A stretch of 64,000 nt of DNA from Deltaproteobacteria bacterium GWA2_38_16 (lineage in GTDB: Bacteria; Bdellovibrionota; JACOXK01; 2-02-FULL-40-11). The notes below the pieces were generated by a model, which was not told where the DNA came from, did no database searches, and saw nothing but the letters and a program-made list of their open reading frames with translations. This document shows positions 1 to 64,000 of the stretch, in pieces. How positions within the stretch are numbered: the stretch's first letter is position 1; each line of letters begins with the position of its first letter. The translations under genes were made by a program, and so were the position numbers. The stretch is taken from the NCBI GenBank assembly GCA_001797335.1, contig MGPE01000005.1:153013-217012 (forward strand). Direction: 5' to 3'.

Positions 1-395
<395 letters not shown>

Positions 396-410
396 TTACA
401 CTTTCCTTCC

Positions 411-1748
411 ATGGATCCATTGCTTCAAAAAGATCTCCAAAAATTATATGAATGTCCGCGAATAAATGAGTTTATGACGCTTCTTTCCCAATGGGTTAAA
501 AAATATTCTTTAAAAGAAATTGTAGAAACGGTGGCTTTAAGCAGTGCCTCTCGAAAAACGAGTATCATGGGGTTAGAAACTGCGTGGCTGTTATCTCAGT
601 TTTTTCATTCTCAAAATCGTCTTTTGCCCATTGCTCAAATGATGTGGATAAATTTGTGTGAGGCAGCACGATCCTCTGAAATAGATAATATTAAAGAACA
701 GTTTGGAACGCCTCCCAGGGCTTCTGAGCTCAATATGGATGTTTTTAAAAAAGCCTATCGAGAGCGTGATTTTCAAAAAACATTTCGATGGTTTGTGTTT
801 TTAGCGAGAGAAGAAAAACATAGAAAAGAAATGATGTCTTTTCTTGTCTCTCAAGTATTTTCAGATGAGGCCGATGCGGGATATAAAATAGGCTATCTTA
901 TTCAAACCCAGAAATTTTGTGAGTTTTTCCAGTGGAAAGATTTTTATGTTTATTGGTTTTCAACTCTACATGACCTTTTGTATACGCCTTCCAAAGTAGA
1001 ATTGTTTCATGAAGTTGAAGCTTACTGTAAAGAGGTAACTCCTGTTCTCTCAAACTCTGGATTTTTTAATGAAGTGATCTATTCAGACATTAAGGACTCT
1101 GTGTTTAATGATGAAAAATCGGTAACATTAGAAAAAATATCTGATGCTTTAAATACACAAAAACAATCTTTATCGTCGCTATGGGAACTTTTAAAGTTAA
1201 TTTCTGGTGAAACGTCTTTAGAAGCATTTCACTACACTTCTTATCTTTTTGAAGCAGTGCCCTTTTTAAAACTTGAAGATCAATTTAAGGCTTTGCTTCA
1301 AGCCTCATTATTTATTAAGAAAATGGCTATTTTAGCTAAACCTTTTAAGGTTATTGTCGAAGAACCGTTAGGAACAGTTGAAGAAAAAAAAGTGCCTTCT
1401 TTTTTTCTAGAATATGCCATTCGTCGAGGGCAGGTGGGTAAAGCCTTAGGGGCTTTAAACACTCTCGTGGAACATCCAGAAGAAATGAATCAAGTTACTT
1501 TAGAGCTTTTGGCCTTTTTAGCCTCTCAAAATAGTAATATTCTAATGGCAAAGAAAAATATTTCCTGTGCTACTCTTTCCATTAAAAATTATGTTCAGGT
1601 TTCCCATCCATTTAGGCACCTCTATTTAAAAGTGTTAGTAAAATTTCTAGCCGAACAACCCAAAGACAATACAATTTATCATGCTTTGTCTAATACTCAA
1701 AAAATCAAGTTAGGATATTATTCTTTAGAGGGTGATTTTGGGTTTTGA
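411..1748 (+). CDS. hypothetical protein (445 aa, predicted helical, no recognisable motif)
   Basis: Long uninterrupted ORF directly after tgt; no motif I can assign. Confidence 0.5.
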   Translation: MDPLLQKDLQKLYECPRINEFMTLLSQWVKKYSLKEIVETVALSSASRKTSIMGLETAWLLSQFFHSQNRLLPIAQMMWINLCEAARSSEIDNIKEQFGTPPRASELNMDVFKKAYRERDFQKTFRWFVFLAREEKHRKEMMSFLVSQVFSDEADAGYKIGYLIQTQKFCEFFQWKDFYVYWFSTLHDLLYTPSKVELFHEVEAYCKEVTPVLSNSGFFNEVIYSDIKDSVFNDEKSVTLEKISDALNTQKQSLSSLWELLKLISGETSLEAFHYTSYLFEAVPFLKLEDQFKALLQASLFIKKMAILAKPFKVIVEEPLGTVEEKKVPSFFLEYAIRRGQVGKALGALNTLVEHPEEMNQVTLELLAFLASQNSNILMAKKNISCATLSIKNYVQVSHPFRHLYLKVLVKFLAEQPKDNTIYHALSNTQKIKLGYYSLEGDFGF

Positions 1749-2389
1749 AGGTTGGAACGGATTTTTGTGAGAATTTCTTCGTAATGATACGCTGGCGGAG
1801 CATCGGCATCTTGGATGTGATCTGCTCTTAAGACAAGATCTCCAGTTTTAAGAAGTAAGTCTTTTGTTTTTGGATTTTGATCAATCTTGGCTTGAATGGC
1901 TCTGAAAATAAGTTTGTAATGGTCTTCTTTATTTTTGCCTTTGTATTCCATGCGTTTGCCTTGATAAGAAATCCATGTAATTCCTAATTTTTTATAATTT
2001 TCTTTGGTAGCGTCTCCCGCCTCTTTAGCTTCAAAGCCTGAAAGCTGAGCCACTTCTGCACGTGTGTATTTCCACACTAAATCGTTTCGAAATCTGGGAT
2101 CGTCTTTGTCTTCTGGGTCTGGATATTTCATCATTTGCCAAAATCCTTCCACACTGGCGTAGCTTTTTTCATCGAGCGTAAAGGGAGTTGCAGCAAAGTT
2201 AGAAAAAATGCCAAGTTCAGTACGTTTGGAAAGGATCACTTCTTCTCCAAATTTGGCATCTTGAGGCAATATTTCCCACGGCTTTGCTTCTTCTCTGGGA
2301 ACAGGCTTCCACCATTCTGAAGGATAGGGAGTATGATCAGCAAAGAGAGAAGGGGAAAGTAAACACAGCAAAAAGATAATTTTTTTCAT
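1718..2389 (-). CDS. secreted NADAR-domain (YbiA/DUF1768-like) protein
   Basis: N-terminal signal peptide MKKIIFLLCLLSPSLFA; FSNFAATPFTLDEKSYASVEGFWQ resembles the NADAR core motif. Confidence 0.45.
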   Translation of the reverse strand: MKKIIFLLCLLSPSLFADHTPYPSEWWKPVPREEAKPWEILPQDAKFGEEVILSKRTELGIFSNFAATPFTLDEKSYASVEGFWQMMKYPDPEDKDDPRFRNDLVWKYTRAEVAQLSGFEAKEAGDATKENYKKLGITWISYQGKRMEYKGKNKEDHYKLIFRAIQAKIDQNPKTKDLLLKTGDLVLRADHIQDADAPPAYHYEEILTKIRSNLQNPKSPSKE

Positions 2390-2392
2390 GCT

Positions 2393-3433
2393 TTAAAGAA
2401 GCTCTTTCATGAGAGCGTCAAATTCTTCCTTTGTTGGGATAAGATCTTTTTCTGTTAAATCTCGAAGAGGGACATCTACTAAATTTAAAAGCTCATGATG
2501 GGGTTTGGCATCTTTTTTATAGTAGATGAGTCCTGTAATAATTTTTTGTTCTTTAAACCCTTTTTCCAAAACATTTAAAGCATTCATTCGATCTGCTGGA
2601 TCGTATTCGTTGTGGAGTTTTTTAAGTATGAGCTTTGAGCCATCGTGAAGCATGATTTCTGTAGCTTCACCAGGCTTATAATCCACCGTAATTTCTTCAA
2701 ACGAAGGAACAAATCCCAATTCATGAAGAGGGATATCATGTTCTTTAACATAGGGATAACTTTTGGTAGAGGTTTCATGGTTATTAAAGGTGACGCACGG
2801 GCTAATGACATCTAAAATAGCGCAGCCTTTGTGTGCGAGGCCGGCTTTAATAAGGGAGGTGAGTTGTGTTTTATCCCCTGCAAAGCTTCGAGCCACAAAA
2901 GGTGCTCCCAGTTCAATGGCCAGCTGCACCAGATCCAGCGGTTGGTATTCATTCACATCACCATAATGTGACTGGGCATGAAAATCTGCGGTGGCGGAGA
3001 ACTGTCCTTTCGTAAGGCCATAGGTGCCATTATTTTCAATAATATAGAGCATGTCTGTATTTCGACGAACAGCATGCATGAATTGTCCAATGCCAATATT
3101 AGCACTATCTCCATCCCCGCTAACGCCAATATATTTTAAGGTATGATTGGCTGCTTCGGCACCCGTGGCTAAAGAGGGCATCCGACCATGGACCGCATTA
3201 AATCCATGTGAGTGCGATAAAAGATAGGTAATGGATTTACTGGAACATCCAATACCGCTGAGTTTTGCAAGTTTATGAGGGGGCAGTCCCATCTCATAAC
3301 AGGCATTGATGATACAACTTGTGATAGAATCATGCCCACATCCCTTACACAAAGTAGAGGGAGGTCCTTGATAATCTTGTTTTGAAAAACCAGAACGATT
3401 GGTCATATCAGCCATGAGCGATTGCCTCCTCAA
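2393..3433 (-). CDS. korB: 2-oxoacid:ferredoxin oxidoreductase beta subunit (TPP-binding), KorB-like
   Basis: 346 aa; TPP-binding signature GDGDSANIG..IIENNGTYGLTKGQ; overlaps korA by 26 bp. Confidence 0.85.
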   Translation of the reverse strand: MRRQSLMADMTNRSGFSKQDYQGPPSTLCKGCGHDSITSCIINACYEMGLPPHKLAKLSGIGCSSKSITYLLSHSHGFNAVHGRMPSLATGAEAANHTLKYIGVSGDGDSANIGIGQFMHAVRRNTDMLYIIENNGTYGLTKGQFSATADFHAQSHYGDVNEYQPLDLVQLAIELGAPFVARSFAGDKTQLTSLIKAGLAHKGCAILDVISPCVTFNNHETSTKSYPYVKEHDIPLHELGFVPSFEEITVDYKPGEATEIMLHDGSKLILKKLHNEYDPADRMNALNVLEKGFKEQKIITGLIYYKKDAKPHHELLNLVDVPLRDLTEKDLIPTKEEFDALMKELL

Positions 3434-5210
3434 TTTTATGAGAGATGAAATCAGGATCTAAGGGTAATCCATCGGAATAGGCTATCGGAAAAATTTTAGG
3501 GGCAATGTCACAAAATTGTAATTTTATAAGAGTGGCCAATTGACTGTCTCGATTGTGATCAATGACAATGACTTTATCACAGGTTTTAATGAAATCTTTT
3601 ACTTCTTTATGGAAAGGGTAAGCTAAAACTCTAAGATATTTAAGAGATGTTTTCTTTATTTTTAAGTCATCCAGTGCTTCTTGAATGGCATGGTCATTGG
3701 TTCCTGCGCTAATAATTCCTATTTTAGCTTTGGCATCTCCTAAAACGATAGGTTTGGGTAAATATTGAGGGGCCGTATGAAATTTCTTTTCTAACCGAAG
3801 CATATTGGTTCTGTAAACGGTTGGATCTTCGGAATACCCTGCTATTTCTGTGTGTCCTGTCCCCCGTGTAAAATAAGCAGCCAGAGGATGTGGAGTGCCG
3901 GGTAGTGTTCGATAAGGGATTCCATCTTTATCAATATCTGCATATCGACCAAAGGATTTAATATTTTCTAAATCTTTAAGAGTGAGTACTTTTCCTCGAT
4001 CAAATGGACCTTTTAAATAATTAAAAGGTTCACTGGCCCAATAGTTCATTCCCAATTCTAAATCTGTCATGACAATAACGGGAGTTTGTAAACGATCAGC
4101 AATGTCGAATGATTTTGCTCCCAGCTCAAAGGCTTCTTTGACGGTGGCTGGGAATAAGAGAATATGTCTATTATCTCCATGAGAAGCAAAAGCACATTTT
4201 AAAATATCGGCTTGTTGGGTTCGTGTGGGCATCCCTGTAGAAGGTCCTACCCGTTGTACATTAACGATGACCACAGGAACTTCTGCATAATAGGCCAGTC
4301 CTAAAAATTCACTCATGAGTGAAATTCCAGGACCGGAGCTAGCCGTCATGGCACGCGCACCCATCCATCCTGCTCCAATGGCAGCACCAATGGCACAGAG
4401 CTCATCTTCTACTTGAATGACGGCTATTTTTTTCTTTTTTGTTTCAGGATCTGTTCGCAATCTTTGTCCATAGCTATCCATCGCTTCATTTAAAGAACTG
4501 GCCGGAGTAATGGGGTACCAAGCATCTACCGTACACCCTCCCATAATACACCCTAAAGCGGTGGCGGCATTGCCTTCGATGACAATCTGGGGTTTGGCGT
4601 TTTTGATTTTTTCATAAGAATAAGGATCTTTTTTGGGTAAATGTTCTTTGGCATATTGAATCCCCAGATCAATGGCTTTTAAATTGACATCAATGGCTTT
4701 TTGTTTTTTCTTAAAACTGTCTTCAATAACACTTCGTAAAATGTTTTTATCAAGGCCAAAAATTTCTGCCATCACTCCCACATAGAGCGTATTGGTGAGA
4801 AGCGATCTGAGTCTGGGGGTATCAAACGTATTTTTGGCAATCTTTGTAAGAGGAACAGGATAATAGGTAACGTTTTCTTTAGGAGTTCCAATGTTAAGAG
4901 TGGTTTCATCATAGATCACGACATCTCCTGGATGAACTTCTGCCAAGTCTTGACCCATAGAGGCAGGATTGACAGCTATGAGAACTTCTGAATGTCGTTT
5001 CATCGATTGATAGCCTTTGGGATTGGTCCGAATATAAAACCAGGTGGGAAGTCCTTGGATATTAGAAGGAAAAAGATTTTTAGCAGAGGTTGGAATACCC
5101 ATTCTGACCAAGGTTTTAAAAAGAATATTGTTTGCCGATTGGCTTCCCGTACCATTAATGGTTGCAATTTTAATGGTGAAGTTATTGACAATTTTTTGAG
5201 GCGTACTCAT
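3408..5210 (-). CDS. korA: 2-oxoacid:ferredoxin oxidoreductase alpha subunit, KorA-like
   Basis: 600 aa; N-terminal KIATINGTGSQSAN motif and length typical of KorA/OorA-type alpha subunits; translationally coupled to korB. Confidence 0.85.
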   Translation of the reverse strand: MSTPQKIVNNFTIKIATINGTGSQSANNILFKTLVRMGIPTSAKNLFPSNIQGLPTWFYIRTNPKGYQSMKRHSEVLIAVNPASMGQDLAEVHPGDVVIYDETTLNIGTPKENVTYYPVPLTKIAKNTFDTPRLRSLLTNTLYVGVMAEIFGLDKNILRSVIEDSFKKKQKAIDVNLKAIDLGIQYAKEHLPKKDPYSYEKIKNAKPQIVIEGNAATALGCIMGGCTVDAWYPITPASSLNEAMDSYGQRLRTDPETKKKKIAVIQVEDELCAIGAAIGAGWMGARAMTASSGPGISLMSEFLGLAYYAEVPVVIVNVQRVGPSTGMPTRTQQADILKCAFASHGDNRHILLFPATVKEAFELGAKSFDIADRLQTPVIVMTDLELGMNYWASEPFNYLKGPFDRGKVLTLKDLENIKSFGRYADIDKDGIPYRTLPGTPHPLAAYFTRGTGHTEIAGYSEDPTVYRTNMLRLEKKFHTAPQYLPKPIVLGDAKAKIGIISAGTNDHAIQEALDDLKIKKTSLKYLRVLAYPFHKEVKDFIKTCDKVIVIDHNRDSQLATLIKLQFCDIAPKIFPIAYSDGLPLDPDFISHKIEEAIAHG

Positions 5211-5265
5211 GATTTAGAATCCTTGACTTTGCTATAGCATAGTTAATTTTTTTTATGCAATATAT

Positions 5266-5766
5266 TTATGAATTAACTTTTGAGATCACTCCTCCTTGTA
5301 AAGCAGGTCGGTTACTTAAATATTCTTTGTCCATAATGAAGCTTGATTCTGAGTAATCTGCCCATTCATATTCTTGGCCCATGCGTATAGCATCCACGGG
5401 GCAGGCTTCTTCACAATAGCCACACATAACACACCTTAAAAGATCAATTTGAAAAGAAATGGGGAATTTTTCTACCTTGGGATCCGGATGTTCTGAAGGT
5501 GTAATCTTAATACACCGAGCTGGGCATGCGGTTTGGCAAAGAAGGCAAGATGTACATCGAATGGATCCATCTAATTTTTTGGTTAAAATGTGTTTTCCTT
5601 TAAACCGAGCGGATCGTTCGCGTTTTTTTTCTGGGTATTGAATGGTAGGGATTTTTCGAATTCTAAGAAGATTTAAAATAAAATGTTTTAAGGTAACGGT
5701 CATTCCTAAAAGCATGCCTCGAAAGAAAAAGAGTTTGTGATAGGAGGGGGGACGTTTAATTAACAT
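5266..5766 (-). CDS. nuoI: NADH-quinone oxidoreductase subunit I (two [4Fe-4S] ferredoxin motifs)
   Basis: CTSCLLCQTACP and CVMCGYCEEACPVDAI motifs; position downstream of nuoG. Confidence 0.8.
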   Translation of the reverse strand: MLIKRPPSYHKLFFFRGMLLGMTVTLKHFILNLLRIRKIPTIQYPEKKRERSARFKGKHILTKKLDGSIRCTSCLLCQTACPARCIKITPSEHPDPKVEKFPISFQIDLLRCVMCGYCEEACPVDAIRMGQEYEWADYSESSFIMDKEYLSNRPALQGGVISKVNS

Positions 5767-7259
5767 AAAATCTCACAAATGGGTTTTGCTTCGGGAATAA
5801 GTTTTACACCTCGAGAGAGTTTTTGGGACAATCCTTTAAAGTTTACAAAAGTTCCTTCTGTTTCGATAAAGGTAAGGGTGGGTAACAGGAGATCAAAAAG
5901 AGGGATTTGGTGCTTTACTTGGGTGCCAATATAAATTTTTGTTTTAAGGGAATTATTCTCTTTAAACCAGGATAAAAATTCTGGATAGGCTTCTAAATCA
6001 TGGGGGCCAAAAATAAATAATATTGTCCAAGGATCTGATTTTAATTTTTGTTGAAAAAGAGAGAGATTTTGTTCTTGAAGCTTATAGTGGGCGCTGATTT
6101 TAAGTAAGCCCTGTGAGTTTGGATTTTTATCTCGACGGAAAAGAAGCTCATCTGTAACGGTAGAGTCAGATGCAAGATGGGAATCTGCGCAATGAAAAAT
6201 ATTTTGGGTGCCAATGGTTTTGGTAAAAAAATCATATATGTGGGTGATGTCTTCTGATGTGTATTGAGGGGTAATGAGGACAGAAATTTGCGAAGCTGGT
6301 GTTTTAAAAATAGTAAATAATTCATGTTTTGTTTCATCCCATTCCGTAGGAATAAGCGTGGCTGCTTTTTTGATGAGAGGGGTAGAGATTCTTGATTCTC
6401 TGTGGGTATGTTTATACCGCATGCGTCCATAGTCACACATCCAATAGCCATTGACTTCTTCGTTAAAACGCGGGCGCATTCGATAGGTTCGTTTTTCAAT
6501 GGGATCTTGTGAGATAGTAACATTGCATCCAGTAGAACATCCCGGGCAAATAGATGGGATATCTTTTAAAAACCATACTCGCCTTTTAAATCGAAAATCA
6601 CGACTGGTGAGAGCACCGACAGGGCAAATATCGACACTATTTAAGGTGTAATTATTGTTCAAAGCTTTGTCTTCGTAGGTGCCAATTTCACTTCGGTCTC
6701 CTCGGTTAAAAATAGCCATTTCACTGGTTTTAGGAACTTCATCAAAAAAACGTACACACCGAGAGCATAGAATACATCGCTCGGTATCTAACATTACATG
6801 ATCCCCAATGGGGATAACTTTTCGTTTTTTTACTTTTTCTTCTTCCATGCGGCTCTCATATTTTCCAAATTGCATGTAATAATTTTGAAGACCGCATTCG
6901 CCGGCTTGATCGCAAATAGGACAATCAAGGGGATGATTGATAAGATGAAACGCAAGATTCCACTTTTGAATATTTTTAACAGTTTCAGTTTGAGTTTTAA
7001 CCACCATATTTTCAGTGACGGTGGCATTACATGAAATCAAAGGGCGGGGTTGGCCTTCGACTTCAACAAAGCACATGCGGCAACAGCCTGCGACGGATAA
7101 TCCAGGGTGGTAGCAGTAGTGAGGAACGGAAACGCCATTATCCAAAAGGGCTTTTAAGAGATTTCCGCCCTTTGGAGCTTCGATGACTTTTCCGTCAGCC
7201 GTAATTTTTACCATGGGATTCTTCGCTTTTGGCTCAGAATGACTTGTCATAAATGACAC
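5760..7259 (-). CDS. nuoG: NADH-quinone oxidoreductase subunit G (short form)
   Basis: N-terminal 2Fe-2S ferredoxin domain (MVKITADGKVIEAPKGGNLLKALL...CCRMCFVEV), HxxxCxxC and CxxCxxC..CP motifs; true start probably the internal MVKITADGK Met. Confidence 0.85.
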   Translation of the reverse strand: MSFMTSHSEPKAKNPMVKITADGKVIEAPKGGNLLKALLDNGVSVPHYCYHPGLSVAGCCRMCFVEVEGQPRPLISCNATVTENMVVKTQTETVKNIQKWNLAFHLINHPLDCPICDQAGECGLQNYYMQFGKYESRMEEEKVKKRKVIPIGDHVMLDTERCILCSRCVRFFDEVPKTSEMAIFNRGDRSEIGTYEDKALNNNYTLNSVDICPVGALTSRDFRFKRRVWFLKDIPSICPGCSTGCNVTISQDPIEKRTYRMRPRFNEEVNGYWMCDYGRMRYKHTHRESRISTPLIKKAATLIPTEWDETKHELFTIFKTPASQISVLITPQYTSEDITHIYDFFTKTIGTQNIFHCADSHLASDSTVTDELLFRRDKNPNSQGLLKISAHYKLQEQNLSLFQQKLKSDPWTILFIFGPHDLEAYPEFLSWFKENNSLKTKIYIGTQVKHQIPLFDLLLPTLTFIETEGTFVNFKGLSQKLSRGVKLIPEAKPICEILC

Positions 7260-8518
7260 CTTTTATTTTTAATATGGTACTCGAATTCCTGCTTAAACTT
7301 TGTCACAAAACTTTTTACCGGCATCGCAGCGGCATCTGAAAGGGCACAAATGGTTCTTCCCCCCATCATATTGGTACTAATGTCTTGAAGGAGAGGAATA
7401 TCTTCAGCTCTTCCTCGTTGATGAAGAATGCTATCCACTACTTTTTTCATCCATCCCGTTCCTTCTCGGCACGGAGTGCATTGACCACAGGATTCATGTT
7501 TATAAAAATACGTAATGACACTTAAAAGATCCACCATGCATTGGTCATTGGCAATGACAATCACGCCCCCAGATCCCAGCATGCTGCCTACTTTAGCTAA
7601 AGATTCAAAATCCATCGTCATCGTCATGGTTTCTTCAGCCGTTAACACAGGGGCTGAGAGTCCTCCGGGGATGACCGCTTTTAACTTTAAATTACCGGTG
7701 AGCCCTCCGCCGATATCGTAAATTAAATCTTTCAACGGAAAACCAAGGGGAAGTTCATAGGTTCCTGGATTTTTAACAGGGCCTGACAAGCAAAAAAGTT
7801 TTGTGCCGGGGCTTTTTTCTGTGCCTATTTTTTTATAATTGTCTGCTCCATTTAAAATAATCCAAGGAAGAACAGCCAGCGTTTCAACGTTATTAATGAC
7901 GGTGGGTTTTTTGTTAAATCCACTAATGGCAGGAAAAGGTGGTTTTACTTTAGGTTGCCCTTTGGCTCCTTCCATAGAGGTGACAAGTCCTGTTTCTTCT
8001 CCACAGATGTAAGCTCCCGCGCCTTTAAAAACATGAATATCAAGAGAAAACGGTGTGCCAAAGATATTTTTTCCTAAAAAATTATTTTTAGTGCATTCTT
8101 GAATGGCTGCTTCTAAAGCTTCGATCGATTCTGTATATTCTCCCCGAACATAAATATAGGCTCTGGGGCATTGGATAGCATAGCAGGCAATAATCATTCC
8201 TTCCAAAGTAGAATGCGGAATTTGCTCCATGAGAATTCTATCTTTAAAGGTTCCCGGTTCTCCCTCGTCTGCATTGCAGAGAAGGTATTTCAGGGGAGCA
8301 TCTTTAGGAACGAAAGACCATTTCATTCCCGTGCCAAAACCTGCGCCTCCTCGTCCTCGAAGGCCAGAGTTTTTAACAAGCGTAATAATGTCTTCTGGTT
8401 TTGTTTCTTTTAAAACTTTTTGGGCGGCTGTATATCCACCGTGCTCCCGGTAAACAGCGAGTTTTTTAATATTGGGGATATGTAGATTTTGAAAAACAAT
8501 TTTTGGCGTAGGTGTCAT
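7247..8518 (-). CDS. nuoF: NADH-quinone oxidoreductase subunit F (NADH/FMN-binding)
   Basis: GRGGAGFGTGMKW and C-terminal 4Fe-4S cysteine motif (ESCGQCTPCREG). Confidence 0.9.
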   Translation of the reverse strand: MTPTPKIVFQNLHIPNIKKLAVYREHGGYTAAQKVLKETKPEDIITLVKNSGLRGRGGAGFGTGMKWSFVPKDAPLKYLLCNADEGEPGTFKDRILMEQIPHSTLEGMIIACYAIQCPRAYIYVRGEYTESIEALEAAIQECTKNNFLGKNIFGTPFSLDIHVFKGAGAYICGEETGLVTSMEGAKGQPKVKPPFPAISGFNKKPTVINNVETLAVLPWIILNGADNYKKIGTEKSPGTKLFCLSGPVKNPGTYELPLGFPLKDLIYDIGGGLTGNLKLKAVIPGGLSAPVLTAEETMTMTMDFESLAKVGSMLGSGGVIVIANDQCMVDLLSVITYFYKHESCGQCTPCREGTGWMKKVVDSILHQRGRAEDIPLLQDISTNMMGGRTICALSDAAAMPVKSFVTKFKQEFEYHIKNKRCHL

Positions 8519-8988
8519 GGGAGTTCTTTCAGTAATTGCTCCATTTTTTCTGGGGTGACTTGATAGTAATAGGTGTCGTTAATTCGAAGGGTGGGAGCTT
8601 TGTCGCATCCCCCTAAACATTCAGCTGTGCTCAACGTAAATTTTTTATCTTGAGTGGTTTCTCCTGCTTCAATCTTTAATTTCTTTTTAAGGTGAGAAAA
8701 AAGTTCTCGGCTTTTCATCATTGTACAAGAAATGTTGGTGCAGATTTGAATATGGTATTTCCCGACGGGTTTTTTATGTAGCATTGTATAAAAAGAAGCG
8801 ACTTCTTTGACTTTGGCAGGGGAAAGTTCTGTGAGTGTAGCAACATATTCAATAACCTCTGGGCTTAAATATCCAAATTCTTTTTGTGCCAAATGGAGAG
8901 TGGGAAGAAGTTTGGATTTGGGATTATCATATAAAGTGTCAAAGCTTTTAAATTCTTTGAGTGCGTTGGGTGAAAATTGAATATTCAT
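8515..8988 (-). CDS. nuoE: NADH-quinone oxidoreductase subunit E (thioredoxin-like 2Fe-2S)
   Basis: 157 aa; CTNISC...ECLGGCDKAP cysteine pattern. Confidence 0.9.
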   Translation of the reverse strand: MNIQFSPNALKEFKSFDTLYDNPKSKLLPTLHLAQKEFGYLSPEVIEYVATLTELSPAKVKEVASFYTMLHKKPVGKYHIQICTNISCTMMKSRELFSHLKKKLKIEAGETTQDKKFTLSTAECLGGCDKAPTLRINDTYYYQVTPEKMEQLLKELP

Positions 8989-10664
8989 CGGTCCAATTCT
9001 CCTGCAATAATGTTTAAGCTCCCAATCGTTGCAATAGCGTCGGCAATCATTAATCCTTCAATCATCTTGGGATAAGCTTGGTAATGAGCAAAAGAAGGGG
9101 CTCGGCAATGGATGCGATGGGGAAGCCCTGTGCCATTGCTTACAATATAAAATCCAATTTCTCCATTGGCAGATTCAATATAATTATAAATTTCTCCTTT
9201 GGGAGGCTTAATACCTTCGATAACCAGCATAAAATGATTCATCAATCCTTCGATATTATTATAAACATCTTCTTTTTGAGGAAGGACAATGGATTTGTCG
9301 TCAATTTCAATGGGGCCATCGGGGAGTTTGTCGATAGCTTGTTCGATAATACGACAACTTTGTCTTATCTCTTCCATCCTTACTAAATATCGATCATATA
9401 CGTCACCTTGAGTTGAGATAGGAACCTCAAAATCATAGTTTTCGTAGCCGCTATAGGGGGTTAATTTTCTAAAATCAAGTTCTACTCCGCAGGCGCGAAG
9501 AAGAGGGCCAGTGAGACCATAATCTATGGCGTCTTCCTTAGAGATTCGTCCGACATCTTTACATCGGTTAATAAAAATTCGGTTATTGGTAAGGAGCCGG
9601 TCGATATCTTGGATGGCCGCGCGGATAGATTTTATGGTTTTCTTGGCTTCATCCACCCACCCCTCAGGGAAATCATACATCACTCCCCCAATCATCATTC
9701 CTCGGGGGAACATTCTTCCCCCTCCCCATTTTTCAAAAAGGGTGTAGACTTTTTCCCGTTCAGCAAATGCAAACCAAAAGTTAGTCAAAGCACCCAGATC
9801 AACAGCACCGGTGCCGATGACGACCAAGTGATCAATGATTCTTGAAAATTCTCCAATAATGACGCGAATAGCTTGTGCCCGAGGAGGAGCAATAACCCCC
9901 AATAGTTTTTCCATGGCTAAACAAAAACCAAAATTATTCATGGGGCCAGAGGTGTAGTTAAGCCGTTCGGTGTACGGAATTACTTGATGATAGAGATGGG
10001 TTTCGGCCATTTTTTCAAAACAGCGGTGAAGATAACCTATCTCTACATCGGCTTTAATAATTTTTTCTCCTTCGAGAAGGGCCATGGTTCGAAGGGTTCC
10101 ATGGGAAGCTGGATGTGAAGGGCCTAAATTTAAAAGCATTCTTTTTTCAAATTGATTTCCATAAAGGTCTTCTTGGGTAATGTCCATTAACTCTTCAATG
10201 GCTGGAGCTTCATCTAAAGATTGTCTATTTTCAGGATCAAAATCTTTTCTTAAGGGATGACCTATAAATTTTTGATGGCATAAAATCCGTTTTAAATTGG
10301 GATGCCCCGAGAATTTAACTCCAAACATGTCATAGGTTTCTCGTTCATACCAATTGGCTGATTTCCAAAGAGGGGTTATAGAAGTGATCTCTTCATTTTC
10401 GGCTACTTTTGTTTTAATACGGATTCTTTTTTTAGAGGCTAAGGAAAAAAGGTGGTAGATCACTTCAAATCGTTCTTTTTGGGTAGGAGTGTCAGCACCA
10501 CAGATATCCATCAAAAATTCAAATTTTTGTTCTTCTTTAAGATATTTTAAAAGAGCAGGGATGCCTTCTTTCTTAACATATAAAGAGAGGTCTCCGCGGT
10601 AGTCACCATATGACTCAATATGGGAAGGAAAACGAGCCTTTAGCGTTTCTAATAGAGCAGTCAT
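8985..10664 (-). CDS. nuoCD: NADH-quinone oxidoreductase fused subunits C/D
   Basis: 559 aa; N-terminal NuoC-like (NWYERETYDMFG) and C-terminal NuoD-like (LNLGPSHPASHGTLR) regions. Confidence 0.9.
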   Translation of the reverse strand: MTALLETLKARFPSHIESYGDYRGDLSLYVKKEGIPALLKYLKEEQKFEFLMDICGADTPTQKERFEVIYHLFSLASKKRIRIKTKVAENEEITSITPLWKSANWYERETYDMFGVKFSGHPNLKRILCHQKFIGHPLRKDFDPENRQSLDEAPAIEELMDITQEDLYGNQFEKRMLLNLGPSHPASHGTLRTMALLEGEKIIKADVEIGYLHRCFEKMAETHLYHQVIPYTERLNYTSGPMNNFGFCLAMEKLLGVIAPPRAQAIRVIIGEFSRIIDHLVVIGTGAVDLGALTNFWFAFAEREKVYTLFEKWGGGRMFPRGMMIGGVMYDFPEGWVDEAKKTIKSIRAAIQDIDRLLTNNRIFINRCKDVGRISKEDAIDYGLTGPLLRACGVELDFRKLTPYSGYENYDFEVPISTQGDVYDRYLVRMEEIRQSCRIIEQAIDKLPDGPIEIDDKSIVLPQKEDVYNNIEGLMNHFMLVIEGIKPPKGEIYNYIESANGEIGFYIVSNGTGLPHRIHCRAPSFAHYQAYPKMIEGLMIADAIATIGSLNIIAGELDR

Positions 10665-10749
10665 GGATGTAAAAGAATCTAATCAGTTTAGCCTGCCCTG
10701 TCAATAAAACTCGTTGTAATCAATAGAGAGTTTTTGATACACTAAAAGT

Positions 10750-11085
10750 ATGTTTGACTGGTTTCGAAACACGAGCAGTCAAAAGCAGTCTCCAGAAAAA
10801 GTTCTTACCTTAAAAGATCAGGTTCGCCAGCAATATGATGCTTATTATATTGGAAAAATTACTCATTTTTATGCCCGCATGGGAGTAGCCATTTTAGTGG
10901 TTGAAAAAGGAGAAATCACGTTAGGGGATACGATTTATATTCAGGGTGCCAATACGCGATTTAAACAGCACGTGACTTCTATTGAATACCAACACCGAAA
11001 AGTAAGACGCGTAGGCCCTGGCTATGAAGTTGGAATTCAACTCTCCGTCCGCGCCCGCATTGGCGATGATGTGTATCGTCTATGA
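10750..11085 (+). CDS. hypothetical small protein, possibly EF-Tu domain-2-like beta-barrel
   Basis: 111-aa ORF; weak resemblance only. Confidence 0.35.
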   Translation: MFDWFRNTSSQKQSPEKVLTLKDQVRQQYDAYYIGKITHFYARMGVAILVVEKGEITLGDTIYIQGANTRFKQHVTSIEYQHRKVRRVGPGYEVGIQLSVRARIGDDVYRL

Positions 11086-11741
11086 GCAGCTTTTCAGACT
11101 GGTATATGTATCTTGTTGTGGCAGTCATTTTTATAGCTTTTTTTATAGTTGTAAGAAGAAAAGAAAAGAAGCGTACCGAGGCTTTATCTCAATGGGCAAG
11201 ATCTCGAGGGTATTCATTCTTAGAGCAAGATTCAAATATGGTTGGGGCTCAATTTACCCGTTATTTAGAGTTATTTAATTGTGGTCGTTCTATCAAGTTT
11301 AGAAATGTTATCCGTGCAACTATAGAGGGAAAAGAAAGTCAGTTTTTTGATTATGAATATGTAACGGGAAGTGGAAAACACTCAACAACACATCGTCAAA
11401 CGGTAGCGGCTTTTTCTCTTGTGAGTACAATGTTTCCTGAGTTTACTTTATCTCCTGAAAGTTTTTTTCATAAAATAGGTTCTTTAGTTGGATATGATGA
11501 TATTGATTTTCCAGAAGACGAAATGTTTTCAAAAACATGTTTTCTAAGGGCAAAAGACATGAATGCTGTGAAAAATATTTTTAACCCCCAGGTAAGAAGT
11601 GCTTTGTTGCTCAACAAGGGTTGGTCAATTGAAAGCGGTGCACATTGGTTAATTGTTTATAAAGCTGATGATCGTATCAACGTAGAAGATTTTTCTGATT
11701 TTGTTCAAGAAACAACTCATCTTTTTCATCTTTTCGAATAG
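11082..11741 (+). CDS. hypothetical membrane-anchored protein
   Basis: N-terminal TM helix YMYLVVAVIFIAFFIVV; start overlaps upstream stop. Confidence 0.45.
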   Translation: MSSFSDWYMYLVVAVIFIAFFIVVRRKEKKRTEALSQWARSRGYSFLEQDSNMVGAQFTRYLELFNCGRSIKFRNVIRATIEGKESQFFDYEYVTGSGKHSTTHRQTVAAFSLVSTMFPEFTLSPESFFHKIGSLVGYDDIDFPEDEMFSKTCFLRAKDMNAVKNIFNPQVRSALLLNKGWSIESGAHWLIVYKADDRINVEDFSDFVQETTHLFHLFE

Positions 11742-11752
11742 TTGTTATGTTA

Positions 11753-11843
11753 TCCCCGCGAAAGCGGGGATCCAATGGCATCTCTACCTGGGTGATATCT
11801 ACACTTTCCCCTCCCTTGATGGGAGGGGATTAAGGGGAGGGTG
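11753..11843. other. GC-rich palindromic element between convergent genes (two perfect hairpins plus a G-rich direct repeat); possible bidirectional terminator or REP-like element
   Basis: TCCCCGC-GAAA-GCGGGGA (11753..11770) and CCCCTCCC-TTGAT-GGGAGGGG (11808..11828) followed by GGGGAGGG; strongly GC-rich in an AT-rich context. Confidence 0.4.
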
Positions 11844-11920
11844 AAATAAATTTAATGACACTCTCTTTCAGGATGTAGTGGCAAAAGTCGTTTTGATGCC
11901 GCTAGTCTGGTTCAATGGTT

Positions 11921-12601
11921 CTAAAGCAATAGTTCCAATAGGTGGGACTCTTCTGCTTTTTCCAAACTACTTTTTATCTTATTTTGCCACTTCTTAGGTA
12001 TTGAATTGAAGACTTTCTTAACTTCATCAATTTCATCATTATGTATGAGAGCATTTAAAATATCTATCCCGCTTTGGCGATCTTTTATGGCTTTATCTTC
12101 TTTCTGCCTTCGGTGCACTATAATGAGCTTATGCAAAGCATAGTAGATAGGATGAGGGAGTGTTATTACGAAGTTTTCTATTTCAACCTCAATCGTATGT
12201 TGAGCCAAAAAATCAAGAAATCGCAACGGCGTTGCATTAAGTCCTAACATGGGTAAAGGATGGGGTTTGTCACTTCCTCTCCCTTTTTCTGGCACCAAAA
12301 ATTCAAGCATGAGGTCTGGATGGTTTAATCTGATATATCCTTTTTCGCCTTGAAAACTTACAACAAATCCCAAATCTTTTAAGAGTAAAGGAATATCTAC
12401 TTTTTCTTTTATCTTATTTGGTGCATTAATTAGAAAATCAATATCTCGAGTTCGTAATGTGGTAAAACTCTTCTTTGAATGAAAATAATCTTTGTAAAAA
12501 GGAGCACACCAGCTTCCCACTAAAGTTAAATAATCCAAAATGCCGGTTTTGTGAAATCGCCTTAAAATTTCAAGGCATAATTCATATTGCTTCTTTTCCA
12601 C
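11921..12601 (-). CDS. nucleotidyltransferase-fold protein (minimal NTase motif GS...DxD)
   Basis: LVGSWCAPFY...TRDIDFL matches the hG[GS]...[DE]h[DE]h NTase signature; 226 aa. Confidence 0.5.
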   Translation of the reverse strand: MEKKQYELCLEILRRFHKTGILDYLTLVGSWCAPFYKDYFHSKKSFTTLRTRDIDFLINAPNKIKEKVDIPLLLKDLGFVVSFQGEKGYIRLNHPDLMLEFLVPEKGRGSDKPHPLPMLGLNATPLRFLDFLAQHTIEVEIENFVITLPHPIYYALHKLIIVHRRQKEDKAIKDRQSGIDILNALIHNDEIDEVKKVFNSIPKKWQNKIKSSLEKAEESHLLELLL

Positions 12602-12902
12602 GTAAAGTTCCTTTTAAAAACTTGATTTGTTTTTTGACTTGAGAAAGAAGATTTCTATATTTGGCTCTTAGTTTTTTAGCTTCTGCATACCTTTCAATTT
12701 CTTTTCTAGCTACTTTTCCTCTATAGACATATTTTACTTTTTTGCCGTAACGCTGAACCAGGTAATAATAATCATGCCCCCCTATCTTTCGAAGAGCTAA
12801 AGAACCCTTGGGGAGCTTTTTTAAGACACTCTCATATTGTCTCTTCATACGAAGAGAATTTCCAAGCTCTTCTTTTAAAACACCTTTAATAGGGCCTTTC
12901 AT
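12582..12902 (-). CDS. small basic protein, partner of the downstream NTase (20-bp overlap)
   Basis: 106-aa Lys/Arg-rich ORF overlapping the start of 11921..12601. Confidence 0.4.
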   Translation of the reverse strand: MKGPIKGVLKEELGNSLRMKRQYESVLKKLPKGSLALRKIGGHDYYYLVQRYGKKVKYVYRGKVARKEIERYAEAKKLRAKYRNLLSQVKKQIKFLKGTLRGKEAI

Positions 12903-12984
12903 AAGAATTACCTAACAAATATAGATATATTGTATATTGTTGGGTAATAAATGACAAGAAGTTTAATCTATGAAAAATAACTTT

Positions 12985-14004
12985 CTACCGCTTATACCAC
13001 GCAACGCATAAAGTGGGATGATTAACGCTTCGTGCGGAGATGCCGATACGGCCATTACTACCATTGAAAGTAAAGGCACTACTATAGGATTTAGTCGGAT
13101 CAATTAATGTCGAGGTCCAATAGGCAACATCACTTGTTATATTGGGTAATACTTCACGAAAACCATTGACTTCCCCTCTTTCAAAATGTTGTCTTGTCGG
13201 AACTATTCTTCCCAAGCCACCGCAGGTCATTACCGAAACATCGTAATCAAACCTTCCAATGTTATCGCTCCAAATGAGGCCAGTAGTTAGATCCTTCCAT
13301 GCTTCTCCAAAGTCTGCGCGTTCTACTCGCTCAAAAATTCCACCTTTTGAAGTTTGGCATCTAAATCCAATGGGAACAGTTCTAAGATTAATAAAAGGAT
13401 CTGTACAAGATCTGATAGGAAAAGCAGGTGGACAAGGTGGTTCAATAATAATAGGTGGATATGGCGGCACAATGACTGGGGGCTGATTTACATTTGATAT
13501 TTGTACAATCCCTGCTGCAATTTCATTTAAATTTTCTTCATATTCAAAATCAAACCCAATCATATGTCCTACTTCATGGAGAAGAAGTGTTGCTAATTTT
13601 AAATGAGAATAGGGATCTGTTAAGTCTTGATCTATTTTTAATTGTCTTTTTGAATAATCATAAAGCGCTTCCATTCGAACCAATTTTCCATCTCTCTCAG
13701 CCATCAAGGGCTGATCTCCAGAGCTGGGAGATACAATCACAAATCTCATGGCTTTGGCTTTTCGTACCCAATCGTTATAGTTATCTAAGAGCATTTCTTT
13801 GGAGAGAGGGGCAATATCTAATTGACTAAAGGCTGCTTGATTTAGATTTTCTAAATATCCAATGGTTTGAAGTTTTGCTTCTTGAAGTAAAATTTCATAA
13901 GTGGATCCCCCATTCCCCACAGAATCTGCCTGTGAATAAAGTGGATTTAAAAATCCTACGAGGATCAAAAAAAGAAAAATATGTATATGCTTCATACTGC
14001 TCAC
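12985..14004 (-). CDS. secreted protein with HExxH zinc-peptidase motif and C-terminal DUF1566/Lcl-like domain
   Basis: Signal peptide; LLLHEVGHMIGFDF; Pro-rich linker PPVIVPPYPPIIIEPPCPP; C-terminal GLIWSD...AYWTSTLI pattern. Confidence 0.55.
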   Translation of the reverse strand: MSSMKHIHIFLFLILVGFLNPLYSQADSVGNGGSTYEILLQEAKLQTIGYLENLNQAAFSQLDIAPLSKEMLLDNYNDWVRKAKAMRFVIVSPSSGDQPLMAERDGKLVRMEALYDYSKRQLKIDQDLTDPYSHLKLATLLLHEVGHMIGFDFEYEENLNEIAAGIVQISNVNQPPVIVPPYPPIIIEPPCPPAFPIRSCTDPFINLRTVPIGFRCQTSKGGIFERVERADFGEAWKDLTTGLIWSDNIGRFDYDVSVMTCGGLGRIVPTRQHFERGEVNGFREVLPNITSDVAYWTSTLIDPTKSYSSAFTFNGSNGRIGISARSVNHPTLCVAWYKR

Positions 14005-14798
14005 TCCTTTGTTTGTTTTGATACAGGGAATAATTGGATTGAAAGCGTGTAAACACGTTTTTTCTCTCCAGATTCTAAAAATCGAGCCAATTTCTTCTTA
14101 AAATGAGTAATCATCTTTTCTGCTTCTCCTAATTTCTTAGGATCAAGGGCCATCGTAACAGAAGAAAACTTCCTATGCTCTAAGGATTCTACTTCCATGG
14201 CTTTTTCAGCGAGTTTAAAATTTTGTTTATGATATTTTTGAATGGCAGAAGAGGTAACACCTGGCTCTATATTAAGGGCGGTATTTAAAGCTCTCACTAA
14301 TCGTCCACTTTCTTCTTTAATGAAATTAAGTCTTTTTAAACGTAAAAGAGCGTCTCTTGCCTCTAAAACAGAAATCCCTAATTGATCTGAAATCCATTTG
14401 AGATCGGCTTTGTTTTGTTTAAGTTTAGCCAAGCTTAAAATAGCCAAATGGTACCAATCTGAGATTATAAGAAATTCATCATTTTTTAGCTGAAGCTCAT
14501 TAAAAGTATCTTTCTCCTCTAAACCATCATTATGAACCGATTTTATGAGTTCCTTTGTTTCAATAGGGCTTAAGGAGAAGCGTTTTGCAACTTTAAGTGT
14601 ATTTATTCTTGAAAACTTTCTTTTCCCAGAAAGAACTTGGGATAAGGCAGGTGGGCTGATCTCTAAAAACTTAGCGAAAGCTCTTAAAGAATAGCTACTA
14701 TTGGTTTCTTTTTTCTTTCGATATTCTGATAAGAGCCATCCTCGAAAATCGCTACTATATTGATTTATCTCGTACATAAAGCACGGCATAAATAGCAC
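14001..14798 (-). CDS. TIGR02147-like putative DNA-binding protein
   Basis: N-terminal SLRAFAKFLEISPPALSQVLSGKRKFS matches the family signature as I recall it. Confidence 0.55.
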   Translation of the reverse strand: MLFMPCFMYEINQYSSDFRGWLLSEYRKKKETNSSYSLRAFAKFLEISPPALSQVLSGKRKFSRINTLKVAKRFSLSPIETKELIKSVHNDGLEEKDTFNELQLKNDEFLIISDWYHLAILSLAKLKQNKADLKWISDQLGISVLEARDALLRLKRLNFIKEESGRLVRALNTALNIEPGVTSSAIQKYHKQNFKLAEKAMEVESLEHRKFSSVTMALDPKKLGEAEKMITHFKKKLARFLESGEKKRVYTLSIQLFPVSKQTKE

Positions 14799-15268
14799 AA
14801 GGTACTTTGAACTTCAATAGCTTATTTCATAAAGTGTTTCGACTTATCGAAACGTTATTCCGATGAACATTCTGAAAAAGGCATCGCTTACGACCATCAA
14901 ACTCGGACTAAGGATAAGCAGGCTTTATCCTGACTAAAAGTTTCTGGATTCCGGGTCTCGCTATGCTCACCCGGGATGACACGGTGTCAATACCAGCATG
15001 ACTTAGAGTATTTTATATCCCATCCAAACACTGCTTGAATCTTAATTATGTCTGACGGAAAATCGTCCGTATCATTCTAAGTCCGTCCGGAAAATCATTA
15101 AATTATTCAATGTTTTCAAGGAAGCACGTTGGCATGTGTTTTGTATGTAAAGGCTCTGTTAAGTGTCATTGACGATTCGTCGTATATATGCGACAATGGA
15201 GGTGTTTGAATGGATGAGGCTAAAGTTGCGGTTCGATATGCGTTAGCCAATGGAAAAGGAGTTTTGGA

Positions 15269-15580
15269 ATGACTACAAGAAAACTAAGAAGCAATGAAGA
15301 AGCCCTTATAGGGGAGTTAAAAAATTCTCAAGAGGCAGCTGCATATCTTTCTGCAGCTTTAGAGGAGAACGATTTAGATATTTTTTTACTTGCTCTGAGA
15401 AGAGTGGCACAAGCTCAAGGAGTTACAAAGATCTCCACAGAAACATCTTTAAATCGGCAACATATTTATCGAGCTTTAAGTCGAAATGGAAATCCAACAT
15501 TAAAAAATCTCATGGCTATTCTCTCAGCTCTCGATTTTGAATTAGAAGTTAAACCAAGAAAAAAGGCTGTTAATGACTAA
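15269..15580 (+). CDS. HigA-family addiction-module antidote protein (HI1420-like), apparently orphan
   Basis: 103 aa; RRVAQAQGVTKISTETSLNRQHIYRALSRNGNPTLKNLMAILSAL strongly resembles the HI1420-type antitoxin HTH region. Confidence 0.7.
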   Translation: MTTRKLRSNEEALIGELKNSQEAAAYLSAALEENDLDIFLLALRRVAQAQGVTKISTETSLNRQHIYRALSRNGNPTLKNLMAILSALDFELEVKPRKKAVND

Positions 15581-15592
15581 GGGTGATTGGTA

Positions 15593-15904
15593 TCATTCGC
15601 TAACGGTAACACAAACAGAAAAAGGTTTTTCGGCTTTTTCTCTGAGGCCTAAAACGGGTGTTGATATAGAACCCATTGTGGTCATGGGATAGGTAGTGCC
15701 TGCAGTTCCGATAATTTGTCTGGCACGTAGCATTCCATTAAGTTCTCTAGAAGCCATTTCCCACCCATCACTACTTTCTGCACACATAACGCCCCAGGAC
15801 TTAAAGCTACCTGCAATTTTTCGATTTTCTTTTTTTTCCGCTGCGTAAGTGTTTGTAAAAACAAAAGATAACATCAATAGCAAAAAACTTATTTTATATT
15901 TCAT
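15593..15904 (-). CDS. small secreted hypothetical protein
   Basis: Signal peptide MKYKISFLLLMLSFVFTNTYA; 103 aa. Confidence 0.4.
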   Translation of the reverse strand: MKYKISFLLLMLSFVFTNTYAAEKKENRKIAGSFKSWGVMCAESSDGWEMASRELNGMLRARQIIGTAGTTYPMTTMGSISTPVLGLREKAEKPFSVCVTVSE

Positions 15905-16079
15905 AGTAGTCTCTCCCCTTTATTTGTCTTTTCGGAAAATGGGTGGAATTCTTTAGGGTAAATTATTTACCCGCTGCCTGTTAAGTGCTCCTATCTTCAA
16001 GAACGTCGGACGGTTTTCCGTCCGCATTTTTTTCCATTTAAGCTCAAAACCCATGGCACGTGCTTTGCATGTATAAGGT

Positions 16080-16427
16080 TTGGAGGAAAATTTTATGCCG
16101 TCAAAAAGAACTTTAGAATGGAGAGATAAACAAAAGGGATATATTGAACGGTGGAAAAAGACGATTTTAGAATTGCGTTCACGCTCTTTTTTGGAAAGAT
16201 GGAATGAAGATAAATATGAAATGGAGCTTCTTCAATGTCTTGAAAATCAAACTTTAAAAGATGTTTTTATTTTCGCTAAGAATTATGTTATGAGAGTTAA
16301 AAGTGGGAAATTTAGAACTCTAATGACAGAGGTTAATAGAGAAATTAAAGAATGTGGGACTGTTGAACCCAGTAGGTTAAATTTCTTGAAACATAGAATT
16401 GAAATAGTGAAGGAGAAGATGAAATGA
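16080..16427 (+). CDS. hypothetical small protein (TTG start)
   Basis: 115-aa ORF; stop overlaps start of next ORF (ATGA). Confidence 0.4.
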   Translation: MEENFMPSKRTLEWRDKQKGYIERWKKTILELRSRSFLERWNEDKYEMELLQCLENQTLKDVFIFAKNYVMRVKSGKFRTLMTEVNREIKECGTVEPSRLNFLKHRIEIVKEKMK

Positions 16428-16690
16428 GTACAAAAAAGAAAAATGCTTTTGATGTTGATCAATATTGGAAAAGAATAACGGATGGAGCAAAAATGGATTC
16501 TGATGTAGATGAAGAGATGCAACAAATTTTCCAAGAATTTGAACGCAGCGTGGATAATATGGGCGAAGAAGAAAAAGAAAAATTAAGACAAGTTTTTGTA
16601 AAATGCGATGAAGATGCCAAGGCAGATCGAGCCCATCAAAAAAGAAAATCCAAGAAAAAGATTAATACTGAGATTTTTCCTCTTCGTTGA
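16424..16690 (+). CDS. hypothetical small charged protein
   Basis: 88-aa ORF translationally coupled to 16080..16427; acidic core, basic C-terminus. Confidence 0.4.
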   Translation: MSTKKKNAFDVDQYWKRITDGAKMDSDVDEEMQQIFQEFERSVDNMGEEEKEKLRQVFVKCDEDAKADRAHQKRKSKKKINTEIFPLR

Positions 16691-16726
16691 CAAAGTGGGG
16701 TTTCTCTCGTATATTGGCCCTCTTTT

Positions 16727-18049
16727 ATGAGTAGATTTTGGGCAATTTTTCTTCTCCCTGTTTTTTTATTTTCATTAATAATTTCAACGGGTTGTGTTAA
16801 TCCAGACGAAAAAACAGAAATTAATATTGAAAGCCTCTTGGGAGGGCTGGGACTTACTTCTAGTATATTTGAAGAGGAGCCCCAAACACAATTAGGCACA
16901 TTGGTTTTTTATCGTTCAGAGCGGGTAGTAAAAGAGCTCTGTGAGCGATTTCAATTTAAAGGAACGTCAGACTATGCCATTCAAATTTCAGGAAAACTGG
17001 CCCAAGATATTTTAGATCACCTGGCTTATTTTTCAAAAGGCACTCTTAAAAGTGATGAAGCAGGGGTGGTCTATCTCTTTGGAGAAATTGCTCAGGATTT
17101 GTATCAGGAATTACACTCCATATTTACGATTGATGATATTTTTTATTTTGAAGGAAAAGAAATGGTGGTGGTGAGTGGTGCAGAAGCACTTTCTCTCTTA
17201 GGATTCGCAAAAGAAAAATTAGCAATATATTATGCCCAAACTCCTCAAAAAGTAGAAAGAGTTTTTGTGGCTTCTTATGAAGATGCCAGACAATGGACCA
17301 AAAATTTTCTGTTAGAATTTTATGAAGATTTAAGTATTGGATTTTCAACAAACCCCGTTAAAGTGGTCGATGCTTTGGCCGATGTAGGACATTTTGGATT
17401 GGGAGGTATTGGGCGAGTTATTTTATTAACGGGAGAAATCTGGGTGATTTCTTTTGATTCCGTCAGTAAATTAGGGGCTTTTCTAACGGGGGGAGAGTTG
17501 ATACCCGAAAGTATTCTTATTCGAAAAACAGTAAAAGGAGCTGCAGAAATAGGGTATCTCGTAGCTTCTGATGTTTCCGAGATTTTTAGGATGGCCAGTG
17601 GAGAAAAGCGTCATGGTTTTATAGAAACCGAAAATGGAGGGATATTAACCAATCCCCTCATTACGATTGATATTGCTAGCCAAACGTTGAGAAATGCTAC
17701 GTTTACATCAGATGCTGTAGTGCACTATGCCTCAGAAATGACGATTGGATATATTTCAGATAATTTAGAACTTTTAGGAGAGTTTTTAAATTTAGCTCAT
17801 GAAAATATTGTGGGAGATTTGTTGATTTTTGTAGGGGATAGCTTGTCTCGAGGGATTCATATTACCAGTCTTGGTTTAAGAGCGATTATTCATTTGGGAG
17901 GAAATAGTGTGAGTGCTTTGGTGGGTGCTTTTTCTTTTGAGAAACCTCTGGATGCAAAACTGACTCATTGTAAAAACATTTGGGACGTATTTCGAGATGA
18001 TATGATTGGGTTGTGGCATGAACTCATGAAGTTCTTACGGCTGCGGTGA
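16727..18049 (+). CDS. hypothetical lipoprotein
   Basis: Signal peptide with lipobox-like LIISTGC; 440 aa. Confidence 0.5.
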   Translation: MSRFWAIFLLPVFLFSLIISTGCVNPDEKTEINIESLLGGLGLTSSIFEEEPQTQLGTLVFYRSERVVKELCERFQFKGTSDYAIQISGKLAQDILDHLAYFSKGTLKSDEAGVVYLFGEIAQDLYQELHSIFTIDDIFYFEGKEMVVVSGAEALSLLGFAKEKLAIYYAQTPQKVERVFVASYEDARQWTKNFLLEFYEDLSIGFSTNPVKVVDALADVGHFGLGGIGRVILLTGEIWVISFDSVSKLGAFLTGGELIPESILIRKTVKGAAEIGYLVASDVSEIFRMASGEKRHGFIETENGGILTNPLITIDIASQTLRNATFTSDAVVHYASEMTIGYISDNLELLGEFLNLAHENIVGDLLIFVGDSLSRGIHITSLGLRAIIHLGGNSVSALVGAFSFEKPLDAKLTHCKNIWDVFRDDMIGLWHELMKFLRLR

Positions 18050-20914
18050 AGGGGAAGTTTGGGTTTCTGGAGGAGCTGGAGTGGGAGTTGGAGTAGGTTC
18101 AATGGGAGCTGGGGGTGGAGTGGGAAGTAGTTTTGGTTTGGGTTTTGGTTTTTGAGTTTTAGGCTTAGGAGTAATAATGGGTTTTGGGGGTGTTGAAATG
18201 ACAGACTCTAGGGTAGAGGTTCCGCGCACAATTCCTAGAGTATAATTTTCAAGATTAAAATATTTTCCAGCGACCGTATTAATATCTGCAGAGCTCACGC
18301 TATTTATTTTATCCATAAATTCTTGAACAAAAGAGGTAGGCCTTCCCTCCATTTCATTTTTGGCATAAAGATGGGCCTGAAACTGTCTTGATTCTAACTT
18401 GAGCGATAATTCTCCCAGAAGGATATTTTTGGCGGCTAAAAGTTCTTTGCTTTCAATCGCTTCATCTTTTAATTTTTTATATTCTTCGAGTAAAAAACGG
18501 AGTGCTTTTTTTTCATCTTCGGGAGAAGTGGTGATAAAAGTAGTAAAAACACCGCCATGTTCGTATCCATAAAAATGGCTATTAATCGTATAGGCCAATT
18601 TTTCTTTGGAGCGCAGTCTTAGTCCAAATCGACCCGAGGCTTCGCCCGTTAAATTTTCTAAAACCTGGAGTGTAAACTGATCTGGATGGGAGAGGGGAAT
18701 GGTTTCAAATCCAATTAAAAGGGCGGTTTGCTCTCGGTTTCGGTCTTTAAAATTTTCACTGATGAATGTGGGTAGTTTAATTTCTTCAGTTTCTGAAAAT
18801 TCATGTCTTCGGGGAGGAGTAGTTTTAAAATAATTTTCCATGCTGGTTCTTAAATCTAGGGTATTAAAATCTCCCACAGCGCTGATGACCATATCAGTGC
18901 TATTAATGTGATCTCCCTGCCACTGAATGAGTTTATCTGCAGTAATTTTTGAGATCGAAGAACTAAACCCAAAGGTGGGAAAACTGTAAGGGTGTGCTTT
19001 AAATGCAGCTTCTCTAAAAAGCGCATACGTATAAAGTTTGGGGATATCTTGTTCTTCTTCTTGAAGAGAAATGAGATTGTCTTTTTCTTGACTGAGAATC
19101 GAAGGAGGAAAAGAAGGATGAAGAATAATGTCAGATACAATTTTTAATCCTTCATCAAAATTTTGGGTAGGGATAGTCAGTTGATACCCAAAATAATCAG
19201 GTTCACAAACCGTTGTAACCTGTGCCCCCAATGTATTTAATCCTTCGGCGATGGCTTCTTCAGAACGAGTTGTCGTGCCCCTTAGGCTTGTTTTTAAGAG
19301 AAGTTGTGTAATGCCACTTAAAGATTTTGGTTCATGAACCCGTCCTCCCTTAAAATAAATGTGGAAGACGATAAAAGGAAAACTATGGTCTTCTTTCAAC
19401 AGTAAAATGGCATTATTACTGAGCTGATATTTCTTTAAGGCAGAAAGGGCGTTTGGAGAAGTTTTGGTTTTTTTAAAAAAAGGTAATTCTTGAAAATCGG
19501 CAAAATCGGCAGGTGAAGTTCCTTCTATAGGAGTAGTTTTAAATCCCACAGTTGAGGACGCCAATAATTTTTTTTCTAATTCTCGTTCTGAGTAATAAGG
19601 GACATTTTTTTCTTTAGGCAGATATTCTACAATAGAAAATTTTTCGATTGAAAAATATTTTTTAGCCACTTCTTGGAGAAGTTGAGGAGTTAAAGAGTGA
19701 AGTTTTTCAAGATGATGATTAAATAACGTATAGTCTCCGGTATGCTCAAAAAAAGCCAATGTTTGAGCAAGCTCTAAGGATGTTTCTTGAGTTAAGAAAG
19801 TGTGGGTCTTTATTTGATTTAAAATGATTTTCAGTTCTGCATCAGAAAGAAGTTTATGTTTTAAGCGTTCTATTTCTGAAAATAAAGACACTTCTGTATC
19901 TAATATTTTTTTGATATCAACCCTGGCATTTAAAGAAAAAAAGCCCATGTCTTTATAAAATTCTGTTGAAAGAGAAGCATCGTATACTAAAGCATGCTTT
20001 TTTATTTTTGAATTGAGTAAAAAAGAAAGAAATATCAAGGCATCTTTATCTTCATGTGAAAAAGAGGGAAGGGGAAAGCCCATAAAAATATAGGCATTCC
20101 GAATATCAGATTTGATGCGTTTAAATCGAAAAGCGGTCTGTTCTGGTTCAGGTTCTCCTGGAGTAACCGTTTGGCTTTGTTGAACGGCGGGTGGCTCTTC
20201 TCCGTAATAACGTTTGATAGATTTTAAAGCTTCCTTGGCATTCACATCTCCCACAAGGATGAGAACGGTGTTATCTGTTTTGTAATATCGGCTAAAGAAA
20301 TCTAAAAGATCATTTCGGGTGAGGTGCCTTAAATTTTCTTCGCTTCCCAAATGAGAACGGTGCAGAGGATGTTTTAAAAAAGTGAGTTTCTTAAGAGATT
20401 CTTTTCCCATCTCTTTTGGATTATCTTTGAGTGATTTAAGTTCTTGAATAACAATTTCAGTTTCTTTTGAAAGTTCTGTTGGATCTATCTTCATTTGAAA
20501 AATGGCATCAGACATAAGTTCTATGCCTTGTTCAAAATATCGATTGGGAAGGGTCATTTGATAGCGGGTGTAATCGTTTTGTGTTTGGGTGGTCAGTGTT
20601 GCTCCATAAACATGGGCTTCTTTTAAAATATCATCGGGGCCTGGACGTTTGGTCGTGCCTTTCATGGCCATGTGTTCTAAAAGGTGTGAAACGCCTTCTT
20701 TTTTGTCGGATTCATGAAAATATCCTGCTTGAATATCGGTGACCAAAGAGACAAGAGCAGTAGAGTGATCTTCTTTAATAATGACGGTAAGTCCATTTTT
20801 AAGTTTAGTTTTGACAATGCCCCACGGATCTTGAATAATTTTTTCTTGTTGGCAGGAAGTGTGCAAAGAACCAAAAACAATTAATAAAATCCACGTCAGA
20901 TAACTTTTAAGCAT
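18035..20914 (-). CDS. secreted M16 (pitrilysin/insulinase) family zinc peptidase, two tandem M16 units, Pro/Thr/Lys-rich C-terminal tail
   Basis: Signal peptide; inverted zinc motif HLLEH (GVSHLLEHMAMKGT); 959 aa; C-terminal PKPKTQKPKPKPKLLPTPPPAPIEPTPTPTPAPP. Confidence 0.8.
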   Translation of the reverse strand: MLKSYLTWILLIVFGSLHTSCQQEKIIQDPWGIVKTKLKNGLTVIIKEDHSTALVSLVTDIQAGYFHESDKKEGVSHLLEHMAMKGTTKRPGPDDILKEAHVYGATLTTQTQNDYTRYQMTLPNRYFEQGIELMSDAIFQMKIDPTELSKETEIVIQELKSLKDNPKEMGKESLKKLTFLKHPLHRSHLGSEENLRHLTRNDLLDFFSRYYKTDNTVLILVGDVNAKEALKSIKRYYGEEPPAVQQSQTVTPGEPEPEQTAFRFKRIKSDIRNAYIFMGFPLPSFSHEDKDALIFLSFLLNSKIKKHALVYDASLSTEFYKDMGFFSLNARVDIKKILDTEVSLFSEIERLKHKLLSDAELKIILNQIKTHTFLTQETSLELAQTLAFFEHTGDYTLFNHHLEKLHSLTPQLLQEVAKKYFSIEKFSIVEYLPKEKNVPYYSERELEKKLLASSTVGFKTTPIEGTSPADFADFQELPFFKKTKTSPNALSALKKYQLSNNAILLLKEDHSFPFIVFHIYFKGGRVHEPKSLSGITQLLLKTSLRGTTTRSEEAIAEGLNTLGAQVTTVCEPDYFGYQLTIPTQNFDEGLKIVSDIILHPSFPPSILSQEKDNLISLQEEEQDIPKLYTYALFREAAFKAHPYSFPTFGFSSSISKITADKLIQWQGDHINSTDMVISAVGDFNTLDLRTSMENYFKTTPPRRHEFSETEEIKLPTFISENFKDRNREQTALLIGFETIPLSHPDQFTLQVLENLTGEASGRFGLRLRSKEKLAYTINSHFYGYEHGGVFTTFITTSPEDEKKALRFLLEEYKKLKDEAIESKELLAAKNILLGELSLKLESRQFQAHLYAKNEMEGRPTSFVQEFMDKINSVSSADINTVAGKYFNLENYTLGIVRGTSTLESVISTPPKPIITPKPKTQKPKPKPKLLPTPPPAPIEPTPTPTPAPPETQTSPSPQP

Positions 20915-21079
20915 CTCTTTTAGCTATAGAAAAAATCCTTATTTTTGTAAAGCGTAAAGCACTTTCGTACTTTCATGGAATTCTCATGATTTTTTAATCT
21001 TTGAAAAAAAATTTAGACAATCCCAAAAGAGTTTTATATAATAAAGATATATTGTACGTAAGCTGGAATTCTAAATGTC

Positions 21080-22702
21080 ATGAAAAAGCCGAGACGCGCA
21101 TTTATTTTATTTATTTTAATGGGAATAGGAGTTGGGTGTATGGGGCCACCTCCTACCGACACTCCCACTCGTGTTTCTATTACCGATAGCGAAGGGGCAG
21201 AAGAAGAGACTATCTCTTTGGCTCAAGGCATGACGCATCGATTATATTCCGGGGTGTATGTAGCAGATGTGGTTGGGGAGCGATATATTGGTGTAGCCGA
21301 TGGAAAAGATTTTTTATCCGATAATGAGTTTAGTGTAGTTAAAAATGATCCCACCTCAGATCCAACCGTCATTGATTTAAAACCCAATGGATGTGTTGTG
21401 GCCAAAAAAAGTGGAATAGCCAAAGTTCGTTTTTCTACCTTTTCTCTGAAAGCAGGGATGTTAAAAACCATTGCTACTATTCAGGTGAAAGATGCAGTTG
21501 TTCAGCCAATAGGTTTAAAAACCGGGGTTAAAGATTTTTCAGTATCAGAACTGCGAGATGCAGTGGGGATAAAATATGGCATGGCTTTGGATAATAAGTT
21601 TTTTTTGGTGCCAGAGACGGTTTCTCAGACGTTGGCAGATAGTGAAGGGATTGCCATTGAAAGTAGCGGCACGGCTAAGCTTCCAACCCTATGGGCGGAT
21701 CAGTTACGGGGAGGATTTTTTGTGGGATATGGAAAGGATGTGTCGGGTAAAGATCGGCTGTCCTATATGATGGTGGATAGCAAAGGAACTCGAGTCCCCG
21801 GGGCTTTTAGTGCTTTAACAGATGTAGATTTAAAAAGGATTTATGGGGGACAGCTTAGAAATTCTGTTCCTGTGACACTGGCTCTTTCAAAACTGAAAGA
21901 TAAAGAGGAGTTAGGAATGTTTGGATTTATTGGAAGTCTGACACCTTCTCAAAGTATAAATGCAGGATTTTTGGGAGGAATCGAATTTCCTTTATTTCCA
22001 GACAGTGAGTTAGATCGATCGGTTCAGTTTTCAAAGGATCCATACGGGGGAATGCATTTTGCTGCCGGAGCGTTTATTAACCATCCAGATTCGACAGATG
22101 CCAATAAAATAGAGACCGTTAATCAACTTAAAATAATTTACTATGGTGATGCAGGTCTTAAAATAGAAACTCCTGCCGAAATGACGGTGGATAGGGCCTT
22201 TGCCTTTGCCTTTGATGCTTCCGGAGAATATCCCAGGGTTATTTTTATTCAAAGTAAAAACCTTTTATTTTCCCAACGATTGGGAGGATGGGTTCTTGCT
22301 TTTAGAGTGGTGGATTTTGATGTGGATGAAACTTTTTCACCCAGACTTTTATCTAATAGCGAAGATGGAACGCTTGTTGCCTTATGGAAAAATGGAGGAA
22401 TATTAAAAGTCAAAATGTCTTTAGATGGTGGGGCAACATGGTCAGAGGCTATGTCTTTGGTCAATGTGGCAGTATTAGATGCAGAACTTATTCCTTTACC
22501 GTGCGGAGGGACAGGACTTTTAACCGTGGAATCGAGTGGCGTTAATCTTCGATTTATCGATAGCACTCAAAAACAATTTTCAGCGCCGGTTAGTATTTCT
22601 AGTACAGCTGTTAAAAAAATAAAAATGTTTCGTCATGGAAGAAATATTCGGATTTTTTACTTGAATCAAAATGGAGGACTTCATTTGGTACGTATTTTGT
22701 AA
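21080..22702 (+). CDS. lipoprotein with Ig-like (BIG2-like) region and BNR/Asp-box motif
   Basis: Lipobox GVGC; Asp-box SLDGGATW; 540 aa. Confidence 0.5.
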   Translation: MKKPRRAFILFILMGIGVGCMGPPPTDTPTRVSITDSEGAEEETISLAQGMTHRLYSGVYVADVVGERYIGVADGKDFLSDNEFSVVKNDPTSDPTVIDLKPNGCVVAKKSGIAKVRFSTFSLKAGMLKTIATIQVKDAVVQPIGLKTGVKDFSVSELRDAVGIKYGMALDNKFFLVPETVSQTLADSEGIAIESSGTAKLPTLWADQLRGGFFVGYGKDVSGKDRLSYMMVDSKGTRVPGAFSALTDVDLKRIYGGQLRNSVPVTLALSKLKDKEELGMFGFIGSLTPSQSINAGFLGGIEFPLFPDSELDRSVQFSKDPYGGMHFAAGAFINHPDSTDANKIETVNQLKIIYYGDAGLKIETPAEMTVDRAFAFAFDASGEYPRVIFIQSKNLLFSQRLGGWVLAFRVVDFDVDETFSPRLLSNSEDGTLVALWKNGGILKVKMSLDGGATWSEAMSLVNVAVLDAELIPLPCGGTGLLTVESSGVNLRFIDSTQKQFSAPVSISSTAVKKIKMFRHGRNIRIFYLNQNGGLHLVRIL

Positions 22703-22716
22703 GGGAGGATATATCT

Positions 22717-24717
22717 ATGTTAAAAAGAGTATTCATTATCGTCATTATTTTAGAGGTGGCTTATCTTTTAGGGTGCAGTGACAAGGGAACAGGAAAAGGA
22801 ACCTTTTCTTCTTCATCAGGAGGACAGGCAATAACAAGCCAAGATTTTTTAGATGAAACGGGAGTGGTTGCAGCCGGTTCTGTGGTGGATTTATCTTCTG
22901 ATCCCAATATCGAAGAGGTAGAACCCATCGCTGCTGTATTTATTCACTGTGGTATGGATGCAGGGGATATGGAGTGTTCTTCAGAAACAGAAGATATTTC
23001 TTCTGAAGAGATGGAAATTAAAAATGGAAAACTTTTTATTAAAAAAGAAGGAGAATATTTATTACGAGTAAAAGAGATGGGAAAAGAAGAAAGGGTAATT
23101 AAATTATCCGTTGGCGATCCCAAAAAAGAGGCAGTTTCCTTCCCTGCTTTTCAACATGTTAAACTGCATTCCTTTCATTCTCTTAAAGAGGGCGATGACC
23201 CAAAGATATATTATTTTAGATTAACCCCTGTTTTTGAAAAATTAGAAGAATTTTTTAAGGCTTTCCCCATGCTTTCTGTAAAATGGGAAGTAAAAGCCGA
23301 AAAGGGTGGACAATTTAAAATTTTAGATGAAGACTTTTATGTCTTAAATAAAATTCGGCATTTCCAAAAAAGTATTTATTTTAAAGATCTAGATCAATAC
23401 ACGATTACAGCTACACTTTTATTGTCTGATGGTCGAAGTGTTTCAGACAGTGTGGTTGTGACGGTGTCAGAAGAAGGGGGAGTGGATGTCGGAGAAGGGA
23501 TCTCGGCAGCCATAAGGCTTTCTTCTACTTCTGCTGGTTATGAGATTGATCAAAAAATTTCATTAAATGCAGACGTGACTTCCTTAGAAGGGTTAGCGCT
23601 AGATCCAGCCAAGCTAAGTTATCGCTGGAGTGTAAAAAGAACGAAGATGTGGTCATGCCCTTCTATGGTGATGCGGTGGCAAAAAATGCCTTCCGATCAG
23701 TCTTCAAATTCTGACTCAAATAGAATGAGCAAAGTGTGTGGAGCTGAACATGAGACTGATGCTAAAGAGCATCAAGATTATGAATTTACCAAAGATGCAA
23801 CGGCTAAAGAGTCTGAGATTCAGTTTAAAAAAGGAGGCAACTATGAGATTCAACTCTTAGCTTCCTATCCTGCATCCACTGATGAACAATATACTTCTAC
23901 GGCTAGAGAAAGAATCTATATTCGTTATGCAGATGTTGTTCCTACTCCCATTGATCCTCAAAAATATCGATTACGAACCTGGATAGAGGATGTAGAAGAA
24001 AAAGAGGGGGGAAAACTTTTGGCTCAAGTGAGAGGACAGATTGAGATGGTGAGACGGTTCTATATGACAGGATCAGGAGCTTCAGGAGGAGGAATGCCGA
24101 ATTTTCGTCTTGAATGGGCATTTGAAGATTCAGATGTGGTTATAGAGAATACACAAGAAATGATTTCTGTGACTTTTCCTAAAGAAGGGCAATACAAAGC
24201 CAAAGTGAGTGCCTATGCCAAAAATCATGTATGTAATCCTTCGACGACTCGAAGCTCAACTGTTGTAAACCCAGATGAGGAAGTACTCCTGTTTAAGGAT
24301 AAGGAAGTGACATTAGATATTCAAAAAACAACGTATACCTTAAACATTTCTGTAGCTCATGCAGGAGTAACAAATAATGAACTAGTCGGAGAACTTTATG
24401 CTCAACTTTCTCGGTCTAATGATACGTGTTCTGTGATGATCTATCGAAAGGCAGGTGCCTCCCATAATCAAATGTCTGGATCTTCCTGTTGTGGGGGAGG
24501 GCATATGTCTCAAAGTTATACCTTTGAATGGCAATTTACAGATGAACGTGTGAAAGAAACCTCTGCAAGCATGGGTTCATCTCATGATCATGGCATGTTT
24601 ATTTTCCCTCAAGAAGGATCCTATGAGGTTTTAGTGAAAGTGTATCGGTGGAAAGCTGCAGATAAAATTTTGATGATGGAAAAAACAGAAACCGTTGTGG
24701 TTATTAAAACGATGTAA
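22717..24717 (+). CDS. hypothetical lipoprotein (666 aa)
   Basis: Signal peptide with lipobox LLGC; no recognisable catalytic motif. Confidence 0.5.
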   Translation: MLKRVFIIVIILEVAYLLGCSDKGTGKGTFSSSSGGQAITSQDFLDETGVVAAGSVVDLSSDPNIEEVEPIAAVFIHCGMDAGDMECSSETEDISSEEMEIKNGKLFIKKEGEYLLRVKEMGKEERVIKLSVGDPKKEAVSFPAFQHVKLHSFHSLKEGDDPKIYYFRLTPVFEKLEEFFKAFPMLSVKWEVKAEKGGQFKILDEDFYVLNKIRHFQKSIYFKDLDQYTITATLLLSDGRSVSDSVVVTVSEEGGVDVGEGISAAIRLSSTSAGYEIDQKISLNADVTSLEGLALDPAKLSYRWSVKRTKMWSCPSMVMRWQKMPSDQSSNSDSNRMSKVCGAEHETDAKEHQDYEFTKDATAKESEIQFKKGGNYEIQLLASYPASTDEQYTSTARERIYIRYADVVPTPIDPQKYRLRTWIEDVEEKEGGKLLAQVRGQIEMVRRFYMTGSGASGGGMPNFRLEWAFEDSDVVIENTQEMISVTFPKEGQYKAKVSAYAKNHVCNPSTTRSSTVVNPDEEVLLFKDKEVTLDIQKTTYTLNISVAHAGVTNNELVGELYAQLSRSNDTCSVMIYRKAGASHNQMSGSSCCGGGHMSQSYTFEWQFTDERVKETSASMGSSHDHGMFIFPQEGSYEVLVKVYRWKAADKILMMEKTETVVVIKTM

Positions 24718-24723
24718 ATAGTT

Positions 24724-25311
24724 ATGAAGTATATAAGACTCGTGAAGGGGAGTATTCTCTTCACAATGTCTTTACTTTTGGTGACGGCCAACGCTCAAGA
24801 GATGTCCGTTATTAAAAATAAAAACATTGTCATTATAAAAAAGCTCATTGAGGAACAAAGTCAGGGAAGAATTCAAAAGCCCTTGGCCCTGGCTCGTGTT
24901 ATTTTTCGAGAGTGCCAAAAACATCGCCTTGATCCTCTCTTGGTATTGGCGGTCATGGAGAGAGAATCCAGTTTTCGAGTAAAGGCGGTTTCACAAAAAG
25001 GGGCTATTGGGCTTATGCAAATTATGCCTCCGACAGGAAGAATGATTGCCAAATCTGCAAATTTATTCGACCCTCTTCAAAATACCAAAATAGGGATTTA
25101 TTATCTTAAAATATTAAAAAAACGATTTAAGCAAAATAAAATTTTATATTTAACCGCCTATAATATGGGCCCCAATCGTTTAAATTCTTTAAGAAATGAA
25201 TTTGCAACTCTTCAGTTTCGATATGCAAAATCAGTATTAAAATCACACCGAAAATTTAAAGCCCGCCAGGCACATTTAATGAAATATTTTGTTGCAGAGA
25301 TTTCTCATTAG
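24724..25311 (+). CDS. lytic transglycosylase (SLT domain) protein
   Basis: ESSFRVKAVSQKGAIGLMQIMPPTG and YLTAYNMGPNRL motifs; signal peptide. Confidence 0.7.
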   Translation: MKYIRLVKGSILFTMSLLLVTANAQEMSVIKNKNIVIIKKLIEEQSQGRIQKPLALARVIFRECQKHRLDPLLVLAVMERESSFRVKAVSQKGAIGLMQIMPPTGRMIAKSANLFDPLQNTKIGIYYLKILKKRFKQNKILYLTAYNMGPNRLNSLRNEFATLQFRYAKSVLKSHRKFKARQAHLMKYFVAEISH

Positions 25312-25331
25312 AGTTAATACTCATCACCTTT

Positions 25332-26624
25332 ATGGATATTAAAATTGATGTTAAAGAAACGTCTTTATGTGAGAGAAAAATCAGTGTAGAAATTCCTGTT
25401 TCTCTCATTGAAGAAGAAATGCAGCGGTATTTTTCTTCTCTTTCTCGTGAGGTAAGGCTCAAAGGATTTCGAGAAGGAAAAGCTCCCATGGAAATTATTA
25501 AAGTGCAATTTCAAGGGGAGGTGTCCCGAAAAACCATTAGTCATTTAATTGAAAAAACGTATGAAAAGGTCCTCATGGATTATAAATTATTTCCGGTGAC
25601 TCAACCTAAAATTAAAGCCGATACTTGGAAGGAGGGAACGCCCTTTCAATATACAGCCATCGTTGAAGTAAAGCCAGAGCTTGAAGTGAAAGACTATCAA
25701 GGAATTCCTCTCCAAAAAGAAAAAATTAAAATCGACCCTAAAAAAATTCAAGATTCTTTAGAAGAATTACGTCAGAGCAAAAGTCAACTTAAGCTCATCG
25801 CTTCTCCTCGTGCTGCTCAAGAAAAAGATTTTGTTGTCATTGATTTTGAAGGAACCGTAGATGGAAAATCCTTTCCCGGAGGGAGTGCTAAAAATTTGTT
25901 ATATGAAATTGGGAGTCATCAATTTGTTCCTGATTTTGAAGAAGGGCTAAAAAACATGAAACCTTCGGAAGAAAAAGAAATTAATGTTCAATTTCCTTCT
26001 GATTTTCATGAAAAGAAATTGGCGGATAAAAAAACACTCTTTAAGGTAAAATTATTAGAAATTAAAGAAAAAGAAACTCCAGCGTTAGATGATGCGTTGG
26101 CTAAACAATTTGATGGCTGTCAAACGCTTCATGATTTAAAAGAAAAAGTTAAAAAAGATTTAACGACCTATGAAGAGCGTCGCATTCAAAAATTGGCAGA
26201 AGAAAACGCCTTAAAATATGTGGTTGAGAAAAATAAATTTACTCCTCCTTCCTCTATGGTGACCCGCCAGTATGATTTTTTAATGGATGATAGTAAAAAA
26301 AGGTTGGAACACATGGGGGCACCTAAAGAAAAATTAGAAGAAGAACTTCAAAAATGGGCTCAAAATCTTAAAGAAAAAGCCCAGTTTGATGTGTGTGTAG
26401 CGCTTTTATTGGAAGCCATTGCGAAGAAAGAAAAATTAGAAATTAATGAAAAAGAGCTAGACGAAGCGCTCGAAAAGCTAGCTAAGCAGAGTGGCGGGAC
26501 GTTGACTCAGATTAAGGCCTATTATAAGGATAAGGGGTATTTATCTCAGATCCGATGGCAGCTTTTGCAGGAAAAAACCATTGCGGTATTGATTTCTAAG
26601 GCCAAAATTAAAGAAATTGATTGA
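25332..26624 (+). CDS. tig: trigger factor
   Basis: 430 aa; PPIase-like middle domain (FVVIDFEGTVDGKSF); conserved position upstream of clpP-clpX. Confidence 0.9.
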   Translation: MDIKIDVKETSLCERKISVEIPVSLIEEEMQRYFSSLSREVRLKGFREGKAPMEIIKVQFQGEVSRKTISHLIEKTYEKVLMDYKLFPVTQPKIKADTWKEGTPFQYTAIVEVKPELEVKDYQGIPLQKEKIKIDPKKIQDSLEELRQSKSQLKLIASPRAAQEKDFVVIDFEGTVDGKSFPGGSAKNLLYEIGSHQFVPDFEEGLKNMKPSEEKEINVQFPSDFHEKKLADKKTLFKVKLLEIKEKETPALDDALAKQFDGCQTLHDLKEKVKKDLTTYEERRIQKLAEENALKYVVEKNKFTPPSSMVTRQYDFLMDDSKKRLEHMGAPKEKLEEELQKWAQNLKEKAQFDVCVALLLEAIAKKEKLEINEKELDEALEKLAKQSGGTLTQIKAYYKDKGYLSQIRWQLLQEKTIAVLISKAKIKEID

Positions 26625-26687
26625 GCTTCCCCTTCTTTTCACCTATAATATCCTTATATTCATGTCTCTAACTCAAGGGGGAATTCC

Positions 26688-27287
26688 ATGACACTGATAC
26701 CGATGGTTATTGAACAAACGGGTAGAGGAGAGCGAGCCTATGACATTTATTCTAGGCTTTTAAAGGATCGGATTTTATTTTTGGGTTCTCAGGTGAATGA
26801 CGATATTGCCAGCCTTATTATTGCTCAGCTCTTATTTTTGGAAGCCGAAGATCCAGAAAAAGACATTAGTTTTTATATTAATTCTCCAGGAGGAAGTGTT
26901 ACAGCCGGAATGGCTATTTACGATACCATGCAATACATTAAGCCAAATGTAGCCACCTATTGTTTAGGGATGGCAGCCAGCATGGGAGCGCTCCTTTTAG
27001 CCGCCGGACATCCTGAGAAACGCTTTATGATGCCACATGCAAGAGTGATGATTCATCAACCGATGGGGGGATTTCAGGGACAGGCCACAGATATTGATAT
27101 TCAAGCCAAAGAAATTTTATTATTAAAGAGAAAACTCAATGAAGTGTTGGTGCGCCATACGGGTCAAAGTCAAGAGACCATTGAAAAAGATACAGAACGT
27201 GATTATTACATGTCGGCTGAGCAAGCCAAAAAGTATGGTTTGGTGGACCATGTTATTGAGCATAGAAAAATGATGAAGGTAAAATAA
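26688..27287 (+). CDS. clpP: ATP-dependent Clp protease proteolytic subunit
   Basis: [19 protein letters not shown]...[21 protein letters not shown]; catalytic Ser/His context. Confidence 0.95.
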
Positions 27288-27305
27288 ACACGTAAAGGAG
27301 ACTGT

Positions 27306-28622
27306 ATGTCAATACCGGGGGGAAGACGGGGAGATGAATTTGGAAATCTCTACTGCTCTTTTTGCGGAAAAAGTCAAAAAGAAGTTAAAAAATTGATTGC
27401 AGGTCCTACGGTTTATATTTGCGATGAGTGTATTGATTTATGTAACGATATTATTCGAGAAGAGGGAACCAAAGAAGCTACTCAGGTTTCTGTGACCTCG
27501 CTTCCTAAGCCGGCAGAGATCAAAGCCATTCTGGATGAATACGTCATTGGGCAAGAATTGGCTAAAAAGATTTTGTCTGTGGCCGTGTATAATCATTATA
27601 AAAGAATTCAAAATAAGAAACTCCCTCCGAGTGATGGATCTATAGAACTTCAAAAGAGCAATATTTTACTTTTGGGACCGACTGGAAGTGGGAAAACCTT
27701 GCTGGCACAGACCTTGGCAAAAATTTTAAAAGTCCCTTTTGCTATTGTGGATGCCACAACCCTTACCGAGGCAGGATATGTGGGAGAAGATGTTGAAAAT
27801 ATCATTCTTTATCTTTTGCAGCATGCAGAATTTGATATTGAAAAAGCATCCCGAGGGATTGTGTATATCGATGAAATCGATAAAATTGCCCGTAAGGGAG
27901 ATAATCCTTCTATAACGCGTGATGTGTCTGGAGAAGGAGTCCAGCAGGCCCTCTTAAAACTCATGGAAGGGACCATTGCCAATATTCCTCCCAAAGGGGG
28001 GAGAAAGCATCCTCAGCAAGAATTTTTACAGGTGGATACAACCAATATTTTATTTATCTGTGGAGGAGCCTTTGTTGGATTAGACAGTATTATTGATCGA
28101 CGGGTTGAAAATCGATCTATGGGAATTGGCGCTCACATTAAAGTAAAATCACAAAAATCTCTTTCAGAAAGCCTTCTCAAAGTTCAACCTGAGGATCTTT
28201 TAAGATTTGGGATGATTCCAGAGTTTGTAGGACGTCTTCCCATTATTGCAACCCTTCATGAGTTGAGCCATCAAGCACTGATTGATATTTTAGTAAAACC
28301 AAAAAATGCGTTGAGTAAGCAATATATGAAGTTATTTGAAATGGAAAATGTAAAACTTAAATTTACAGAAAGCGCTTTAACGGCTACAGCCGAAGAAGCG
28401 CGGAAACGGAAAACGGGAGCCAGAGGGCTAAGGGCTATTTTAGAACAAGCCATGATTGATGTGATGTATGAGCTTCCCTCTCTTAAAAATGTGAGAGAAT
28501 GTATTATCAATGAAGATGTTATTGTCAAAGGGGCAAAACCTGTATATATTTATGGATCTGAAAAAAAGGAGATAAAACTTTCAACGAAAGAAGAAGATGA
28601 TACAGAAGTAGAAAGTGCATAA
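27306..28622 (+). CDS. clpX: ATP-dependent Clp protease ATP-binding subunit ClpX
   Basis: N-terminal zinc finger [11 protein letters not shown]...CDECIDLC; Walker A GPTGSGKT. Confidence 0.95.
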
Positions 28623-28637
28623 AAAATAGAAAGCCTC

Positions 28638-31091
28638 ATGACAGATAAAATAGATAAAAAAACACTCATTGTTCCTCTGCTTCCTCTCAGAGATATTATT
28701 GTTTTTCCTCACATGGTTGTTCCACTCTTTGTGGGAAGAGAAAAATCCATTCAAGCTCTTGAAAATGCTTTGGCTCAGAAAAAAGATATTCTTTTAGTAG
28801 CGCAAAGAAAGGCTAAAACCAATGATCCTACCGAAGAAGAAATTTATAAAGTAGGAACCGCGGGGGCCATTATACAGCTCTTAAGACTTCCCGATGGGAC
28901 TGTGAAAGTACTCATTGAAGGAAGACAGCGGGTGAGAATTCTTCGATATGTAGCACGAGATAAATTTTATGAAGTAGAAGTGGAAGAAATTCATGAGCGC
29001 GAAGAAAAAGGTCCTCAAGTGGAAGCCTTAATCCGAAGTGTAAAAGAAACCTTTGAAAGCTATGTAAAGCTCAATAAAAGAATTCCTCCTGAAATGCTCA
29101 TGACCATTGCTGCTATTGAAGGGGCTTCCAAACTGGCCGATACGGTGGTTTCTCATTTAAATCTTAAAATTGAAGAAAAACAAAATATCTTAGAAGTTGA
29201 AAATCCAAAAGAACGTTTAGAAAAATTATTGTCTTTAATTGAAGGTGAAATTGAGATTCTCCAAATTGAAAAGAAAATTAAAACCCGAGTTAAAAAGCAA
29301 ATGGAGAAGTCTCAGAAGGAATATTATCTCAATGAGCAAATGCATGCGATCCAAAAGGAATTGGGTGAACGAGATGAGTTTAAAGCGGAGATCGCAGAAA
29401 TTGAAAAGGCCTTAAAAGAAAAGAAACTTTCTGAAGAAGCCAGTAAAAAAGTTAAAAAAGAACTCCGAAAATTAAAAATGATGTCCCCCATGTCGGCAGA
29501 AGCAACGGTGGTGAGAAACTATATCGATTGGATTATTACCCTTCCCTGGGGATTTTACACTAAAGACAAAGATGATTTAAAAGCAGCACATCAAATTTTA
29601 GAAGAAGATCATTATGGGTTAAAGAAAATTAAAAATAGAATTTTAGAACATCTGGCCGTTCAATCTTTAGCCAATAAAGTCCAAGGACCGCTTTTATGTT
29701 TGGTGGGGCCACCAGGAGTTGGAAAAACGTCTTTAGCCCGTTCTATTGCTCGGGCTCTAGGGCGAAAATTTGTCAGGGCTTCTTTGGGGGGAGTTCGAGA
29801 TGAAGCCGAAATTCGAGGGCACCGGCGCACCTATATTGGAGCACTCCCTGGAAAGATTATACAATCGATGAAAAAAGCAGGGTCTCAAAATCCTGTATTT
29901 TTGTTAGATGAAATTGATAAAATGGCCATGGATTTTAGGGGAGATCCTGCCGCAGCGCTCTTAGAAGTATTAGACCCAGAACAAAATGTTGCATTTAATG
30001 ATCATTATTTAGAAATAGACTATGATTTATCTAAAATACTCTTCATTGCGACAGCCAATTCTATTCACAATATTCCTCGGCCTCTTTTAGATAGGATGGA
30101 AATGATTTTTGTGGCCGGTTATACTGATGAAGAAAAACTGCATATTGCGCAAAAATTTTTAGTGCCAAAACAAAAAGAACTCAATGGTCTCAAAGAATAT
30201 TCTATTAAGTTTTATGAAAAAGCAGTGCTTACCATTATTCATAAATACACTAAAGAAGCAGGAGTCAGAAATTTAGAAAGAGAAATTGCCAATATTTATC
30301 GAAAAATGGCTAAAAAGATTGTTGAAAAAGGAAAAAATAAAAAGGTGATGTTATCTGTTACTTCTAAAACGGTAGAAGAGCTTTTAGGGACAGAGCGGTA
30401 TCATTCTACTCAAACTGAAAATAAAGATGAGGTGGGGTTAACCAATGGATTGGCGTGGACAGAGATGGGGGGAGAACTTTTAGCGGTAGAGTGTACGATT
30501 ATGCCTGGAAAGGGAGCTGTCACTATTACTGGCCAATTGGGAGAGGTAATGCAAGAGTCTGCCCGGGCGGCTTTGAGTTATGTGCGAAGTCGAGGGGAAT
30601 CTTTAGGATTATCCCCTGATTTTAATCAAAAAGTAGATCTTCATCTTCATGTTCCTGAAGGGGCTATTCCTAAGGATGGTCCTTCGGCAGGGATTACTAT
30701 GGCGACCTGCCTTGTGTCTGCGCTTCTTCGCGTGCCGGTTCGAAAAGAAGTAGCTATGACGGGAGAAATTACACTTCGGGGAAGGGTGCTTCCCATTGGC
30801 GGGCTTAAGGAAAAATTATTAGCAGCTTATCGAGCGGGGATTAAAACCGTATTAGTTCCCAAAGAAAATGAACGGGATTTAAAAGATGTGCCCAAAAAGG
30901 TTTTAAGTTCTCTTAAAATTGTTTTAGTGTCTCATATGGATGAAGTGTTGAAGAAAGCGCTTTTAGTTAAAAATCCAGAACATATTTTCCAAGGCCCTGG
31001 TAATAAAAGTAAAAAAGAATTAAAATCTTCTTTTTATTTTAGGAAAAAGCCTACCTATATGACCCGTGCGCCACTCGTAGGAACTGCCTAG
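28638..31091 (+). CDS. lon: Lon protease
   Basis: 817 aa; Walker [10 protein letters not shown]; catalytic [19 protein letters not shown]. Confidence 0.95.
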
Positions 31092-31460
31092 TCATTCTGA
31101 GCGAAGCGAAGAATCTAATATCTTATTTTCTTTATTTACTTTGATGACTTTTGGAGTAAATGCCTTATATTCTTCCAAAGTTAAATCTGAAAAACTTGCT
31201 ATAATGACAATATCTCCCGGGCTGGCTTTTCGTGCAGCTGCACCATTAATACAGAGAGTGCCACTTAAGGGCGCAGCAGGAATAGCATACGTAGAAAATC
31301 GTTCACCATTGGTGACGTTATAAATTTCAATCCGCTCAAAAGGGACAATATCGGCCATTTCCATAAGATGGCTATCAATGGAAGCAGATCCTTCATAATT
31401 TAAATTACTATCGGTTACAGTCATGCGATGAATCTTAGATTTTAAAATTTGTCGGTACAT
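31092..31460 (-). CDS. panD: aspartate 1-decarboxylase
   Basis: MYRQILKSKIHRMTVTDSNLNYEGSASID (pyruvoyl-forming G-S site); 122 aa. Confidence 0.9.
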   Translation of the reverse strand: MYRQILKSKIHRMTVTDSNLNYEGSASIDSHLMEMADIVPFERIEIYNVTNGERFSTYAIPAAPLSGTLCINGAAARKASPGDIVIIASFSDLTLEEYKAFTPKVIKVNKENKILDSSLRSE

Positions 31461-31546
31461 GAAAAAGAGCTATACCACTCTGTAAAATTCTTGACAAGAG
31501 GAGCCAAAGTCGTGTTAGCTCAAAAAGATCTCAAGGAGAAATTTGA

Positions 31547-31882
31547 ATGAATAAAGCAGATATTGTGATGAAATTGGCAGAAGGTACTGATTTTAGTAAG
31601 GCTCAAGCACAAAAAATGCTGGATAGCTTAAATCAAATTGTTACCAATAGCTTAAAGCGAGGGGAAAAAGTGGTTCTTCCTGGTTTTGGGACTTTTTTAG
31701 TGAGTCAACGTGTCAGTCGGAAAGGAAGAAATCCTCATACCGGAGAAGCCATTCTTCTTAAAGCATCTAAGACACCTCGTTTTCGCGCTGGGAAAAACTT
31801 TAAAAATCTTTTAAATAATCAAAACTATACAATTTTTAGAGAAGACAAGGCCGCAGTGAGCGAAAAATCGAGGCGTACTTAA
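31547..31882 (+). CDS. hup: HU/IHF-family DNA-binding protein
   Basis: GFGTFLVSQRVSRKGRNPHTGEAI arm motif; C-terminal extension. Confidence 0.85.
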   Translation: MNKADIVMKLAEGTDFSKAQAQKMLDSLNQIVTNSLKRGEKVVLPGFGTFLVSQRVSRKGRNPHTGEAILLKASKTPRFRAGKNFKNLLNNQNYTIFREDKAAVSEKSRRT

Positions 31883-31943
31883 TGTACGTTGAGATTTTGA
31901 GCGAGCGAGAACGCCGTATTCTCTAAAAAGGGGATGGTTTTAT

Positions 31944-32019
31944 AGGCGGATAGCTCAGTTGGTAGAGCATCGCCCTTACAAGGCGAGGGTCGCAGGTTCG
32001 AGCCCTGTTCCGCCTACCA
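31944..32019 (+). tRNA. tRNA-Val (anticodon TAC)
   Basis: Cloverleaf folds by eye: acceptor AGGCGGA/TCCGCCT, anticodon loop CTTACAA, T-loop GTTCGAG, 3' CCA encoded. Confidence 0.85.
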
Positions 32020-32145
32020 ACTTCAGATACGATTTGCTCTACATCGTCAGACTCCTTCTTCCTCCCGCAGCGTACATGGAGTACGCCTTGGTCGGGCGTC
32101 GTCGTCTTCCTTGTATAGCTTGCGTCTCTTTGTTGGTTTGTGTTT

Positions 32146-32161
32146 GAGCCCTGTTCCGCCT
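32146..32161 (+). repeat. 16-bp direct repeat of the tRNA-Val 3' end (GAGCCCTGTTCCGCCT), att-like
   Basis: Exact copy of 32000..32015 located 146 bp downstream of the original. Confidence 0.6.
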
Positions 32162-32171
32162 GCCTCTAACT

Positions 32172-33107
32172 TTACTTTCTAACTTCTTTTAATCCTTCGG
32201 AGATAAGTATGCGGGTCATTTCAGATAGTTTGTCTATAACGGAAACTCTACCTTTTTGCATTTCATAAACGAGGGTTTTAAATGCAGGAGAATTTGTGTC
32301 TATTCTTATTGTTTCATTTAAGTCTGCCAGAGCGAGGCGATATCGTAAATAGTGGGTGATCGTAGTAGGAGTCACATGATCCGTGCGCATTAAAATATCT
32401 TCAACTAATCCTCTTGCTATATCGTTAGAGAACCATGTGAGATTTATTTGTTTTTCTCTAAAAATATGCCCAAATTTCTCAATGGCTCTTTGAAGAGAAG
32501 CCGGGACTTCGTCAGGTACTACTTCTAGCTGAAATAACTCTGTGGGTTCGACTGTTTGTACATCTAGACGGTTTCTTACAATAATGACTCTCGCCCCATC
32601 TTTAAGGACATAGGATTCATTAGGTTTTTTTTCTAATGTTCTTGCCAGAGGGCCATCCGAATGAGTATAAAAATGTTCAATAGCTTGATATAAAATAGAA
32701 GAAACCGCTGTGTTGCTTTCCCAAGCAGAAATGGATTCTTTTAAATTAAATGTTACTCGAAATATTTTCTGACCTGCCCTGCCACTGTTTCTAACTTCAC
32801 ATAAAATAGAATTATTTTCATCAGCTATGAGGATATCTGTACCATCTGGTTTTTCAGTAATTTGGATGGCCGATCGTAAGGATGTGCCATGATTAACGGC
32901 AGTAGCTCCAACTCCCCAGGTTTTAAAGGCGCTTAAAGAGTGAAAAAATACTCCCTGAATGGATGTATTATCTGGTGTCCAATCTAATACTATTGAGGCT
33001 GGAATGGCCTGTGTCCAAGCAGTGGTGGTGATAAGTAGGATCAGAGAACTTAAAATAATTTTTCTCATAAAGTGTTCTTTCTTAACAAGGATACTGGGCT
33101 CTGTCAA
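32172..33107 (-). CDS. hypothetical secreted protein
   Basis: Internal Met followed by signal peptide MRKIILSSLILLITTTAWTQA (likely true start); lies between the two tRNA genes. Confidence 0.45.
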   Translation of the reverse strand: MTEPSILVKKEHFMRKIILSSLILLITTTAWTQAIPASIVLDWTPDNTSIQGVFFHSLSAFKTWGVGATAVNHGTSLRSAIQITEKPDGTDILIADENNSILCEVRNSGRAGQKIFRVTFNLKESISAWESNTAVSSILYQAIEHFYTHSDGPLARTLEKKPNESYVLKDGARVIIVRNRLDVQTVEPTELFQLEVVPDEVPASLQRAIEKFGHIFREKQINLTWFSNDIARGLVEDILMRTDHVTPTTITHYLRYRLALADLNETIRIDTNSPAFKTLVYEMQKGRVSVIDKLSEMTRILISEGLKEVRK

Positions 33108-33197
33108 TCGGGGGGGCTTATAAAAATATATTGAAGCCTCTTTAAATTCTGTGTATCAATAACTTTTTAGGCATGTGACTATAGGTATGATTTTTTG

Positions 33198-33217
33198 TGG
33201 GACCGTAGTTCAGCTGG
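33198..33217 (+). repeat. 5' fragment of tRNA-Asp (acceptor and D-arm only), duplicated 120 bp upstream of the intact gene
   Basis: GGGACCGTAGTTCAGCTGG identical to the first 19-20 nt of tRNA-Asp; downstream sequence does not complete a cloverleaf. Confidence 0.6.
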
Positions 33218-33317
33218 CCAAAGGTCACAAGCGTGTGACCATTCAAATCTGTAATAACCAGCTGGAAACGAAGTTTGTAGATATTTGGAAATTTAGTAAG
33301 TTAGGTATAAGTTTTTT

Positions 33318-33394
33318 GGGACCGTAGTTCAGCTGGTTAGAACGCCTGCCTGTCACGCAGGAGGTCGCGAGTTCGAGTCTCGTCGGTCCCGCCA
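33318..33394 (+). tRNA. tRNA-Asp (anticodon GTC)
   Basis: Acceptor GGGACCG/CGGTCCC, anticodon loop CTGTCAC, T-loop TTCGAGT, 3' CCA encoded. Confidence 0.85.
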
Positions 33395-33415
33395 GATAAT
33401 TTCATTCAAAAAAAA

Positions 33416-33444
33416 CGAGCTCTAGATTTCAGAGCTCGTTTTTT
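33416..33444 (+). terminator. Rho-independent terminator after tRNA-Asp
   Basis: CGAGCTCT-AGATTTC-AGAGCTCG hairpin followed by TTTTTT. Confidence 0.6.
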
Positions 33445-33538
33445 CGTGGTCAGACTTGTATACTTCGAATGTAAATGAGGTTTCGACTTTTCTTTTTTAA
33501 TACGGCCCTACTCTACGCGCTTTTTGTTTACAGGGAAT

Positions 33539-33577
33539 ATGATTTGTGTCATATTTTCAGCACATGATTTATGTCAT
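33539..33577 (+). promoter_or_regulatory. two FNR/CRP-family-like palindromic boxes upstream of nirK
   Basis: ATGATTTGTGTCAT (33539..33552) and ATGATTTATGTCAT (33564..33577), each ATGA-N6-TCAT, 25 bp apart, 25-60 bp upstream of the nirK ATG. Confidence 0.4.
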
Positions 33578-33601
33578 TTTTCTGCCATCAAGGAGGAAAT
33601 A

Positions 33602-35008
33602 ATGAAAAAAATATTTTTGATCATTATCGGTATCGGATGTTTTGGAAATCTTTTATCGTGTAAGTCATCTTTGCCTATTGAAAAAGCTGTTCTAACTTTT
33701 GCTCCAGAAGTGCCGCCGGTGATTACGCGGACATCTCCAGCAAAAGTGATTGTTGATCTAGAGGTTCAAGAAGTGGTCAATCAACTGGCCGATGGTGTTG
33801 AATATACGTTTTGGACATTTGGGGGGAAAGTTCCTGGGAAATTTATTCGAGTTCGAGAAGGAGATATCGTAGAGTTTCATTTGGCCAACCATCCTGCCAA
33901 TAAGCTTCCTCATAATATTGATCTTCATGCAGTGACAGGGCCTGGTGGGGGCGCCACCAGTTCCTTTACAGCGCCTGGACATAAATCCCAATTTACATTT
34001 ACAGCGTTAAACGCGGGTCTCTATGTATATCACTGTGCCACGGCTCCTGTAGGGATGCATGTGGCTAATGGCATGTATGGGCTTATTTATGTGCAACCCA
34101 AAAAAGCGCTGCCTAAGGTGGATCGTGAATATTATGTTATGCAAGGAGATTTTTATACCAAGGGTGTTTTTAGTGAAAAAGGGCTTCAGCCCTTTTCCAT
34201 GGAAAAGGCTATCGATGAAAAACCAAGCTATGTGGTGTTTAATGGGGCGGTGAATTCATTGGTGGGGGATAATGCACTGAAAGCCAAAGTAGGAGAAACC
34301 ATTCGTTTATTTGTGGGAAATGGGGGGCCGAATTTGGTTTCGTCATTTCATGTTATTGGAGAAATTTTTGATAAAGTGTATCAAGAAGGAGGGACTTCCA
34401 CTGTTCAGGAAAATGTTCAAACTACTTTAGTTCCCGCTGGAGGATCAGCCATTGTTGAATTTAGGATGGATGTTCCTGGAACTTTTATTTTAGTTGATCA
34501 CAGTATCTTTAGAGCATTTAATAAAGGAGCTTTGGGAATGCTTAAAGCGGAAGGGCCAGAAAATAAAGTCATTTATTCTGGAAAAGAGGTGGATGAAAAT
34601 TATATTGAGAGCCAAGCACATCCCCAAGCAGGGTTAAAATCAGAACCGTCCCCTTTAAAAGCCGGGCGGAGTGGGGCTACTATTTTTGAAAATGTATGCG
34701 CCATGTGTCATCAACAAGAAGGACAAGGCCTTTCTGGCGTATTTCCTCCTTTGGCAAAATCAGACTATCTTTCTCATTTAGCCGTTAGAGATCGAGAGAA
34801 ATTAGTATCTATTATTCTAAAAGGGTTATCGGGAAAAATTACCGTGAATGGAAAAGAGTATAATAATGTGATGACGCCTGTTTCAGGACTTTCTGATGAA
34901 GAATTAGTAACCATCTTAAATTATATTATCAGTTCCTGGGGAAATTCTGGAAAACCATTTACTTTAGAGGAAGTGAAAAAAGCGAAAGAAAAAATTGAAT
35001 CGAGATGA
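33602..35008 (+). CDS. nirK: copper-containing nitrite reductase with C-terminal cytochrome c domain
   Basis: Cupredoxin ligand motifs (HNIDLHA; [16 protein letters not shown]); C-terminal heme motif CAMCH; likely start at ATG 33602 with AGGAGG RBS (ORF track starts 33524). Confidence 0.85.
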
Positions 35009-36150
35009 AAAAAAATATTTTCAGCCATTTTTTCTTGGCTGCTATTTTCATAGAGGGGGGAACATTTACCCCCTTCTATGGTTTGAATAAAGATCAAAAA
35101 AGTGTATCCGTAAAATCTTTTCGTATAGATGATGCTCCTGTAACCAAGCAGCAATTTTTTAATCATGTCTCTAAGCGGGGGAATGTGCCGGTAACCTATG
35201 TGTCGTGGGATGATGCACAAGCGTATTGCAAGGCTCGGGGAGGCAGACTCCCCACTGTTTTTGAGTGGGAATATGTAGGCAGTGCCAGTGAGACTCAAAA
35301 AGATGCTTCGAAGGATCCAAAATTTATTCAAAAACTTTTAGAGTGGTATTCAAAGCCCGTTGATGAAGCTAAAATTCCAGAGGTTAAGCAGGGAAAACCC
35401 AATGTTTGGGGAGTGTACGACATGCATGGAGTGGTGTGGGAATGGGTCTATGATTTTAATAGTAGCTTTGTCACCGGAGATAATCGTCAGGATAAAGATA
35501 AACTCAAAGATTTGTTTTGTGGAGCAGGAGGAGAAGGTGCTCAAGACCGAATTAATTACGCAGCCTTTATGCGATATGCATTGAGAAGTAGTTTAAAAGC
35601 ATCTTATAAACTTATGAATCTAGGATTTCGGTGTGCTTATGATGAAAAAAATCAGGACGAGAATATTCAAACGTCTCTTGATTTATCTCCCTATCGCTCT
35701 CATTTTGTGGTGATCACGATGACGTATACGAGCTGCCAATCGGCTTGTCCTTTGATTATAAAAAAATTAAAAACCATTTTAAAAGCATTAGGGGGAGATA
35801 TCCAAAATATTGAATTTGTGGTGGTGACGTTTGATCCAACTATTGACACAGCTTCTCATCTTTTAGAATACCAAAAAAAACAAGGTCTTGATTTTCAAAA
35901 TTGGCATTTTTTAAGCGGTTCCGAAGAAGAAACCCGAAAGATGTCTTTATTTTTAGATATTTCTTATCAAAAAGATGCTACGACGGGGCACTTTATGCAC
36001 AGCAATAAAATTATTCTTTTAAATCCTGAGGGTCAAAAGGTAGTAACCCTAGATGGTTTGGATTCTGATATTGAGCCACTTTTAAAAGCCATGGGTAAAA
36101 CACCCAAAGCTTCTTTTTTCAAAAAACTTAAAAATTATTTTACCTTTTAA
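35005..36150 (+). CDS. NirV-like FGE-sulfatase-domain protein fused to a Sco1/SenC copper chaperone domain
   Basis: N-terminal [38 protein letters not shown] (FGE/SUMF1-like); C-terminal [10 protein letters not shown] (Sco CxxxCP) and thioredoxin-like region; ATGA overlap with nirK. Confidence 0.7.
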
Positions 36151-36625
36151 ATTGTGTATTGCTCGGTTCGTCTACGCAGGAAGAACAGCAGGGCATGGAT
36201 TTTAAAAATTTAGTGGGGCCAAACTTAAGAGCGAGAAGCATATTTTTTACAAAGATCAAAATTCCTAAAAATTGTAAAAGCCCAAAAACAAAAAAAAGAA
36301 GGTTCCAAGGAAGAGAGGAATCATAAAAAATATTTTGTAAGAGCGGTACGGTGATCATTCCCATCATTCCAATATTAGCCAGCCATAAGTGAAGCCTTTG
36401 ATAATGATCGGGGACAAGAGGACTTGATGCAAAGCGGGGGATGACATGATACGCCAGACCAAAAATCATCATCGAAATCCACCCAATGGCCATCGTATGG
36501 GCATGGGGAAAATGAATGATTGTTTTCCAAGTAGGAAAAGAAGCCATTACTGTGCCCATAAGGGCACCTACCAATAAATAAAGAAGACTTGAAATGACAA
36601 ATAATCTAGAATAGGGAGACATCAT
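36140..36625 (-). CDS. hypothetical His-rich integral membrane protein
   Basis: About 4 predicted TM helices; conserved-looking His in HFPHAH and AYHVIPRF. Confidence 0.4.
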   Translation of the reverse strand: MMSPYSRLFVISSLLYLLVGALMGTVMASFPTWKTIIHFPHAHTMAIGWISMMIFGLAYHVIPRFASSPLVPDHYQRLHLWLANIGMMGMITVPLLQNIFYDSSLPWNLLFFVFGLLQFLGILIFVKNMLLALKFGPTKFLKSMPCCSSCVDEPSNTQFKR

Positions 36626-36661
36626 TAAGTTTTATTTTTAACATAGGGAGTCCATAAAAAC

Positions 36662-37402
36662 ATGATCAATGTCATATTTTTGCCAGTTTTTTTCTTTGTG
36701 GCTGCTCTTATTTACTCAATGGTAGGGCATGCAGGTGCTTCAGCCTATTTGGCCATCATGGCTCTTTTTGGAATATCAACAGAGGTAATGAAACCCGTAG
36801 CCTTGGTTTTAAATATTTTAGTGGCAGCGATTGCCAGTTTTAAATTTTATCGATCAGGGCATTTTTCATGGTCTTTATTTTGGCCTTTTGCATTGACCTC
36901 CATTCCTTTTTCTTTTTTAGGAGGATTTTTAATACTGTCTCCTCTATTTTATAAGCCCATCGTTGGGATTATTCTCTTATATGCGGCGTATCATCTCTTT
37001 TTCTTTTCTGCGCTCTCCGCTTCTTTAGAAATAGCCCAACCCTTACGACGGTGGTTACTATTGTTTTTGGGATCAGGCATTGGATTTTTGTCTGGGTTAA
37101 TTGGGGTAGGGGGAGGGATTTTTTTAAGTCCCCTTCTTTTATGGAGGAGGTGGGCTACGGTTCGGCAAACAGCAGCGATATCTTCTCTTTTTATTCTCGT
37201 GAATTCTATTTCCGGTTTAGGGGGGCATCTGTTTCGGGTGAATTCTTTGCCTTCTCAATTGCCGCTGTGGTTAGTGAGCGTTGCTCTGGGAGGATGGATA
37301 GGAGCAGAATATGGAAGCCGTCATCTGTCCCCCCTTTTTTTAAAGCGATGTTTGGCTTTGGTTTTATTAATAGCAGGACTTAAATGCCTCTTTTTTGTCT
37401 AA
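36662..37402 (+). CDS. TauE/SafE-family anion permease
   Basis: Duplicated 4-TM units with glycine-rich GLIGVGGGIFLSPLL motif. Confidence 0.7.
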   Translation: MINVIFLPVFFFVAALIYSMVGHAGASAYLAIMALFGISTEVMKPVALVLNILVAAIASFKFYRSGHFSWSLFWPFALTSIPFSFLGGFLILSPLFYKPIVGIILLYAAYHLFFFSALSASLEIAQPLRRWLLLFLGSGIGFLSGLIGVGGGIFLSPLLLWRRWATVRQTAAISSLFILVNSISGLGGHLFRVNSLPSQLPLWLVSVALGGWIGAEYGSRHLSPLFLKRCLALVLLIAGLKCLFFV

Positions 37403-37405
37403 ATC

Positions 37406-37417
37406 TGATCAGTATCA
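37406..37417 (+). promoter_or_regulatory. FNR-like box (TGAT-N4-ATCA) upstream of the molybdoenzyme alpha gene
   Basis: cTGATcagtATCAt directly after the TauE stop codon, about 65 bp upstream of the likely alpha-subunit start. Confidence 0.4.
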
Positions 37418-37435
37418 TTTTTATCTCTACCGAAA

Positions 37436-40400
37436 TTGTGTAAATCTGCCACTTTAAGGCTTAAAAAATATGGAGGAAATATGACATATATCAGCCGAAG
37501 AAAGTTTTTAAAAGGTTTGGGGGCAGTAGGGACGTTATTAACCTCAGAAACTGTCTTTGGATCTCCTCTTCGATATTTTAAGCCTACCCATGTAGAAAAT
37601 CCCTTAGCATTTTATCCCAACCGGGATTGGGAAAAAGTATATCGAAATATTTTTAAACCTGATTCCACGTTTGTATTTTTGTGTGCTCCCAATGATACCC
37701 ATAACTGTCTTTTAAAAGCGTATGTCAAAAATAATGTGGCGGTTCGAATAGGTCCTACTTATGGATATGGAAAAGCACAAGATCTCTATGGGAATCAATC
37801 GTCTCATCGGTGGGATCCCAGGCTCTGTCAAAAAGGATTGGGATTAGTACGTAGGGTCTATGGGGATCGTCGTTTAAAATCCTCAATGATTCGACAAGGA
37901 TTTAAACAATGGGTAGAGGCTGGATTTCCCAGAGATCCCAAAACTGGAAAGCCGGATTTAAAATATTTTAATCGGGGACGAGATAAGTGGCTCAGAATTT
38001 CTTGGGATGAAGCATTTCAATTATCTGCCAAAGCTTTTTATAATATTGCACAAACCTATTCAGGCAAAGAAGGAGAAAAACGTTTAAAACTTCAAGGTTA
38101 TGATTCTGCGATGATTGAAGCGTTAGAAGGAGCAGGAACACAAACAATTAAAATCAGAGGGGGAATGGCATTTTTAGGATCTACACGAATTTTTGGAATG
38201 TATCGATTTGCCAATATGCTTGCGCTTTTAGATAGCAAAATTCGAGGAGTTGGGCCAGATCACGCCGTAGGAGCCAGAGGGTGGGATAGTTATAGTTGGC
38301 ATACAGATCTTCCACCAGGGCATCCCATGGTGACGGGTACTCAAACCAATGATTTTGATTTATTTGCCGTAGAACATTCAAAGCTTGCTATTGCCTGGGG
38401 GATGAATTGGATTACGACAAAAATGCCAGATTCCCATTGGTTGACGGAAGCCAGGCTCAAGGGAACTAAAACCGTGTCCATCACGGTTGAATACAGTGCA
38501 ACGGCTTCTAAAACCGATGACGTGATTGTTATTCGTCCAGGAACAGATCCAGCCTTTGCATTGGGATTGGCCCAAGTGATTATATCTGAAAAACTCTATG
38601 ATTTGGAGTTTGTATCCAAAAATACGGATCTTCCTTTTCTTATTCGATTAGATACCTTGGAGCCTCTTCGTCCCCAAGATATTATTCCGGGATATGTAGA
38701 GCCTCCTTTAAAAAATATTGTCTTTCTTAAAAAAGGAGAAAAACCCCCGGCAACCTCTACCCATCGCATTCAATATGCCACGGAAGAAATGAAGGATTCT
38801 TTTAAACCGTTTGTGATTGTTGATCAAAAAACCAAAAAATTAACACCGGTGACGAGAGACTCGTTCAGATCGGCAGATTTGTTTTCCAGTCGAACGGTGA
38901 AACTTTTAAATGGGAAGGAAATAAAAGTACAAACCGTGTTTGGGTTAATGAGAGACTATGTAAATCAAAATTTTACGCCTAAACAAACCGAACTTATTAC
39001 TGGTGCTCCTGAAAAAGCAATTATCTTATTAGCCAAACAAATTGCGGCTAATCCAGAAAAAACACTTTTTGTGACGGGTATGGGTCCAAACCAATTTTTT
39101 AATTCTGATTTAAAAGATCGGGCCATCTTTTTTGTGGCAGCCTTAACGCGAAATATTGGATTTCCAGGGGGTAATGTAGGAAGTTATGCTGGAAATTATA
39201 GAGCAGCATTGATTGGGGGAGAGCCCGTATTTGCTGCCGAAGATCCCTTTCATGTGCAACTCGATCCCAAAGGTAAGGTCATTGTTAAAAAATATACGCA
39301 TTATGAATCACTTCATTACTTTAATTATGGTGAGAGGCCGCTTAGGGGAGGGAAAACATTATTTACAGGGAAAAGTCATCTTCCAACTCCTACCAAAGCC
39401 ATGTGGCTCAATAATTCTAACTCTGTCATCGGAAATATTAAGTGGCATTTTGATGTGGTGAATAACACGCTTCCAAAGCTAGAGTTTATTGCATTTGCAG
39501 ATTGGTGGTGGACGGGTTCTTGTGAGTATGCTGATATTGTTTTTGGCGTCGACAGTTGGGCGGAGTTTAAAGTGCCTGATATGTGTGCTTCCTGTACCAA
39601 TCCTTTCCTTCATGTTTATCCCAGAACTCCTCTTCCCAGAATTTTTGATACGAAATCTGATATCGAAGTGATTGCAGGAGTATCAAAAGCGTTAGCCGAA
39701 GTAACCAATGATGCTCGAATGGTTGACATGTGGAAATTTGTTCATGAAGGGAATGTGCAAACATATCTTCAACGGATTATGGATCACTCTTTTACGCTCA
39801 AAGGGTATGATATTGATGATCTAGAGAAAAAAGCCCAAGAAGGAATTCCAACGCTCATGAATAATCGAACCTATCCTAGAATCTCTTCTTTTGAGCAGGC
39901 CACAGAAAAAGAACTTTGGTTTACGAAATCAGGTCGATTGGAATTTTATCGTCCTGAAAAAGAATTTATTGAGCATGGTGAAAATATGGTGGTGTATAGA
40001 GAACCTGTTGATTCAACGCCCTATGAACCCAATGTCATTGTAGCACATCCTCATGTGGCCATTCGTCCTAAAGGGCCCGAAGCACATGGGATGCAGTCGA
40101 GTGATCTTTCGTGTGAAAGTCGCCAAGTGCGAAATGTGATCAAAACGCCAGAAGAAGTAGTCAAAACAGAGCATCCTCTGCGTTCCAAAAAATTTACTCA
40201 CATTTATCATACGCCCAAATATCGACATGGAGCACACACGACTCCTGTTGATACTGATTTTACGGGAGTATGGTTTGGCCCTTTTGGTGATATTTATCGG
40301 CACGACAAACGTCAAGCCTCCGTGACCGAAGGATATGTAGATATAAATCCTTTAGATGCCAAAGAACTGGGGATTGAAGATGGGGATTATGTGCATATAG

Positions 40401-40924
40401 ATGCTGATCCCCAAGATCGTCCTTATAGAGGATGGAAAAAAGGGACTGAGTCTTATCATGTGGGGAGACTCCTTCTCAGGGCTCGTTATTATCCAGGGAC
40501 TCCCAGGGGAGTAGCTCGGACTTGGCACAATATGTATGGAGCTACTTTTGGAAGTGTGAAAGCTCATGAAACCCGGCCCGATGGACTCGCTAAAAATCCA
40601 GAGACAAATTACCAATCCATGTATCGCTATGGCAGTCATCAAAGTGCCACCCGGGCATGGCTACGGCCAACACTTATGACAGAAACATTGGTGAGAAAAG
40701 AAATGTTTGGAAATCAAATGGGCAAAGGATTTGCTGCAGATATTCATTGTCCCGTCGGAGCGCCTCGGGAAGCGTTTGTTAAAATTTCTAAAGCTGAGAA
40801 CGGGGGATTGGGAGGAAAAGGAAAGTGGGGGCCGGCACAGCTTGGATTTCGTCCCACCTATGAAAATGTAGCGATGAAGGAATATCTTAAAGGAAAATTT
40901 ATGAAACGAAAGAAGGAGATGTAA
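37436..40924 (+). CDS. Tat-exported molybdopterin oxidoreductase alpha subunit, type II DMSO reductase family (nitrite oxidoreductase NxrA-like / periplasmic NarG-like)
   Basis: Twin-arginine signal SRRKFLKG (probable start at Met16, about 37481); FS0 motif C-x3-D-x3-C...C followed by YVKNN (cf. NarG H-x3-C-x3-C..YVKNG); about 1150 aa. Confidence 0.8.
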
Positions 40925-40927
40925 AGC

Positions 40928-42058
40928 ATGGCAACAGTAAAAAATTGGCAACTGGATCGCCAAATGGATTATCCCTATGAAGAGCACCGACCTAAAAAAC
41001 AATGGGCCATTGTTTTTGATTTAAATAAATGCATTGGATGTCAAACCTGTTCCTTGGCCTGTAAAACCACTTGGACCAGTGGCAAAGGCCAAGAATATAT
41101 GTTTTGGAATAATGTGGAAACAAAACCTTGGGGCAGCTATCCCCTGGCGTGGGATGTCCGAGTACTTGAAAAATTGGGATATCAACACTGGGATAAAAAT
41201 AAACCCTATTCCGGAAAAACCGTTTTTGAAGCTGCTGATCCAGCAGAAAAAGCGGTTCATTTTAATCCTCAAGATGAAGATTGGATGTATCCAAACCGAG
41301 GAGAAGATGATTGTACAGGAAATGTCTCGGGTGGAAAATATTTGACATTACCCCACGACAATTGGTTTTTTTATCTTCCCAGAACCTGTGCACATTGTAC
41401 CTATCCTGCCTGTTTAGCAGCCTGCCCCAGAAAAGCGATTTATAAACGAGAAGAAGATGGTATTGTTCTGATCGATCAATCACGATGCAAAGGATACCAA
41501 GAATGTGTCAGGGCCTGTCCCTATAAAAAGTCTATGTATAATCCCTATACCCGAGTGAGTGAAAAATGTGTGGGGTGTTATCCGGCGGTAGAAGAGGGAA
41601 AGCAACCCATGTGTGTTCAAAATTGCATTGGGAAAATTCGTATTATGGGATTTATTAATCCTCCCTGGAATGCCAGAGAAGATAATCCTGTTGATTATCT
41701 GGTTCACAAAAAAGAATTAGCACTCCCGTATTATCCTCAGTTGGGACTTGAGCCGAATATTTATTATGTTCCTCCCATTCATGCCAATCGGGAGTATTTA
41801 ATTCAGATGTTTGGCCCAAAAGTAGAGGAGGTCATTGAAAATTATAAAAAAATTAAAAATGATCCTATTACCCAGGGACTTTTAGTGCTGATGGGATCTA
41901 CGGATAATATTATTCATCGTTTTAAAGTTTCTGAGGGATCAGCATATGCTTTTGATGAAAAAGGGGATCAAATTGTGAGAGTTCCAGTCACAGAGCCTTT
42001 ATTTATTCGAACCCCTTGGGATGAAAAACTGGGCGTTATTCGAAATAATACGCCCTAA
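40928..42058 (+). CDS. iron-sulfur beta subunit of the type II DMSOR-family enzyme (NxrB/NarH-like)
   Basis: Four ferredoxin-type Cys clusters (CIGCQTCSLAC; CAHCTYPACLAACP; CKGYQECVRACP; CVGCY...C); no signal peptide; immediately follows the alpha gene. Confidence 0.8.
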   Translation: MATVKNWQLDRQMDYPYEEHRPKKQWAIVFDLNKCIGCQTCSLACKTTWTSGKGQEYMFWNNVETKPWGSYPLAWDVRVLEKLGYQHWDKNKPYSGKTVFEAADPAEKAVHFNPQDEDWMYPNRGEDDCTGNVSGGKYLTLPHDNWFFYLPRTCAHCTYPACLAACPRKAIYKREEDGIVLIDQSRCKGYQECVRACPYKKSMYNPYTRVSEKCVGCYPAVEEGKQPMCVQNCIGKIRIMGFINPPWNAREDNPVDYLVHKKELALPYYPQLGLEPNIYYVPPIHANREYLIQMFGPKVEEVIENYKKIKNDPITQGLLVLMGSTDNIIHRFKVSEGSAYAFDEKGDQIVRVPVTEPLFIRTPWDEKLGVIRNNTP

Positions 42059-42962
42059 GAAAGAAGGTGTGAGGGGAATGATGAAGAAAATTTATGCTTT
42101 AATGGTTGTAAGTTATCTTTTATGGGGCCAGGGACTTTGGGCCGAAGGACTTATTGCAAAATATGTTAAAGAGGATCTCTCTAAACTAAATCTTGAAGCA
42201 CTGTTTTGGAAAGAGGTTACTCCAGAGACCATTCAGCTGATAGCTCAGCCCATGGTGGCCCCACGTCCTCAAAAAACATTGACGGAAAAACTTTGGGTAC
42301 AAGTGGTTCATAATGGAGAGTGGATGGCGTTTCGATTTAAATGGAAAGACAAAGAGAAGAGCGAAGCAGGACCTTTGGGTAAATTTTCGGATGCAGTGGC
42401 CATTCAATTTCCAGTGAAAGAAAAAGAAGTGCCCCCGATTTTTATGGGAGCCAAGGATAGCCCCGTTCATATTTTGCATTGGAGAGCACAGTATCAAAAA
42501 GACAAAGAAAAAGGATTCCAAACGATGAAAGATATTTATCCCAATATGAATATGGATATGTATCCTTTAGAATTTGCCAATCAATATTCTCATGATGAGA
42601 TGTTGAAAAAAATCACTGAGGAACAAAGAGAAGTGTTTGTGTCTGGAAAATCTGCTGGAAACCCTCAATCATTTCAAAAAATAAAAGGGGTGGATGAGAT
42701 GATGGCCGAAGGTTTTGGTTCCAGTTCTGTCATTGAAAATACGAGAGCAGAAGCTCAGGGGATATGGCAAAAAAAAGGAAAAGAAGGAGAATGGGTAGTG
42801 CAAATTTCTCGGCCCTTAGCTTTAGAAGGGGGATCTATCTTGAAAGCAGGGCAAAAAAGTTTTATGGCCTTTGCTGTGTGGCAGGGCGGAGAAGGGGAAG
42901 TGGGATGTCGAAAATCTGTGACGATGACCTGGGTACCCTTAATAATTGAGGATAAAAAATGA
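42021..42962 (+). CDS. periplasmic gamma subunit (heme b, EbdC/NxrC-like)
   Basis: Sec signal MMKKIYALMVVSYLLWGQGLWAEG (probable start at internal Met about 42078); position and size fit a gamma subunit. Confidence 0.6.
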   Translation: MKNWALFEIIRPKKEGVRGMMKKIYALMVVSYLLWGQGLWAEGLIAKYVKEDLSKLNLEALFWKEVTPETIQLIAQPMVAPRPQKTLTEKLWVQVVHNGEWMAFRFKWKDKEKSEAGPLGKFSDAVAIQFPVKEKEVPPIFMGAKDSPVHILHWRAQYQKDKEKGFQTMKDIYPNMNMDMYPLEFANQYSHDEMLKKITEEQREVFVSGKSAGNPQSFQKIKGVDEMMAEGFGSSSVIENTRAEAQGIWQKKGKEGEWVVQISRPLALEGGSILKAGQKSFMAFAVWQGGEGEVGCRKSVTMTWVPLIIEDKK

Positions 42963-43624
42963 TGCCTAAACCTACGGATTTTATCGTTGCTTCTTTTTTG
43001 ACCGCATATCCAGATAACTATTTTTGCGATAGCTTAAAGGACATCTTAAATTGTCAAAAACCCAAAGGTATTGATTCTTTCTATTTGGAGCTGAAATCTT
43101 ATATAGAAACACCTCAAAAACTAAATAATTTGCGTTCTGATTATATTGATATTTTTGATCATGGAAAAGAAATCAACTCTCCGTATGAAACGTCTTATGG
43201 GCCTTATAAGGGGATGAATAAGACCATCGATCTTTCAGATTTGATGGGATTTTACAAAGCGTTTGGATTTGAATTGGGAGTGGATGATAAAAGGCGAGAT
43301 ATGGCAGATCATGTTTCTGTTGAGCTTGAATTTTATGCGCTGTTGCTCATGAAAGAAGCCTATTTGAAAAAACACAATGATAAAGAAGGAACTGAAATTG
43401 TTTTAGATGCGTGTAAGAAATTTTTAAAAGATCATTTAGGAAGATTTATTTCAGCTATTGGCAATAGGCCCGCTGTTTTACAACATTCTTTTTATTCGAA
43501 AGTATTTGAGTGGAGTGCTGTTCTTGTTGCCGAAGAATGCAAAAGATTAAATGTTACGCCTACGCCTTTGTCTTACGATTCTCTGATATCCGAATCTGAA
43601 GATTTTAACTGTCGTTTTAAATAA
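42959..43624 (+). CDS. TorD/NarJ-family redox enzyme maturation chaperone
   Basis: 221-aa cytoplasmic protein, fourth gene of the operon; DHVSVELEFYALL resembles TorD/NarJ-family helices. Confidence 0.55.
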   Translation: MMPKPTDFIVASFLTAYPDNYFCDSLKDILNCQKPKGIDSFYLELKSYIETPQKLNNLRSDYIDIFDHGKEINSPYETSYGPYKGMNKTIDLSDLMGFYKAFGFELGVDDKRRDMADHVSVELEFYALLLMKEAYLKKHNDKEGTEIVLDACKKFLKDHLGRFISAIGNRPAVLQHSFYSKVFEWSAVLVAEECKRLNVTPTPLSYDSLISESEDFNCRFK

Positions 43625-45027
43625 TTGGCTAGGCGTAGGGCGAATGCCATAATCGTAATTTGAGGATTGACGCCTAAAGAGGATGGAACCACAGAACCAT
43701 CTGCAATAAAAATTCGGTCAGAACCATAGACTTTTAAATTTTCATCGACGACTCTTTTAATTCCGCAGCTTCCTAACGGATGAAATCCCATGGCGTAGAG
43801 TTGAGAGGGTTTTAAACTTCCAAAATCATATTCTTTTAAATCATTAAAATCTAAAAATTCATTTTGAGATCCACTAAAAGGGAGCACTACTTTTTGTGCG
43901 CCTGCTTTTAAATAGGCAAGTCCAATGAATCGGGCTCCTTCGACTAAATCTAAAAAATCTTTAGGATGCAAAGGGTAGTGAATAAAAAGTCCTAGCCCAG
44001 GATAGTGTCGAACCGTTCCACGACCTCGATCTTTTACAAGGACTCCAAACGAGGCCACATGGTCATACTGTAAAAGCCAGTCATCCAAACTTTTTCCATC
44101 CAAAGGCAAAACAAGGCTGGCCAGTTGAGGGGGAGTAAAAACCCCTTCAAAAGAAAGATAGGGAAAACTGGGGTGTTTAAATCCAATAGCTTGAGGAACA
44201 CCTTTACTACTATATAAAGGATTTTTAAACTGGGCTAAAACTTTAACAGCTGGATGGACGGTGAGTCCATTGCCTGCTTTTTTCCACTCTGTTCCTAATT
44301 TATTTTTACGAATCAGGATAGGAGTTGAGAGACTTCCCGCAGAGATAATAAGTTTTTTACATTCTACCGTTAAAGATTTTTTTTGAGCGTCTTTACAAAA
44401 GAGCAAAACTTTATTTTTTTCTTCTTGGATATGAGTAACGGTAGTTTGGGTAAGAAGGGTGCCGCCTTTTTTTAAAAAAAGAGGAAGAATGGCAACATCG
44501 GTGGATTGCTTGGCTTCGTTCGGGCAGACAAAGGGACATCGTCCGGATCCATCGCAGTTTTTTTCATCTCGATTGAGAGGGGAAGGAGAAGTAAACCCCA
44601 GAGCTTCTACTCCGTTTCGAAAGAGTTTATTGCCAATAGAAATTTTTTCTTCGGGAACCGGATGAATCGAAAGCAATGTTTTTAGTGTTTCAAAATGAGG
44701 TTCTAGCTCAGAGCGTTCAATGGATATGTGAAGTTGGTCTTTCCATTCTTGAATGACAGACTCTGGAGTTTCAAAACACGTTCCAGAATTAATCGTGGTG
44801 GTTCCTCCCACCACTTCTCCCGTTGGGATTCCAATAAATCCTTTTCCAAGACCTCCGATAAATCCCTGATCTCTATAGTAGTGTTGAAGAGAAAAGAGAG
44901 GATCTTGATTTCTTTTGGCCCAATCCCCTTTTTCAATGATGGCAATGTTTCCTAGGGTATTTTGTAATCCATAGGCCGCCAACGCTCCCCCTGCACCGGA
45001 TCCAATAATGCATACATCAAATTTCAT
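43573..45027 (-). CDS. GMC-family FAD-dependent oxidoreductase
   Basis: N-terminal FAD motif DVCIIGSGAGGALAA; C-terminal GMC signature region. Confidence 0.75.
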   Translation of the reverse strand: MKFDVCIIGSGAGGALAAYGLQNTLGNIAIIEKGDWAKRNQDPLFSLQHYYRDQGFIGGLGKGFIGIPTGEVVGGTTTINSGTCFETPESVIQEWKDQLHISIERSELEPHFETLKTLLSIHPVPEEKISIGNKLFRNGVEALGFTSPSPLNRDEKNCDGSGRCPFVCPNEAKQSTDVAILPLFLKKGGTLLTQTTVTHIQEEKNKVLLFCKDAQKKSLTVECKKLIISAGSLSTPILIRKNKLGTEWKKAGNGLTVHPAVKVLAQFKNPLYSSKGVPQAIGFKHPSFPYLSFEGVFTPPQLASLVLPLDGKSLDDWLLQYDHVASFGVLVKDRGRGTVRHYPGLGLFIHYPLHPKDFLDLVEGARFIGLAYLKAGAQKVVLPFSGSQNEFLDFNDLKEYDFGSLKPSQLYAMGFHPLGSCGIKRVVDENLKVYGSDRIFIADGSVVPSSLGVNPQITIMAFALRLANYLKRQLKSSDSDIRES

Positions 45028-45334
45028 AGAGATCCCTTGAGATATTCTTTTTTAAGAGAGAGGAGTACTGGAATTTTTAAAAGGCTAATAAAAATTCTTC
45101 CCGGGAGATGAGAGGCCTGTTGAAGACGAAGAATAAGGGCCAAGGCTTTTTTTTCAGACAGGGTTGAAAAACGATAAAAAAATTCTGTGATAAAAAAAAT
45201 AAAATAAGTAAGTAGACGATATTGAATAGGAAAAGACCGAATACGAGAGAGTGATTGATCGATGACTGTTGAAAGATAAGGGGGTTGAACATGGAGCCTG
45301 GCATAAGAAAAGAGAACTTTTTTTAAAATAGAGT

Positions 45335-46246
45335 TCACAGAAGGATATCCCCAGAAGGTTCTTCTCGGGTGACCCACTCTAATGCGGCACTTTCTGAAAC
45401 CAATGATTTTTTTTCTTTGGTTTTGTGGTCTATAAGAGAGAGTTCCAGAGTGGCTAATTTTGAATTGTGGCAATAAAGATGAGAATTATCTGTATCTGTA
45501 TAGGTAACAACGGCTATTTTTTGAGGGATGCTTTGAACAGTACCTTTGATCGATATATCTTTGTGATGAGCTGAGAAATGCCAAAAGGTATATCCAAATC
45601 GTGTGTGGGTTTTAAAAAGATCAATCGCTGAATTAAAAAAATACTCTTTTCCATTATATTTTAAATATAAAGACGTTAAGGGTTTTAGATGGTGGTGGAT
45701 ACGAGCTGAGAGTCCTTCAAAAATAACGCCTTCTTCTGGAAAGGTATTACAATGAGCCCAGGTCCATTCTTGTGCTTGTTTTTTTCCCCACACATGCCCC
45801 ATCATTCCCCGCACATTATAGAGAGAGTGACTTTTTCCATCGATGGTGAGTGTCCCATTAAAGTGAGCATTCGAAGCAACTGTTTTTGTGGAAGACTGCG
45901 AGAGATGCAAAAATTTAAAGAGAAAAGGAACCGGATCAAAACTTCCTCCTTTATTCTCATAGATAAAGTTCCACTGGAGGCGGTCTAAAGAGCCTTGTGT
46001 TTTTGTATCATTTAAAAGCCCAGAGGGGAGTCTTACGTCTTGAGTAAAGGAAAGATCAGAAAGGGCATAAACTTTTTTTTGAGCAATGATTTTTTCGGGA
46101 TGAAAATAAATCGCCCACAGAGCTGCTTCTTTTGTTTTTCCATTGAGAAGGGTGTAGCGAAACCAAAAGGCTTCTTTAGGGGAAATAACACACTTTCCAT
46201 ACCAGATTTCATAAAAAGGGGATTGACTATGAAAATAAATGTCCAT
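45335..46246 (-). CDS. hypothetical protein (303 aa)
   Basis: Long ORF, aromatic/His-rich; no motif I can assign. Confidence 0.4.
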   Translation of the reverse strand: MDIYFHSQSPFYEIWYGKCVISPKEAFWFRYTLLNGKTKEAALWAIYFHPEKIIAQKKVYALSDLSFTQDVRLPSGLLNDTKTQGSLDRLQWNFIYENKGGSFDPVPFLFKFLHLSQSSTKTVASNAHFNGTLTIDGKSHSLYNVRGMMGHVWGKKQAQEWTWAHCNTFPEEGVIFEGLSARIHHHLKPLTSLYLKYNGKEYFFNSAIDLFKTHTRFGYTFWHFSAHHKDISIKGTVQSIPQKIAVVTYTDTDNSHLYCHNSKLATLELSLIDHKTKEKKSLVSESAALEWVTREEPSGDILL

Positions 46247-46253
46247 AAATCCG

Positions 46254-46718
46254 TCATTCCCGACTCGATCGGGAATCCAGTCTCCTTACCTTAAAATAAG
46301 AAAGTAAAATAATAAAGAAAATTGGAAAATCAATAGCAGCTCCTAATCCATAGAGAAGATTTTCGGTTCGAAAAAGCGCACCCATAAAAAAAATACTGCT
46401 GCTGATTTTTGCGATTAATACCCCTCTGATAGCACTATGGTTTAAAGGAAATTTTGAACCTTCATAAGAAAGGTAGGAAATGGTCATCATCATCGATCCG
46501 GCCAGTGCCACCCAAAAGTATTCACTATTTAAAGGAAGTCCCAAAAGGCGCAACGTCATATCAGGGCGGATGACAAAAAAAAGGCCAACACCTAGAAAGC
46601 AAATAGACCAAAAAAGCATTTCTTTTTGAAATATTTTTAAAGTCACAGAAAGTACTATGAACTTAAAATCGTAAAGATGCAACGAGAGATAATAAAACCT
46701 ACCCATGCTTCGTTTCAT
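46254..46718 (-). CDS. small hypothetical membrane protein (true start may be the internal Met MLFWS)
   Basis: Hydrophobic ORF; annotated N-terminus is encoded by direct-repeat copy 1, so the start is uncertain. Confidence 0.35.
   Translation of the reverse strand: MKRSMGRFYYLSLHLYDFKFIVLSVTLKIFQKEMLFWSICFLGVGLFFVIRPDMTLRLLGLPLNSEYFWVALAGSMMMTISYLSYEGSKFPLNHSAIRGVLIAKISSSIFFMGALFRTENLLYGLGAAIDFPIFFIILLSYFKVRRLDSRSSRE
46663..46696. repeat. 34-bp perfect direct repeat, copy 1 (left boundary of the TA cassette)
   Basis: TTAAAATCGTAAAGATGCAACGAGAGATAATAAA identical to 47735..47768. Confidence 0.8.
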
Positions 46719-46770
46719 AAAAAGTAATAATATATTGCTTTTAATGTAATATTATGTTACATTTTAAGTA

Positions 46771-47325
46771 ATGATTATGAGGACATTTTACGTCAGTGTT
46801 CTTGAGTTAGCACTTTTGGAGAAGCTTATCGTTTTTGGGCGCTCTTATACACATGAGTTGTCTAAAAATCTAACTATTTCGCCTGCCCATGTGAATCGAC
46901 TGTGCCATGCGCTGAGAAAGCGGCAGATATTGAATGTTTCTTCTCAGGAGAATCGAAAATTTTTTGAGTTGAATTATCAGTGTTTGTTAACAAGAGAATT
47001 GCTACGGTTTATAACCGTAATTAAAATAAAAAATTCTAAATATTTTCGAAAATTAGGAGAAATATGCCCTTTTGGAGTTTTTGGAAGTTTTTCGGAAGGG
47101 ATGCAAACAAAAGAAAGCGATTTGGATCTATGGGTATTTTCTGACCGTTCTTTTGAAAAAAAAATCCGTTTAATTATAAATGATATTGAAAAAGAATGGG
47201 AACATATCATTAATATTGTTTATCTGGATAAAAATAAGCTTGAAATAATGAAAAAAAATGATCCAGAATTTTATTATCGCCTTCGATCCCAATCGCTTAC
47301 AGAAAGGGGAGATATTTTTGAATAA
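46771..47325 (+). CDS. minimal nucleotidyltransferase (MNT) with N-terminal wHTH; MntA-like antitoxin
   Basis: GVFGSFSEGMQTKESDLDLWVF (GS...DxD NTase motif); followed by an overlapping HEPN gene. Confidence 0.7.
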   Translation: MIMRTFYVSVLELALLEKLIVFGRSYTHELSKNLTISPAHVNRLCHALRKRQILNVSSQENRKFFELNYQCLLTRELLRFITVIKIKNSKYFRKLGEICPFGVFGSFSEGMQTKESDLDLWVFSDRSFEKKIRLIINDIEKEWEHIINIVYLDKNKLEIMKKNDPEFYYRLRSQSLTERGDIFE

Positions 47326-47746
47326 ACTTAAAGATTGTTTTGAAAAGAAGTTTTTAGTCAGAACGCGCCCTGAACCTGAATTAGCTAAAAAATCTTTAAA
47401 ACGTGGTTTAGCAACGATTGAGGATGTACCCAAAGCTTTAAAAGCAGATTTAGATGAGCTGGCTGAACAAAGGCTGTATCAAAGTGTGTTCCATGGAGTA
47501 AAAGCATTACTCTATAAAGATGGCATTAAAGAAAGATCACATATTTGCGTCAGTTTATATTTTAAAGAAACGTATCAGAAGTTTTTTTCTAAAGATCTTT
47601 TAACCTTATTGGATCGATTAAGGGATGTTCGCCATGAATCTCAATATGGTCTTGATGCCGTTGCCATGAATTCAGAACAAATTCAAAATTGGTTAGCAGA
47701 GGCAGAACAACTTTTAAAAGTAATTTCTCAGCTTTTAAAATCGTAA
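47319..47746 (+). CDS. HEPN-domain protein, HepT-like toxin (probable TTG start)
   Basis: R-x4-HxxQY motif RDVRHESQYG; ORF track opens at 47258 but overlaps the MNT gene, so the start is inferred. Confidence 0.6.
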
Positions 47747-47768
47747 AGATGCAACGAGAGATAATAAA
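47735..47768. repeat. 34-bp perfect direct repeat, copy 2 (right boundary of the TA cassette; overlaps the 3' end of the porin-like gene)
   Basis: Identical to 46663..46696. Confidence 0.8.
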
Positions 47769-48958
47769 TTATCAGCAGTGTCGTTAATGCCTGATCCCTT
47801 GGTATAATTAATATCGTATCCTAATTTGAGGAGCATATTATCAGAGCATCGATATCCCCCACCAAAAGAATATCGGGAGTAAACGTTGGCCGTAACACTA
47901 TTTAAAGAAGCGGTGGTAGAAGCCCCTCTTAGTTTAATGGTACTAACGCGACCGGCCAGATAAAAATGAGACAAGACGTTCCATACATCCGGTAAATTCC
48001 ATAATGATTCTACAAAACCAAAATGAGCTTGTCTTTTTTGAGCATTCCCGCCGGTAGATCCATCTTTAAAAGCACCCAAAGAAAATCTAAAAAATGCCTG
48101 GCTATCAGAATATGCAGGAGGATTTAAAGGTTTTTTGCCTTTGCCTAAATCATATCTAAAATCTATTTCTGCCACCTGCCTTGTCCAATTTGTTGCACCG
48201 CTAGCAGGAGCTGTAATTCCTGCAATAGACATGTCTGCTGAAGATGCTTTTAATTTTCCAGAATGGTAGTAACTGGTGCTGATAAAGAGAGGATCTATCG
48301 GAGTGTAAAATAATCTTCCTAAAAAAGATTTTCCTTGGCCAGAATCCGATCCTACAACACTATTTCCATTTCCGACGGCTACAACCCATATTTTCCCTGA
48401 TAGCTCTATCCCCTCATCGGTGACGCCTACGTTTGCAGCTGAGTTAGAAGGAAGGATGCCTTCAACGACGTTATTGGTTTGGGTTTCTTCTCCAAAGGGC
48501 TGTTTAAATCTTCCCAGTCTGCCGCTTACATTAAACCACGTATTTCTTAAAGCGGGAATAAAATCTTTGGCTTGTAAAAATAAATAATCGACTAAAGGAG
48601 TGTTGTTCCCCCCATTATTTAAATTAAATCGAAAAGTAGCAGAATTGAAATCATCTGCCTGGAACATAAACACCAATTTTGCTTCAGGTACTTCAAAAGA
48701 ACCACTTCTAAAGCTAGAGGTTTGTCCTTGGGAATTATAAAAAGCACTTGCAGCTCTTCCGCTGAGCTTTAATTTAGAAAGCAGATTTGAAAGATCAACT
48801 TTGGGAGATTCTTCCCCATAGGCAAATGGGGATATGAATAAAGAAATTAAAATAATTGTTATGATGGAGTGTGGCTTCATAGAGTAATCCTTTCTTCTTT
48901 CCAGATGGGAGCTTGTTTTTTTAATTCGGCAATGACGTATTCGCAGGCTTTGAAACAC
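47735..48958 (-). CDS. outer-membrane beta-barrel porin-like protein
   Basis: Signal peptide MKPHSIITIILISLFISPFAYG (likely true start about 48880); alternating amphipathic strands; C-terminal SLRF with terminal Phe. Confidence 0.55.
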   Translation of the reverse strand: MFQSLRIRHCRIKKTSSHLERRKDYSMKPHSIITIILISLFISPFAYGEESPKVDLSNLLSKLKLSGRAASAFYNSQGQTSSFRSGSFEVPEAKLVFMFQADDFNSATFRFNLNNGGNNTPLVDYLFLQAKDFIPALRNTWFNVSGRLGRFKQPFGEETQTNNVVEGILPSNSAANVGVTDEGIELSGKIWVVAVGNGNSVVGSDSGQGKSFLGRLFYTPIDPLFISTSYYHSGKLKASSADMSIAGITAPASGATNWTRQVAEIDFRYDLGKGKKPLNPPAYSDSQAFFRFSLGAFKDGSTGGNAQKRQAHFGFVESLWNLPDVWNVLSHFYLAGRVSTIKLRGASTTASLNSVTANVYSRYSFGGGYRCSDNMLLKLGYDINYTKGSGINDTADNLLSLVASLRF

Positions 48959-49269
48959 TCTTTTCGATGTTCACCGGTAACGCCCATCCAAACCGCAATT
49001 TCTCCGAGTTGTAAGGTTCCTGTTCGATGATGAACATGAATGTCTAAAACAGAAAATTCTTTTTTGGCTTTATCAATTATTTTTTTTATTTCTTTAATCG
49101 CCATGGGCGTATAAGCTTCGTAATGGAGTTCTTTTACTTTTTTTCCTTTGTTCCATTGCCGAACCCAGCCTTCAAAGCTGACATAAGCGCCTGCCATGAT
49201 ATTTTTTCTTAATTTTTTAGAATGTATTGTGGGATTTAAAGGTTTGGTCCAAATTTTAACGATGGACAT
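48877..49269 (-). CDS. moaE: molybdopterin synthase catalytic subunit
   Basis: GAYVSFEGWVR...VHHRTGTLQLGE...APIWKEE. Confidence 0.85.
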   Translation of the reverse strand: MSIVKIWTKPLNPTIHSKKLRKNIMAGAYVSFEGWVRQWNKGKKVKELHYEAYTPMAIKEIKKIIDKAKKEFSVLDIHVHHRTGTLQLGEIAVWMGVTGEHRKECFKACEYVIAELKKQAPIWKEERITL

Positions 49270-49275
49270 AGTGTT

Positions 49276-49542
49276 TTATCCTCCTGCAACCGGAGGAATA
49301 AAACACACGGTATCCCCTTCTTTAAGAGAGGTATTAAAATGAGTATATGCTTCATTAATGGCAGCGGAAAGATAGGGAGTATCCAAAAAATGAGGATATT
49401 TTTTCTTAAGTTCCTGATGGAGTTCTAAAAGAGTGCTTTGATTGGGAAGGTCTATTTTTTCTTCTTTTTTTTGAGTGATGGTTTTTAAATGAGCAAAATA
49501 TAATACATTTACTTTCATGAGCTTTCGATTAACATGGGACAA
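49276..49542 (-). CDS. moaD: molybdopterin synthase sulfur-carrier subunit
   Basis: Small ubiquitin-like protein ending in Gly-Gly (PPVAGG); adjacent to moaE. Confidence 0.8.
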   Translation of the reverse strand: MSHVNRKLMKVNVLYFAHLKTITQKKEEKIDLPNQSTLLELHQELKKKYPHFLDTPYLSAAINEAYTHFNTSLKEGDTVCFIPPVAGG

Positions 49543-49554
49543 TTCTTTAAGAGT

Positions 49555-49568
49555 ATGACATAGATCAT
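49555..49568 (+). promoter_or_regulatory. FNR-like palindrome (ATGA-N6-TCAT) in the moaD / mobA-moaA divergent promoter
   Basis: ATGACATAGATCAT between divergent Moco genes; same architecture as the nirK boxes. Confidence 0.35.
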
Positions 49569-49611
49569 ATTTTTACCCAAAAGTCTATATAGAATACCTT
49601 TTTGTTTCAAG

Positions 49612-51165
49612 ATGAGCCATCATATAACATTAGCTATTTTAGTGGGGGGGGCTTCTCGTCGAATGGGGACTTCTCAAGACAAAGGGCTTTTATCTGTCCA
49701 TGGGGAGGCTTTAGTTTATCGTCTCATTAGAAAACTTTCTTTTTTATTTCAAGAAATCTTAATTATTTGTTCTTCGGAAACTCAAAAACAAAAATATGAT
49801 TTCGTGCTCGGAATGACACCTCAGATTATTGTGGATGAAAGTGGGAGTGATCGAGCGGCGTATTATGGACTGTGTGCAGCGCTTAAACAGAGTTCCACAG
49901 AAAAAGTGTTGGTGATTCCGGTAGATGCTCAAGGGGTGGATCCAGGTGTTATTAAAAAACTTCTATTGTCTCCCTCATTTCCTGTTGCCTATGAAAATAC
50001 ACCTTTCCCATCGGTGTGGCTCAAACAACATTTATCTTTTGTCATTCCGAGCACGAAGTGCGAGGAATCCCTAAGTATTTTAGATCTTTTGAAAAAACTT
50101 TCTACGACCTGGATACGTCCCACAGAGTGTGAAGACATACTTTTAAAAATGAATTTAAATACGAGAGAAGATGTTCGAAACTATTTTGGAGAGCCTCTGT
50201 GCGATTCTTGGGGGAGACAATTAAATTACTTAAGACTTTCTCTAACTGAATCGTGCAACATGGCATGCCAATATTGCTTGCCCAAAGGTTTTCATCAATC
50301 AACCCATGAACAGATGCTGACTCAAACCGCCCAGGTTATTTTAAAAGCGTTTCGAAAGTTAGGGTTTGAAAAAGTGCGTTTTACTGGCGGTGAGCCTACG
50401 CTTCATCCGGGACTTTTGTATCTTATTTCGGATGCTCGGTCCTTGGGATACGAAACTATTTCTCTCACTACCAATGGAAGTTTTATTCAAGATCTTACGT
50501 CTTTAATAGAGGCTGGGCTTACCCATATCAATATCAGTTTAGATACCCTAGATCCTACGACATTTCAAAAACTTACAGGGAGTCATTATCTATCTAAAAT
50601 TTTGGGTCTTATTGATGAGGCCTTAGAGAAGGGATTAAATGTAAAATTGAATACGGTTCTTCTTCGGGAGATTAATTTAAATCACATAGAACCATTACTC
50701 CATTGGGCGAAAGATCGCCCCTTAACCCTTCGGTTTATTGAACTTATGCCAATTCAAAATCACACAGAGTTTTTTAACAGAAATTTTGTTTCAAATACCG
50801 AAATTCAGTCTTTGGTTCGATCGTTGGGGTATGCGCCTATCTGTCATCCCCGACTTGATCGGGGATCCATGGAACCTTTAGGCCCCGCGGTTTTGTGGTC
50901 TCATCCAGAGTTTTTGGCCAAAGTAGGTTTTATCAGTCCTTGGTCGTGTAATTTCTGTGATCGCTGCAATCGATTGCGGGTGACTGCCAGAGCACATCTT
51001 CGTTTATGTTTATTTGGAAAAGAAGAGATAAAACTTCCGGCAGAACAAGGAGATGAAGTGGTGAGTCAATTTATTCGATCGGTTCTTCATCAAAAGCCCC
51101 TCTCGCATGATTTAGAAAAAGGGGATAGAGGAAGTTTAAGTTATTTTAAAGTAGTGGGAGGATAA
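49612..51165 (+). CDS. moaA: fused MobA-like molybdenum cofactor guanylyltransferase / MoaA GTP 3',8-cyclase (radical SAM)
   Basis: N-terminal AILVGGASRRMGTSQDKGLL (MobA motif); C-terminal CNMACQYC (CxxxCxxC) and auxiliary cluster cysteines CNFCDRCNR...C. Confidence 0.8.
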   Translation: MSHHITLAILVGGASRRMGTSQDKGLLSVHGEALVYRLIRKLSFLFQEILIICSSETQKQKYDFVLGMTPQIIVDESGSDRAAYYGLCAALKQSSTEKVLVIPVDAQGVDPGVIKKLLLSPSFPVAYENTPFPSVWLKQHLSFVIPSTKCEESLSILDLLKKLSTTWIRPTECEDILLKMNLNTREDVRNYFGEPLCDSWGRQLNYLRLSLTESCNMACQYCLPKGFHQSTHEQMLTQTAQVILKAFRKLGFEKVRFTGGEPTLHPGLLYLISDARSLGYETISLTTNGSFIQDLTSLIEAGLTHINISLDTLDPTTFQKLTGSHYLSKILGLIDEALEKGLNVKLNTVLLREINLNHIEPLLHWAKDRPLTLRFIELMPIQNHTEFFNRNFVSNTEIQSLVRSLGYAPICHPRLDRGSMEPLGPAVLWSHPEFLAKVGFISPWSCNFCDRCNRLRVTARAHLRLCLFGKEEIKLPAEQGDEVVSQFIRSVLHQKPLSHDLEKGDRGSLSYFKVVGG

Positions 51166-51168
51166 AAA

Positions 51169-51633
51169 ATGGGAGATTTTACTCATTTAAAAAAGGGAAA
51201 AGCCGTGATGGTGGATGTGACACAAAAAACTCCATCTGAGAGGATTGCAAAAAGTAAAGCTCATGTACAAACAGGATCTATCAATCTTAAAAAAGAATTA
51301 TCTCAAAAAGCACAGCAAGAATTGGCCTTAACTATTCGACTTTCGGCGATTCAAGCGGCTAAAAAAACATCTGAACTTATTCCTCTATGTCATCCTTTGT
51401 CTTTAAGTTTTGTAGAGTGTGAGGTGGAATTTAAGGAAAATAAAATTTTAATAATCTGTACGGCTAAAACAAAAAATACAACGGGGGTTGAAATGGAAGC
51501 TATGGTGGGAGCCTCGATCGGAGCATTAACGGCCTATGACATGATTAAGTCCAAGTGTCGTGATACATCGATTGAAAAAATTGAGTTAGTCTATAAAGAA
51601 GGAGGAAAATCAGGCGTATGGAAAAGAACATAA
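51169..51633 (+). CDS. moaC: cyclic pyranopterin monophosphate synthase
   Basis: 154 aa; conserved MoaC core (GVEMEAMVGASIGALTAYDM). Confidence 0.85.
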   Translation: MGDFTHLKKGKAVMVDVTQKTPSERIAKSKAHVQTGSINLKKELSQKAQQELALTIRLSAIQAAKKTSELIPLCHPLSLSFVECEVEFKENKILIICTAKTKNTTGVEMEAMVGASIGALTAYDMIKSKCRDTSIEKIELVYKEGGKSGVWKRT

Positions 51634-52118
51634 CATCCTATGTTATTGTGAGTTCTGATCGAGCATCCCAGGGAACCTATGAAGATAAGGCAGGCCCTGC
51701 TGCCCAAAATTGGCTGTGTAGCAATGGGTATAAAAATAAAGGAGTTGTCATTATCCCTGATAATCCAAAAATTCTTCGAGATAAACTTTTGGAGATATTA
51801 GAGACGGTAGACGTTGTGGTGGTGAGCGGAGGAACGGGTTTAGGCCCTCGGGATATTACTCCTCAAACATTACGTGATCTCTCAGACTATGAAATTCCAG
51901 GATTTGGAGAAAGATTAAGACAAGAAAGTTTAAAATATTCTTTGAATAGTTATTTATCCCGGTGTGGAGGGTATGTGAAAAATGATAAACTTATTTTAGC
52001 CCTGCCAGGAAATCCAAAAGCGGTGACAGAGCAACTTGATATTCTTTCAGAACTTCTTCCCAATGCGGTGTGTGCGCTTCGAGGGGAATGTAAACATAGG
52101 AATCGAACATCCTCATGA
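51618..52118 (+). CDS. mog: molybdopterin adenylyltransferase (MogA/MoaB family)
   Basis: VVVVSGGTGLGPRDITPQ motif. Confidence 0.8.
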   Translation: MEKNITSYVIVSSDRASQGTYEDKAGPAAQNWLCSNGYKNKGVVIIPDNPKILRDKLLEILETVDVVVVSGGTGLGPRDITPQTLRDLSDYEIPGFGERLRQESLKYSLNSYLSRCGGYVKNDKLILALPGNPKAVTEQLDILSELLPNAVCALRGECKHRNRTSS

Positions 52119-53302
52119 TTACCTACGAAGAAGCCTTAGCTTTATTTTCACGCCTTCCGTCGATAAAAGAGGTTACTACAGTACCTCTTCAAAAATCATT
52201 GGGATGTGTATTGGCCAAAGATCTTTTGGCTCCTTGTTCACTCCCACTTTTTAACAATAGTGCGATGGATGGGGTGGCGCTTCGATTATCAGATCTTCGA
52301 TCTGAAATCAGGATAGCAGGAACGAGATTGGCTCAAAGGGTGAAAGATTCATTAGATCATCCTCGCACGAAAGCCATTCGAATCATGACGGGAGCCAAAG
52401 TGCCTTCCTGGGCAGAACTGGTGGTTCCGATAGAGAAGATTGAAGGGATCAAAGAAAATGTTATTCGAGTGGCAGCCGGTTTATTTAATAAAGGAGAGAA
52501 CATTCGTTTTTCTGGAGAAGATTATCAAAAAGGAGAGCTTATTTTTAAAAAAGGGCACTTCTTAAATGCAGAGGCGTTGATGGTATTGGCCAATTTTGGA
52601 ATTCAAAAAGTAGAGGTATTTAAAAAGCCGGCTCTCTGGCTTTTAACGACGGGAAATGAAGTAAAGCGTGTAGGCTCCAAGCTTTTTGATGGGGAAATTT
52701 ATAATTCTTCTCAAATTTATTTAAAGACAAAAATAAGAGAATTAGAACTGCCTCTTAAAAAATATATTCATATGAAGGATCAAAAAGAAAAACTAAAGTC
52801 TTTTTTAAAAACATGGCTAAAGTCCAAAGGTCCCTCCCTTTTGGTGACAACCGGAGCCGTATCGATGGGAGATAAAGATGATTTTCCAAAACTGGCCCAG
52901 GAACTGGGGCTTCATCTTTATTTTCATAAAGTAGCTATTCGCCCTGGAAAGCCCGTTTTATTTTGCTCGGATGAAAAAGATCACTATTGGATTGGAGCGC
53001 CAGGGAATGCTATTGCCACAGCTGTTGCCTGGACATTTTTTGTAAGGCCTTTTTTACACAGCTGGGGGAAGTTTCCTTTGCCCCACACTACTCAAGTGAC
53101 TCTTGCCGAGGATTTTAAAAAGCCCCTTGGGATTAAAACTTTTTTTAGAGGATATTGTGATGGAGAAAAAGTTATCTTAGCCAAAGATCAAGGCTCTCAG
53201 CGGATGAAAGCATCTGCCACAAGTAATGTGTTTGTGGAGCTTCGCCAAGATCAGGAGGTGGTGATTCAGGGTAGCAAAGTCACCTGTACATGGTTATGTT
53301 AA
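52115..53302 (+). CDS. moeA: molybdopterin molybdenumtransferase
   Basis: 395 aa; MoeA N-terminal region (NSAMDGVA) and MoCF-biosynthesis domain (LLVTTGAVSMGDKD). Confidence 0.85.
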   Translation: MITYEEALALFSRLPSIKEVTTVPLQKSLGCVLAKDLLAPCSLPLFNNSAMDGVALRLSDLRSEIRIAGTRLAQRVKDSLDHPRTKAIRIMTGAKVPSWAELVVPIEKIEGIKENVIRVAAGLFNKGENIRFSGEDYQKGELIFKKGHFLNAEALMVLANFGIQKVEVFKKPALWLLTTGNEVKRVGSKLFDGEIYNSSQIYLKTKIRELELPLKKYIHMKDQKEKLKSFLKTWLKSKGPSLLVTTGAVSMGDKDDFPKLAQELGLHLYFHKVAIRPGKPVLFCSDEKDHYWIGAPGNAIATAVAWTFFVRPFLHSWGKFPLPHTTQVTLAEDFKKPLGIKTFFRGYCDGEKVILAKDQGSQRMKASATSNVFVELRQDQEVVIQGSKVTCTWLC

Positions 53303-54414
53303 AACGATATCGACCTCATCTTTTACTCTCTGGTTTTGGACTAGAAGAGCAAAAAAAATTACACTCAGCCAAGGTTTTGGTTATTGGAGCTGGAGGATTA
53401 GGATGCCCTTTGCTTTTATATTTAACGGCAGCAGGAGTGGGAACCATCGGCATTGTCGATAGTGATTCTGTAGAAGAAAGTAATCTCCAACGCCAAATTT
53501 TATATACGGAAGCAGATCTTGGAAAATTAAAGGTCGATGTTGCTCGAAAAAGACTTTCTTTGTTAAATTCCAAGACGGAATTTGTACTCTATCCCCATCG
53601 GTTTACAGTACAGAATGCTTTAGAAATCATAAAACCCTATGATGTTATTTGCGATGGCACGGATAATTTTCAAACTCGTTATATGATTAATGATGCCTGT
53701 GTCCTTCTTAATAAACCGGATGTCTATGCTTCTATTTTTCAATTTGAAGGGCAGGTGACGGTATTTAATTATGTTAATAAAGAGGGAGTAAGAGGCCCTC
53801 ATTACAGGGATCTTTTTCCCGTATTTCCTCCTCAAGATCTTCTCCCTAATTGTGAAGCAGCAGGGGTGCTCGGAGTTTTGCCAGGAATCATGGGGACGAT
53901 TCAAGCCAATGAAGTGATTAAAATCATTACAGGAATAGGAGAAGTACTTTCCGGTAGACTTTTAACGATGAATACCCTAAACTTTGAAACTCATATTTTA
54001 ACGTTACCCAACGCTAAAGGAGGACAAACGATGGTGACTAAATTAGAAGAAAATCCACAAGCTTCATGTTGCGAAATTGGGAAAGGGAAAAAAGAGGTTC
54101 CTGAAGTGACGGTTCAAGAATTAAAAGCCAAAAGAGATCATCATGAAAATTTTCAATTGATCGATGTCAGAGAAAAAAATGAATATGAATTTGTGAATAT
54201 TCAAGGAGATCTTATTCCTCTGGGAGAGCTTGAACGTTCACTTTCTAAAATTTCTAAGGAAAAAACAGTGATTGTGCATTGCCGAAGTGGTGGGAGAAGT
54301 TCTCAGGCTGTGAAGCTTTTACGAGAAAAATTTGGGTATACCAATGTCTATAATCTAAAAGGCGGAATTCTAGCCTATATAGATGAAATTGATCCTTCCT
54401 TACCTAAATACTAG
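53290..54414 (+). CDS. moeB: molybdopterin-synthase adenylyltransferase with C-terminal rhodanese domain (MoeB/MoeZ-like)
   Basis: ThiF fold VLVIGAGGLGCPLLLYL; C-terminal rhodanese active-site loop CRSGGRS. Confidence 0.8.
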   Translation: MVMLKRYRPHLLLSGFGLEEQKKLHSAKVLVIGAGGLGCPLLLYLTAAGVGTIGIVDSDSVEESNLQRQILYTEADLGKLKVDVARKRLSLLNSKTEFVLYPHRFTVQNALEIIKPYDVICDGTDNFQTRYMINDACVLLNKPDVYASIFQFEGQVTVFNYVNKEGVRGPHYRDLFPVFPPQDLLPNCEAAGVLGVLPGIMGTIQANEVIKIITGIGEVLSGRLLTMNTLNFETHILTLPNAKGGQTMVTKLEENPQASCCEIGKGKKEVPEVTVQELKAKRDHHENFQLIDVREKNEYEFVNIQGDLIPLGELERSLSKISKEKTVIVHCRSGGRSSQAVKLLREKFGYTNVYNLKGGILAYIDEIDPSLPKY

Positions 54415-54485
54415 GTCCAGGTATTCATATAAAATAGTGACATAGGTCATATTTGATCCGAAGGGGATGAGATAATAAGGGCCTT

Positions 54486-54938
54486 ATGACGCCTGAAGTG
54501 TTAGCCCCAACCTTTAAATTTAGCCATCCTATTCGTGTCCGGCAAGGCGAGACTGATGCGCAGGGACGTGTATTGTGTCCCATGTTTTGTGTCTATCGGG
54601 AGGCAGCTCGGACAGAGTATTTTAGGAACTTGAAGTTTTCCTATCCTGAGCAGTGGAAGAGTAATTTTCACCATGTCATGACGATAGGCTCTTGCCATAA
54701 TGAAAAACGGCAAGCCCATTTTGATGATGAGCTTTTAATTTTTGCTAAAATTTCTGCCATTCAAAAAACGAATTTTACTTTTTCATTTGAGATCTATCAA
54801 AAAGCAGGAGGGCAGCTTATTTCTAAGGCCACCTCGACCCATGCGGTCATTGATCCTAAAAAATGGGCTATTATCCGGGTGCCTGACTTTTTTAGAGAGA
54901 TTGTAAGTCAATTTGAAAATCAAAAATTTATGATTTGA
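54486..54938 (+). CDS. hotdog-fold acyl-CoA thioesterase (YbgC/4HBT-like)
   Basis: 150 aa; VRQGETDAQGRV pattern typical of 4HBT thioesterases. Confidence 0.55.
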   Translation: MTPEVLAPTFKFSHPIRVRQGETDAQGRVLCPMFCVYREAARTEYFRNLKFSYPEQWKSNFHHVMTIGSCHNEKRQAHFDDELLIFAKISAIQKTNFTFSFEIYQKAGGQLISKATSTHAVIDPKKWAIIRVPDFFREIVSQFENQKFMI

Positions 54939-54953
54939 ATCATAATCCGAAGT

Positions 54954-55652
54954 GTGCTAGGGTTTGGCTCGCTTATGGAAATCAAACGGTCTATCGACTG
55001 TAATCAGTGCCATCCCCGCCAGCATAGTATTTTTTGTCAGCTTTCTGATGACAAGCTGCATTATCTCAAAGATTTTAAGATTACTAAAACCTATAAGAAG
55101 CGTGAAATTGTATTTCATGAGGGAGATAAACCTCATGGCCTTTTTTGTGTGTTTTCGGGGCTTGTGAAAATCTCAAAAGTATCTTCGGATGGGAAAGAAC
55201 AAATTGTAAGACTGGCTCAAAGTGGGGATGTGTTGGGGTATCGAGCATTTTTCTCTAGTGAATTTTATTCTGCAACGGCTCAGGCCATTACAGAATCAAA
55301 TATTTGTTTTATTGAACGCGAAGGAATGGAAAAAATCATTCAGCATTCTCCGGAGCTTATTTATTCATTCTTAAGAAAAGTGTGTTTTGAGTTAAGACAA
55401 GCAGAAGAAAAATTTCAAGACCTCATGGAAAAAAGTGTGGAAGAAAGACTGGCTAATTTTTTAAAACTTTTGTTAGGAAAAACGAAGACAAAAACCTTTG
55501 ATCTACCCTTATCCAGGGAAGAAATTGCTTCCCTTATTGGAGCGCGTCAGGAAACTGTGATTCGGGTATTTTCTTCTTGGAAAGATCAAGGGTACTTAAA
55601 AGTCCATGCAAAATCCCTGACACTGCTAGATTCTTCTTTTCTCGTTCACTAA
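54954..55652 (+). CDS. CRP/FNR-family transcriptional regulator with N-terminal Cys cluster (FNR-type sensor)
   Basis: N-terminal CNQCHPRQHSIFC; cNMP-binding-like barrel; C-terminal HTH (SREEIASLIGARQETVIRV). Confidence 0.75.
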   Translation: MLGFGSLMEIKRSIDCNQCHPRQHSIFCQLSDDKLHYLKDFKITKTYKKREIVFHEGDKPHGLFCVFSGLVKISKVSSDGKEQIVRLAQSGDVLGYRAFFSSEFYSATAQAITESNICFIEREGMEKIIQHSPELIYSFLRKVCFELRQAEEKFQDLMEKSVEERLANFLKLLLGKTKTKTFDLPLSREEIASLIGARQETVIRVFSSWKDQGYLKVHAKSLTLLDSSFLVH

Positions 55653-55689
55653 AATCTTTTATACTGAATGACAAATTAGGAGAAAACTT

Positions 55690-56787
55690 ATGTCATTTAA
55701 TTTTGAACTCATGAAAAAAATGGGCCATGAACAAGTCATTTTTTGCCACAACCCCAATGTAGGACTCAAGGCCATTATCGCGATTCACAATACTGCATTA
55801 GGCCCTGCGCTCGGAGGAACCCGCATGTGGCCCTATAAAACAGAAGAAGAAGCCTTTGAAGATGCCTTAAGACTTTCTCGAGGGATGACCTATAAATCCG
55901 CCGTGGCCAGTCTTAATTTTGGTGGCGGAAAAGCCGTGATTATTGGAGACCCTAAGAAAGATAAATCTGAAAGCCTATTTCGAGCCTTTGGGGCCTTTGT
56001 AGAAAGATTAAAGGGTCAATTTATTACCGGAGAAGACGTAGGGATTGATGTGAATGACATTGAATTTATGTTTATGGAAACCGATTTTGTTACCGGACTT
56101 TCCAAAGCTCATGGAGGCAGTGGGGATCCCTCTCCCATGACCGCTTATGGCGTTATTCAGGGGATGCAAGCCTGCATTGAAAAACGATTAAAACAAAAAG
56201 GGCTAAAAGGATTAACGGTGGCGGTGCAAGGCTTAGGGCATGTGGGTGAAAAATTGATTGAATACCTCGTTCACGAAGGGGCTAAAGTCATTGGCTGCGA
56301 TATTGATCCAAAGCTTTGTGAAATGGTGAAATCTAAATTTAATATGACGATTGTAGAATCTGAAAAAATTTATGGAGTAGATTGTGATATTTTTGCCCCC
56401 TGTGCTTTAGGGGGTGTTTTAAATGAACAAACCATTCCACAACTAAAGTGCAGTATTGTGGCCGGGAGTGCCAATAATCAACTTCAAAAAGATTCTGACG
56501 GAGAACTTCTCCAGAAAAAGGGAATTCTTTATGCCCCTGATTATGTGATTAATGCGGGTGGACTTATTAATGTGGCCTTAGAATTGGAAGGATATTCCGA
56601 GAATAGAGCAAAACTTTTAACTCGAAATATTTATTATAATTTAAAACGAGCGTTTGAAATTTCTGAAGAGCAAAAAATATTGCCTCACGTGTCGGCCGAT
56701 CGCTTAGCCGAAGAACGGATTAAAAAAGTGGGCTTTATTAAACGCTCTCACGTCCTTCACAAATCCCAAATTAGACGAAAAAATTAG
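55690..56787 (+). CDS. ldh: leucine dehydrogenase (Glu/Leu/Phe/Val dehydrogenase family)
   Basis: Catalytic Lys region NFGGGKAVIIGDP; NAD-binding GLGHVG. Confidence 0.8.
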   Translation: MSFNFELMKKMGHEQVIFCHNPNVGLKAIIAIHNTALGPALGGTRMWPYKTEEEAFEDALRLSRGMTYKSAVASLNFGGGKAVIIGDPKKDKSESLFRAFGAFVERLKGQFITGEDVGIDVNDIEFMFMETDFVTGLSKAHGGSGDPSPMTAYGVIQGMQACIEKRLKQKGLKGLTVAVQGLGHVGEKLIEYLVHEGAKVIGCDIDPKLCEMVKSKFNMTIVESEKIYGVDCDIFAPCALGGVLNEQTIPQLKCSIVAGSANNQLQKDSDGELLQKKGILYAPDYVINAGGLINVALELEGYSENRAKLLTRNIYYNLKRAFEISEEQKILPHVSADRLAEERIKKVGFIKRSHVLHKSQIRRKN

Positions 56788-56855
56788 CCTAAACTTTCTC
56801 ATAAATTTTCCGATAAAACATCTAGCAGGTTCATTTCTTATAAAGGGAGGAATTT

Positions 56856-59099
56856 ATGGTAAGACGGCTACTTTTAAGCATGGTTTTAGGATTATTTTTA
56901 ATACCTATTTTTGGGAATGCTGATGAACCTTTTGTTTGGAAAGATCCACAAACTGTCTATACTTGGGATGATGCGTATTTATTCCAATACGCCCAAAAAT
57001 TAAGTGAGCTCAAAAAAGATCGGCTTAAAGACCCCAAAAGAGTAAAAGCCCTCCAACTGGTTATCGAAGAACTAGGCATGCGGGGAAGACGATTGGATAA
57101 AGATGACACATTTTATGCAAAGGCCATAGAGGCTTCTGGACTCCTCCATGAAAAAGCTGTTAAAGATGAGCCCTACCTTTATACGCATACAGGATCCATT
57201 CTTCATAATACGATGGAAAGAATAGCATCCGATATTAAACGTAAGCCACAATTGACCGCAGAAAATAAAGCACCCCTGATCAATTATTACAAAGAATATG
57301 GTCAATCTAGAGGACAAAGTCGTGATGTTTTAGAAGCTACCCAGCAACTGGTTACCTTAGGGGATAAATCAGCAGCAGCTCAGATGTTTGAGCGATATGG
57401 GGAACATTTTGATATTCCTTCTGATCAGCAAGCTCAACGTGTTGTTCAGGCGATTAAAAAAGATCCCAGACTTTTTGAAATTGCTCAACTGGCCATTGTT
57501 GAAGGAGAAGAGGAAGGTCATAAAACCTCTCCTTTAGAATATAGTTTATTTGAGTATACGAAGGCCGCTTCTTCCGACGATAAAAAACTGTTAGCTCCGA
57601 TTTGGCAAGAAGCTTTGTTGGTTACCAAAAAACCAGCCAATCAATATCAATGGGCTAATTATTTGTTAGAACAAAATGATCCTAAATCCATCGATGTGGT
57701 GTTTAATACGCATTTTAGAGACATGTATAGACCTGATCAAATAGATGAAAATAGAACTCGCCAATTTCAAAAAAAAGCTTTGGATAATATGGACCCTCCA
57801 TCTGTCTTAGCGCTGGCGCAGCAGGACGCTCGAGTGATGACGGGGCCACAGGCGGCGGCTCCTTTTGAACCAAAAGAAGGAACTTTAACGGCAGATCAAT
57901 TTCAAATGATTGCTCAACATTTACGAGAGAAAGGGAAAAATGAGGTTGCTCGAGAAGCTGCTAAAAAATCGCTTTTAGCAACTCCTCAAGGGGGAGTGAT
58001 GTATTCTAATAATGCTTCTTTGGGGATTTTAATAGATTTAGCACGTGAAAACGATTTGGAAGCTCAAAGAATTTTAACGGAGAGTTTTTCAAATCCTAAA
58101 ACAACTTTAAATGATCGTGATCGAATTTTTATGCTTCAAGATATGGGTCAAGCTCAAGACTCTAGATTTAAATCATTCTTTTTAAGGGCATTTACTGATA
58201 TTGATGCTCCTTTGCCTATAGATCTTACTCGAACGGTCTTGAAAGAGATAAAGTCAGAAGGCACAGTAGATTCTGTCATCCGTCAATTATCAGAAAAACT
58301 TTCTCAAGCTAACGATAGAGAAAAAGAAAAAATTTTGGGTGGAAAACTCATGAGTTTAGGAACCTTAGATCTGGAAGGTTATCGAGCAGTACTGAGGCCT
58401 GTATTTATGGATATGGCATTGAGGAGAAGTGCTTTTTCTAATCTTATTAGAGAAAGAGAAAAACTTAAAGAGAGTACTGAAGCATTGAAAAACTTTGATA
58501 ACAGCTATAAGCAAGAATTTAAAGATATTCTTCGAAATCCTAGTAACGAGGAGTTGGCTTTAGATGTTCTTAACTATTTTAAAGGGGAGGGAGATAATTC
58601 TATTGTAGAAGATTTAAATGTAGCAGCTCAGACGATGGTTCAAGATTCTCAGATGAGAAAAAAGGCATTAAGTTGTGGAAAAGGATCCTACTCCTATCAG
58701 CTGCCCTCGGCACTCATTGAATTAAGCTCTCCCAGTGATGAACAGTCCGCACTGTCTTTAGTATCGTTATTTAAAGAAGGAGCTAAAACATCTTGCCCCA
58801 GAGGAGATCTTAATCAATGGCTCTCAGATATTGAAAAAGGATTTGGGCATTTTGAGGAAGGAGTTCAAGCCAAGATCGTGGTACAGTTGGAAGAAGCAAC
58901 AAAGGATGAAAGTTTAAGCTCCACGGTTCGAGAGAGATTAACTTTGGCCGCCAAAAATCTGAAACCCAAAGAAGAAGTTGCTGAAACATGTCCTGTGAAC
59001 GCTTCAGAAGAAATGGTTGATATAAGAGTTCCTAAAGCTCTGTTGGGGGATGCACAAAAATTGGCAGAATATATAATAAATCAGGAAAAAAATAAATAA
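56856..59099 (+). CDS. large secreted hypothetical protein (747 aa)
   Basis: Signal peptide; helical; no motif assigned. Confidence 0.45.
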   Translation: MVRRLLLSMVLGLFLIPIFGNADEPFVWKDPQTVYTWDDAYLFQYAQKLSELKKDRLKDPKRVKALQLVIEELGMRGRRLDKDDTFYAKAIEASGLLHEKAVKDEPYLYTHTGSILHNTMERIASDIKRKPQLTAENKAPLINYYKEYGQSRGQSRDVLEATQQLVTLGDKSAAAQMFERYGEHFDIPSDQQAQRVVQAIKKDPRLFEIAQLAIVEGEEEGHKTSPLEYSLFEYTKAASSDDKKLLAPIWQEALLVTKKPANQYQWANYLLEQNDPKSIDVVFNTHFRDMYRPDQIDENRTRQFQKKALDNMDPPSVLALAQQDARVMTGPQAAAPFEPKEGTLTADQFQMIAQHLREKGKNEVAREAAKKSLLATPQGGVMYSNNASLGILIDLARENDLEAQRILTESFSNPKTTLNDRDRIFMLQDMGQAQDSRFKSFFLRAFTDIDAPLPIDLTRTVLKEIKSEGTVDSVIRQLSEKLSQANDREKEKILGGKLMSLGTLDLEGYRAVLRPVFMDMALRRSAFSNLIREREKLKESTEALKNFDNSYKQEFKDILRNPSNEELALDVLNYFKGEGDNSIVEDLNVAAQTMVQDSQMRKKALSCGKGSYSYQLPSALIELSSPSDEQSALSLVSLFKEGAKTSCPRGDLNQWLSDIEKGFGHFEEGVQAKIVVQLEEATKDESLSSTVRERLTLAAKNLKPKEEVAETCPVNASEEMVDIRVPKALLGDAQKLAEYIINQEKNK

Positions 59100-59117
59100 T
59101 CGAGCTTTGCGCAAGCG

Positions 59118-60185
59118 TTAAAGATTTTCTACCCAGCGTTGGAAAGAGGCTGAGCAGGCTTCACAATACGTGGAGAACACTTCTGGATTATTCATGAGAC
59201 AAGATCTGTTTTTTCCAATAGAACCCACGTTAGGAGAAAAAGAGGCGTGGCGTAATTTAAAAGACGGATTTTTTCCCTCGTATTCGTCACATACTCCCAA
59301 TACTAAATGAGAAAATTCATGAACCAAAATACGGGAAGAAACAGCTTTGCTGATAACGGCATAATTTCCATAGTAAGCTACTCCTGAGGGAGTGTTTGAA
59401 TTGGTAACCACGATGATGGCATCCATATGAGGACCTGCGGTTTCTAAAATCTTGGATTGATCAAAACTCCAAATCATTCCATTTAATTTAAAAGAATCGT
59501 AAGAGGTTTTATTTTCTTCCCAAAAACTGTGAATTCCGGAATGAGTAGAAAACACATCGGATCTAAAAAGTGAAAATTTCTCTCGATGGGGAGAAATAAG
59601 GGGATGATTTAAAAATCCTTGAGCAAAAGTAGAAATATGTTGAGTATAATCTTCTTTTTCATCCAAGGTAAAGCCTTCCCCTAAAAAAAGGATATTAAAG
59701 TGGGATTGGGTACCTCTAAAAATTTCGGTATGCTGCAAAGAAGAAGGCTCTTCTTCTTCTCCTCCTCCTCCTCCTCCTCCTCCTCCTCTTGGCTGAATAT
59801 TGTCTAGAGTTTGAGAGTGAACGAGTGAAAATGTTTCAGACTCTTTTTCTCTTTGAAAAAGTGAAAAAGAAACATTTTCCCCTTGCTCTGGAACGTAGAG
59901 ACTAAATGTTTGAGCTTTAACTCGCGGAGGAAAAGAGAGATTAAAACTAGTGTGAAAATTTCCAAATTCAATTTTAAAATCTCCCAAATCTTCAGTTCCT
60001 TTTTGAAGAAGATACGGGGTATTGAGTAAGCGGGTTACTTTTTCTATTGAAAAATGAGCTTTCACGGAATCCTCATCTTCCCACTGGATGAGAAGATTAA
60101 TTTGAAGTGTATTTTCCCCCCAAGCCATCCCATAAGTCATTAAAGTGAGCAGGGCTAATATTGTAAAAAACTTCTTCGGTTTCAT
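59118..60185 (-). CDS. secreted M64-like zinc metallopeptidase with internal poly-Gly/Glu linker
   Basis: Signal peptide; ILFLGEGFT and HEFSH (HExxH) motifs; G9E4 linker. Confidence 0.55.
   Translation of the reverse strand: MKPKKFFTILALLTLMTYGMAWGENTLQINLLIQWEDEDSVKAHFSIEKVTRLLNTPYLLQKGTEDLGDFKIEFGNFHTSFNLSFPPRVKAQTFSLYVPEQGENVSFSLFQREKESETFSLVHSQTLDNIQPRGGGGGGGGGEEEEPSSLQHTEIFRGTQSHFNILFLGEGFTLDEKEDYTQHISTFAQGFLNHPLISPHREKFSLFRSDVFSTHSGIHSFWEENKTSYDSFKLNGMIWSFDQSKILETAGPHMDAIIVVTNSNTPSGVAYYGNYAVISKAVSSRILVHEFSHLVLGVCDEYEGKNPSFKLRHASFSPNVGSIGKNRSCLMNNPEVFSTYCEACSASFQRWVENL
59749..59788. repeat. trinucleotide simple-sequence repeat (CTT)4(CTC)9 on + strand, encoding G9E4 in the minus-strand peptidase gene
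   Basis: Perfect 27-nt (CTC)9 tract preceded by (CTT)4. Confidence 0.8.
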
Positions 60186-60309
60186 GGGTTTGCCACAATT
60201 GCAATAAGAATGCCATTCTAACCTATTGAAATCATTTGTTTTTATAATATTCTTTTTGCCTATTTTTTAGCTATTGTTTAGACCTTGGACAGCCGATAAG
60301 TAGAGTAAG

Positions 60310-61707
60310 ATGAAAATCTTTAAGCGCTGCCTATTTATTCTTTTGGATGGTTCTAGACCAGATGTTTTGGGTGAGCTTTTATCAGCCGGTAGAATGCCTA
60401 ATTTTTTTGATGTTTTTGTAAAGCAGGGAACTTTTACCAGAGCTACTTCTGTATTTCCTTCAACAACGGGACCAGCGTATCTTCCCTATTTAACAGGTTT
60501 TTATCCGGGGCATTGCAATGTGCCGGGTATTCGTTGGTTTGACAGAAAAGCCTTTAAAGCCAGAAGTTATGTGGGCTATGAAAGTTACCTTTTTAATCAC
60601 GATATTTCGCGTGACGTCCAAACGCTTTTTGAGCACGTAAAGCGTCCCATGAATATTTTTAGCCCGGTGAGCCGAGGAGTTGGGTTTTGGGGAAATCGAA
60701 CCCGAATGATGCGGAGTCTTTATGCTCTCTATGCCCATTTTACTCAAAACTGGAGATTTGTTGATCGATGTATTGGCTATGAAACACGATCGGCCTTAAA
60801 TGATAATCCCGATTTTTTATTTACTGCTTTTCCAGGGGTGGATGAAATGACTCATCGGACAGATCCTTTTTCTGAAGAAGTCATTAAAACATATTTACAG
60901 TTTGATCAAGAACTTGGAAAAATTATGGATCAATTAGAAAAACAAAAAATGGTAGATGATACACTCTGTGTTTTAGCCAGTGATCATGGATTGTCTGCGA
61001 CACACACGCATTTAGACTTGGTCGAGCTTATGAATGAAGCAGGTTTTGATACCTTTTTCTATCCGAAAGTTTTTTGGCCGAAAGTATTTAAACAAAAATT
61101 TGATTTAGCCATTATGCAGTCTGGCAATGCCATGGCACATTTATATCTCAAGAATGGGCATGGATGGGAACGGCGAAATGATAGCCATGAATGTGAAAAA
61201 CTCATAGAAATTTTGGTACGAAGACCCGAAATATCATGGATAGCTTCTCAAGATTCAGACGGAAAAATTTATGTGAGGAGTAAAGAAGGAGAAGGATGGA
61301 TCATGGAAGAGCATGGAAAAATACTTTATACCAGTCGGGGGCAGGATCCTTTGCAATTTAAAAAAATAAAAATGGTCATGACCCCTCAAGAAAGTTTAGA
61401 ATTATCATTTGATCAGCTCTATCCCGATGCTTTTGTTCAGCTCTTGCAGCTTTTTAAATCAGAGCGCACAGGGGATGTGGTGATTAATGCCGCCCCAGGA
61501 TATGATTTAAGGCTCCATTATGAATGGCCGGAACATTTTTCTTCCCATGGGTCTTTAATTCAAGAGCATATGCATGTGCCGCTGGCATTTTCCTATCCCA
61601 TAGAACTCAATCGAAAAATTAGATCTGTTGATGTTTTCCCTACCTTGTTAAAGCTATTGGGCTTATCTCAAGAAAAAGAGTGCGATGGATTGGCCCTGGT
61701 AGCGTAG
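60310..61707 (+). CDS. alkaline-phosphatase-superfamily phosphodiesterase/nucleotide pyrophosphatase-like protein
   Basis: LLDGSRPD metal-site motif and ASDHG motif. Confidence 0.6.
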   Translation: MKIFKRCLFILLDGSRPDVLGELLSAGRMPNFFDVFVKQGTFTRATSVFPSTTGPAYLPYLTGFYPGHCNVPGIRWFDRKAFKARSYVGYESYLFNHDISRDVQTLFEHVKRPMNIFSPVSRGVGFWGNRTRMMRSLYALYAHFTQNWRFVDRCIGYETRSALNDNPDFLFTAFPGVDEMTHRTDPFSEEVIKTYLQFDQELGKIMDQLEKQKMVDDTLCVLASDHGLSATHTHLDLVELMNEAGFDTFFYPKVFWPKVFKQKFDLAIMQSGNAMAHLYLKNGHGWERRNDSHECEKLIEILVRRPEISWIASQDSDGKIYVRSKEGEGWIMEEHGKILYTSRGQDPLQFKKIKMVMTPQESLELSFDQLYPDAFVQLLQLFKSERTGDVVINAAPGYDLRLHYEWPEHFSSHGSLIQEHMHVPLAFSYPIELNRKIRSVDVFPTLLKLLGLSQEKECDGLALVA

Positions 61708-61747
61708 GCTCTTTACATTTAAAGACTATTTTTGGTACACTTTAAAA

Positions 61748-62425
61748 ATGAGGATGCGTCCGTGGATTCTAATAGGATATGCCGTTACATTTTTAAGTGT
61801 ATTATTTTTTGTATATACGGCCAACACGGAACAAAGTGATCCCGCCAAAACTATTTCAGAGCTTGTGTCTCTTATTTCTAAGAATATGGTAAGCGATACT
61901 AAAATGAAAGACGTGGCCTCTAAAGATAAAAAAATTTTTGAAGAATATCGGACTGCTAATCAAAAGTTCCATAAAAAAATAGCTGAGTTTATTGATTTTG
62001 AAAAATTAGGGACAGATTCAATGCCCAAAAAATGGCAAGATAAATACTGGAGCATTAGCTCAGGCGAGAAAAAGAAATTTTTAGCCTTATTGCAAACGTT
62101 AATTGAAGAAATCGTATATCCCAGAGGGAAAGATTTTTTTGAGAATGTAAAAATTGTGTACCACAAACCAAAATATTCTTCTGATCAAAAGCAAGTGGAT
62201 TTGCGTTGTACCGTTCACGTTGAAAAAAAGGAAGTAGAGCTTCTCTATCGATTGATTCGACGTGGCACACAGTGGAAAATTTTTGATGTGAATATTGAAG
62301 GAGAATGGTGGACCGATAGTTTTAAAAATCAATTTAATCATATCATCACGACAAAATCTTATGATGAACTTATTTCTGCCATGAAGAAAAAATTAGGAAA
62401 CGTTCAAGCCGGTACAAGTTTTTGA
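61748..62425 (+). CDS. MlaC/Ttg2D-like periplasmic lipid-binding protein (tentative)
   Basis: N-terminal TM/signal; size and helical pattern; weak assignment. Confidence 0.35.
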   Translation: MRMRPWILIGYAVTFLSVLFFVYTANTEQSDPAKTISELVSLISKNMVSDTKMKDVASKDKKIFEEYRTANQKFHKKIAEFIDFEKLGTDSMPKKWQDKYWSISSGEKKKFLALLQTLIEEIVYPRGKDFFENVKIVYHKPKYSSDQKQVDLRCTVHVEKKEVELLYRLIRRGTQWKIFDVNIEGEWWTDSFKNQFNHIITTKSYDELISAMKKKLGNVQAGTSF

Positions 62426-63273
62426 ATTTTAAGCATAAAAGAATTACCATTTTGGGATATGGCTCGCAAGGACGAGCGCAAGCACTGAATTTAAAAGAAA
62501 GTGGCTGTAATGTGGTGGTCGGATTAAGGCTCGAGAGCTCTTCTTTTAAAAAAGCCAAAAAAGATCATATCTCTGCTTTACCCATTTCAGAAGCGATCCA
62601 GGATACTCATCTCATTTGTTTTTTAATTTCCGATGAATTTCAAGGGAAGGTATATGACCAATATGTTAAACCAGCGTTAAAGCCTGGAATGACATTGGTT
62701 TTTGCGCATGGATTTAGTGTTGTTTTTAAACTTATTCCTAAATTTCCTCCTTTTATCGATATCGTTTTAATAGCACCAAAGGTATCTGGAATGCAGTTGA
62801 GAAACTCATATCTTAAAAAAGAAGATGTGACTTCTTTGGCATCAGTTTATCAAAATGCTTCAGGAAAGGCCTGGGAGGTAGCCAAAGCCTATAGTAAGGC
62901 CATAGGATGTCAGAACATGATCAAAAGTACGTTTCGAGAAGAAACCATTTCAAACCTTTTTGGAGAGCAAACAGTGAAATGTGGAGGGGTTTTAGATCTC
63001 ATGAAATTATCCTATGAGACATTGGTAAAAGCAGGGATTTCACCAAAAGTGGCTTTTATTGAATGTATCCAAGGGATGAAATCGATGATTGATCTTGTTG
63101 AAACACAGTCCTTTAAAGGGCTTCAAAAATTCATAAGTCCTATTGCCTATTATGGAGGAATAAGCCGGGGCAGACGTTTGGTGAATGAAGCTCAAAAGAA
63201 AGAACTTAAAAATATTTTAAAAGAAATTAAATCAGGACAGTTTGCCAAAGAGTGGATGAGTAAGAATTCTTAA
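62422..63273 (+). CDS. ilvC: ketol-acid reductoisomerase (class I, short)
   Basis: ILGYGSQGRAQALNL, FAHGF, LFGEQTV.CGG and C-terminal FAKEW motifs. Confidence 0.75.
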   Translation: MNFKHKRITILGYGSQGRAQALNLKESGCNVVVGLRLESSSFKKAKKDHISALPISEAIQDTHLICFLISDEFQGKVYDQYVKPALKPGMTLVFAHGFSVVFKLIPKFPPFIDIVLIAPKVSGMQLRNSYLKKEDVTSLASVYQNASGKAWEVAKAYSKAIGCQNMIKSTFREETISNLFGEQTVKCGGVLDLMKLSYETLVKAGISPKVAFIECIQGMKSMIDLVETQSFKGLQKFISPIAYYGGISRGRRLVNEAQKKELKNILKEIKSGQFAKEWMSKNS

Positions 63274-63491
63274 AGAATAGCCTCTACATCTTCATAACCG
63301 TAAGCGGCATCTTCACCCTCAGAATTTTCGGGTTTAGAATTCTCCATTAAACTTCTTTTGGCAGATTGATACTGCTCTAAAAGCAACAGCGCCTCTTGAC
63401 GGAGATTGTGATCAGAAATGTATTTATAGAAATATTTAATGACCGATTGGTTTTTAAAATTCTTTATCTGTGTATGACTTAAGGACTGCAT
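63270..63491 (-). CDS. small hypothetical protein
   Basis: 73-aa ORF with acidic C-terminus; weak. Confidence 0.25.
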   Translation of the reverse strand: MQSLSHTQIKNFKNQSVIKYFYKYISDHNLRQEALLLLEQYQSAKRSLMENSKPENSEGEDAAYGYEDVEAIL

Positions 63492-63607
63492 GAAGTTTTC
63501 TCAATATATGCTATTTTTGCCTAAAAATCAAGCAATTTTTTATTATTCTGCATAGCAGGCTGGATCCATTTGACTTTTTACGCACCTTGTCATAACTTCT
63601 TTTTGAA

Positions 63608-64000
63608 ATGACACCTCGTCTTTTTACCCCAGGTCCAGTTCCGATTTTACCCAAAGCATTAGAGGTCATGTCTCATCCCATTATTCATCATAGATCTACT
63701 GATTTTATTCAGGTTTTTTCTGAAGTTAGAGAAGGGCTTAAATATCTTTTTGATACCCAAGAAGAGATCCTCATTCTTTCTTCTTCGGGGACTGGAGCCA
63801 TGGAGGGTACCGTTCTTAATCTTTGTTCCCCAGGAGATGAAGTCATTGTTGTAAGAGCTGGAAAATTTGGAGAACGGTGGGGGCAAATTGCCCAAACGTA
63901 TGGACTTAAAGTCATCCCTTTAGATATAAGCTGGGGAGAAGCTCCCACAGGTGCTCAAATTGAAGCGCTGATTAAAAAATATCCAACGGTAAAAGCGATT
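63608..64000 (+). CDS. class V aminotransferase (serine-pyruvate / alanine-glyoxylate type), N-terminal part; 3' end outside window
   Basis: Own translation from ATG about 63608: MTPRLFTPGPVPILPKALEVMSHPIIHHRS...ILSSSGTGAMEG; open to the window end. Confidence 0.6.
   Translation, partial: MTPRLFTPGPVPILPKALEVMSHPIIHHRSTDFIQVFSEVREGLKYLFDTQEEILILSSSGTGAMEGTVLNLCSPGDEVIVVRAGKFGERWGQIAQTYGLKVIPLDISWGEAPTGAQIEALIKKYPTVKAI

What the first reader, a model, noticed from the sequence alone, without database searches (positions are those of the whole stretch)
33524..43624. Compact nitrogen-oxide redox locus: nirK(cyt c) - nirV::sco - His-rich membrane protein - TauE permease - Tat-exported type II DMSOR-family enzyme (alpha-beta-gamma-chaperone)
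Immediately downstream of tRNA-Asp, a copper nitrite reductase, a copper-delivery module, an anion permease and a four-gene periplasmic molybdoenzyme operon sit together. Gene order alpha-beta-gamma-delta, the Tat signal on alpha and a Sec signal on gamma match periplasmic nitrite oxidoreductase / chlorate-type enzymes, not cytoplasmic NarGHJI. Substrate (nitrite oxidation, nitrate or (per)chlorate reduction) cannot be decided from sequence alone. Pairing a TauE-family permease with NirK and an Nxr-like enzyme is not a combination I know as characterised.
Basis: partly seen in the sequence, partly recalled or inferred. Interest (0 to 1): 0.75.

Follow-up and report, generated by a model that had tools for sequence, protein, structure and literature searches.

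The report
Oxygen-regulated periplasmic nitrate/nitrite enzyme locus
An uncultured aquifer bacterium carries, under one likely oxygen-sensing switch, a copper nitrite reductase next to a periplasmic molybdenum enzyme from a known but largely untested family that can interconvert nitrate and nitrite; the genes are real and correctly read, but the family is already known from hundreds of genomes.

Summary
All eight genes exist as described, with minor start-codon corrections. The molybdoenzyme is neither cytoplasmic NarGHJI nor a (per)chlorate, selenate or ethylbenzene-type enzyme. Its alpha subunit matches Kuenenia NxrA end to end (918 bits, against 168 for PcrA and 138 for NarG). My trees exclude it from the core Nitrospira/Nitrospina/anammox NXR clade (99-100% bootstrap). 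They place it on the Nitrotoga/Hydrogenobacter side, which holds one nitrite oxidiser and periplasmic nitrate reductases. It belongs to a large clade (relatives in more than 575 species genomes: Bdellovibrionota, Myxococcota, Sericytochromatia and others) already noted in the literature as "periplasmic NxrA/NarG", direction unknown. New here: the locus extends to 55.7 kb (a full Moco gene set plus an FNR-like regulator). A TGAT-N4-RTCAT box marks the nirK, tauE, alpha, Moco and fnr promoters (10 matches against 1.5 expected). The same type of box is enriched upstream of the operon family-wide (p=7e-18). TauE's conserved partner is the Moco/MoeB module, not NirK. The "His-rich" protein is a four-helix mini-homolog of NorB/CcoN. 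Best reading (about 0.6): low-oxygen-induced nitrate to nitrite to NO. New member of a known kind; moderate interest.

The parts
33318..33394 (+). tRNA-Asp (GTC) bordering the locus; its first 19 nt plus upstream T-run are duplicated at 33193-33217
   Evidence: ARAGORN; Rfam; direct repeat
33540..33577 (.). Two FNR-type boxes (TGATTTGTGTCAT, TGATTTATGTCAT), 25 bp apart, within 65 bp upstream of the nirK start codon
33602..35008 (+). nirK: three-domain copper nitrite reductase with a C-terminal cytochrome c domain; lipoprotein signal (LLSC); SSFHV clade II motif
   Evidence: TIGR02376 354 bits; 631 bits end to end to Ralstonia pickettii RpNiR 3ziy
35005..36150 (+). nirV::sco in-frame fusion: residues 11-213 FGE-sulfatase/NirV domain, 13-residue linker, residues 227-381 SCO1/SenC copper chaperone domain with CQSAC motif
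   Evidence: Pfam; comparison with the separate NirV and SCO genes of L081 (62% and 61% identity); same fused ORF in L084 and L087
36140..36625 (-). 161 aa four-helix membrane protein, a mini-homolog of the NorB/CcoN catalytic subunit; invariant H41-x-H43, H60, N84; C-terminal CC-x2-C
36662..37402 (+). TauE/SafE (TSUP) family anion permease; an FNR-type box overlaps its start (36663-36675)
   Evidence: PF01925 115 bits; context analysis
37406..37418 (.). FNR-type box TGATCAGTATCAT in the tauE-alpha intergenic region, 63 bp upstream of the alpha ATG
37481..40924 (+). Alpha subunit (1147 aa): Tat signal SRRKFLK; FS0 ligands C68/D72/C76/C116; substrate Asn71; Mo ligand Asp276; Nitrotoga/Hydrogenobacter-side periplasmic NxrA/NarG
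   Evidence: residue roles from PMC8387239
40928..42058 (+). Beta subunit, four Cys groups (at residues 35, 154, 187, 214) for Fe-S clusters; no signal peptide (hitch-hiker export inferred)
   Evidence: 381 bits to Kuenenia NxrB against 230 PcrB, 212 EbdB and 182 NarH
42078..42962 (+). Gamma subunit, EB_dh-type haem b protein with a Sec signal and no TM helix; Met and Lys aligned with the haem ligands of EbdC and KsNXR-C
   Evidence: PF09459 101 bits
42959..43624 (+). Delta: NarJ/TorD-type cytoplasmic assembly chaperone
   Evidence: PF02613 57.6 bits, TIGR03482 64.6 bits
48877..49542 (-). moaE (48877-49269) and moaD (49276-49542, ends ...PPVAGG)
   Evidence: PF02391
49555..49567 (.). FNR-type box in the divergent moaD / mobA-moaA promoter region
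49612..54414 (+). Moco biosynthesis operon: mobA-moaA fusion (49612-51165), moaC (51169-51633), moaB/mog (51618-52118), moeA (52115-53302), moeB with rhodanese domain (53290-54414)
54930..54943 (.). Palindromic FNR-type box TGATTTGAATCAT just upstream of the regulator gene (probable autoregulation)
54975..55652 (+). Crp/Fnr-family regulator, FNR-like: Cys9, Cys12, Cys21 and Cys111 correspond to E. coli FNR Cys20, 23, 29 and 122
   Evidence: Pfam; NCBIfam best hits Fnr 91 bits and FnrL 84 bits, below their cut-offs

Best explanation
This is a low-oxygen-induced, two-step periplasmic nitrogen-oxide respiration locus in an uncultured aquifer bacterium. NCBI labels the organism 'Deltaproteobacteria bacterium'; its nearest relatives are Bdellovibrionota MAGs. 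SHOWN: alpha (Mo-bisPGD, FS0 with 3Cys/1Asp) is made in the cytoplasm. It is presumably loaded with cofactor with help from the delta chaperone and the adjacent complete Moco gene set, and exported by Tat, with beta inferred to hitch-hike. The haem b gamma subunit is exported by Sec. None of the subunits has a membrane anchor, so the enzyme is a soluble periplasmic alpha-beta-gamma complex like that proposed for Ca. Nitrotoga. INFERRED: in this organism it runs mainly in the reductive direction, nitrate to nitrite, taking electrons from periplasmic c-type cytochromes (quinol to bc1 or ACIII to cytochrome c to haem b to Fe-S chain to Mo). The nitrite is then reduced to NO in the same compartment by the lipid-anchored, cytochrome c-fused NirK. 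The NirV::SCO fusion probably supports NirK's copper centres. An FNR-like [4Fe-4S]-type oxygen sensor encoded at the end of the locus probably switches on nirK, tauE, the alpha operon, the Moco genes and itself through TGAT-N4-RTCAT boxes. TauE belongs to the molybdenum-cofactor module. Its most plausible roles are export of sulfite released by the rhodanese-type sulfur transfer of MoeB, or transport of another oxyanion. The small NorB-like membrane protein is an unassigned NirK companion.
For: Enzyme identity: alpha scores 918 bits full length to Kuenenia NxrA, against 168 PcrA, 138 NarG and 112 EbdA. Beta scores 381 bits to NxrB. The gamma haem ligands are aligned. FS0 C-x2-N-D-x3-C, C116 and the Asp276 Mo ligand are conserved (roles from PMC8387239). 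Clade: excluded from the core Nitrospira/Nitrospina/Kuenenia clade (100% and 99% bootstrap). It groups with Nitrotoga (100% on 289 columns). It is 59% identical to a real Nitrotoga N-terminal fragment, against 43% for Kuenenia. That clade contains the biochemically characterised periplasmic nitrate reductase of Hydrogenobacter thermophilus and putative NARs of known nitrate reducers (PMC6050957, PMC7325909). Regulation: the TGAT-N4-RTCAT box gives 10 matches against 1.49 expected, and 0 of 100 shuffles reach 10; 7 sites (8 of the 10 matches, since the crp palindrome is counted on both strands) lie at the nirK, tauE, alpha, moaD/moaA and fnr promoters or start codons. In 65 independent relatives, 38 of 98 boxes lie in the 7.6% of sequence within 1.5 kb upstream of alpha, p=7e-18. 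The regulator has the four-Cys FNR pattern and its best hits are Fnr and FnrL. Coupling to NirK: nirK lies within 10 kb of the operon in 4 of 80 relatives, and in the two where it adjoins the operon (L070 divergent, L029 convergent) the arrangement differs from the window's co-directional one, which suggests repeated independent juxtaposition. No carbon-fixation or terminal-oxidase genes were seen in the 64 kb window or in the short flanks recovered beyond each end, about 4 kb and 10 kb.
Against: The direction of catalysis cannot be read from sequence. Kuenenia NXR does both reactions in vitro (PMC8387239), and the same clade contains a true nitrite oxidiser, Nitrotoga. No NO reductase, nitrous oxide reductase, separate cytochrome c or bc1 genes are in the window, so the electron path and the fate of NO are unverified. 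The box motif was defined from the nirK promoter of this window, so the within-window enrichment is partly circular; two of the counted sites overlap start codons, and the canonical FNR consensus TTGAT-N4-ATCAA was not enriched. FNR boxes also precede the operon in L073 and L075, whose physiology is unknown. The Nitrotoga and Hydrogenobaculum references in my trees came from OCR text of a published alignment and covered the N-terminal third only, by neighbour joining; on the shorter region the Nitrotoga-side grouping had only 40% support. The regulator scores below the curated Fnr cut-off, and its N-terminal Cys spacing differs (C-x2-C-x8-C).
Confidence: 0.6

Rival explanations
1. The enzyme works in vivo as a nitrite oxidoreductase, as in Ca. 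Nitrotoga. Nitrite is oxidised to nitrate in the periplasm and the electrons pass via cytochrome c to a terminal oxidase. This would give a heterotrophic or mixotrophic Bdellovibrionota-like bacterium supplementary energy or nitrite detoxification. NirK would be an unrelated accessory, as in most nitrite oxidisers.
For: The operon architecture is the same as Nitrotoga nxrABCD: a Tat alpha of about 1150-1170 aa, beta, a Sec-exported soluble EB_dh-type gamma, and a chaperone (10.1101/317552). Alpha groups with Nitrotoga in the tree. Kitzinger et al. explicitly suggest that uncharacterised members of this clade may be novel nitrite oxidisers (PMC6050957). Nearly all known nitrite oxidisers also carry nirK (10.1101/317552). 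The high-potential Met/Lys haem b ligands are conserved.
Against: An FNR-type oxygen-labile regulator and its boxes control the locus, pointing to expression when oxygen, the required acceptor, is scarce. No oxidase or carbon-fixation genes are nearby. The clade is spread over hundreds of genomes from predatory or heterotrophic lineages. Characterised non-Nitrotoga members are nitrate reducers (PMC6050957).
Confidence: 0.2
2. The NXR-like enzyme and the cytochrome c-fused NirK are electronically coupled. Electrons from nitrite oxidation to nitrate are passed to NirK to reduce further nitrite to NO (a nitrite dismutation, as proposed for anammox NXR feeding nitrite reduction), giving an oxygen-independent NO-generating module.
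For: Chicano et al. state that electrons from anammox NXR are used for nitrite reduction to NO (PMC8387239). The two enzymes share a compartment and a putative regulon. Both end in a haem domain suited to protein-to-protein electron transfer. No separate cytochrome c gene is in the locus.
Against: From general knowledge of the couples, the reaction is slightly uphill under standard conditions: nitrate/nitrite about +0.43 V against nitrite/NO about +0.35 V. There is no evidence of an NO sink in the locus. nirK adjacency is found in only a small minority of relatives (4 of 80), so the enzyme family does not depend on NirK.
Confidence: 0.07
3. The molybdoenzyme reduces a different oxyanion, such as (per)chlorate or selenate, or oxidises a non-nitrogen substrate, and its position next to nirK is coincidental.
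For: [quoted passage not shown] All curated TIGR models are hit well below their cut-offs, so no curated equivalog claims it.
Against: PcrA scores 168 bits and EbdA 112 bits, against 918 for NxrA. The substrate-coordinating Asn, which is Ile in EbdA, is conserved (PMC8387239). No chlorite dismutase was found in the window. Kuenenia NXR was assayed with selenate, DMSO, thiosulfate, tetrathionate and chlorate as alternative substrates (PMC8387239, methods only; I did not read the outcome).
Confidence: 0.05
4. It is an ordinary cytoplasmic respiratory nitrate reductase NarGHJI.
For: NarG and NarH models are hit weakly (156 and 183 bits), and some sources label homologs 'nitrate reductase alpha subunit'.
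Against: Alpha has a Tat signal. There is no NarI; an EB_dh-type exported haem b subunit takes its place. TIGR01580 scores 156 bits against a cut-off of 1084. FS0 uses Cys/Asp rather than His/Cys. Only a 130-residue stretch aligns to E. coli NarG.
Confidence: 0.01

Closest known systems
Candidatus Nitrotoga fabula / Nitrotoga spp. NxrABCD (periplasmic nitrite oxidoreductase)
   Same: Same four-gene order alpha-beta-gamma-chaperone. Alpha is Tat-exported and of similar length (1147 against 1169 aa), with the C-x3-D-x3-C FS0 motif. Gamma is an EB_dh-type protein with a Sec signal and no TM helix. Beta lacks the insertion seen in the Nitrospira/Kuenenia type. Alpha groups with Nitrotoga NxrA in the 289-column tree and is 59% identical over the in-frame N-terminal fragment (PMC6050957; 10.1101/317552).
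   Different: The host is not a known autotrophic nitrite oxidiser. The Mo-site pattern is Y-4x-D-11x-QT (Nitrotoga QM). Gamma is shorter (about 294 against 371 aa). The locus is linked to nirK, Moco genes and an FNR-like regulator. The Nitrotoga operon is duplicated and flanked by transposases and an NBP35-like gene.
Hydrogenobacter thermophilus / Hydrogenobaculum periplasmic NarGH (pNAR)
   Same: Periplasmic, Tat-dependent enzyme of the same sister clade. About 53% identity over the N-terminal 300 residues despite OCR noise, with shared signature stretches ([35 protein letters not shown]). Functionally a nitrate reductase (PMC6050957, PMC7325909), which is the direction I infer here.
   Different: The Hydrogenobacter enzyme is reported as membrane-bound; here no membrane anchor is encoded in the operon.
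Kuenenia stuttgartiensis NXR-ABC (PDB 7B04)
   Same: The only solved structure of the superclade. Alpha aligns end to end (918 bits). The FS0 ligands, substrate Asn, Mo-ligand Asp and gamma haem Met/Lys ligands are all conserved.
   Different: A different subclade (about 47% identity over the N-terminal 300 residues; 99-100% bootstrap separation). No NXR-T tubule subunit, no 15-gene anammox cluster, and the beta insertions are absent.
Ralstonia pickettii RpNiR (PDB 3ZIY), three-domain cytochrome c-fused NirK
   Same: End-to-end match (631 bits, residues 28-462 against 18-456) with the same cupredoxin-cupredoxin-cytochrome c architecture.
   Different: The window's protein has a lipoprotein signal, and it is followed by a NirV::SCO fusion.
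NirV (FGE-sulfatase family gene downstream of nirK) and SCO1/SenC copper chaperones
   Same: Domain content and position directly after nirK. In the relatives L081-L083 they are two separate adjacent genes.
   Different: Here they are fused into one polypeptide. SCO has lost its own signal anchor, and the NirV part carries an internal deletion of about 30 residues relative to L081.
E. coli FNR / FnrL oxygen sensors and their TTGAT-N4-ATCAA sites
   Same: cNMP-binding plus HTH_Crp_2 architecture, a four-cysteine pattern at equivalent positions, and a palindromic TGAT-N4-ATCA core in target promoters.
   Different: Scores are below the curated cut-offs. The N-terminal Cys spacing is C-x2-C-x8-C. 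The flanking bases of the box differ (aTGAT...RTCAt), and the strict E. coli consensus is not enriched.
NorB (cNOR) / CcoN (cbb3 oxidase) catalytic subunits
   Different: It has only four helices of twelve and lacks the helices that carry the CuB/FeB ligands, so it cannot form a binuclear centre alone. It has a C-terminal CC-x2-C tail. Only about 31 sequence clusters are known, all unannotated.

Membership tests
Type II DMSO reductase family enzyme (alpha-beta-gamma plus chaperone) | Tat signal on the catalytic subunit | tested here: met
   SRRKFLK at residues 5-11 of alpha; the Pfam TAT_signal hit is weak
Type II DMSO reductase family enzyme (alpha-beta-gamma plus chaperone) | Aspartate ligand to Mo, and an N-terminal FS0 [4Fe-4S] motif | tested here: met
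   Asp276 aligns with KsNXR-A Asp275; C68/D72/C76/C116 align with C67/D71/C75/C115 (PMC8387239)
Type II DMSO reductase family enzyme (alpha-beta-gamma plus chaperone) | Beta with four Cys groups; an EB_dh-type haem b gamma with Met/Lys ligation; a NarJ/TorD-type delta | tested here: met
   Four Cys groups; PF09459 101 bits, with Met and Lys aligned to EbdC and KsNXR-C; PF02613 and TIGR03482
Type II DMSO reductase family enzyme (alpha-beta-gamma plus chaperone) | Scores above the curated NCBIfam cut-offs (TIGR03479/78/77/82) | tested here: not met
   270.7 against 984.75; 266.8 against 480.7; 143.2 against 169.85; 64.6 against 152.3. These models centre on the Ser/Clr/Ddh/Ebd-like enzymes, and Nitrotoga NxrA hits TIGR03479 at a similar E-value (10.1101/317552).
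Core periplasmic NXR of Nitrospira/Nitrospina/anammox | Phylogenetic placement of alpha inside that clade | tested here: not met
   That clade is recovered at 100% and 99% bootstrap without the window sequence. Identity to Kuenenia is about 47% over the N-terminal 300 residues, whereas about 60% is reported within the clade (PMC8387239).
Core periplasmic NXR of Nitrospira/Nitrospina/anammox | Beta-subunit insertion in the Fe-S group IV region | tested here: not met
   Window CYPAVEEGKQPMCVQNC against Kuenenia CYPRIEGRDSLTDGRPMETRCMSAC
Nitrotoga/Hydrogenobacter-type periplasmic NxrA/NarG sister clade | Phylogenetic placement of alpha with Nitrotoga NxrA and Hydrogenobaculum NarG | tested here: inconclusive
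   100% bootstrap with Nitrotoga on 289 columns but only 40% on 174 columns with real fragments. Identity favours this side (59% against 43%). The references were partly OCR-derived, the method was neighbour joining, and only the N-terminal region was used.
Nitrotoga/Hydrogenobacter-type periplasmic NxrA/NarG sister clade | Catalytic direction (nitrite oxidation or nitrate reduction) | not testable with these tools
   This needs enzyme assays or physiology. The clade contains both phenotypes (PMC6050957).
Cytoplasmic respiratory nitrate reductase NarGHJI | No export signal, a NarI membrane dihaem subunit, His-ligated FS0, and TIGR01580 above its cut-off | tested here: not met
   A Tat signal is present, there is no NarI, FS0 is Cys/Asp-ligated, and the score is 156 against 1084 bits
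(Per)chlorate reductase Pcr/Clr systems | Alpha closest to PcrA/ClrA, with chlorite dismutase nearby | tested here: not met
   PcrA 168 bits against NxrA 918 bits; no Chlor_dismutase hit in any scanned ORF of the window
Copper nitrite reductase NirK, three-domain cytochrome c-fused class | Equivalog score above the cut-off, copper-ligand motifs, and a C-terminal cytochrome c domain with CxxCH | tested here: met
   TIGR02376 354 against 296 bits. [26 protein letters not shown] and CAMCH are visible in the sequence and aligned to 3ziy.
SCO1/SenC copper chaperone | Thioredoxin-like domain with CxxxC and a conserved His | tested here: met
   PF02630 68 bits against 22.8; CQSAC and GHFMHS are present
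TauE/SafE (TSUP) permease | Pfam PF01925 above the gathering score; a multi-TM protein of about 250 aa | tested here: met
   115 bits against 32.6, covering positions 4-236 of 237; multiple hydrophobic segments. The substrate was not testable.
FNR oxygen-sensing regulators | Four cluster-binding cysteines (three N-terminal and one central) plus a Crp-type HTH | tested here: inconclusive
   Cys9, 12, 21 and 111 match E. coli Cys20, 23, 29 and 122 at offset 11, with a 3-residue insertion. The best NCBIfam hit, Fnr, scores 91 bits against a cut-off of 228. Cluster binding was not testable.

The most novel reading that the evidence does not exclude
The enzyme runs oxidatively in vivo, which would make this Bdellovibrionota-like, apparently heterotrophic lineage (and by extension hundreds of Myxococcota, Sericytochromatia and Oligoflexia genomes with the same operon) a large unrecognised guild of non-autotrophic nitrite oxidisers. 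Electrons would go either to a high-affinity oxidase under microoxia or directly to the cytochrome c-fused NirK (nitrite dismutation to nitrate plus NO).
Probability: 0.15. Interest if true: 0.8.

Novelty: new member of a known kind. Interest (0 to 1): 0.4.

Why it matters
Nitrate in nature is made only by nitrite oxidoreductases, and metagenomic surveys use nxrA to count nitrite oxidisers. A very large clade of NXR-like operons sits in non-nitrifier genomes (relatives in more than 575 species genomes here; 581-665 sequences per subclade in PMC12823411), and its catalytic direction is unknown. If these enzymes are FNR-controlled periplasmic nitrate reductases, as the regulatory evidence here suggests, then nxrA-based surveys overcount nitrite oxidisers. 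Predatory or heterotrophic Bdellovibrionota, Myxococcota and non-photosynthetic Cyanobacteria relatives would gain an unappreciated, transporter-independent route into denitrification. The conserved FNR-type box upstream of the operon is a simple, testable handle on that question. The accessory genes are uncharacterised and can each be tested experimentally: the mini NorB-like membrane protein, the NirV::SCO fusion, the moeB-tauE pair, and two unknown conserved upstream genes in the relatives.

Tried and rejected
(1) The canonical FNR consensus TTGAT-N4-ATCAA with one mismatch was not enriched (10 matches against 7.1 expected). I then used the motif actually seen twice at the nirK promoter. 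That makes the within-window statistic partly circular, so I tested a slightly more general form on 65 independent loci.
(2) Box matches at 15584 and 53915 are not at promoters and are treated as chance. The matches overlapping the tauE and alpha start codons may reflect coding sequence; the alpha one recurs in L001.
(3) The full NxrA alignment in the Chicano et al. supplement is held only as OCR text with duplicated or corrupted rows from about residue 270 onward. I used only the first ~270 residues and cross-checked them against real fragments.
(4) My last homology search, with the Nitrotoga fragment, returned only fragment-length proteins, so I obtained no authentic full-length Nitrotoga or Hydrogenobacter sequence.
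(5) The representative search and cluster look-up gave Gaiellaceae, SAR202, Tectomicrobia, Halorussus, Thermincola and Ammonifex names but no canonical nitrite oxidisers.
(6) Rfam found no Moco riboswitch or other structured RNA, only the two tRNAs.
(7) There is no compositional island: GC is 0.38-0.43 across the locus against about 0.38 in the flanks.
(8) Extending beyond the window on the source contigs showed only housekeeping genes. No nor, nos, nap, oxidase, bc1 or carbon-fixation genes were seen, so genome-level physiology stays open.
(9) The generic sigma-70 promoter scan matched chance (34 against 32.9); terminator-like sites were slightly above it (18 against 12.2, sd 2.7). Neither was used.
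(10) I considered TauE as a nitrite/nitrate channel partnered with NirK and rejected it as the leading idea. Both enzymes are periplasmic, and in all 12 non-window loci where I found TauE it sits with the Nxr-like operon or with Moco genes: directly after moeB in eight, after moaA in two, and just downstream of the operon in two.

Full report
OBSERVATION. Profile searches confirm each assignment:
- NirK scores 354 bits on TIGR02376 (cut-off 296) and has a C-terminal cytochrome c domain.
- One ORF combines an FGE-sulfatase (NirV-type) domain with a SCO1/SenC domain.
- A 161 aa membrane protein lies on the opposite strand.
- A TauE/SafE permease scores 115 bits (cut-off 32.6).
- A four-gene operon encodes a 1147 aa molybdopterin subunit, a four-cluster Fe-S subunit, an EB_dh-type haem b subunit and a NarJ/TorD-type chaperone.

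Start codons need small corrections. nirK starts at 33602, behind an AAGGAGG site. Alpha starts at 37481, which matches the identical database protein P0001. Gamma starts at about 42078. Alpha has a twin-arginine motif (SRRKFLK), gamma a Sec-type signal and NirK a lipobox. None of alpha, beta, gamma or delta has a hydrophobic segment long enough for a membrane anchor. The same arrangement occurs in at least four independent assemblies of the same organism, including GCA_003528305.1, which NCBI calls 'Deltaproteobacteria bacterium', so this is real genome structure.

WHAT THE MOLYBDOENZYME IS. Against all solved structures, alpha matches Kuenenia stuttgartiensis nitrite oxidoreductase NxrA end to end (918 bits, residues 19-1157 against 3-1145). 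Perchlorate reductase PcrA scores 168 bits, E. coli NarG 138 and ethylbenzene dehydrogenase 112. Beta gives 381 bits to NxrB, against 230 for PcrB, 212 for EbdB and 182 for NarH. Gamma aligns with EbdC and KsNXR-C, including the Met and Lys that ligate haem b (PMC8387239).

The residues that Chicano et al. identify in the Kuenenia structure are all conserved: FS0 ligands C67/D71/C75/C115, the substrate-coordinating N70 and the Mo ligand D275. In the window they are C68, D72, C76, C116, N71 and D276. Cytoplasmic NarGHJI andchlorate, selenate or ethylbenzene-type enzymes are therefore excluded, and no chlorite dismutase was found in the window.

WHICH CLADE. Two kinds of periplasmic NXR-like enzyme are recognised. 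One is the Nitrospira/Nitrospina/anammox clade. The other is a sister clade holding the Ca. Nitrotoga NXR together with periplasmic nitrate reductases of known nitrate reducers, among them the biochemically characterised Hydrogenobacter thermophilus enzyme (PMC6050957; PMC7325909 citing Kameya 2017).

I had no authentic full-length references, so I used three sources. These were the N-terminal ~270 residues of the published reference alignment (supplement of PMC8387239, OCR text), the true Kuenenia sequence from the PDB alignment, and real Nitrotoga-like fragments (P0432, P0450) and P0345 from the database.
- Over about 300 residues, the window's alpha is 52.7% identical to Nitrotoga, 52.6% to Hydrogenobaculum, 46.6% to Kuenenia and 42% to Nitrospira. 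The same data give 40% for Nitrotoga against Kuenenia, matching the published value.
- The in-frame part of the real Nitrotoga fragment is 59% identical to the window and 43% to Kuenenia.
- A bootstrapped neighbour-joining tree on 289 columns puts the window, all its Bdellovibrionota, Myxococcota, Sericytochromatia and Fibrobacteria relatives, a Gaiellaceae representative and Nitrotoga in one clade (100%), with Hydrogenobaculum as sister. Nitrospina, Nitrospira and Kuenenia form a separate clade, also at 100%.
- A second tree with the real fragments (174 columns) keeps the window's clade monophyletic (98%) and outside the core nitrifier/anammox clade (99%). It supports the Nitrotoga-side grouping only weakly (40%).
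- Beta lacks the insertion present in Kuenenia, as reported for Nitrotoga (PMC6050957).

Exclusion from the classical NXR clade is solid. Assignment to the Nitrotoga/Hydrogenobacter side is likely but needs a proper phylogeny.

HOW COMMON IT IS. The alpha subunit has more than 2900 homologs in the protein collection, and the top 120 clusters are 69% identical or more. In a one-genome-per-species collection, at least 575 stretches encode a relative. The 80 best are all MAGs: Bdellovibrionota in the broad sense, Myxococcota, Sericytochromatia, Fibrobacteria, Acidobacteriota and others.

The literature already notes such genes. One study found seven non-nitrifier MAGs with periplasmic Nxr in a reactor and states that whether they oxidise nitrite or reduce nitrate 'remains unknown' (PMC9306079). 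Another reports NXR-like genes in Planctomycetota and Verrucomicrobiota MAGs (10.1101/2020.05.19.103440). [quoted passage not shown] This is a new member of a known, uncharacterised kind.

WHAT IS CONSERVED AROUND IT. Across the 80 loci, alpha, beta, gamma and delta are essentially always together (80, 78, 73 and 72 loci). nirK lies within 10 kb in only 4 loci, NirV/SCO in 2, TauE in 10, and the 161 aa protein in none. Clustering of the flanking ORFs shows the usual neighbours:
- Molybdenum-cofactor genes: moaA in 31 loci, moeA in 20, mobA in 17, moaE in 16, moaC/B in 15 and moeB in 13.
- A Crp/Fnr regulator in 11 loci.
- A MOT1-type molybdate transporter in 9 loci.
- Two unknown genes just upstream of alpha, of about 265 aa and about 110 aa. 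Neither is present in the window.

The window has the same downstream module: moaE and moaD (48877-49542, minus strand), a mobA-moaA fusion, moaC, moaB, moeA, moeB-rhodanese (49612-54414) and an FNR-like regulator (54975-55652). The functional locus therefore spans roughly 33.5-55.7 kb, interrupted by about 5 kb of unrelated genes.

REGULATION. Two copies of a palindromic TGAT-N4-GTCAT motif lie within 65 bp of the nirK start. The pattern TGAT-N4-RTCAT occurs 10 times in the 64 kb window against 1.49 expected, and none of 100 shuffles reaches 10. Seven sites lie at promoters or start codons of the locus: nirK (two), tauE, the tauE-alpha spacer, the alpha start, the moaD/mobA-moaA divergent region and the regulator's own upstream region. 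The regulator's site is one palindrome counted on both strands, so these seven sites make up 8 of the 10 matches.

Because the motif was defined from this window, I tested it on independent sequence. In 65 related loci, 38 of 98 TGAT-N4-RTCA boxes fall in the 7.6% of sequence within 1.5 kb upstream of alpha (binomial p=7e-18; 30 of 65 loci). The unfused nirK of L081 has one in its promoter.

The regulator's best curated matches are Fnr and FnrL, below their cut-offs. It has Cys9, 12, 21 and 111, matching E. coli FNR Cys20, 23, 29 and 122 at a constant offset except for a 3-residue insertion. I infer one oxygen-responsive regulon covering nirK, tauE, the molybdoenzyme, its cofactor pathway and the regulator itself.

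THE ACCESSORY GENES.
- NirK matches the structurally characterised three-domain, cytochrome c-fused NirK of Ralstonia pickettii end to end (631 bits), which is a known class.
- The NirV::SCO ORF is a true in-frame fusion. Residues 11-213 correspond to the separate 244 aa NirV of relatives L081-L083 (62% identity, with an internal deletion of about 30 residues). Residues 227-381 correspond to residues 42-195 of their separate SCO (61%). SCO's own signal anchor has been replaced by a 13-residue linker, and the CxxxC motif is intact. The NCBI record has no gene call there, and one assembly splits it differently.
- TauE travels with the molybdoenzyme/Moco module in every non-window locus where I found it. 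It lies directly downstream of moeB on the same strand in L022, L024, L030, L035, L027 and L081-L083. It lies between moaA and fnr in L073 and L075, directly after delta in L057, and about 2.8 kb downstream of the alpha gene on the opposite strand in L020. A plausible but untested rationale is export of sulfite produced by rhodanese-type sulfur transfer, or transport of another oxyanion.

MECHANISM AND ITS RIVALS. What is shown: the enzyme is a soluble, periplasmic Mo/Fe-S/haem b complex of the NXR/pNAR superclade. It sits next to a periplasmic cytochrome c-fused NirK and shares a putative FNR-type regulon with it.

What is inferred (about 0.6): under low oxygen it reduces nitrate to nitrite with electrons from periplasmic cytochromes c, and NirK reduces the nitrite to NO. 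Four lines of evidence favour reduction:
- FNR-type control, both here and family-wide.
- Nitrate reducers within the sister clade.
- The heterotrophic or predatory lineages that carry the operon.
- nirK adjoining the operon in three different arrangements: co-directional in the window, divergent in L070 and convergent in L029.

Three things count against certainty. NXR enzymes are bidirectional in vitro (PMC8387239). Nitrotoga, in the same clade, is a nitrite oxidiser. And no nor, nos, bc1, oxidase or carbon-fixation genes were visible in the 64 kb window or in the roughly 4 kb and 10 kb recovered beyond its ends.

The rivals are in vivo nitrite oxidation (0.2), NXR-to-NirK nitrite dismutation (0.07), another oxyanion substrate (0.05) and cytoplasmic Nar (refuted).

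VERDICT. I rate it a new member of a known kind, with interest about 0.4. The residual novel reading, a large hidden guild of non-autotrophic nitrite oxidisers, has a probability of about 0.15.

Noticed in passing
window 33193-33217 and 33312-33336: A 25-nt direct repeat (96% identical): the first 19 nt of tRNA-Asp plus its upstream T-run are duplicated 119 bp upstream, in front of a sequence that is not a tRNA. It may be a scar of a rearrangement or integration at the tRNA that borders the locus.
   Followed up: partly
related loci, e.g. L022:2535-3326 and L022:3323-3646; L035:8081-8878 and 8875-9210: Two conserved genes with no Pfam family sit directly upstream of the alpha gene in many relatives but are absent from the window. 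One is a Cys-containing protein of about 265 aa with a conserved CDYWREAxDGLV motif (40 of 80 loci). The other is a protein of about 110 aa with a Tat-like RRxF signal (13 loci). They are probably unrecognised accessory or maturation factors of this enzyme clade.
   Followed up: partly
window 36140-36625 (minus strand); L081:8001-8471: The small NorB/CcoN-like four-helix membrane protein family (about 31 clusters, invariant HxH...H, C-terminal CCxxC) is conserved next to nirK-nirV-sco and appears to be undescribed.
   Followed up: yes
L085 (GCA_003528305.1) 10486-11618; L086 10126-11271: The NCBI record has no gene call where the nirV::sco fusion lies, and one ENA assembly splits it into a 242 aa SCO gene and a 78 aa FGE fragment. 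This is either strain variation, a frameshift, or a pseudogene call that hides the fusion from annotation.
   Followed up: partly
window 49612-51165: MobA (MPT guanylyltransferase) and MoaA (GTP 3',8-cyclase) are fused into one 517 aa protein. These are the last and first steps of bis-MGD cofactor synthesis in a single polypeptide.
   Followed up: no
window 43573-46246 (minus strand); L070 at about -9.9 and -8.3 kb from alpha: A GMC-family FAD oxidoreductase and a tocopherol-cyclase-like protein lie next to the operon in the window. Homologs (30% and 27% identity) also lie near the operon in the Bacteriovoracaceae locus L070, so this may be lineage synteny or a functional link.
   Followed up: no
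window 46771-47746: A nucleotidyltransferase (Polbeta/NTP_transf_2) gene is followed by a HEPN-domain gene. This looks like a typical MNT/HEPN toxin-antitoxin pair inserted between the enzyme operon and the Moco genes.
   Followed up: no
window 2393-10664 (minus strand): Complex I genes (a nuoCD fusion, nuoE, nuoF, nuoG and a ferredoxin-like subunit) are directly followed by the alpha and beta subunits of a 2-oxoacid:ferredoxin oxidoreductase, an unusual adjacency that could link ferredoxin-dependent oxidation to the respiratory chain.
   Followed up: no
L011:10027-11166 and 8 other related loci: A MOT1-type molybdate transporter is part of the Moco module downstream of the operon in nine relatives. 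The window has none, while it has TauE directly upstream of alpha.
   Followed up: partly

Follow-up and report, generated by a model that had tools for sequence, protein, structure and literature searches.

Do the palindromic boxes that precede the nirK, molybdoenzyme and Moco genes of this locus belong to one regulon, and which factor would read them? The original prediction, which was based on four such boxes, had answered with oxygen- or NO-responsive co-regulation by an FNR-family protein encoded nearby. In the present study, we examined the whole 64-kb stretch of DNA that contains these genes (hereafter, the window) together with loci from other genomes and metagenomes, which are designated by L numbers.

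The first of the genes concerned, nirK (33602-35008, + strand), encodes a copper nitrite reductase that matched TIGR02376 with 354 bits, above the cut-off, and that carries a C-terminal cytochrome c domain (Cytochrom_C) and a lipoprotein signal peptide. Its ATG at 33602 is preceded by the ribosome-binding site AAGGAGG at 33590, and its stop codon is overlapped by the start of a gene for an FGE-sulfatase/SCO1-SenC fusion (35005-36150, +; PF03781 and PF02630), which is co-operonic with nirK and probably serves as a NirK accessory or copper-delivery protein. On the 5' side, a tRNA gene lies at 33318-33391, and a perfect hairpin that includes a T-run, aaaaaaacgagctctagatttcagagctcgttttttc, comes after it at 33411-33446, about 100 bp 5' of the nirK boxes; this arrangement isolates the nirK promoter region from upstream transcription. 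Downstream of the fusion gene lie a gene for a COX1-like membrane protein of 161 aa (36140-36625, -), with a partial match to PF00115, and, divergent from it, tauE (36662-37402, +; PF01925), which encodes a TauE/SafE-family membrane transporter. The COX1-like proteins are small (136-161 aa) and resemble a fragment of haem-copper oxidase subunit I. In L083, the homologous gene (9481-9891, -) heads an nrfH-nrfA operon that is divergent from an FNR-like regulator gene, and a box lies 43-50 bp before the start of the COX1-like gene in both the window and L083.

The NxrA-type molybdoenzyme operon (37481-43624, +) comprises the genes for alpha (37481-40924, with a twin-arginine signal), the iron-sulfur subunit beta (40928-42058), haem-b gamma (within 42021-42962) and a chaperone (42959-43624), as in type II DMSO-reductase enzymes, whose subunit families were matched. 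As the alpha sequence also matched Kuenenia NxrA (7B04) over its full length with 918 bits, the operon encodes a periplasmic Nar/Nxr-type enzyme. The closest relatives of alpha are found in Bdellovibrionota metagenome-assembled genomes (MAGs; 70-78% identity). Alpha sequences with 59-78% identity occur in MAGs labelled Bdellovibrionota, Myxococcota, Sericytochromatia, Acidobacteriota, Nitrospinota, Fibrobacteria and others, a range of phyla that suggests a broad horizontal spread of the periplasmic Nar/Nxr-type enzyme in non-nitrifiers. Most NXR loci of Bdellovibrionota have two conserved genes directly 5' of alpha (for example, at 2131-3398 in L005, 2535-3646 in L022 and 9089-9961 in L070), one encoding 263-290 aa and the other 107-132 aa with an RREFF twin-arginine-like N-terminus; a Pfam search of this pair gave no match for either gene. 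The pair is absent from the window, and tauE holds its place.

Between the NXR cluster and the moa genes, we found genes for a GMC oxidoreductase (43573-45027, -) and a weakly tocopherol-cyclase-like protein (45335-46246, -), and a toxin-antitoxin-like nucleotidyltransferase/HEPN pair (46771-47746). The Moco genes are moaE and moaD (48877-49542, -; labelled by homology, the equivalents in L081 being called MoaE and ThiS) and a divergent operon of a mobA-moaA fusion, moaC, moaB, moeA and moeB (ThiF/rhodanese; 49612-54414, +), which was assigned from the translations and from Pfam matches in the syntenic L081. The next operon starts with a gene for a YbgC/4HBT-type thioesterase (54486-54938, +) and continues with the gene for an FNR-like regulator of the CRP/FNR family (54975-55652, +), an order that is kept in L081, L082 and L084. 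When the whole window was searched against Rfam at the gathering thresholds, with a view to a Moco riboswitch or another RNA element 5' of the moa or NXR operons, two tRNAs were the only matches.

Seven copies of the box, with the consensus tATGAy-N4-rTCATa, are present in the 64-kb window, all of them intergenic or at a gene boundary. The four sites of the original prediction are among them. Two precede nirK, namely the distal box ATGATTTGTGTCAT (= tATGATTTGTGTCATa; 33539-33552) and the proximal box ATGATTTATGTCAT (= cATGATTTATGTCATt; 33564-33577), whose centres are 25 bp apart, the proximal one being 31.5 bp 5' of the ATG. The third, tCTGATCAGTATCATt (37405-37418, with the core TGATCAGTATCA at 37406-37417), is located between tauE and alpha, 69.5 bp 5' of the alpha ATG (37481), and the fourth, ATGACATAGATCAT (= tATGACATAGATCATa; 49555-49568), lies in the divergent promoter of moaD (-) and mobA-moaA (+). 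Three sites are new: cATGATCAATGTCATa (36662-36675), which covers the tauE start codon and is 43.5 bp 5' of the divergent COX1-like ATG; aGTGACATAGGTCATa (54437-54450), 42.5 bp 5' of the thioesterase ATG; and tATGATTTGAATCATa (54930-54943), which covers the thioesterase stop codon, 38.5 bp 5' of the regulator ATG, and is likely to be an autoregulatory site. The outer base of all seven boxes is A, C or G, never T, on the left and T, never A, on the right. Four boxes share the 3' flank TCATATTT(T) (33549-33557, 36672-36681, 49565-49573 and 54447-54454), always on the + strand side and towards the downstream gene; T-rich flanks are also found 3' of boxes in L081 and L083, and the right half-site with its preceding TG resembles an extended -10 element.

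The boxes are strongly enriched outside genes. Matches to the strict pattern ATGATNNNNGTCAT numbered four in the window (0.21 expected), and those to the relaxed pattern TGAYN4RTCA numbered 14 (4.3 expected in the whole window). Seven of the relaxed matches fell in 4.0 kb of intergenic DNA (counted with 14-bp margins; the intergenic share of the window is 5.6%), where 0.28 were expected, and this number was reached by none of 1000 dinucleotide shuffles. For the other loci, the comparison of coding with non-coding DNA was confined to those below 60% GC, because greedy ORF calling is unreliable above that value; the densities in this comparison were 0.47 against 0.16 hits per kb. We also scanned the window with a position matrix made from 35 sites, all from other loci or genomes and none from the window. 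The top eight matches were all intergenic or at gene boundaries, DNA that makes up about 6% of the window: the moa box at 49555 (20.9), the distal nirK box at 33539 (17.5), and those at 54930 (16.1), 36662 (15.1), 37405 (12.9), 33564 (12.5), 54437 (11.5) and 37481 (11.1). The first match inside a coding region ranked ninth, and every match scoring 9.8 and below lay within coding regions. The original prediction had named a similar frequency of the motif inside coding regions as an outcome that would tell against it; in these 64 kb, the frequencies are not similar, and the check thus speaks for the prediction. The last of the eight, ATGACATATATCAG (37481-37494), consists of the alpha start codon and the first codons, and we left it ambiguous as an eighth site because coding constraint could account for it. 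The alpha gene opens with ATGACATATATCA in the window (37481-37494) and with ATGACAGATATCA in L001 (1310-1323); this start encodes the Met-Thr-x-Ile of the twin-arginine signal peptide, and the box-like arrangement is thus seen in L001 as well.

Could the palindromes be chance AT-rich sequences or promoter elements, such as the -10-like TGTCATATT, and not transcription-factor sites at all? The genome, like the window, has a GC content of 38%, the right half of the box with its T-rich flank looks like an extended -10 element, and the high-scoring match at 37481 is the start codon region of alpha, but the enrichment over dinucleotide shuffles is strong, and, as described below, the same palindrome precedes both nirK and NXR genes even in genomes with a GC content of 68-72% and cannot be an effect of composition there, the boxes are conserved at orthologous promoters while the spacers diverge, and the box type co-varies with the regulator helix. 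We therefore regard this explanation as extremely improbable.

The window contains a single CRP/FNR gene (54954-55652), in the place where an FNR-like regulator with an N-terminal Cys cluster had been predicted. Its ORF opens with a GTG at 54954; the true start is likely to be the ATG at 54975, because the 225-aa orthologues start there. The protein belongs to the CRP/FNR superfamily, matching PF00027 with 82 bits and PF13545 with 54 bits, both above the cut-off, and its full-length matches in the PDB were FNR, CRP, DNR and NtcA. Numbered from the ATG at 54975, its cysteines are C9, C12, C21 and C111, and the predicted N-terminal Cys cluster is indeed present as the motif C-x2-C-x8-C. C9, C12 and C111 align with C20, C23 and C122 of FNR; the column of FNR C29 is occupied by Ser, and a Cys (C21) follows three residues later. 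The recognition helix is ETVIR (residues 193-197; E--IR). Orthologues from Bdellovibrionota, with 53-70% identity, and numerous proteins from Bacteroidota, with about 40%, make up the family of this regulator. When 91 family members were aligned, Cys occupied the positions of FNR C20, C23 and C122 in 85, 87 and 91 of them, respectively, and Ser occupied that of C29 in 78, with a Cys 3-4 residues further on; the Cys pattern as a whole is kept in 64-91 of the 91. Glu-209 (FNR numbering) is found in all 91 members and Arg-213 in 90, whereas the position of Ser-212 is Ile in 89.

The best NCBIfam model for the window protein was Fnr (NF008365), with a score of 91.4 bits, which is below the cut-off of 228. 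FNR in the strict sense senses O2 with a [4Fe-4S] cluster that is ligated by C20, C23, C29 and C122 of the E. coli protein and whose lability towards oxygen governs dimerisation and DNA binding. It has the helix E--SR (Glu-209, Ser-212, Arg-213) and the box TTGAT-N4-ATCAA (PMC4505428); the window protein has ETVIR instead and is associated, at the level of sequence, with ATGAy-N4-rTCAT boxes. DNR and NnrR are defined by a haem-based, NO-dependent activation of nir/nor promoters and by the absence of an N-terminal Cys cluster, which the window protein possesses. Judged by these features, the regulator is FNR-like and no orthologue of FNR.

In syntenic genomes of Bdellovibrionota, boxes are found again at the same promoters. 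In L081 and L082, where the regulator is 70% identical and the moa-thioesterase-regulator gene order is the same, boxes are found in the moaD/mobA-moaA spacer, 5' of the thioesterase gene and 5' of the regulator gene, and more boxes precede the genes for PFOR and an ELFV dehydrogenase. When the moa spacers of the window and L081 were aligned, the box was the best-conserved block, and the rest had diverged. The thioesterase box of L081, tCTGACGTAGATCATt, is located 42.5 bp 5' of the ATG, exactly as in the window; since the two boxes were not in register in a MAFFT alignment of the thioesterase upstream spacers, their correspondence rests on this equal distance from the start codon. A box stands immediately 5' of the regulator gene in L081, L083, L084, L085, L167 and L168. 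That of L083 lies between the regulator gene and the divergent COX1-like-nrfH-nrfA operon, and other boxes in this locus precede a MOT1-moa operon and the HPF gene. L001, the closest relative with respect to alpha, has a full box 94 bp 5' of alpha and a 58% identical regulator encoded at the end of the cluster. Full boxes precede alpha and several neighbouring genes in L073 and L075, which come from another phylum and have a regulator with 38-39% identity, and the variant CTGAy..rTCAT, as at the window alpha gene, precedes the molybdoenzyme operon in L022, L024, L035 and L058. In the Bacteroidota homologues, the regulator gene adjoins cbb3 oxidase clusters, with ATGAy-N4-rTCAT boxes 5' of ccoS/ccoNO and of the regulator gene. 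Among the other loci, no fewer than 10 different CRP/FNR genes have boxes next to them. The box was absent from the related NXR loci L027, L047, L052 and L070. The closest nirK loci, L086 and L087 (NirK 71% identical), as well as L070, had half-sites and no full box, so that the closest relatives gave no sign of a conserved nirK box.

Five boxes had their centre 41.5-43.5 bp before a start codon (54437-54486 and 36625-36675 in the window; 4570-4620 and 9468-9517 in L081; 10688-10736 in L083), as one would expect of class II sites provided that the mRNAs have no leader or almost none.

A comparison of nirK promoters from many organisms separated the boxes into two kinds. The TGA-N6-TCA palindromes upstream of 80 metagenomic nirK homologues fell into two discrete classes, canonical cTTGAy-N4-rTCAAg and tATGAy-N4-rTCATa. 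The latter was found upstream of nirK in about 13 loci of 68-71% GC and thus cannot be a composition effect. We then read the recognition helix of every CRP/FNR gene from all fetched loci and compared it with the boxes in about 30 loci. The loci with an E--IR regulator had 33 A-type and 6 T-type boxes, and those with an E--SR regulator had 0 and 26, respectively (Fisher p = 9e-13; 2e-10 without near-duplicate loci). The metagenomic contig L157 encodes both regulator types, each with its own box type (809-1665 and 5150-5920): the E--SR gene and TTGATTCAAATCAA adjoin nirK, and the E--IR gene and ATGATCCAGATCAT adjoin an NnrS-like gene.

These counts bear on the idea that a canonical E--SR FNR or DNR, encoded elsewhere in the genome, reads the window boxes as ordinary FNR/DNR sites. 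The TGA-N6-TCA core is indeed common to TTGAT-N4-ATCAA (PMC4505428). However, all seven boxes are without the left outer T and have a right outer T rather than A; the two TTGAy-N4-rTCAA matches of the window are both coding, none being intergenic; and A-type boxes accounted for 0 of the 26 boxes with E--SR regulators. We consider such a reader very unlikely. The co-regulation that had been proposed is supported as that of a CRP/FNR regulon, in view of the recurrent boxes and their covariation with the helix, although the canonical FNR box has to be replaced by tATGAy-N4-rTCATa. The sites show the general hallmarks of a regulon in that they accumulate 5' of genes, are retained at orthologous promoters and are associated with a factor. 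Because the boxes recur at syntenic promoters, adjoin CRP/FNR genes and co-vary with the recognition helix, we see support for a regulon in which the operon of the regulator itself would be joined with nirK, the Moco genes and the molybdoenzyme operon. We consider it quite probable that the boxes are the operator sites of a variant class of CRP/FNR regulators, with the protein encoded at 54975-55652 as the cognate factor or one of the cognate factors.

The words "one of" are needed for the following reason. Cys-less E--IR regulators, which are DNR/NnrR-like, also adjoin ATGA-type boxes, directly beside nirK or the NXR operon, in L005, L006, L028, L029, L050, L061 and L088; therefore, the box alone does not identify the paralogue that binds it. 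A second, NO-responsive paralogue encoded outside the window may share the nirK boxes. In a cascade of two tiers, such a Cys-less E--IR paralogue would be the main reader of the nirK boxes and perhaps also of the NXR box, and the Fe-S regulator of the window would act on this paralogue as well as on the Moco genes and on its own expression, mirroring the ANR-to-DNR and FnrL-to-NnrR cascades of classical denitrifiers. Besides the seven loci above, this possibility gains from the fact that nirK and nirS are DNR/NnrR targets in classical denitrifiers (PMC1274295) and from the pairing of the nirK boxes, which could serve two factors; against it, no such Cys-less gene is present in the 64-kb window, sequence does not tell the boxes of one regulator type from those of the other, and the window regulator clusters with its apparent targets. 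We thus think a cascade rather unlikely, and it would be compatible with the explanation preferred here, not exclusive of it.

The direction of control at nirK depends on where the promoter is placed. A sigma-70-like match, TTTACA-17-(TG)CATATT (33527-33555), overlaps the distal nirK box, although such matches were no more frequent than by chance (1 found, 0.7 expected). On this placement, the distal box would fall within the -35/-10 spacer, and the proximal box would cover about +2 to +15. Alternatively, TGtCATTTT (33572-33580), taken as an extended -10 element, puts the distal box at exactly -41.5. We thus put forward two hypotheses: the distal box activates from -41.5, and the right half of the proximal box supplies the extended -10 element; or both boxes overlap the sigma-70-like promoter and repress. 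As the proximal box is too near the ATG for an activating class II site and the promoter match overlaps the distal box, nirK could be repressed. FNR itself represses some promoters, such as those of ndh and fnr, via sites in the core promoter. The boxes would then be repressor operators over the core promoter and transcription start, through which the regulator shuts off or caps nirK, a reading that fits the sigma-70-like match and the 31.5 bp between the proximal box centre and the ATG. We judge it to be distinctly unlikely, since the promoter match is no better than chance, the extended -10 element at 33572-33580 would give the distal box the class II activating position, and the known systems activate nirK under low oxygen or NO.

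Around the boxes in general, consensus sigma-70 scans gave matches no better than those in shuffled sequences. At alpha, mobA-moaA and the thioesterase gene, -10-like hexamers (TGtGTAAAT at 37437-45, TAGAAT at 49590-95 and GATAAT/TAATAA at 54471-78, respectively) are found 27.5-29.5 bp from the box centre, which is weak evidence in DNA of 38% GC. This distance is close to the spacing expected at class II FNR promoters.

Returning to the preferred explanation, that of a variant CRP/FNR regulon, we infer the following mechanism. Under low oxygen, the regulator would acquire an iron-sulfur cluster on C9, C12, C21 and C111; a dimer would then form and bind the 14-16 bp palindrome tATGAy-N4-rTCATa, presumably as an activator rather than a repressor. 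As in FNR, the recognition helix would read the TGA core with its invariant Glu and Arg, and the Ile in place of FNR Ser-212 would correspond to the A in place of T at the outermost position of the half-site. Spiro, Guest and Busby (1990), who interconverted CRP and FNR, reportedly found that Ser-212 reads this outermost T; the contact of Ile with A would thus be a coherent counterpart. Five units would be co-ordinated: the NxrA-type operon, here in the sense of nitrate reductase/nitrite oxidoreductase; NirK with its copper-delivery partner; the COX1-like protein; both Moco operons; and the thioesterase-regulator operon, by autoregulation. The regulator probably senses oxygen, and the target set (nitrate/nitrite reduction, Moco, PFOR, nrfHA and cbb3 oxidase) is typical of low-oxygen regulons.

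Comparison with known systems places this regulator close to FNR of E. coli, and likewise to Aliivibrio fischeri FNR (PDB 5E44/5CVR) and Pseudomonas ANR. The common features are the two-domain CRP/FNR architecture, the N-terminal Cys cluster and a central Cys aligned to C20, C23 and C122, the helix Glu and Arg, the palindromic TGA-N6-TCA core with its 14-bp geometry, and a site at the regulator's own gene together with anaerobic respiratory reductases and Moco genes as targets, which in the window are predicted ones. The differences are an identity of about 25-30%, the third Cys, which is shifted by 3 residues (C-x2-C-x8-C), the helix E--IR instead of E--SR, and the box ATGAy-N4-rTCAT instead of TTGAT-N4-ATCAA. 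DNR/NnrR proteins control nirK/nirS and nor via FNR-like palindromes (PMC1274295), and the Cys-less E--IR relatives beside nirK and NXR operons resemble them; however, the canonical DNR/NnrR proteins have E--SR and bind TTGA-type boxes, and the window protein differs further in its Cys cluster. The Bacteroidota members of the family, which adjoin fixI-ccoS-ccoNOP-ccoGH with boxes 5' of ccoS/ccoNO, are reminiscent of FixK2/FnrN, but FixK2 is without an Fe-S cluster and binds TTGA-N6-TCAA, whereas the proteins considered here carry the Cys motif and their boxes have another outer base. As in the HcpR/HcpR2/NssR variants described by Rodionov et al. in 2005 (PMC1274295), helix substitutions co-vary with bases of the palindrome; the correlations reported in that work link CRP positions 180 and 181 to bases 3 and 6, whereas that found here joins CRP 184 (FNR 212) to the outermost base of the 5-mer half-site.

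The ATGAy-type box is not mentioned in Rodionov et al. 2005 (PMC1274295) or in a paper on the CRP/FNR meta-regulon of anammox reactors. A literature search for the ATGAT/ATGAC-N4 box strings, of incomplete coverage, returned only papers on the canonical TTGAT box, and the literature on Bdellovibrionota nitrogen genes and on Flavobacterium cbb3 regulation contained nothing on the ATGAy motif. The recognition code of this regulator and its site, ATGAT instead of TTGAT, is thus apparently undescribed. A wider proposal, which with all of its parts taken together we find plausible but somewhat short of probable, is that E--IR/ATGAy-N4-rTCAT forms a distinct, undescribed CRP/FNR specificity class. 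This parallel code would coexist in one genome with E--SR/TTGAT without cross-talk, as in L157; it would be used by both Fe-S (oxygen) and Cys-less (probably NO) sensors; it would control nirK, NXR-type nitrate reductases, nrfHA, Moco synthesis and cbb3 oxidases in Bdellovibrionota, Bacteroidota, Myxococcota, Acidobacteriota and Sericytochromatia; and a single residue, Ile at the position of FNR Ser-212, would set the preference for the outermost base.

In kind, this is a classical low-oxygen CRP/FNR regulon and not surprising as such; the apparent novelty lies in the variant recognition code and in how widely it occurs. The pairing of Ser-to-Ile with T-to-A would add a one-residue rule to the recognition code of the CRP/FNR family. 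Predictions of low-oxygen and denitrification regulons, from genomes as well as metagenomes, routinely rely on FNR, DNR and NnrR matrices that were derived from TTGAT boxes. Should ATGAT boxes be in use throughout a large clade, such scans would miss regulons in Bdellovibrionota, Bacteroidota and many soil Myxococcota and Acidobacteriota, and the missed targets would include nirK and the NXR-type nitrate reductase genes, which are relevant to models of the nitrogen cycle. As for the organism itself, its group is known mostly as aerobic predators, and the predicted regulon points to an organism capable of facultative nitrate and nitrite respiration.

Follow-up and report, generated by a model that had tools for sequence, protein, structure and literature searches.

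A nirV-sco fusion gene overlapping nirK in Deltaproteobacteria bacterium GWA2_38_16 and its probable part in the copper maturation of nitrite reductase

A single 381-aa protein joining an FGE-like, NirV-type domain to a Sco (SCO1/SenC) domain is encoded directly behind the copper nitrite reductase gene nirK in a 64,000-nt stretch of DNA from Deltaproteobacteria bacterium GWA2_38_16 (the window). Comparison with related loci showed that the gene is a trimmed form, specific to this lineage, of a nirK-nirV-sco module that is widespread but has received little study. The fusion of these two nirK accessory genes was probably born within the lineage, and its product is probably a copper-maturation factor of NirK, for which we infer export, copper binding, and the client. 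In the literature search on NirV or nirK with Sco, neither the module nor the fusion was found described. The features of the locus are listed in Table 1.

Table 1. Positions of the nirK and nirV-sco features within the window
Feature	Position	Strand	Basis
nirK, three-domain copper nitrite reductase with C-terminal cytochrome c domain	33602..35008	+	TIGR02376, Pfam, PDB
ATGA, nirV-sco start overlapping the nirK TGA stop	35005..35008	+	read from sequence
nirV-sco fusion gene (381 aa, 1146 nt)	35005..36150	+	single ORF, ATG start
Short hydrophobic N-terminus	35005..35052	+	hydrophobicity maximum of the protein (13 residues)
FGE-like (NirV-type) domain, aa 14-213	35044..35643	+	PF03781; FGE structures by sequence and fold
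Site K57/R58, with 27-41 further residues (W..D..YL..W) in relatives	35173..35178	+	alignment
G (GGA, Gly79) in the window; T (TGA) in ENA ERZ27254845 k141_1085454	35239	+	contig comparison
Cys172	35518..35520	+	invariant in 120 NirV-type sequences
Junction and linker, aa 214-229 (16 residues)	35644..35691	+	comparison with fused and split homologues
Sco (SCO1/SenC) thioredoxin-like domain, aa 230-362	35692..36090	+	PF02630, PDB 3me7, Foldseek
CxxxC motif C244-QSA-C248, Sco copper site	35734..35748	+	sequence, 3me7 alignment
His332 (MHSN), third Sco copper ligand	35998..36000	+	alignment, 3me7
Convergent 161-aa membrane protein, part-COX1-like (heme-copper oxidase subunit I)	36140..36625	-	PF00115, 33 bits, below the cut-off of 34.8

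The nirV-sco reading frame and its neighbours

The upstream gene was identified as nirK, as the initial annotation had proposed, by TIGR02376 (354 bits against a cut-off of 296), by the Pfam domains Cu-oxidase_3, Cu-oxidase_2, and Cytochrom_C, and by its closest PDB entry, 3ZIY (RpNiR; E 7.9e-189, aligned aa 28-462). Its likely start is the lipoprotein-like ATG at 33602, the mechanical ORF running from 33524 and the public gene call from 33539. The overlap of its stop codon with the start of nirV-sco, also claimed earlier, was read as ATGA, and the same 4-nt overlap is present in the relatives L002-L004. Judged by this overlap, nirV-sco is probably translationally coupled to nirK. The search for an Fnr/NnrR box or for a promoter of its own for nirV-sco gave nothing above chance. 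The convergent COX1-like gene on the other side is syntenic in L002-L004 and L008-L014, and its membership in the module is uncertain.

The 381-aa ORF is a genuine single gene. No stops and no frameshifts occur within its 1146 nt, and the exact protein exists as public record OGP05489.1, named "hypothetical protein", from the same bacterium. At least 23 contigs carry the protein; DNA identity applies to 7 independent ones, obtained from different samples and assemblers, and because of this identity the single ORF is not attributable to a sequencing or assembly error. The suspicion that two genes had been joined by such an error, for which the closest relatives with their two genes and one public contig could be cited, is therefore hardly credible. 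In that contig (k141_1085454), a TGA at codon 79 causes the gene to be called as two pieces of 78 aa and 242 aa; however, the seven other contigs have the window allele at position 35239, and the deviating contig contains a second G>T stop, a TAA at a Glu codon of lon. Both G>T stops were read as errors. Recoding of TGA as Gly (code 25) was rejected, since the other stop is the TAA in lon, TGA terminates 16 of 52 long ORFs, and G stands at 35239 in seven other contigs. A frameshift joining two genes was likewise rejected, as the +1 frame at the junction yields only a 24-aa peptide. The Sco homology runs on in the NirV frame from QDEN onward, past the junction, where about 32 codons (the Sco signal peptide) are missing relative to the split relatives and no 1-nt indel or slip is seen.

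Domains and modelled structure of the fused protein

Both domains claimed for the polypeptide were found by Pfam, and the fold search agreed. FGE-sulfatase (PF03781) matched aa 56-211 with an E-value of 1.8e-27 (97.1 bits against a cut-off of 23.3), a match that covers only profile positions 86-254 of 255 and leaves the N-terminal part of the profile unmatched. FGE structures were retrieved by sequence (PDB search, E ~1e-10) and, for the N-terminal half, by fold. The NCBIfam equivalog cut-offs were not reached (EgtB, 46 bits against 360; SenA, 44 against 420; PvdO, 24 against 500). FGE/SUMF1 (PDB 6MUJ, 1Y1E) shares the fold and the Pfam family, but the copper-binding catalytic cysteine pair of FGE (CxxxxC) is replaced by D181 and A187 in the 6muj alignment, the latter position being a nearly invariant Ala across the NirV-type family. 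The NirV domain is no formylglycine-generating enzyme, because the catalytic pair is absent. No sulfatase gene was found among the ORFs flanking the fusion gene; for the remaining ORFs, the check extends to the 25 commonest of 64 families.

The name NirV fits in so far as an FGE-sulfatase domain follows nirK, but less well with respect to the missing FGE cysteines and the 22% identity to alphaproteobacterial NirV. NirV is said to have been described by Jain and Shapleigh in 2001 from Rhodobacter sphaeroides, as the product of the gene following nirK. The alphaproteobacterial representative used here was the S. meliloti pSymA ORF after nirK, read from DNA, which shares with the window protein the FGE fold, a Cys-Gly at the C172 site, and the GFR motif, and is probably a distant relative (BLASTP E 1e-4; hhalign probability 93.4%, E 2.5e-7). 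The S. meliloti NirK has no cytochrome c domain, unlike the NirK of the window, and the search of 45 kb around its gene yielded nothing Sco-like. FGE-like matches on Neorhizobium and Sulfitobacter plasmids were rejected as nirV, since nirK linkage was not established: the sparse annotation near the Neorhizobium match showed no nirK, and the Sulfitobacter match lies beside a sulfatase-like gene.

The NirV domain is shortened at the K57/R58 site. All 119 aligned relatives carry an extra segment there and the window protein has none. The missing 32-aa segment holds five positions conserved at 90% or more, and in the relative P0003 it was modelled with a pLDDT of 96-98, while S. meliloti NirV is likewise short at this site. 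Such a loss could reduce function. Conserved NirV residues are lost only in or beside the deleted segment, whereas the NirV invariants, including H141, C172, R190, and R209, are all kept. The only three changes at conserved positions of the domain (F54H, F69D, and A70D) flank the deletion and are hydrophobic-to-polar. The Cys172 loop was modelled at low confidence.

The Sco part was matched by SCO1-SenC (PF02630) over aa 230-344 (E 9e-19, 68.2 bits against a cut-off of 22.8, profile positions 19-133 of 134) and by PDB 3me7 (E 4.7e-13). C244, C248, and H332, conserved in all fused homologues, make up an intact CxxxC…H site. The AlphaFold2 model of the protein has a mean pLDDT of 82.5 and a pTM of 0.62; both domains were modelled confidently, the Sco part with a pLDDT above 90 over aa 231-370. 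In Foldseek, the C-terminal half matched 3me7, 4hde, 1wp0, 2k6v, and 6n5u with a TM(target) of 0.65-0.74 and an rmsd of 1.9-3.0 Å; peroxiredoxins, ResA, and the TlpA-ScoI complex were also returned. Known proteins of the Sco/SenC/PrrC group (B. subtilis 1XZO, human SCO1 1WP0, B. japonicum ScoI 4WBJ, and Aquifex aq_2194 3ME7) share the fold, the CxxxC motif, and the distal His with the window protein. The Sco domain of the latter differs in having no anchor or signal of its own, in being tethered to an FGE-like domain, and in having NirK rather than cytochrome oxidase as its genomic partner.

As far as the sequence indicates, the short hydrophobic N-terminus is the sole candidate for an export signal or a membrane anchor that could serve both domains, which are presumed to be exported. 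It is short for a Sec signal, and the model puts residues 13-16 into one of the strands of the fold. An N-terminus just as short is seen in relatives from the same clade; other relatives have clear signal peptides. Relative to the split Sco of L002, an N-terminal region of about 32 residues, signal peptide included, is gone from the Sco domain, and no other fused homologue has so short a linker.

Distribution and origin of the nirK-nirV-sco module

The module was surveyed in 80 species-representative loci from Bacteroidota, Verrucomicrobiota, Planctomycetota, Bdellovibrionota, Gamma- and Betaproteobacteria, and others. In 78 of the 80 loci nirK lies directly upstream, the NirK carries a C-terminal cytochrome c domain in 78, and a Sco domain comes after nirV in 78 (18 fused, 59 adjacent and split, one 1.4 kb off). 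The trio also appears in the RefSeq annotation of Azoarcus sp. KH32C, with a histidine kinase downstream. The fusion had been regarded as an unusual arrangement, which does not hold with 18 fused loci among the 80 and with both an FGE-sulfatase and a Sco domain in most of the best 120 protein matches. To the accompanying view of nirV and sco as separate genes it must be added that, in this class of NirK, the gene following nirV is normally sco already. The gene 3' of sco differs from locus to locus (Alginate_exp porin in 22 of 73 loci, NnrS in 6, and COX1 in 3; also hemerythrin and NorB), and nirK is therefore the only constant partner. In Verrucomicrobia, NnrS was seen after the fused gene.

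The trees of the NirV and Sco domains were congruent and placed the window protein inside an all-split clade. Fitch parsimony gave 4-5 changes between the split and fused states from a split root. Since the closest relatives are split, the fusion in the window is an independent event, and the recurrence of nirV-sco fusion speaks for a partnership of the two proteins, be it physical or functional.

The fusions of Verrucomicrobiota and Planctomycetota (e.g. Prosthecobacter), named 'SUMF1/EgtB/PvdO family nonheme iron enzyme' at NCBI, have both domains in the order seen here, are likewise encoded directly behind a nirK with fused cytochrome c, and share with the window protein the Sco CxxxC…H site and the NirV invariants, among them H141, C172, and R190. 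They are only 36-42% identical to it, are longer (420-450 aa) with a clear signal peptide, retain the 27-41-aa NirV segment, and have a linker of about 52 residues, against 33 for the window protein in the same comparison; by phylogeny they represent a separate fusion event. The closest split modules are those of GCA_040960175.1 and GCA_040960315.1 (L002 and L003), others being found in Azoarcus sp. KH32C (pAZKH) and many Flavobacterium species. L002 is 62% (NirV) and 61% (Sco) identical to the window protein by tblastn (68% in the alignment) and resembles the window in the ATGA overlap of nirK and nirV and in the COX1-like and TauE genes on its flanks. Unlike the window, it has two genes, sco beginning 11 nt inside nirV in another frame with its own signal peptide (MIFRRGLLCFLMIMVAVSAFA).

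Possible role in NirK maturation

In the proposed mechanism, nirV-sco would be expressed from the nirK transcript and the protein exported via its single N-terminal signal. The Sco domain would bind copper via Cys-Cys-His (C244, C248, and H332) and would pass it to apo-NirK, or hold the NirK thiol or thiols in the right redox state. The NirV domain would be the NirK-specific partner, docking on NirK or relaying copper via the loop of the invariant Cys172. A maturation role dedicated to NirK is supported by the conservation of nirK-nirV-sco across phyla and by the several nirV-sco fusions. The classical Sco clients are the CuA or CuB (heme-copper) oxidases, not cupredoxin T1/T2 sites. In Neisseria gonorrhoeae, AccA, a periplasmic copper chaperone, loads the T1Cu site of AniA, a NirK (PMC13006917); this precedent shows that a NirK can require such a chaperone, although AccA (PCuAC family) is a functional analogue of unrelated fold and family. 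NirV itself has been described as non-mandatory and not needed for NirK maturation (PMC4770552), and its function as unknown (PMC10356946).

The alternatives differ in what the Sco domain does and for whom. It could act as a thiol-disulfide oxidoreductase that keeps the T1Cu cysteine of NirK or the CXXCH cysteines of the cytochrome c reduced, copper arriving by another route. The thioredoxin fold of Sco, the peroxiredoxin, ResA, and TlpA-ScoI matches, and the cytochrome-c-fused NirK alongside the module in 78 of 80 loci are in line with this, and in Thermus, Sco is the reductase for CuA while PCuAC brings the copper. We nevertheless consider it unlikely, as His332, a residue peculiar to Sco proteins that bind copper, shows conservation throughout, the top structural matches are copper-binding Sco proteins, and N. 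gonorrhoeae nirV follows a NirK without a cytochrome c domain. An improbable reading is that the client is the neighbouring heme-copper-type membrane protein (the COX1-like one here, NnrS or NorB elsewhere) and that the linkage to nirK reflects shared regulation. A COX1-like gene is indeed found next door, both in the window and in close relatives, the fused gene of Verrucomicrobia is followed by NnrS, and heme-copper oxidases are the known Sco clients; yet the downstream gene varies, being a histidine kinase in Azoarcus, whereas upstream nirK is nearly universal.

The fusion could also be a decaying or neutral remnant, its protein neither exported nor functional after the loss of the NirV segment and the Sco signal peptide. 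In its favour, the 32-aa deletion is unique and takes five conserved residues with it, the Sco part has lost its signal peptide, the N-terminus is shorter than is typical, and NirV is reportedly dispensable. Against these points, the frame is intact over 1146 nt, the other conserved residues of both domains are kept, F54H, F69D, and A70D flank the deletion as expected for a repaired surface, both domains are confidently modelled, and the segment is short in S. meliloti NirV too. Decay was thus judged quite improbable, and a role of the fused protein in NirK copper maturation is preferred.

Within this preferred role, NirV may tentatively be seen as a NirK-specific adaptor in a two-part periplasmic copper delivery, relaying Cu(I) from Sco through the Cys172 loop. 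If so, the joint travel of nirV and sco behind cytochrome-c-fused nirK in different phyla and at least three or four fusions would be explained, the trimmed fusion would be the minimal functional unit, and the lost 32-aa element may hold separate NirV and Sco proteins together.

In summary, the fusion in the window lacks the 32-aa NirV segment and the Sco signal peptide and has the shortest linker. The reach of the finding is moderate: the enzyme whose accessory factors are at issue is well understood, and public databases already contain the fused architecture, though under no name of its own. The picture of a module is consistent with the recent evidence on AccA and AniA. The near-universal order of cytochrome-c-fused nirK, nirV, and sco, the repeated fusions, and the minimised fusion together provide a Rosetta-stone argument for NirV in the maturation of the NirK copper centre, a role that is directly testable in cultured Flavobacterium, Azoarcus, and Chthoniobacter.

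The fused open reading frame and its overlap with nirK

The initial annotation had placed a NirV domain and a Sco domain in one polypeptide whose start overlaps the nirK stop, and both points were borne out. The gene is a single ORF of 381 codons, and its ATG at 35005 shares bases with the TGA that ends the upstream ORF (ATGA; TCGAGATGAAAAAA). Pfam matched FGE-sulfatase at aa 56-211 (97 bits) and SCO1-SenC at aa 230-344 (68 bits), each well over its gathering score. In the AlphaFold2 model (120 homologues; mean pLDDT 82.5), the N-terminal half matched FGE structures in a fold search, and the C-terminal half superposed on solved Sco proteins with TM scores of 0.65-0.74. The full set of Sco copper ligands, C244-x3-C248 and H332, is present. 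The upstream ORF encodes a copper nitrite reductase (354 bits with TIGR02376, cut-off 296) with a C-terminal cytochrome c domain, as in its nearest solved relative, the cytochrome-c-tethered RpNiR (PDB 3ZIY, E 7.9e-189). Like that of Neisseria AniA, the N-terminus of this NirK (window 33602-33661) has the look of a lipoprotein signal; its lipobox would be LLSC. Between nirK and nirV-sco, no promoter or terminator signal scored higher than expected by chance.

The 100%-identical database representative in the first homology search had only 242 aa and comprised the Sco domain alone. It came from a MEGAHIT contig (ENA ERZ27254845, k141_1085454) equal to window 29422-42150 (12.7 kb) save two positions, both G>T: 35239, which turns Gly79 of nirV-sco from GGA to TGA, and 30129, which turns a Glu codon of lon from GAA to TAA. 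Because of these premature stops, lon and nirV-sco were each split in the gene calls of that contig. Stop-codon reassignment was rejected, as two different stops replace two different amino acids and ORFs in the window commonly end in TGA. An exact look-up found the complete 381-aa protein deposited as hypothetical under OGP05489.1 and three further accessions. Among ENA and JGI assemblies from many samples, the protein was read on at least 23 contigs. In seven independent ones the 1146-nt gene was identical to the window, which makes k141_1085454 the outlier. These seven have G at 35239; the lon site lies outside them, and 10 public contigs encode an intact Lon of 817 aa. The two changes are most likely assembly or library errors, G>T being typical of an error class. 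In a further assembly (ENA ERZ28564412, scaffold_46123), the gene calls divide nirK into products of 226 aa and 257 aa, and the upstream sequence was out of register with the window, suggesting an indel or frameshift there.

The junction was compared with the closest split relatives (GCA_040960175.1 and GCA_040960315.1). Their nirV ends ...GFRCAYDL*, and their sco, in a different frame, begins 11 nt before that stop and carries its own signal peptide, MIFRRGLLCFLMIMVAVSAFA. About 32 codons, covering the Sco signal peptide and some 10 residues, are absent at the window junction, where the frame leads from NirV directly to the Sco fold, at its first strand; the junction is therefore no one-base slip. 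With identical DNA in the seven contigs, the idea that sequencing error had joined two genes was refuted, and an artefactual ORF is excluded.

Distribution and origin of the fusion

Most of the best 120 protein matches (about 430 aa, 36-42% identity) contained both Pfam domains; these were mainly from Verrucomicrobia, such as Prosthecobacter, and are named "SUMF1/EgtB/PvdO family nonheme iron enzyme" by NCBI. The two fused homologues inspected are each flanked by a cytochrome-c-fused nirK, immediately upstream, and by nnrS downstream. In a survey of one genome per species with the best 80 loci kept, each locus was examined for a common open frame of the NirV and Sco matches and for the gene upstream. 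nirK was immediately upstream in 78 of the 80 loci, a cytochrome c domain was present in 78, and a Sco domain followed in 78. The two domains were fused in 18 loci (Verrucomicrobiota, Planctomycetota and MAGs labelled Brocadiaceae, Steroidobacteraceae and Longimicrobium) and split but adjacent in 59, including many cultured Flavobacterium species, Winogradskyella, Fulvivirga, Kangiella, Moraxella osloensis, Paraglaciecola arctica, Chthoniobacter flavus and Bdellovibrionota; in one, sco was 1.4 kb distant. On plasmid pAZKH of Azoarcus sp. KH32C, RefSeq lists nirK, a "formylglycine-generating enzyme family protein" and a "SCO family protein". The gene after sco, among 73 loci, was an Alginate_exp porin in 22, NnrS in 6, hemerythrin in 4 and a COX1-family gene in 3, two of them NorB. 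Only nirK-nirV-sco is constant, and in this NirK class sco is therefore normally the third gene. The outer-membrane porin occurs mostly in Flavobacteriia, and its association with the nirK cluster may be linked to nitrite or NO passage.

Fusion of these two domains was thus found in other nirK neighbourhoods, where it is recurrent and sco is the usual neighbour. Both domain families are known, and databases contain many fused proteins of this kind under generic names; no paper describing the module or the fusion was found in the literature searched.

Neighbour-joining trees of the two domains were congruent. In both, the window falls among eight or nine sequences that form a clade, in which every other two-domain member is split and several records carry the label Bdellovibrionota or Bdellovibrio-like. 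Fitch parsimony gave a split ancestor with 4-5 state changes overall, indicating, with this placement, that the window fusion is independent and lineage-specific.

The NirV domain and the neighbouring genes

The copper-binding catalytic cysteines of FGE (6MUJ) aligned by HMMER to D181 and to A187, a nearly invariant alanine in the family; hence the NirV domain is no formylglycine-generating enzyme. Scores for the EgtB, SenA and PvdO models fell far short of their cut-offs. C172, in an LFCGAG motif, is the one invariant cysteine of the family, and its loop had pLDDT below 50 in the models of both the window protein and a relative, P0003. The alphaproteobacterial NirV, represented by the ORF that follows nirK on pSymA of S. 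meliloti, is distant (22% identity, BLASTP E 1e-4, hhalign probability 93%); a Cys-Gly motif is common to both. In N. gonorrhoeae, a NirV-like region with 41% identity to the window domain directly follows aniA without an adjacent Sco, which is of interest since AniA there is loaded by AccA, not Sco.

Coordinates of nirV-sco, neighbouring window genes and the gonococcal NirV-like region
Feature	Location	Strand	Details
nirV-sco ORF	35005-36150	+	ATG start, 381 aa
311-aa ORF	32172-33107	-	upstream of nirK, opposite strand
COX1-like membrane protein	36140-36625	-	161 aa, about 4 helices, PF00115 33 bits, just below cut-off
TauE/SafE-family membrane protein	36662-37402	+	PF01925, 115 bits; between nirK cluster and molybdoenzyme genes
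Type II DMSO-reductase-family molybdoenzyme, four genes	37436-43621	+	alpha, beta, gamma, chaperone
Gonococcal NirV-like region (L095)	NZ_CP119142.1 (listed as plasmid), 4001-4678		no annotated feature in the feature table

In three relatives (L002-L004) the TauE/SafE gene is syntenic and preceded by a ThiF-rhodanese gene. The molybdoenzyme has a 1162-aa alpha subunit with a twin-arginine-like N-terminus and an EB_dh-like, heme b gamma subunit; all its genes fall under the NCBIfam cut-offs for NarG, Ebd and other models, and it appears NXR- or periplasmic-Nar-like. Moco biosynthesis genes (MoaC, MoaE, MoeA) also lie within the window. The 311-aa ORF had no Pfam or NCBIfam match and holds the same place in all contigs of Deltaproteobacteria bacterium GWA2_38_16.

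Proposed role of the fusion protein

Among 119 relatives compared, the window has the shortest linker (33 residues from the GFRCA motif to CxxxC, against a median of 52) and alone has zero residues where the relatives carry a NirV segment of 27-41 aa. At five positions of this segment (W..D..YL..W) conservation reaches 90% or more, and the segment in the P0003 model is well ordered (pLDDT 96-98); it is likewise short in S. meliloti NirV. Such a loss could mark a decaying remnant. However, the only other departures from conserved NirV positions, F54H, F69D and A70D, are hydrophobic-to-polar changes flanking the deletion, a pattern less in keeping with decay than with repair of the surface left when a packed element was lost, and all remaining conserved residues are kept, including H141, W145-E146-W147, R161, C172, R190, R194 and R209. 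The gene is best called an independent, minimised NirV-Sco fusion.

Oxidases are the classical Sco clients, which counts against NirK as a client, and a neighbouring heme-copper membrane protein could be served instead. The adjacent 161-aa protein has helices like those of heme-copper oxidase subunit I (CcoN positions 303-395) and an HAH motif; its gene is convergent with nirV-sco with an 11-nt overlap, and a 156-aa counterpart lies beside sco in the closest relatives. Alternatively, the Sco domain could act as a thiol reductase. The best-supported reading of the sequence evidence is that the product would be a NirK-dedicated maturation factor, because of the conserved synteny and repeated fusion, the intact Sco ligands, and the experimental precedent of AccA, which loads AniA and shows that a NirK can require a periplasmic copper chaperone (PMC13006917). 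Against it count the N-terminus, which is short for a signal peptide, and reports that NirV is dispensable (PMC4770552) and of unknown function (PMC10356946). As a maturation factor, the protein would be made from the nirK transcript, with translational coupling suggested by the ATGA overlap, and would be exported by means of the one short hydrophobic stretch at its N-terminus. Copper would be bound at the Sco site and handed to NirK, and the NirV domain would lend specificity or act as a relay via Cys172. The value of the finding is comparative evidence placing NirV in NirK copper maturation, a testable and modest point.
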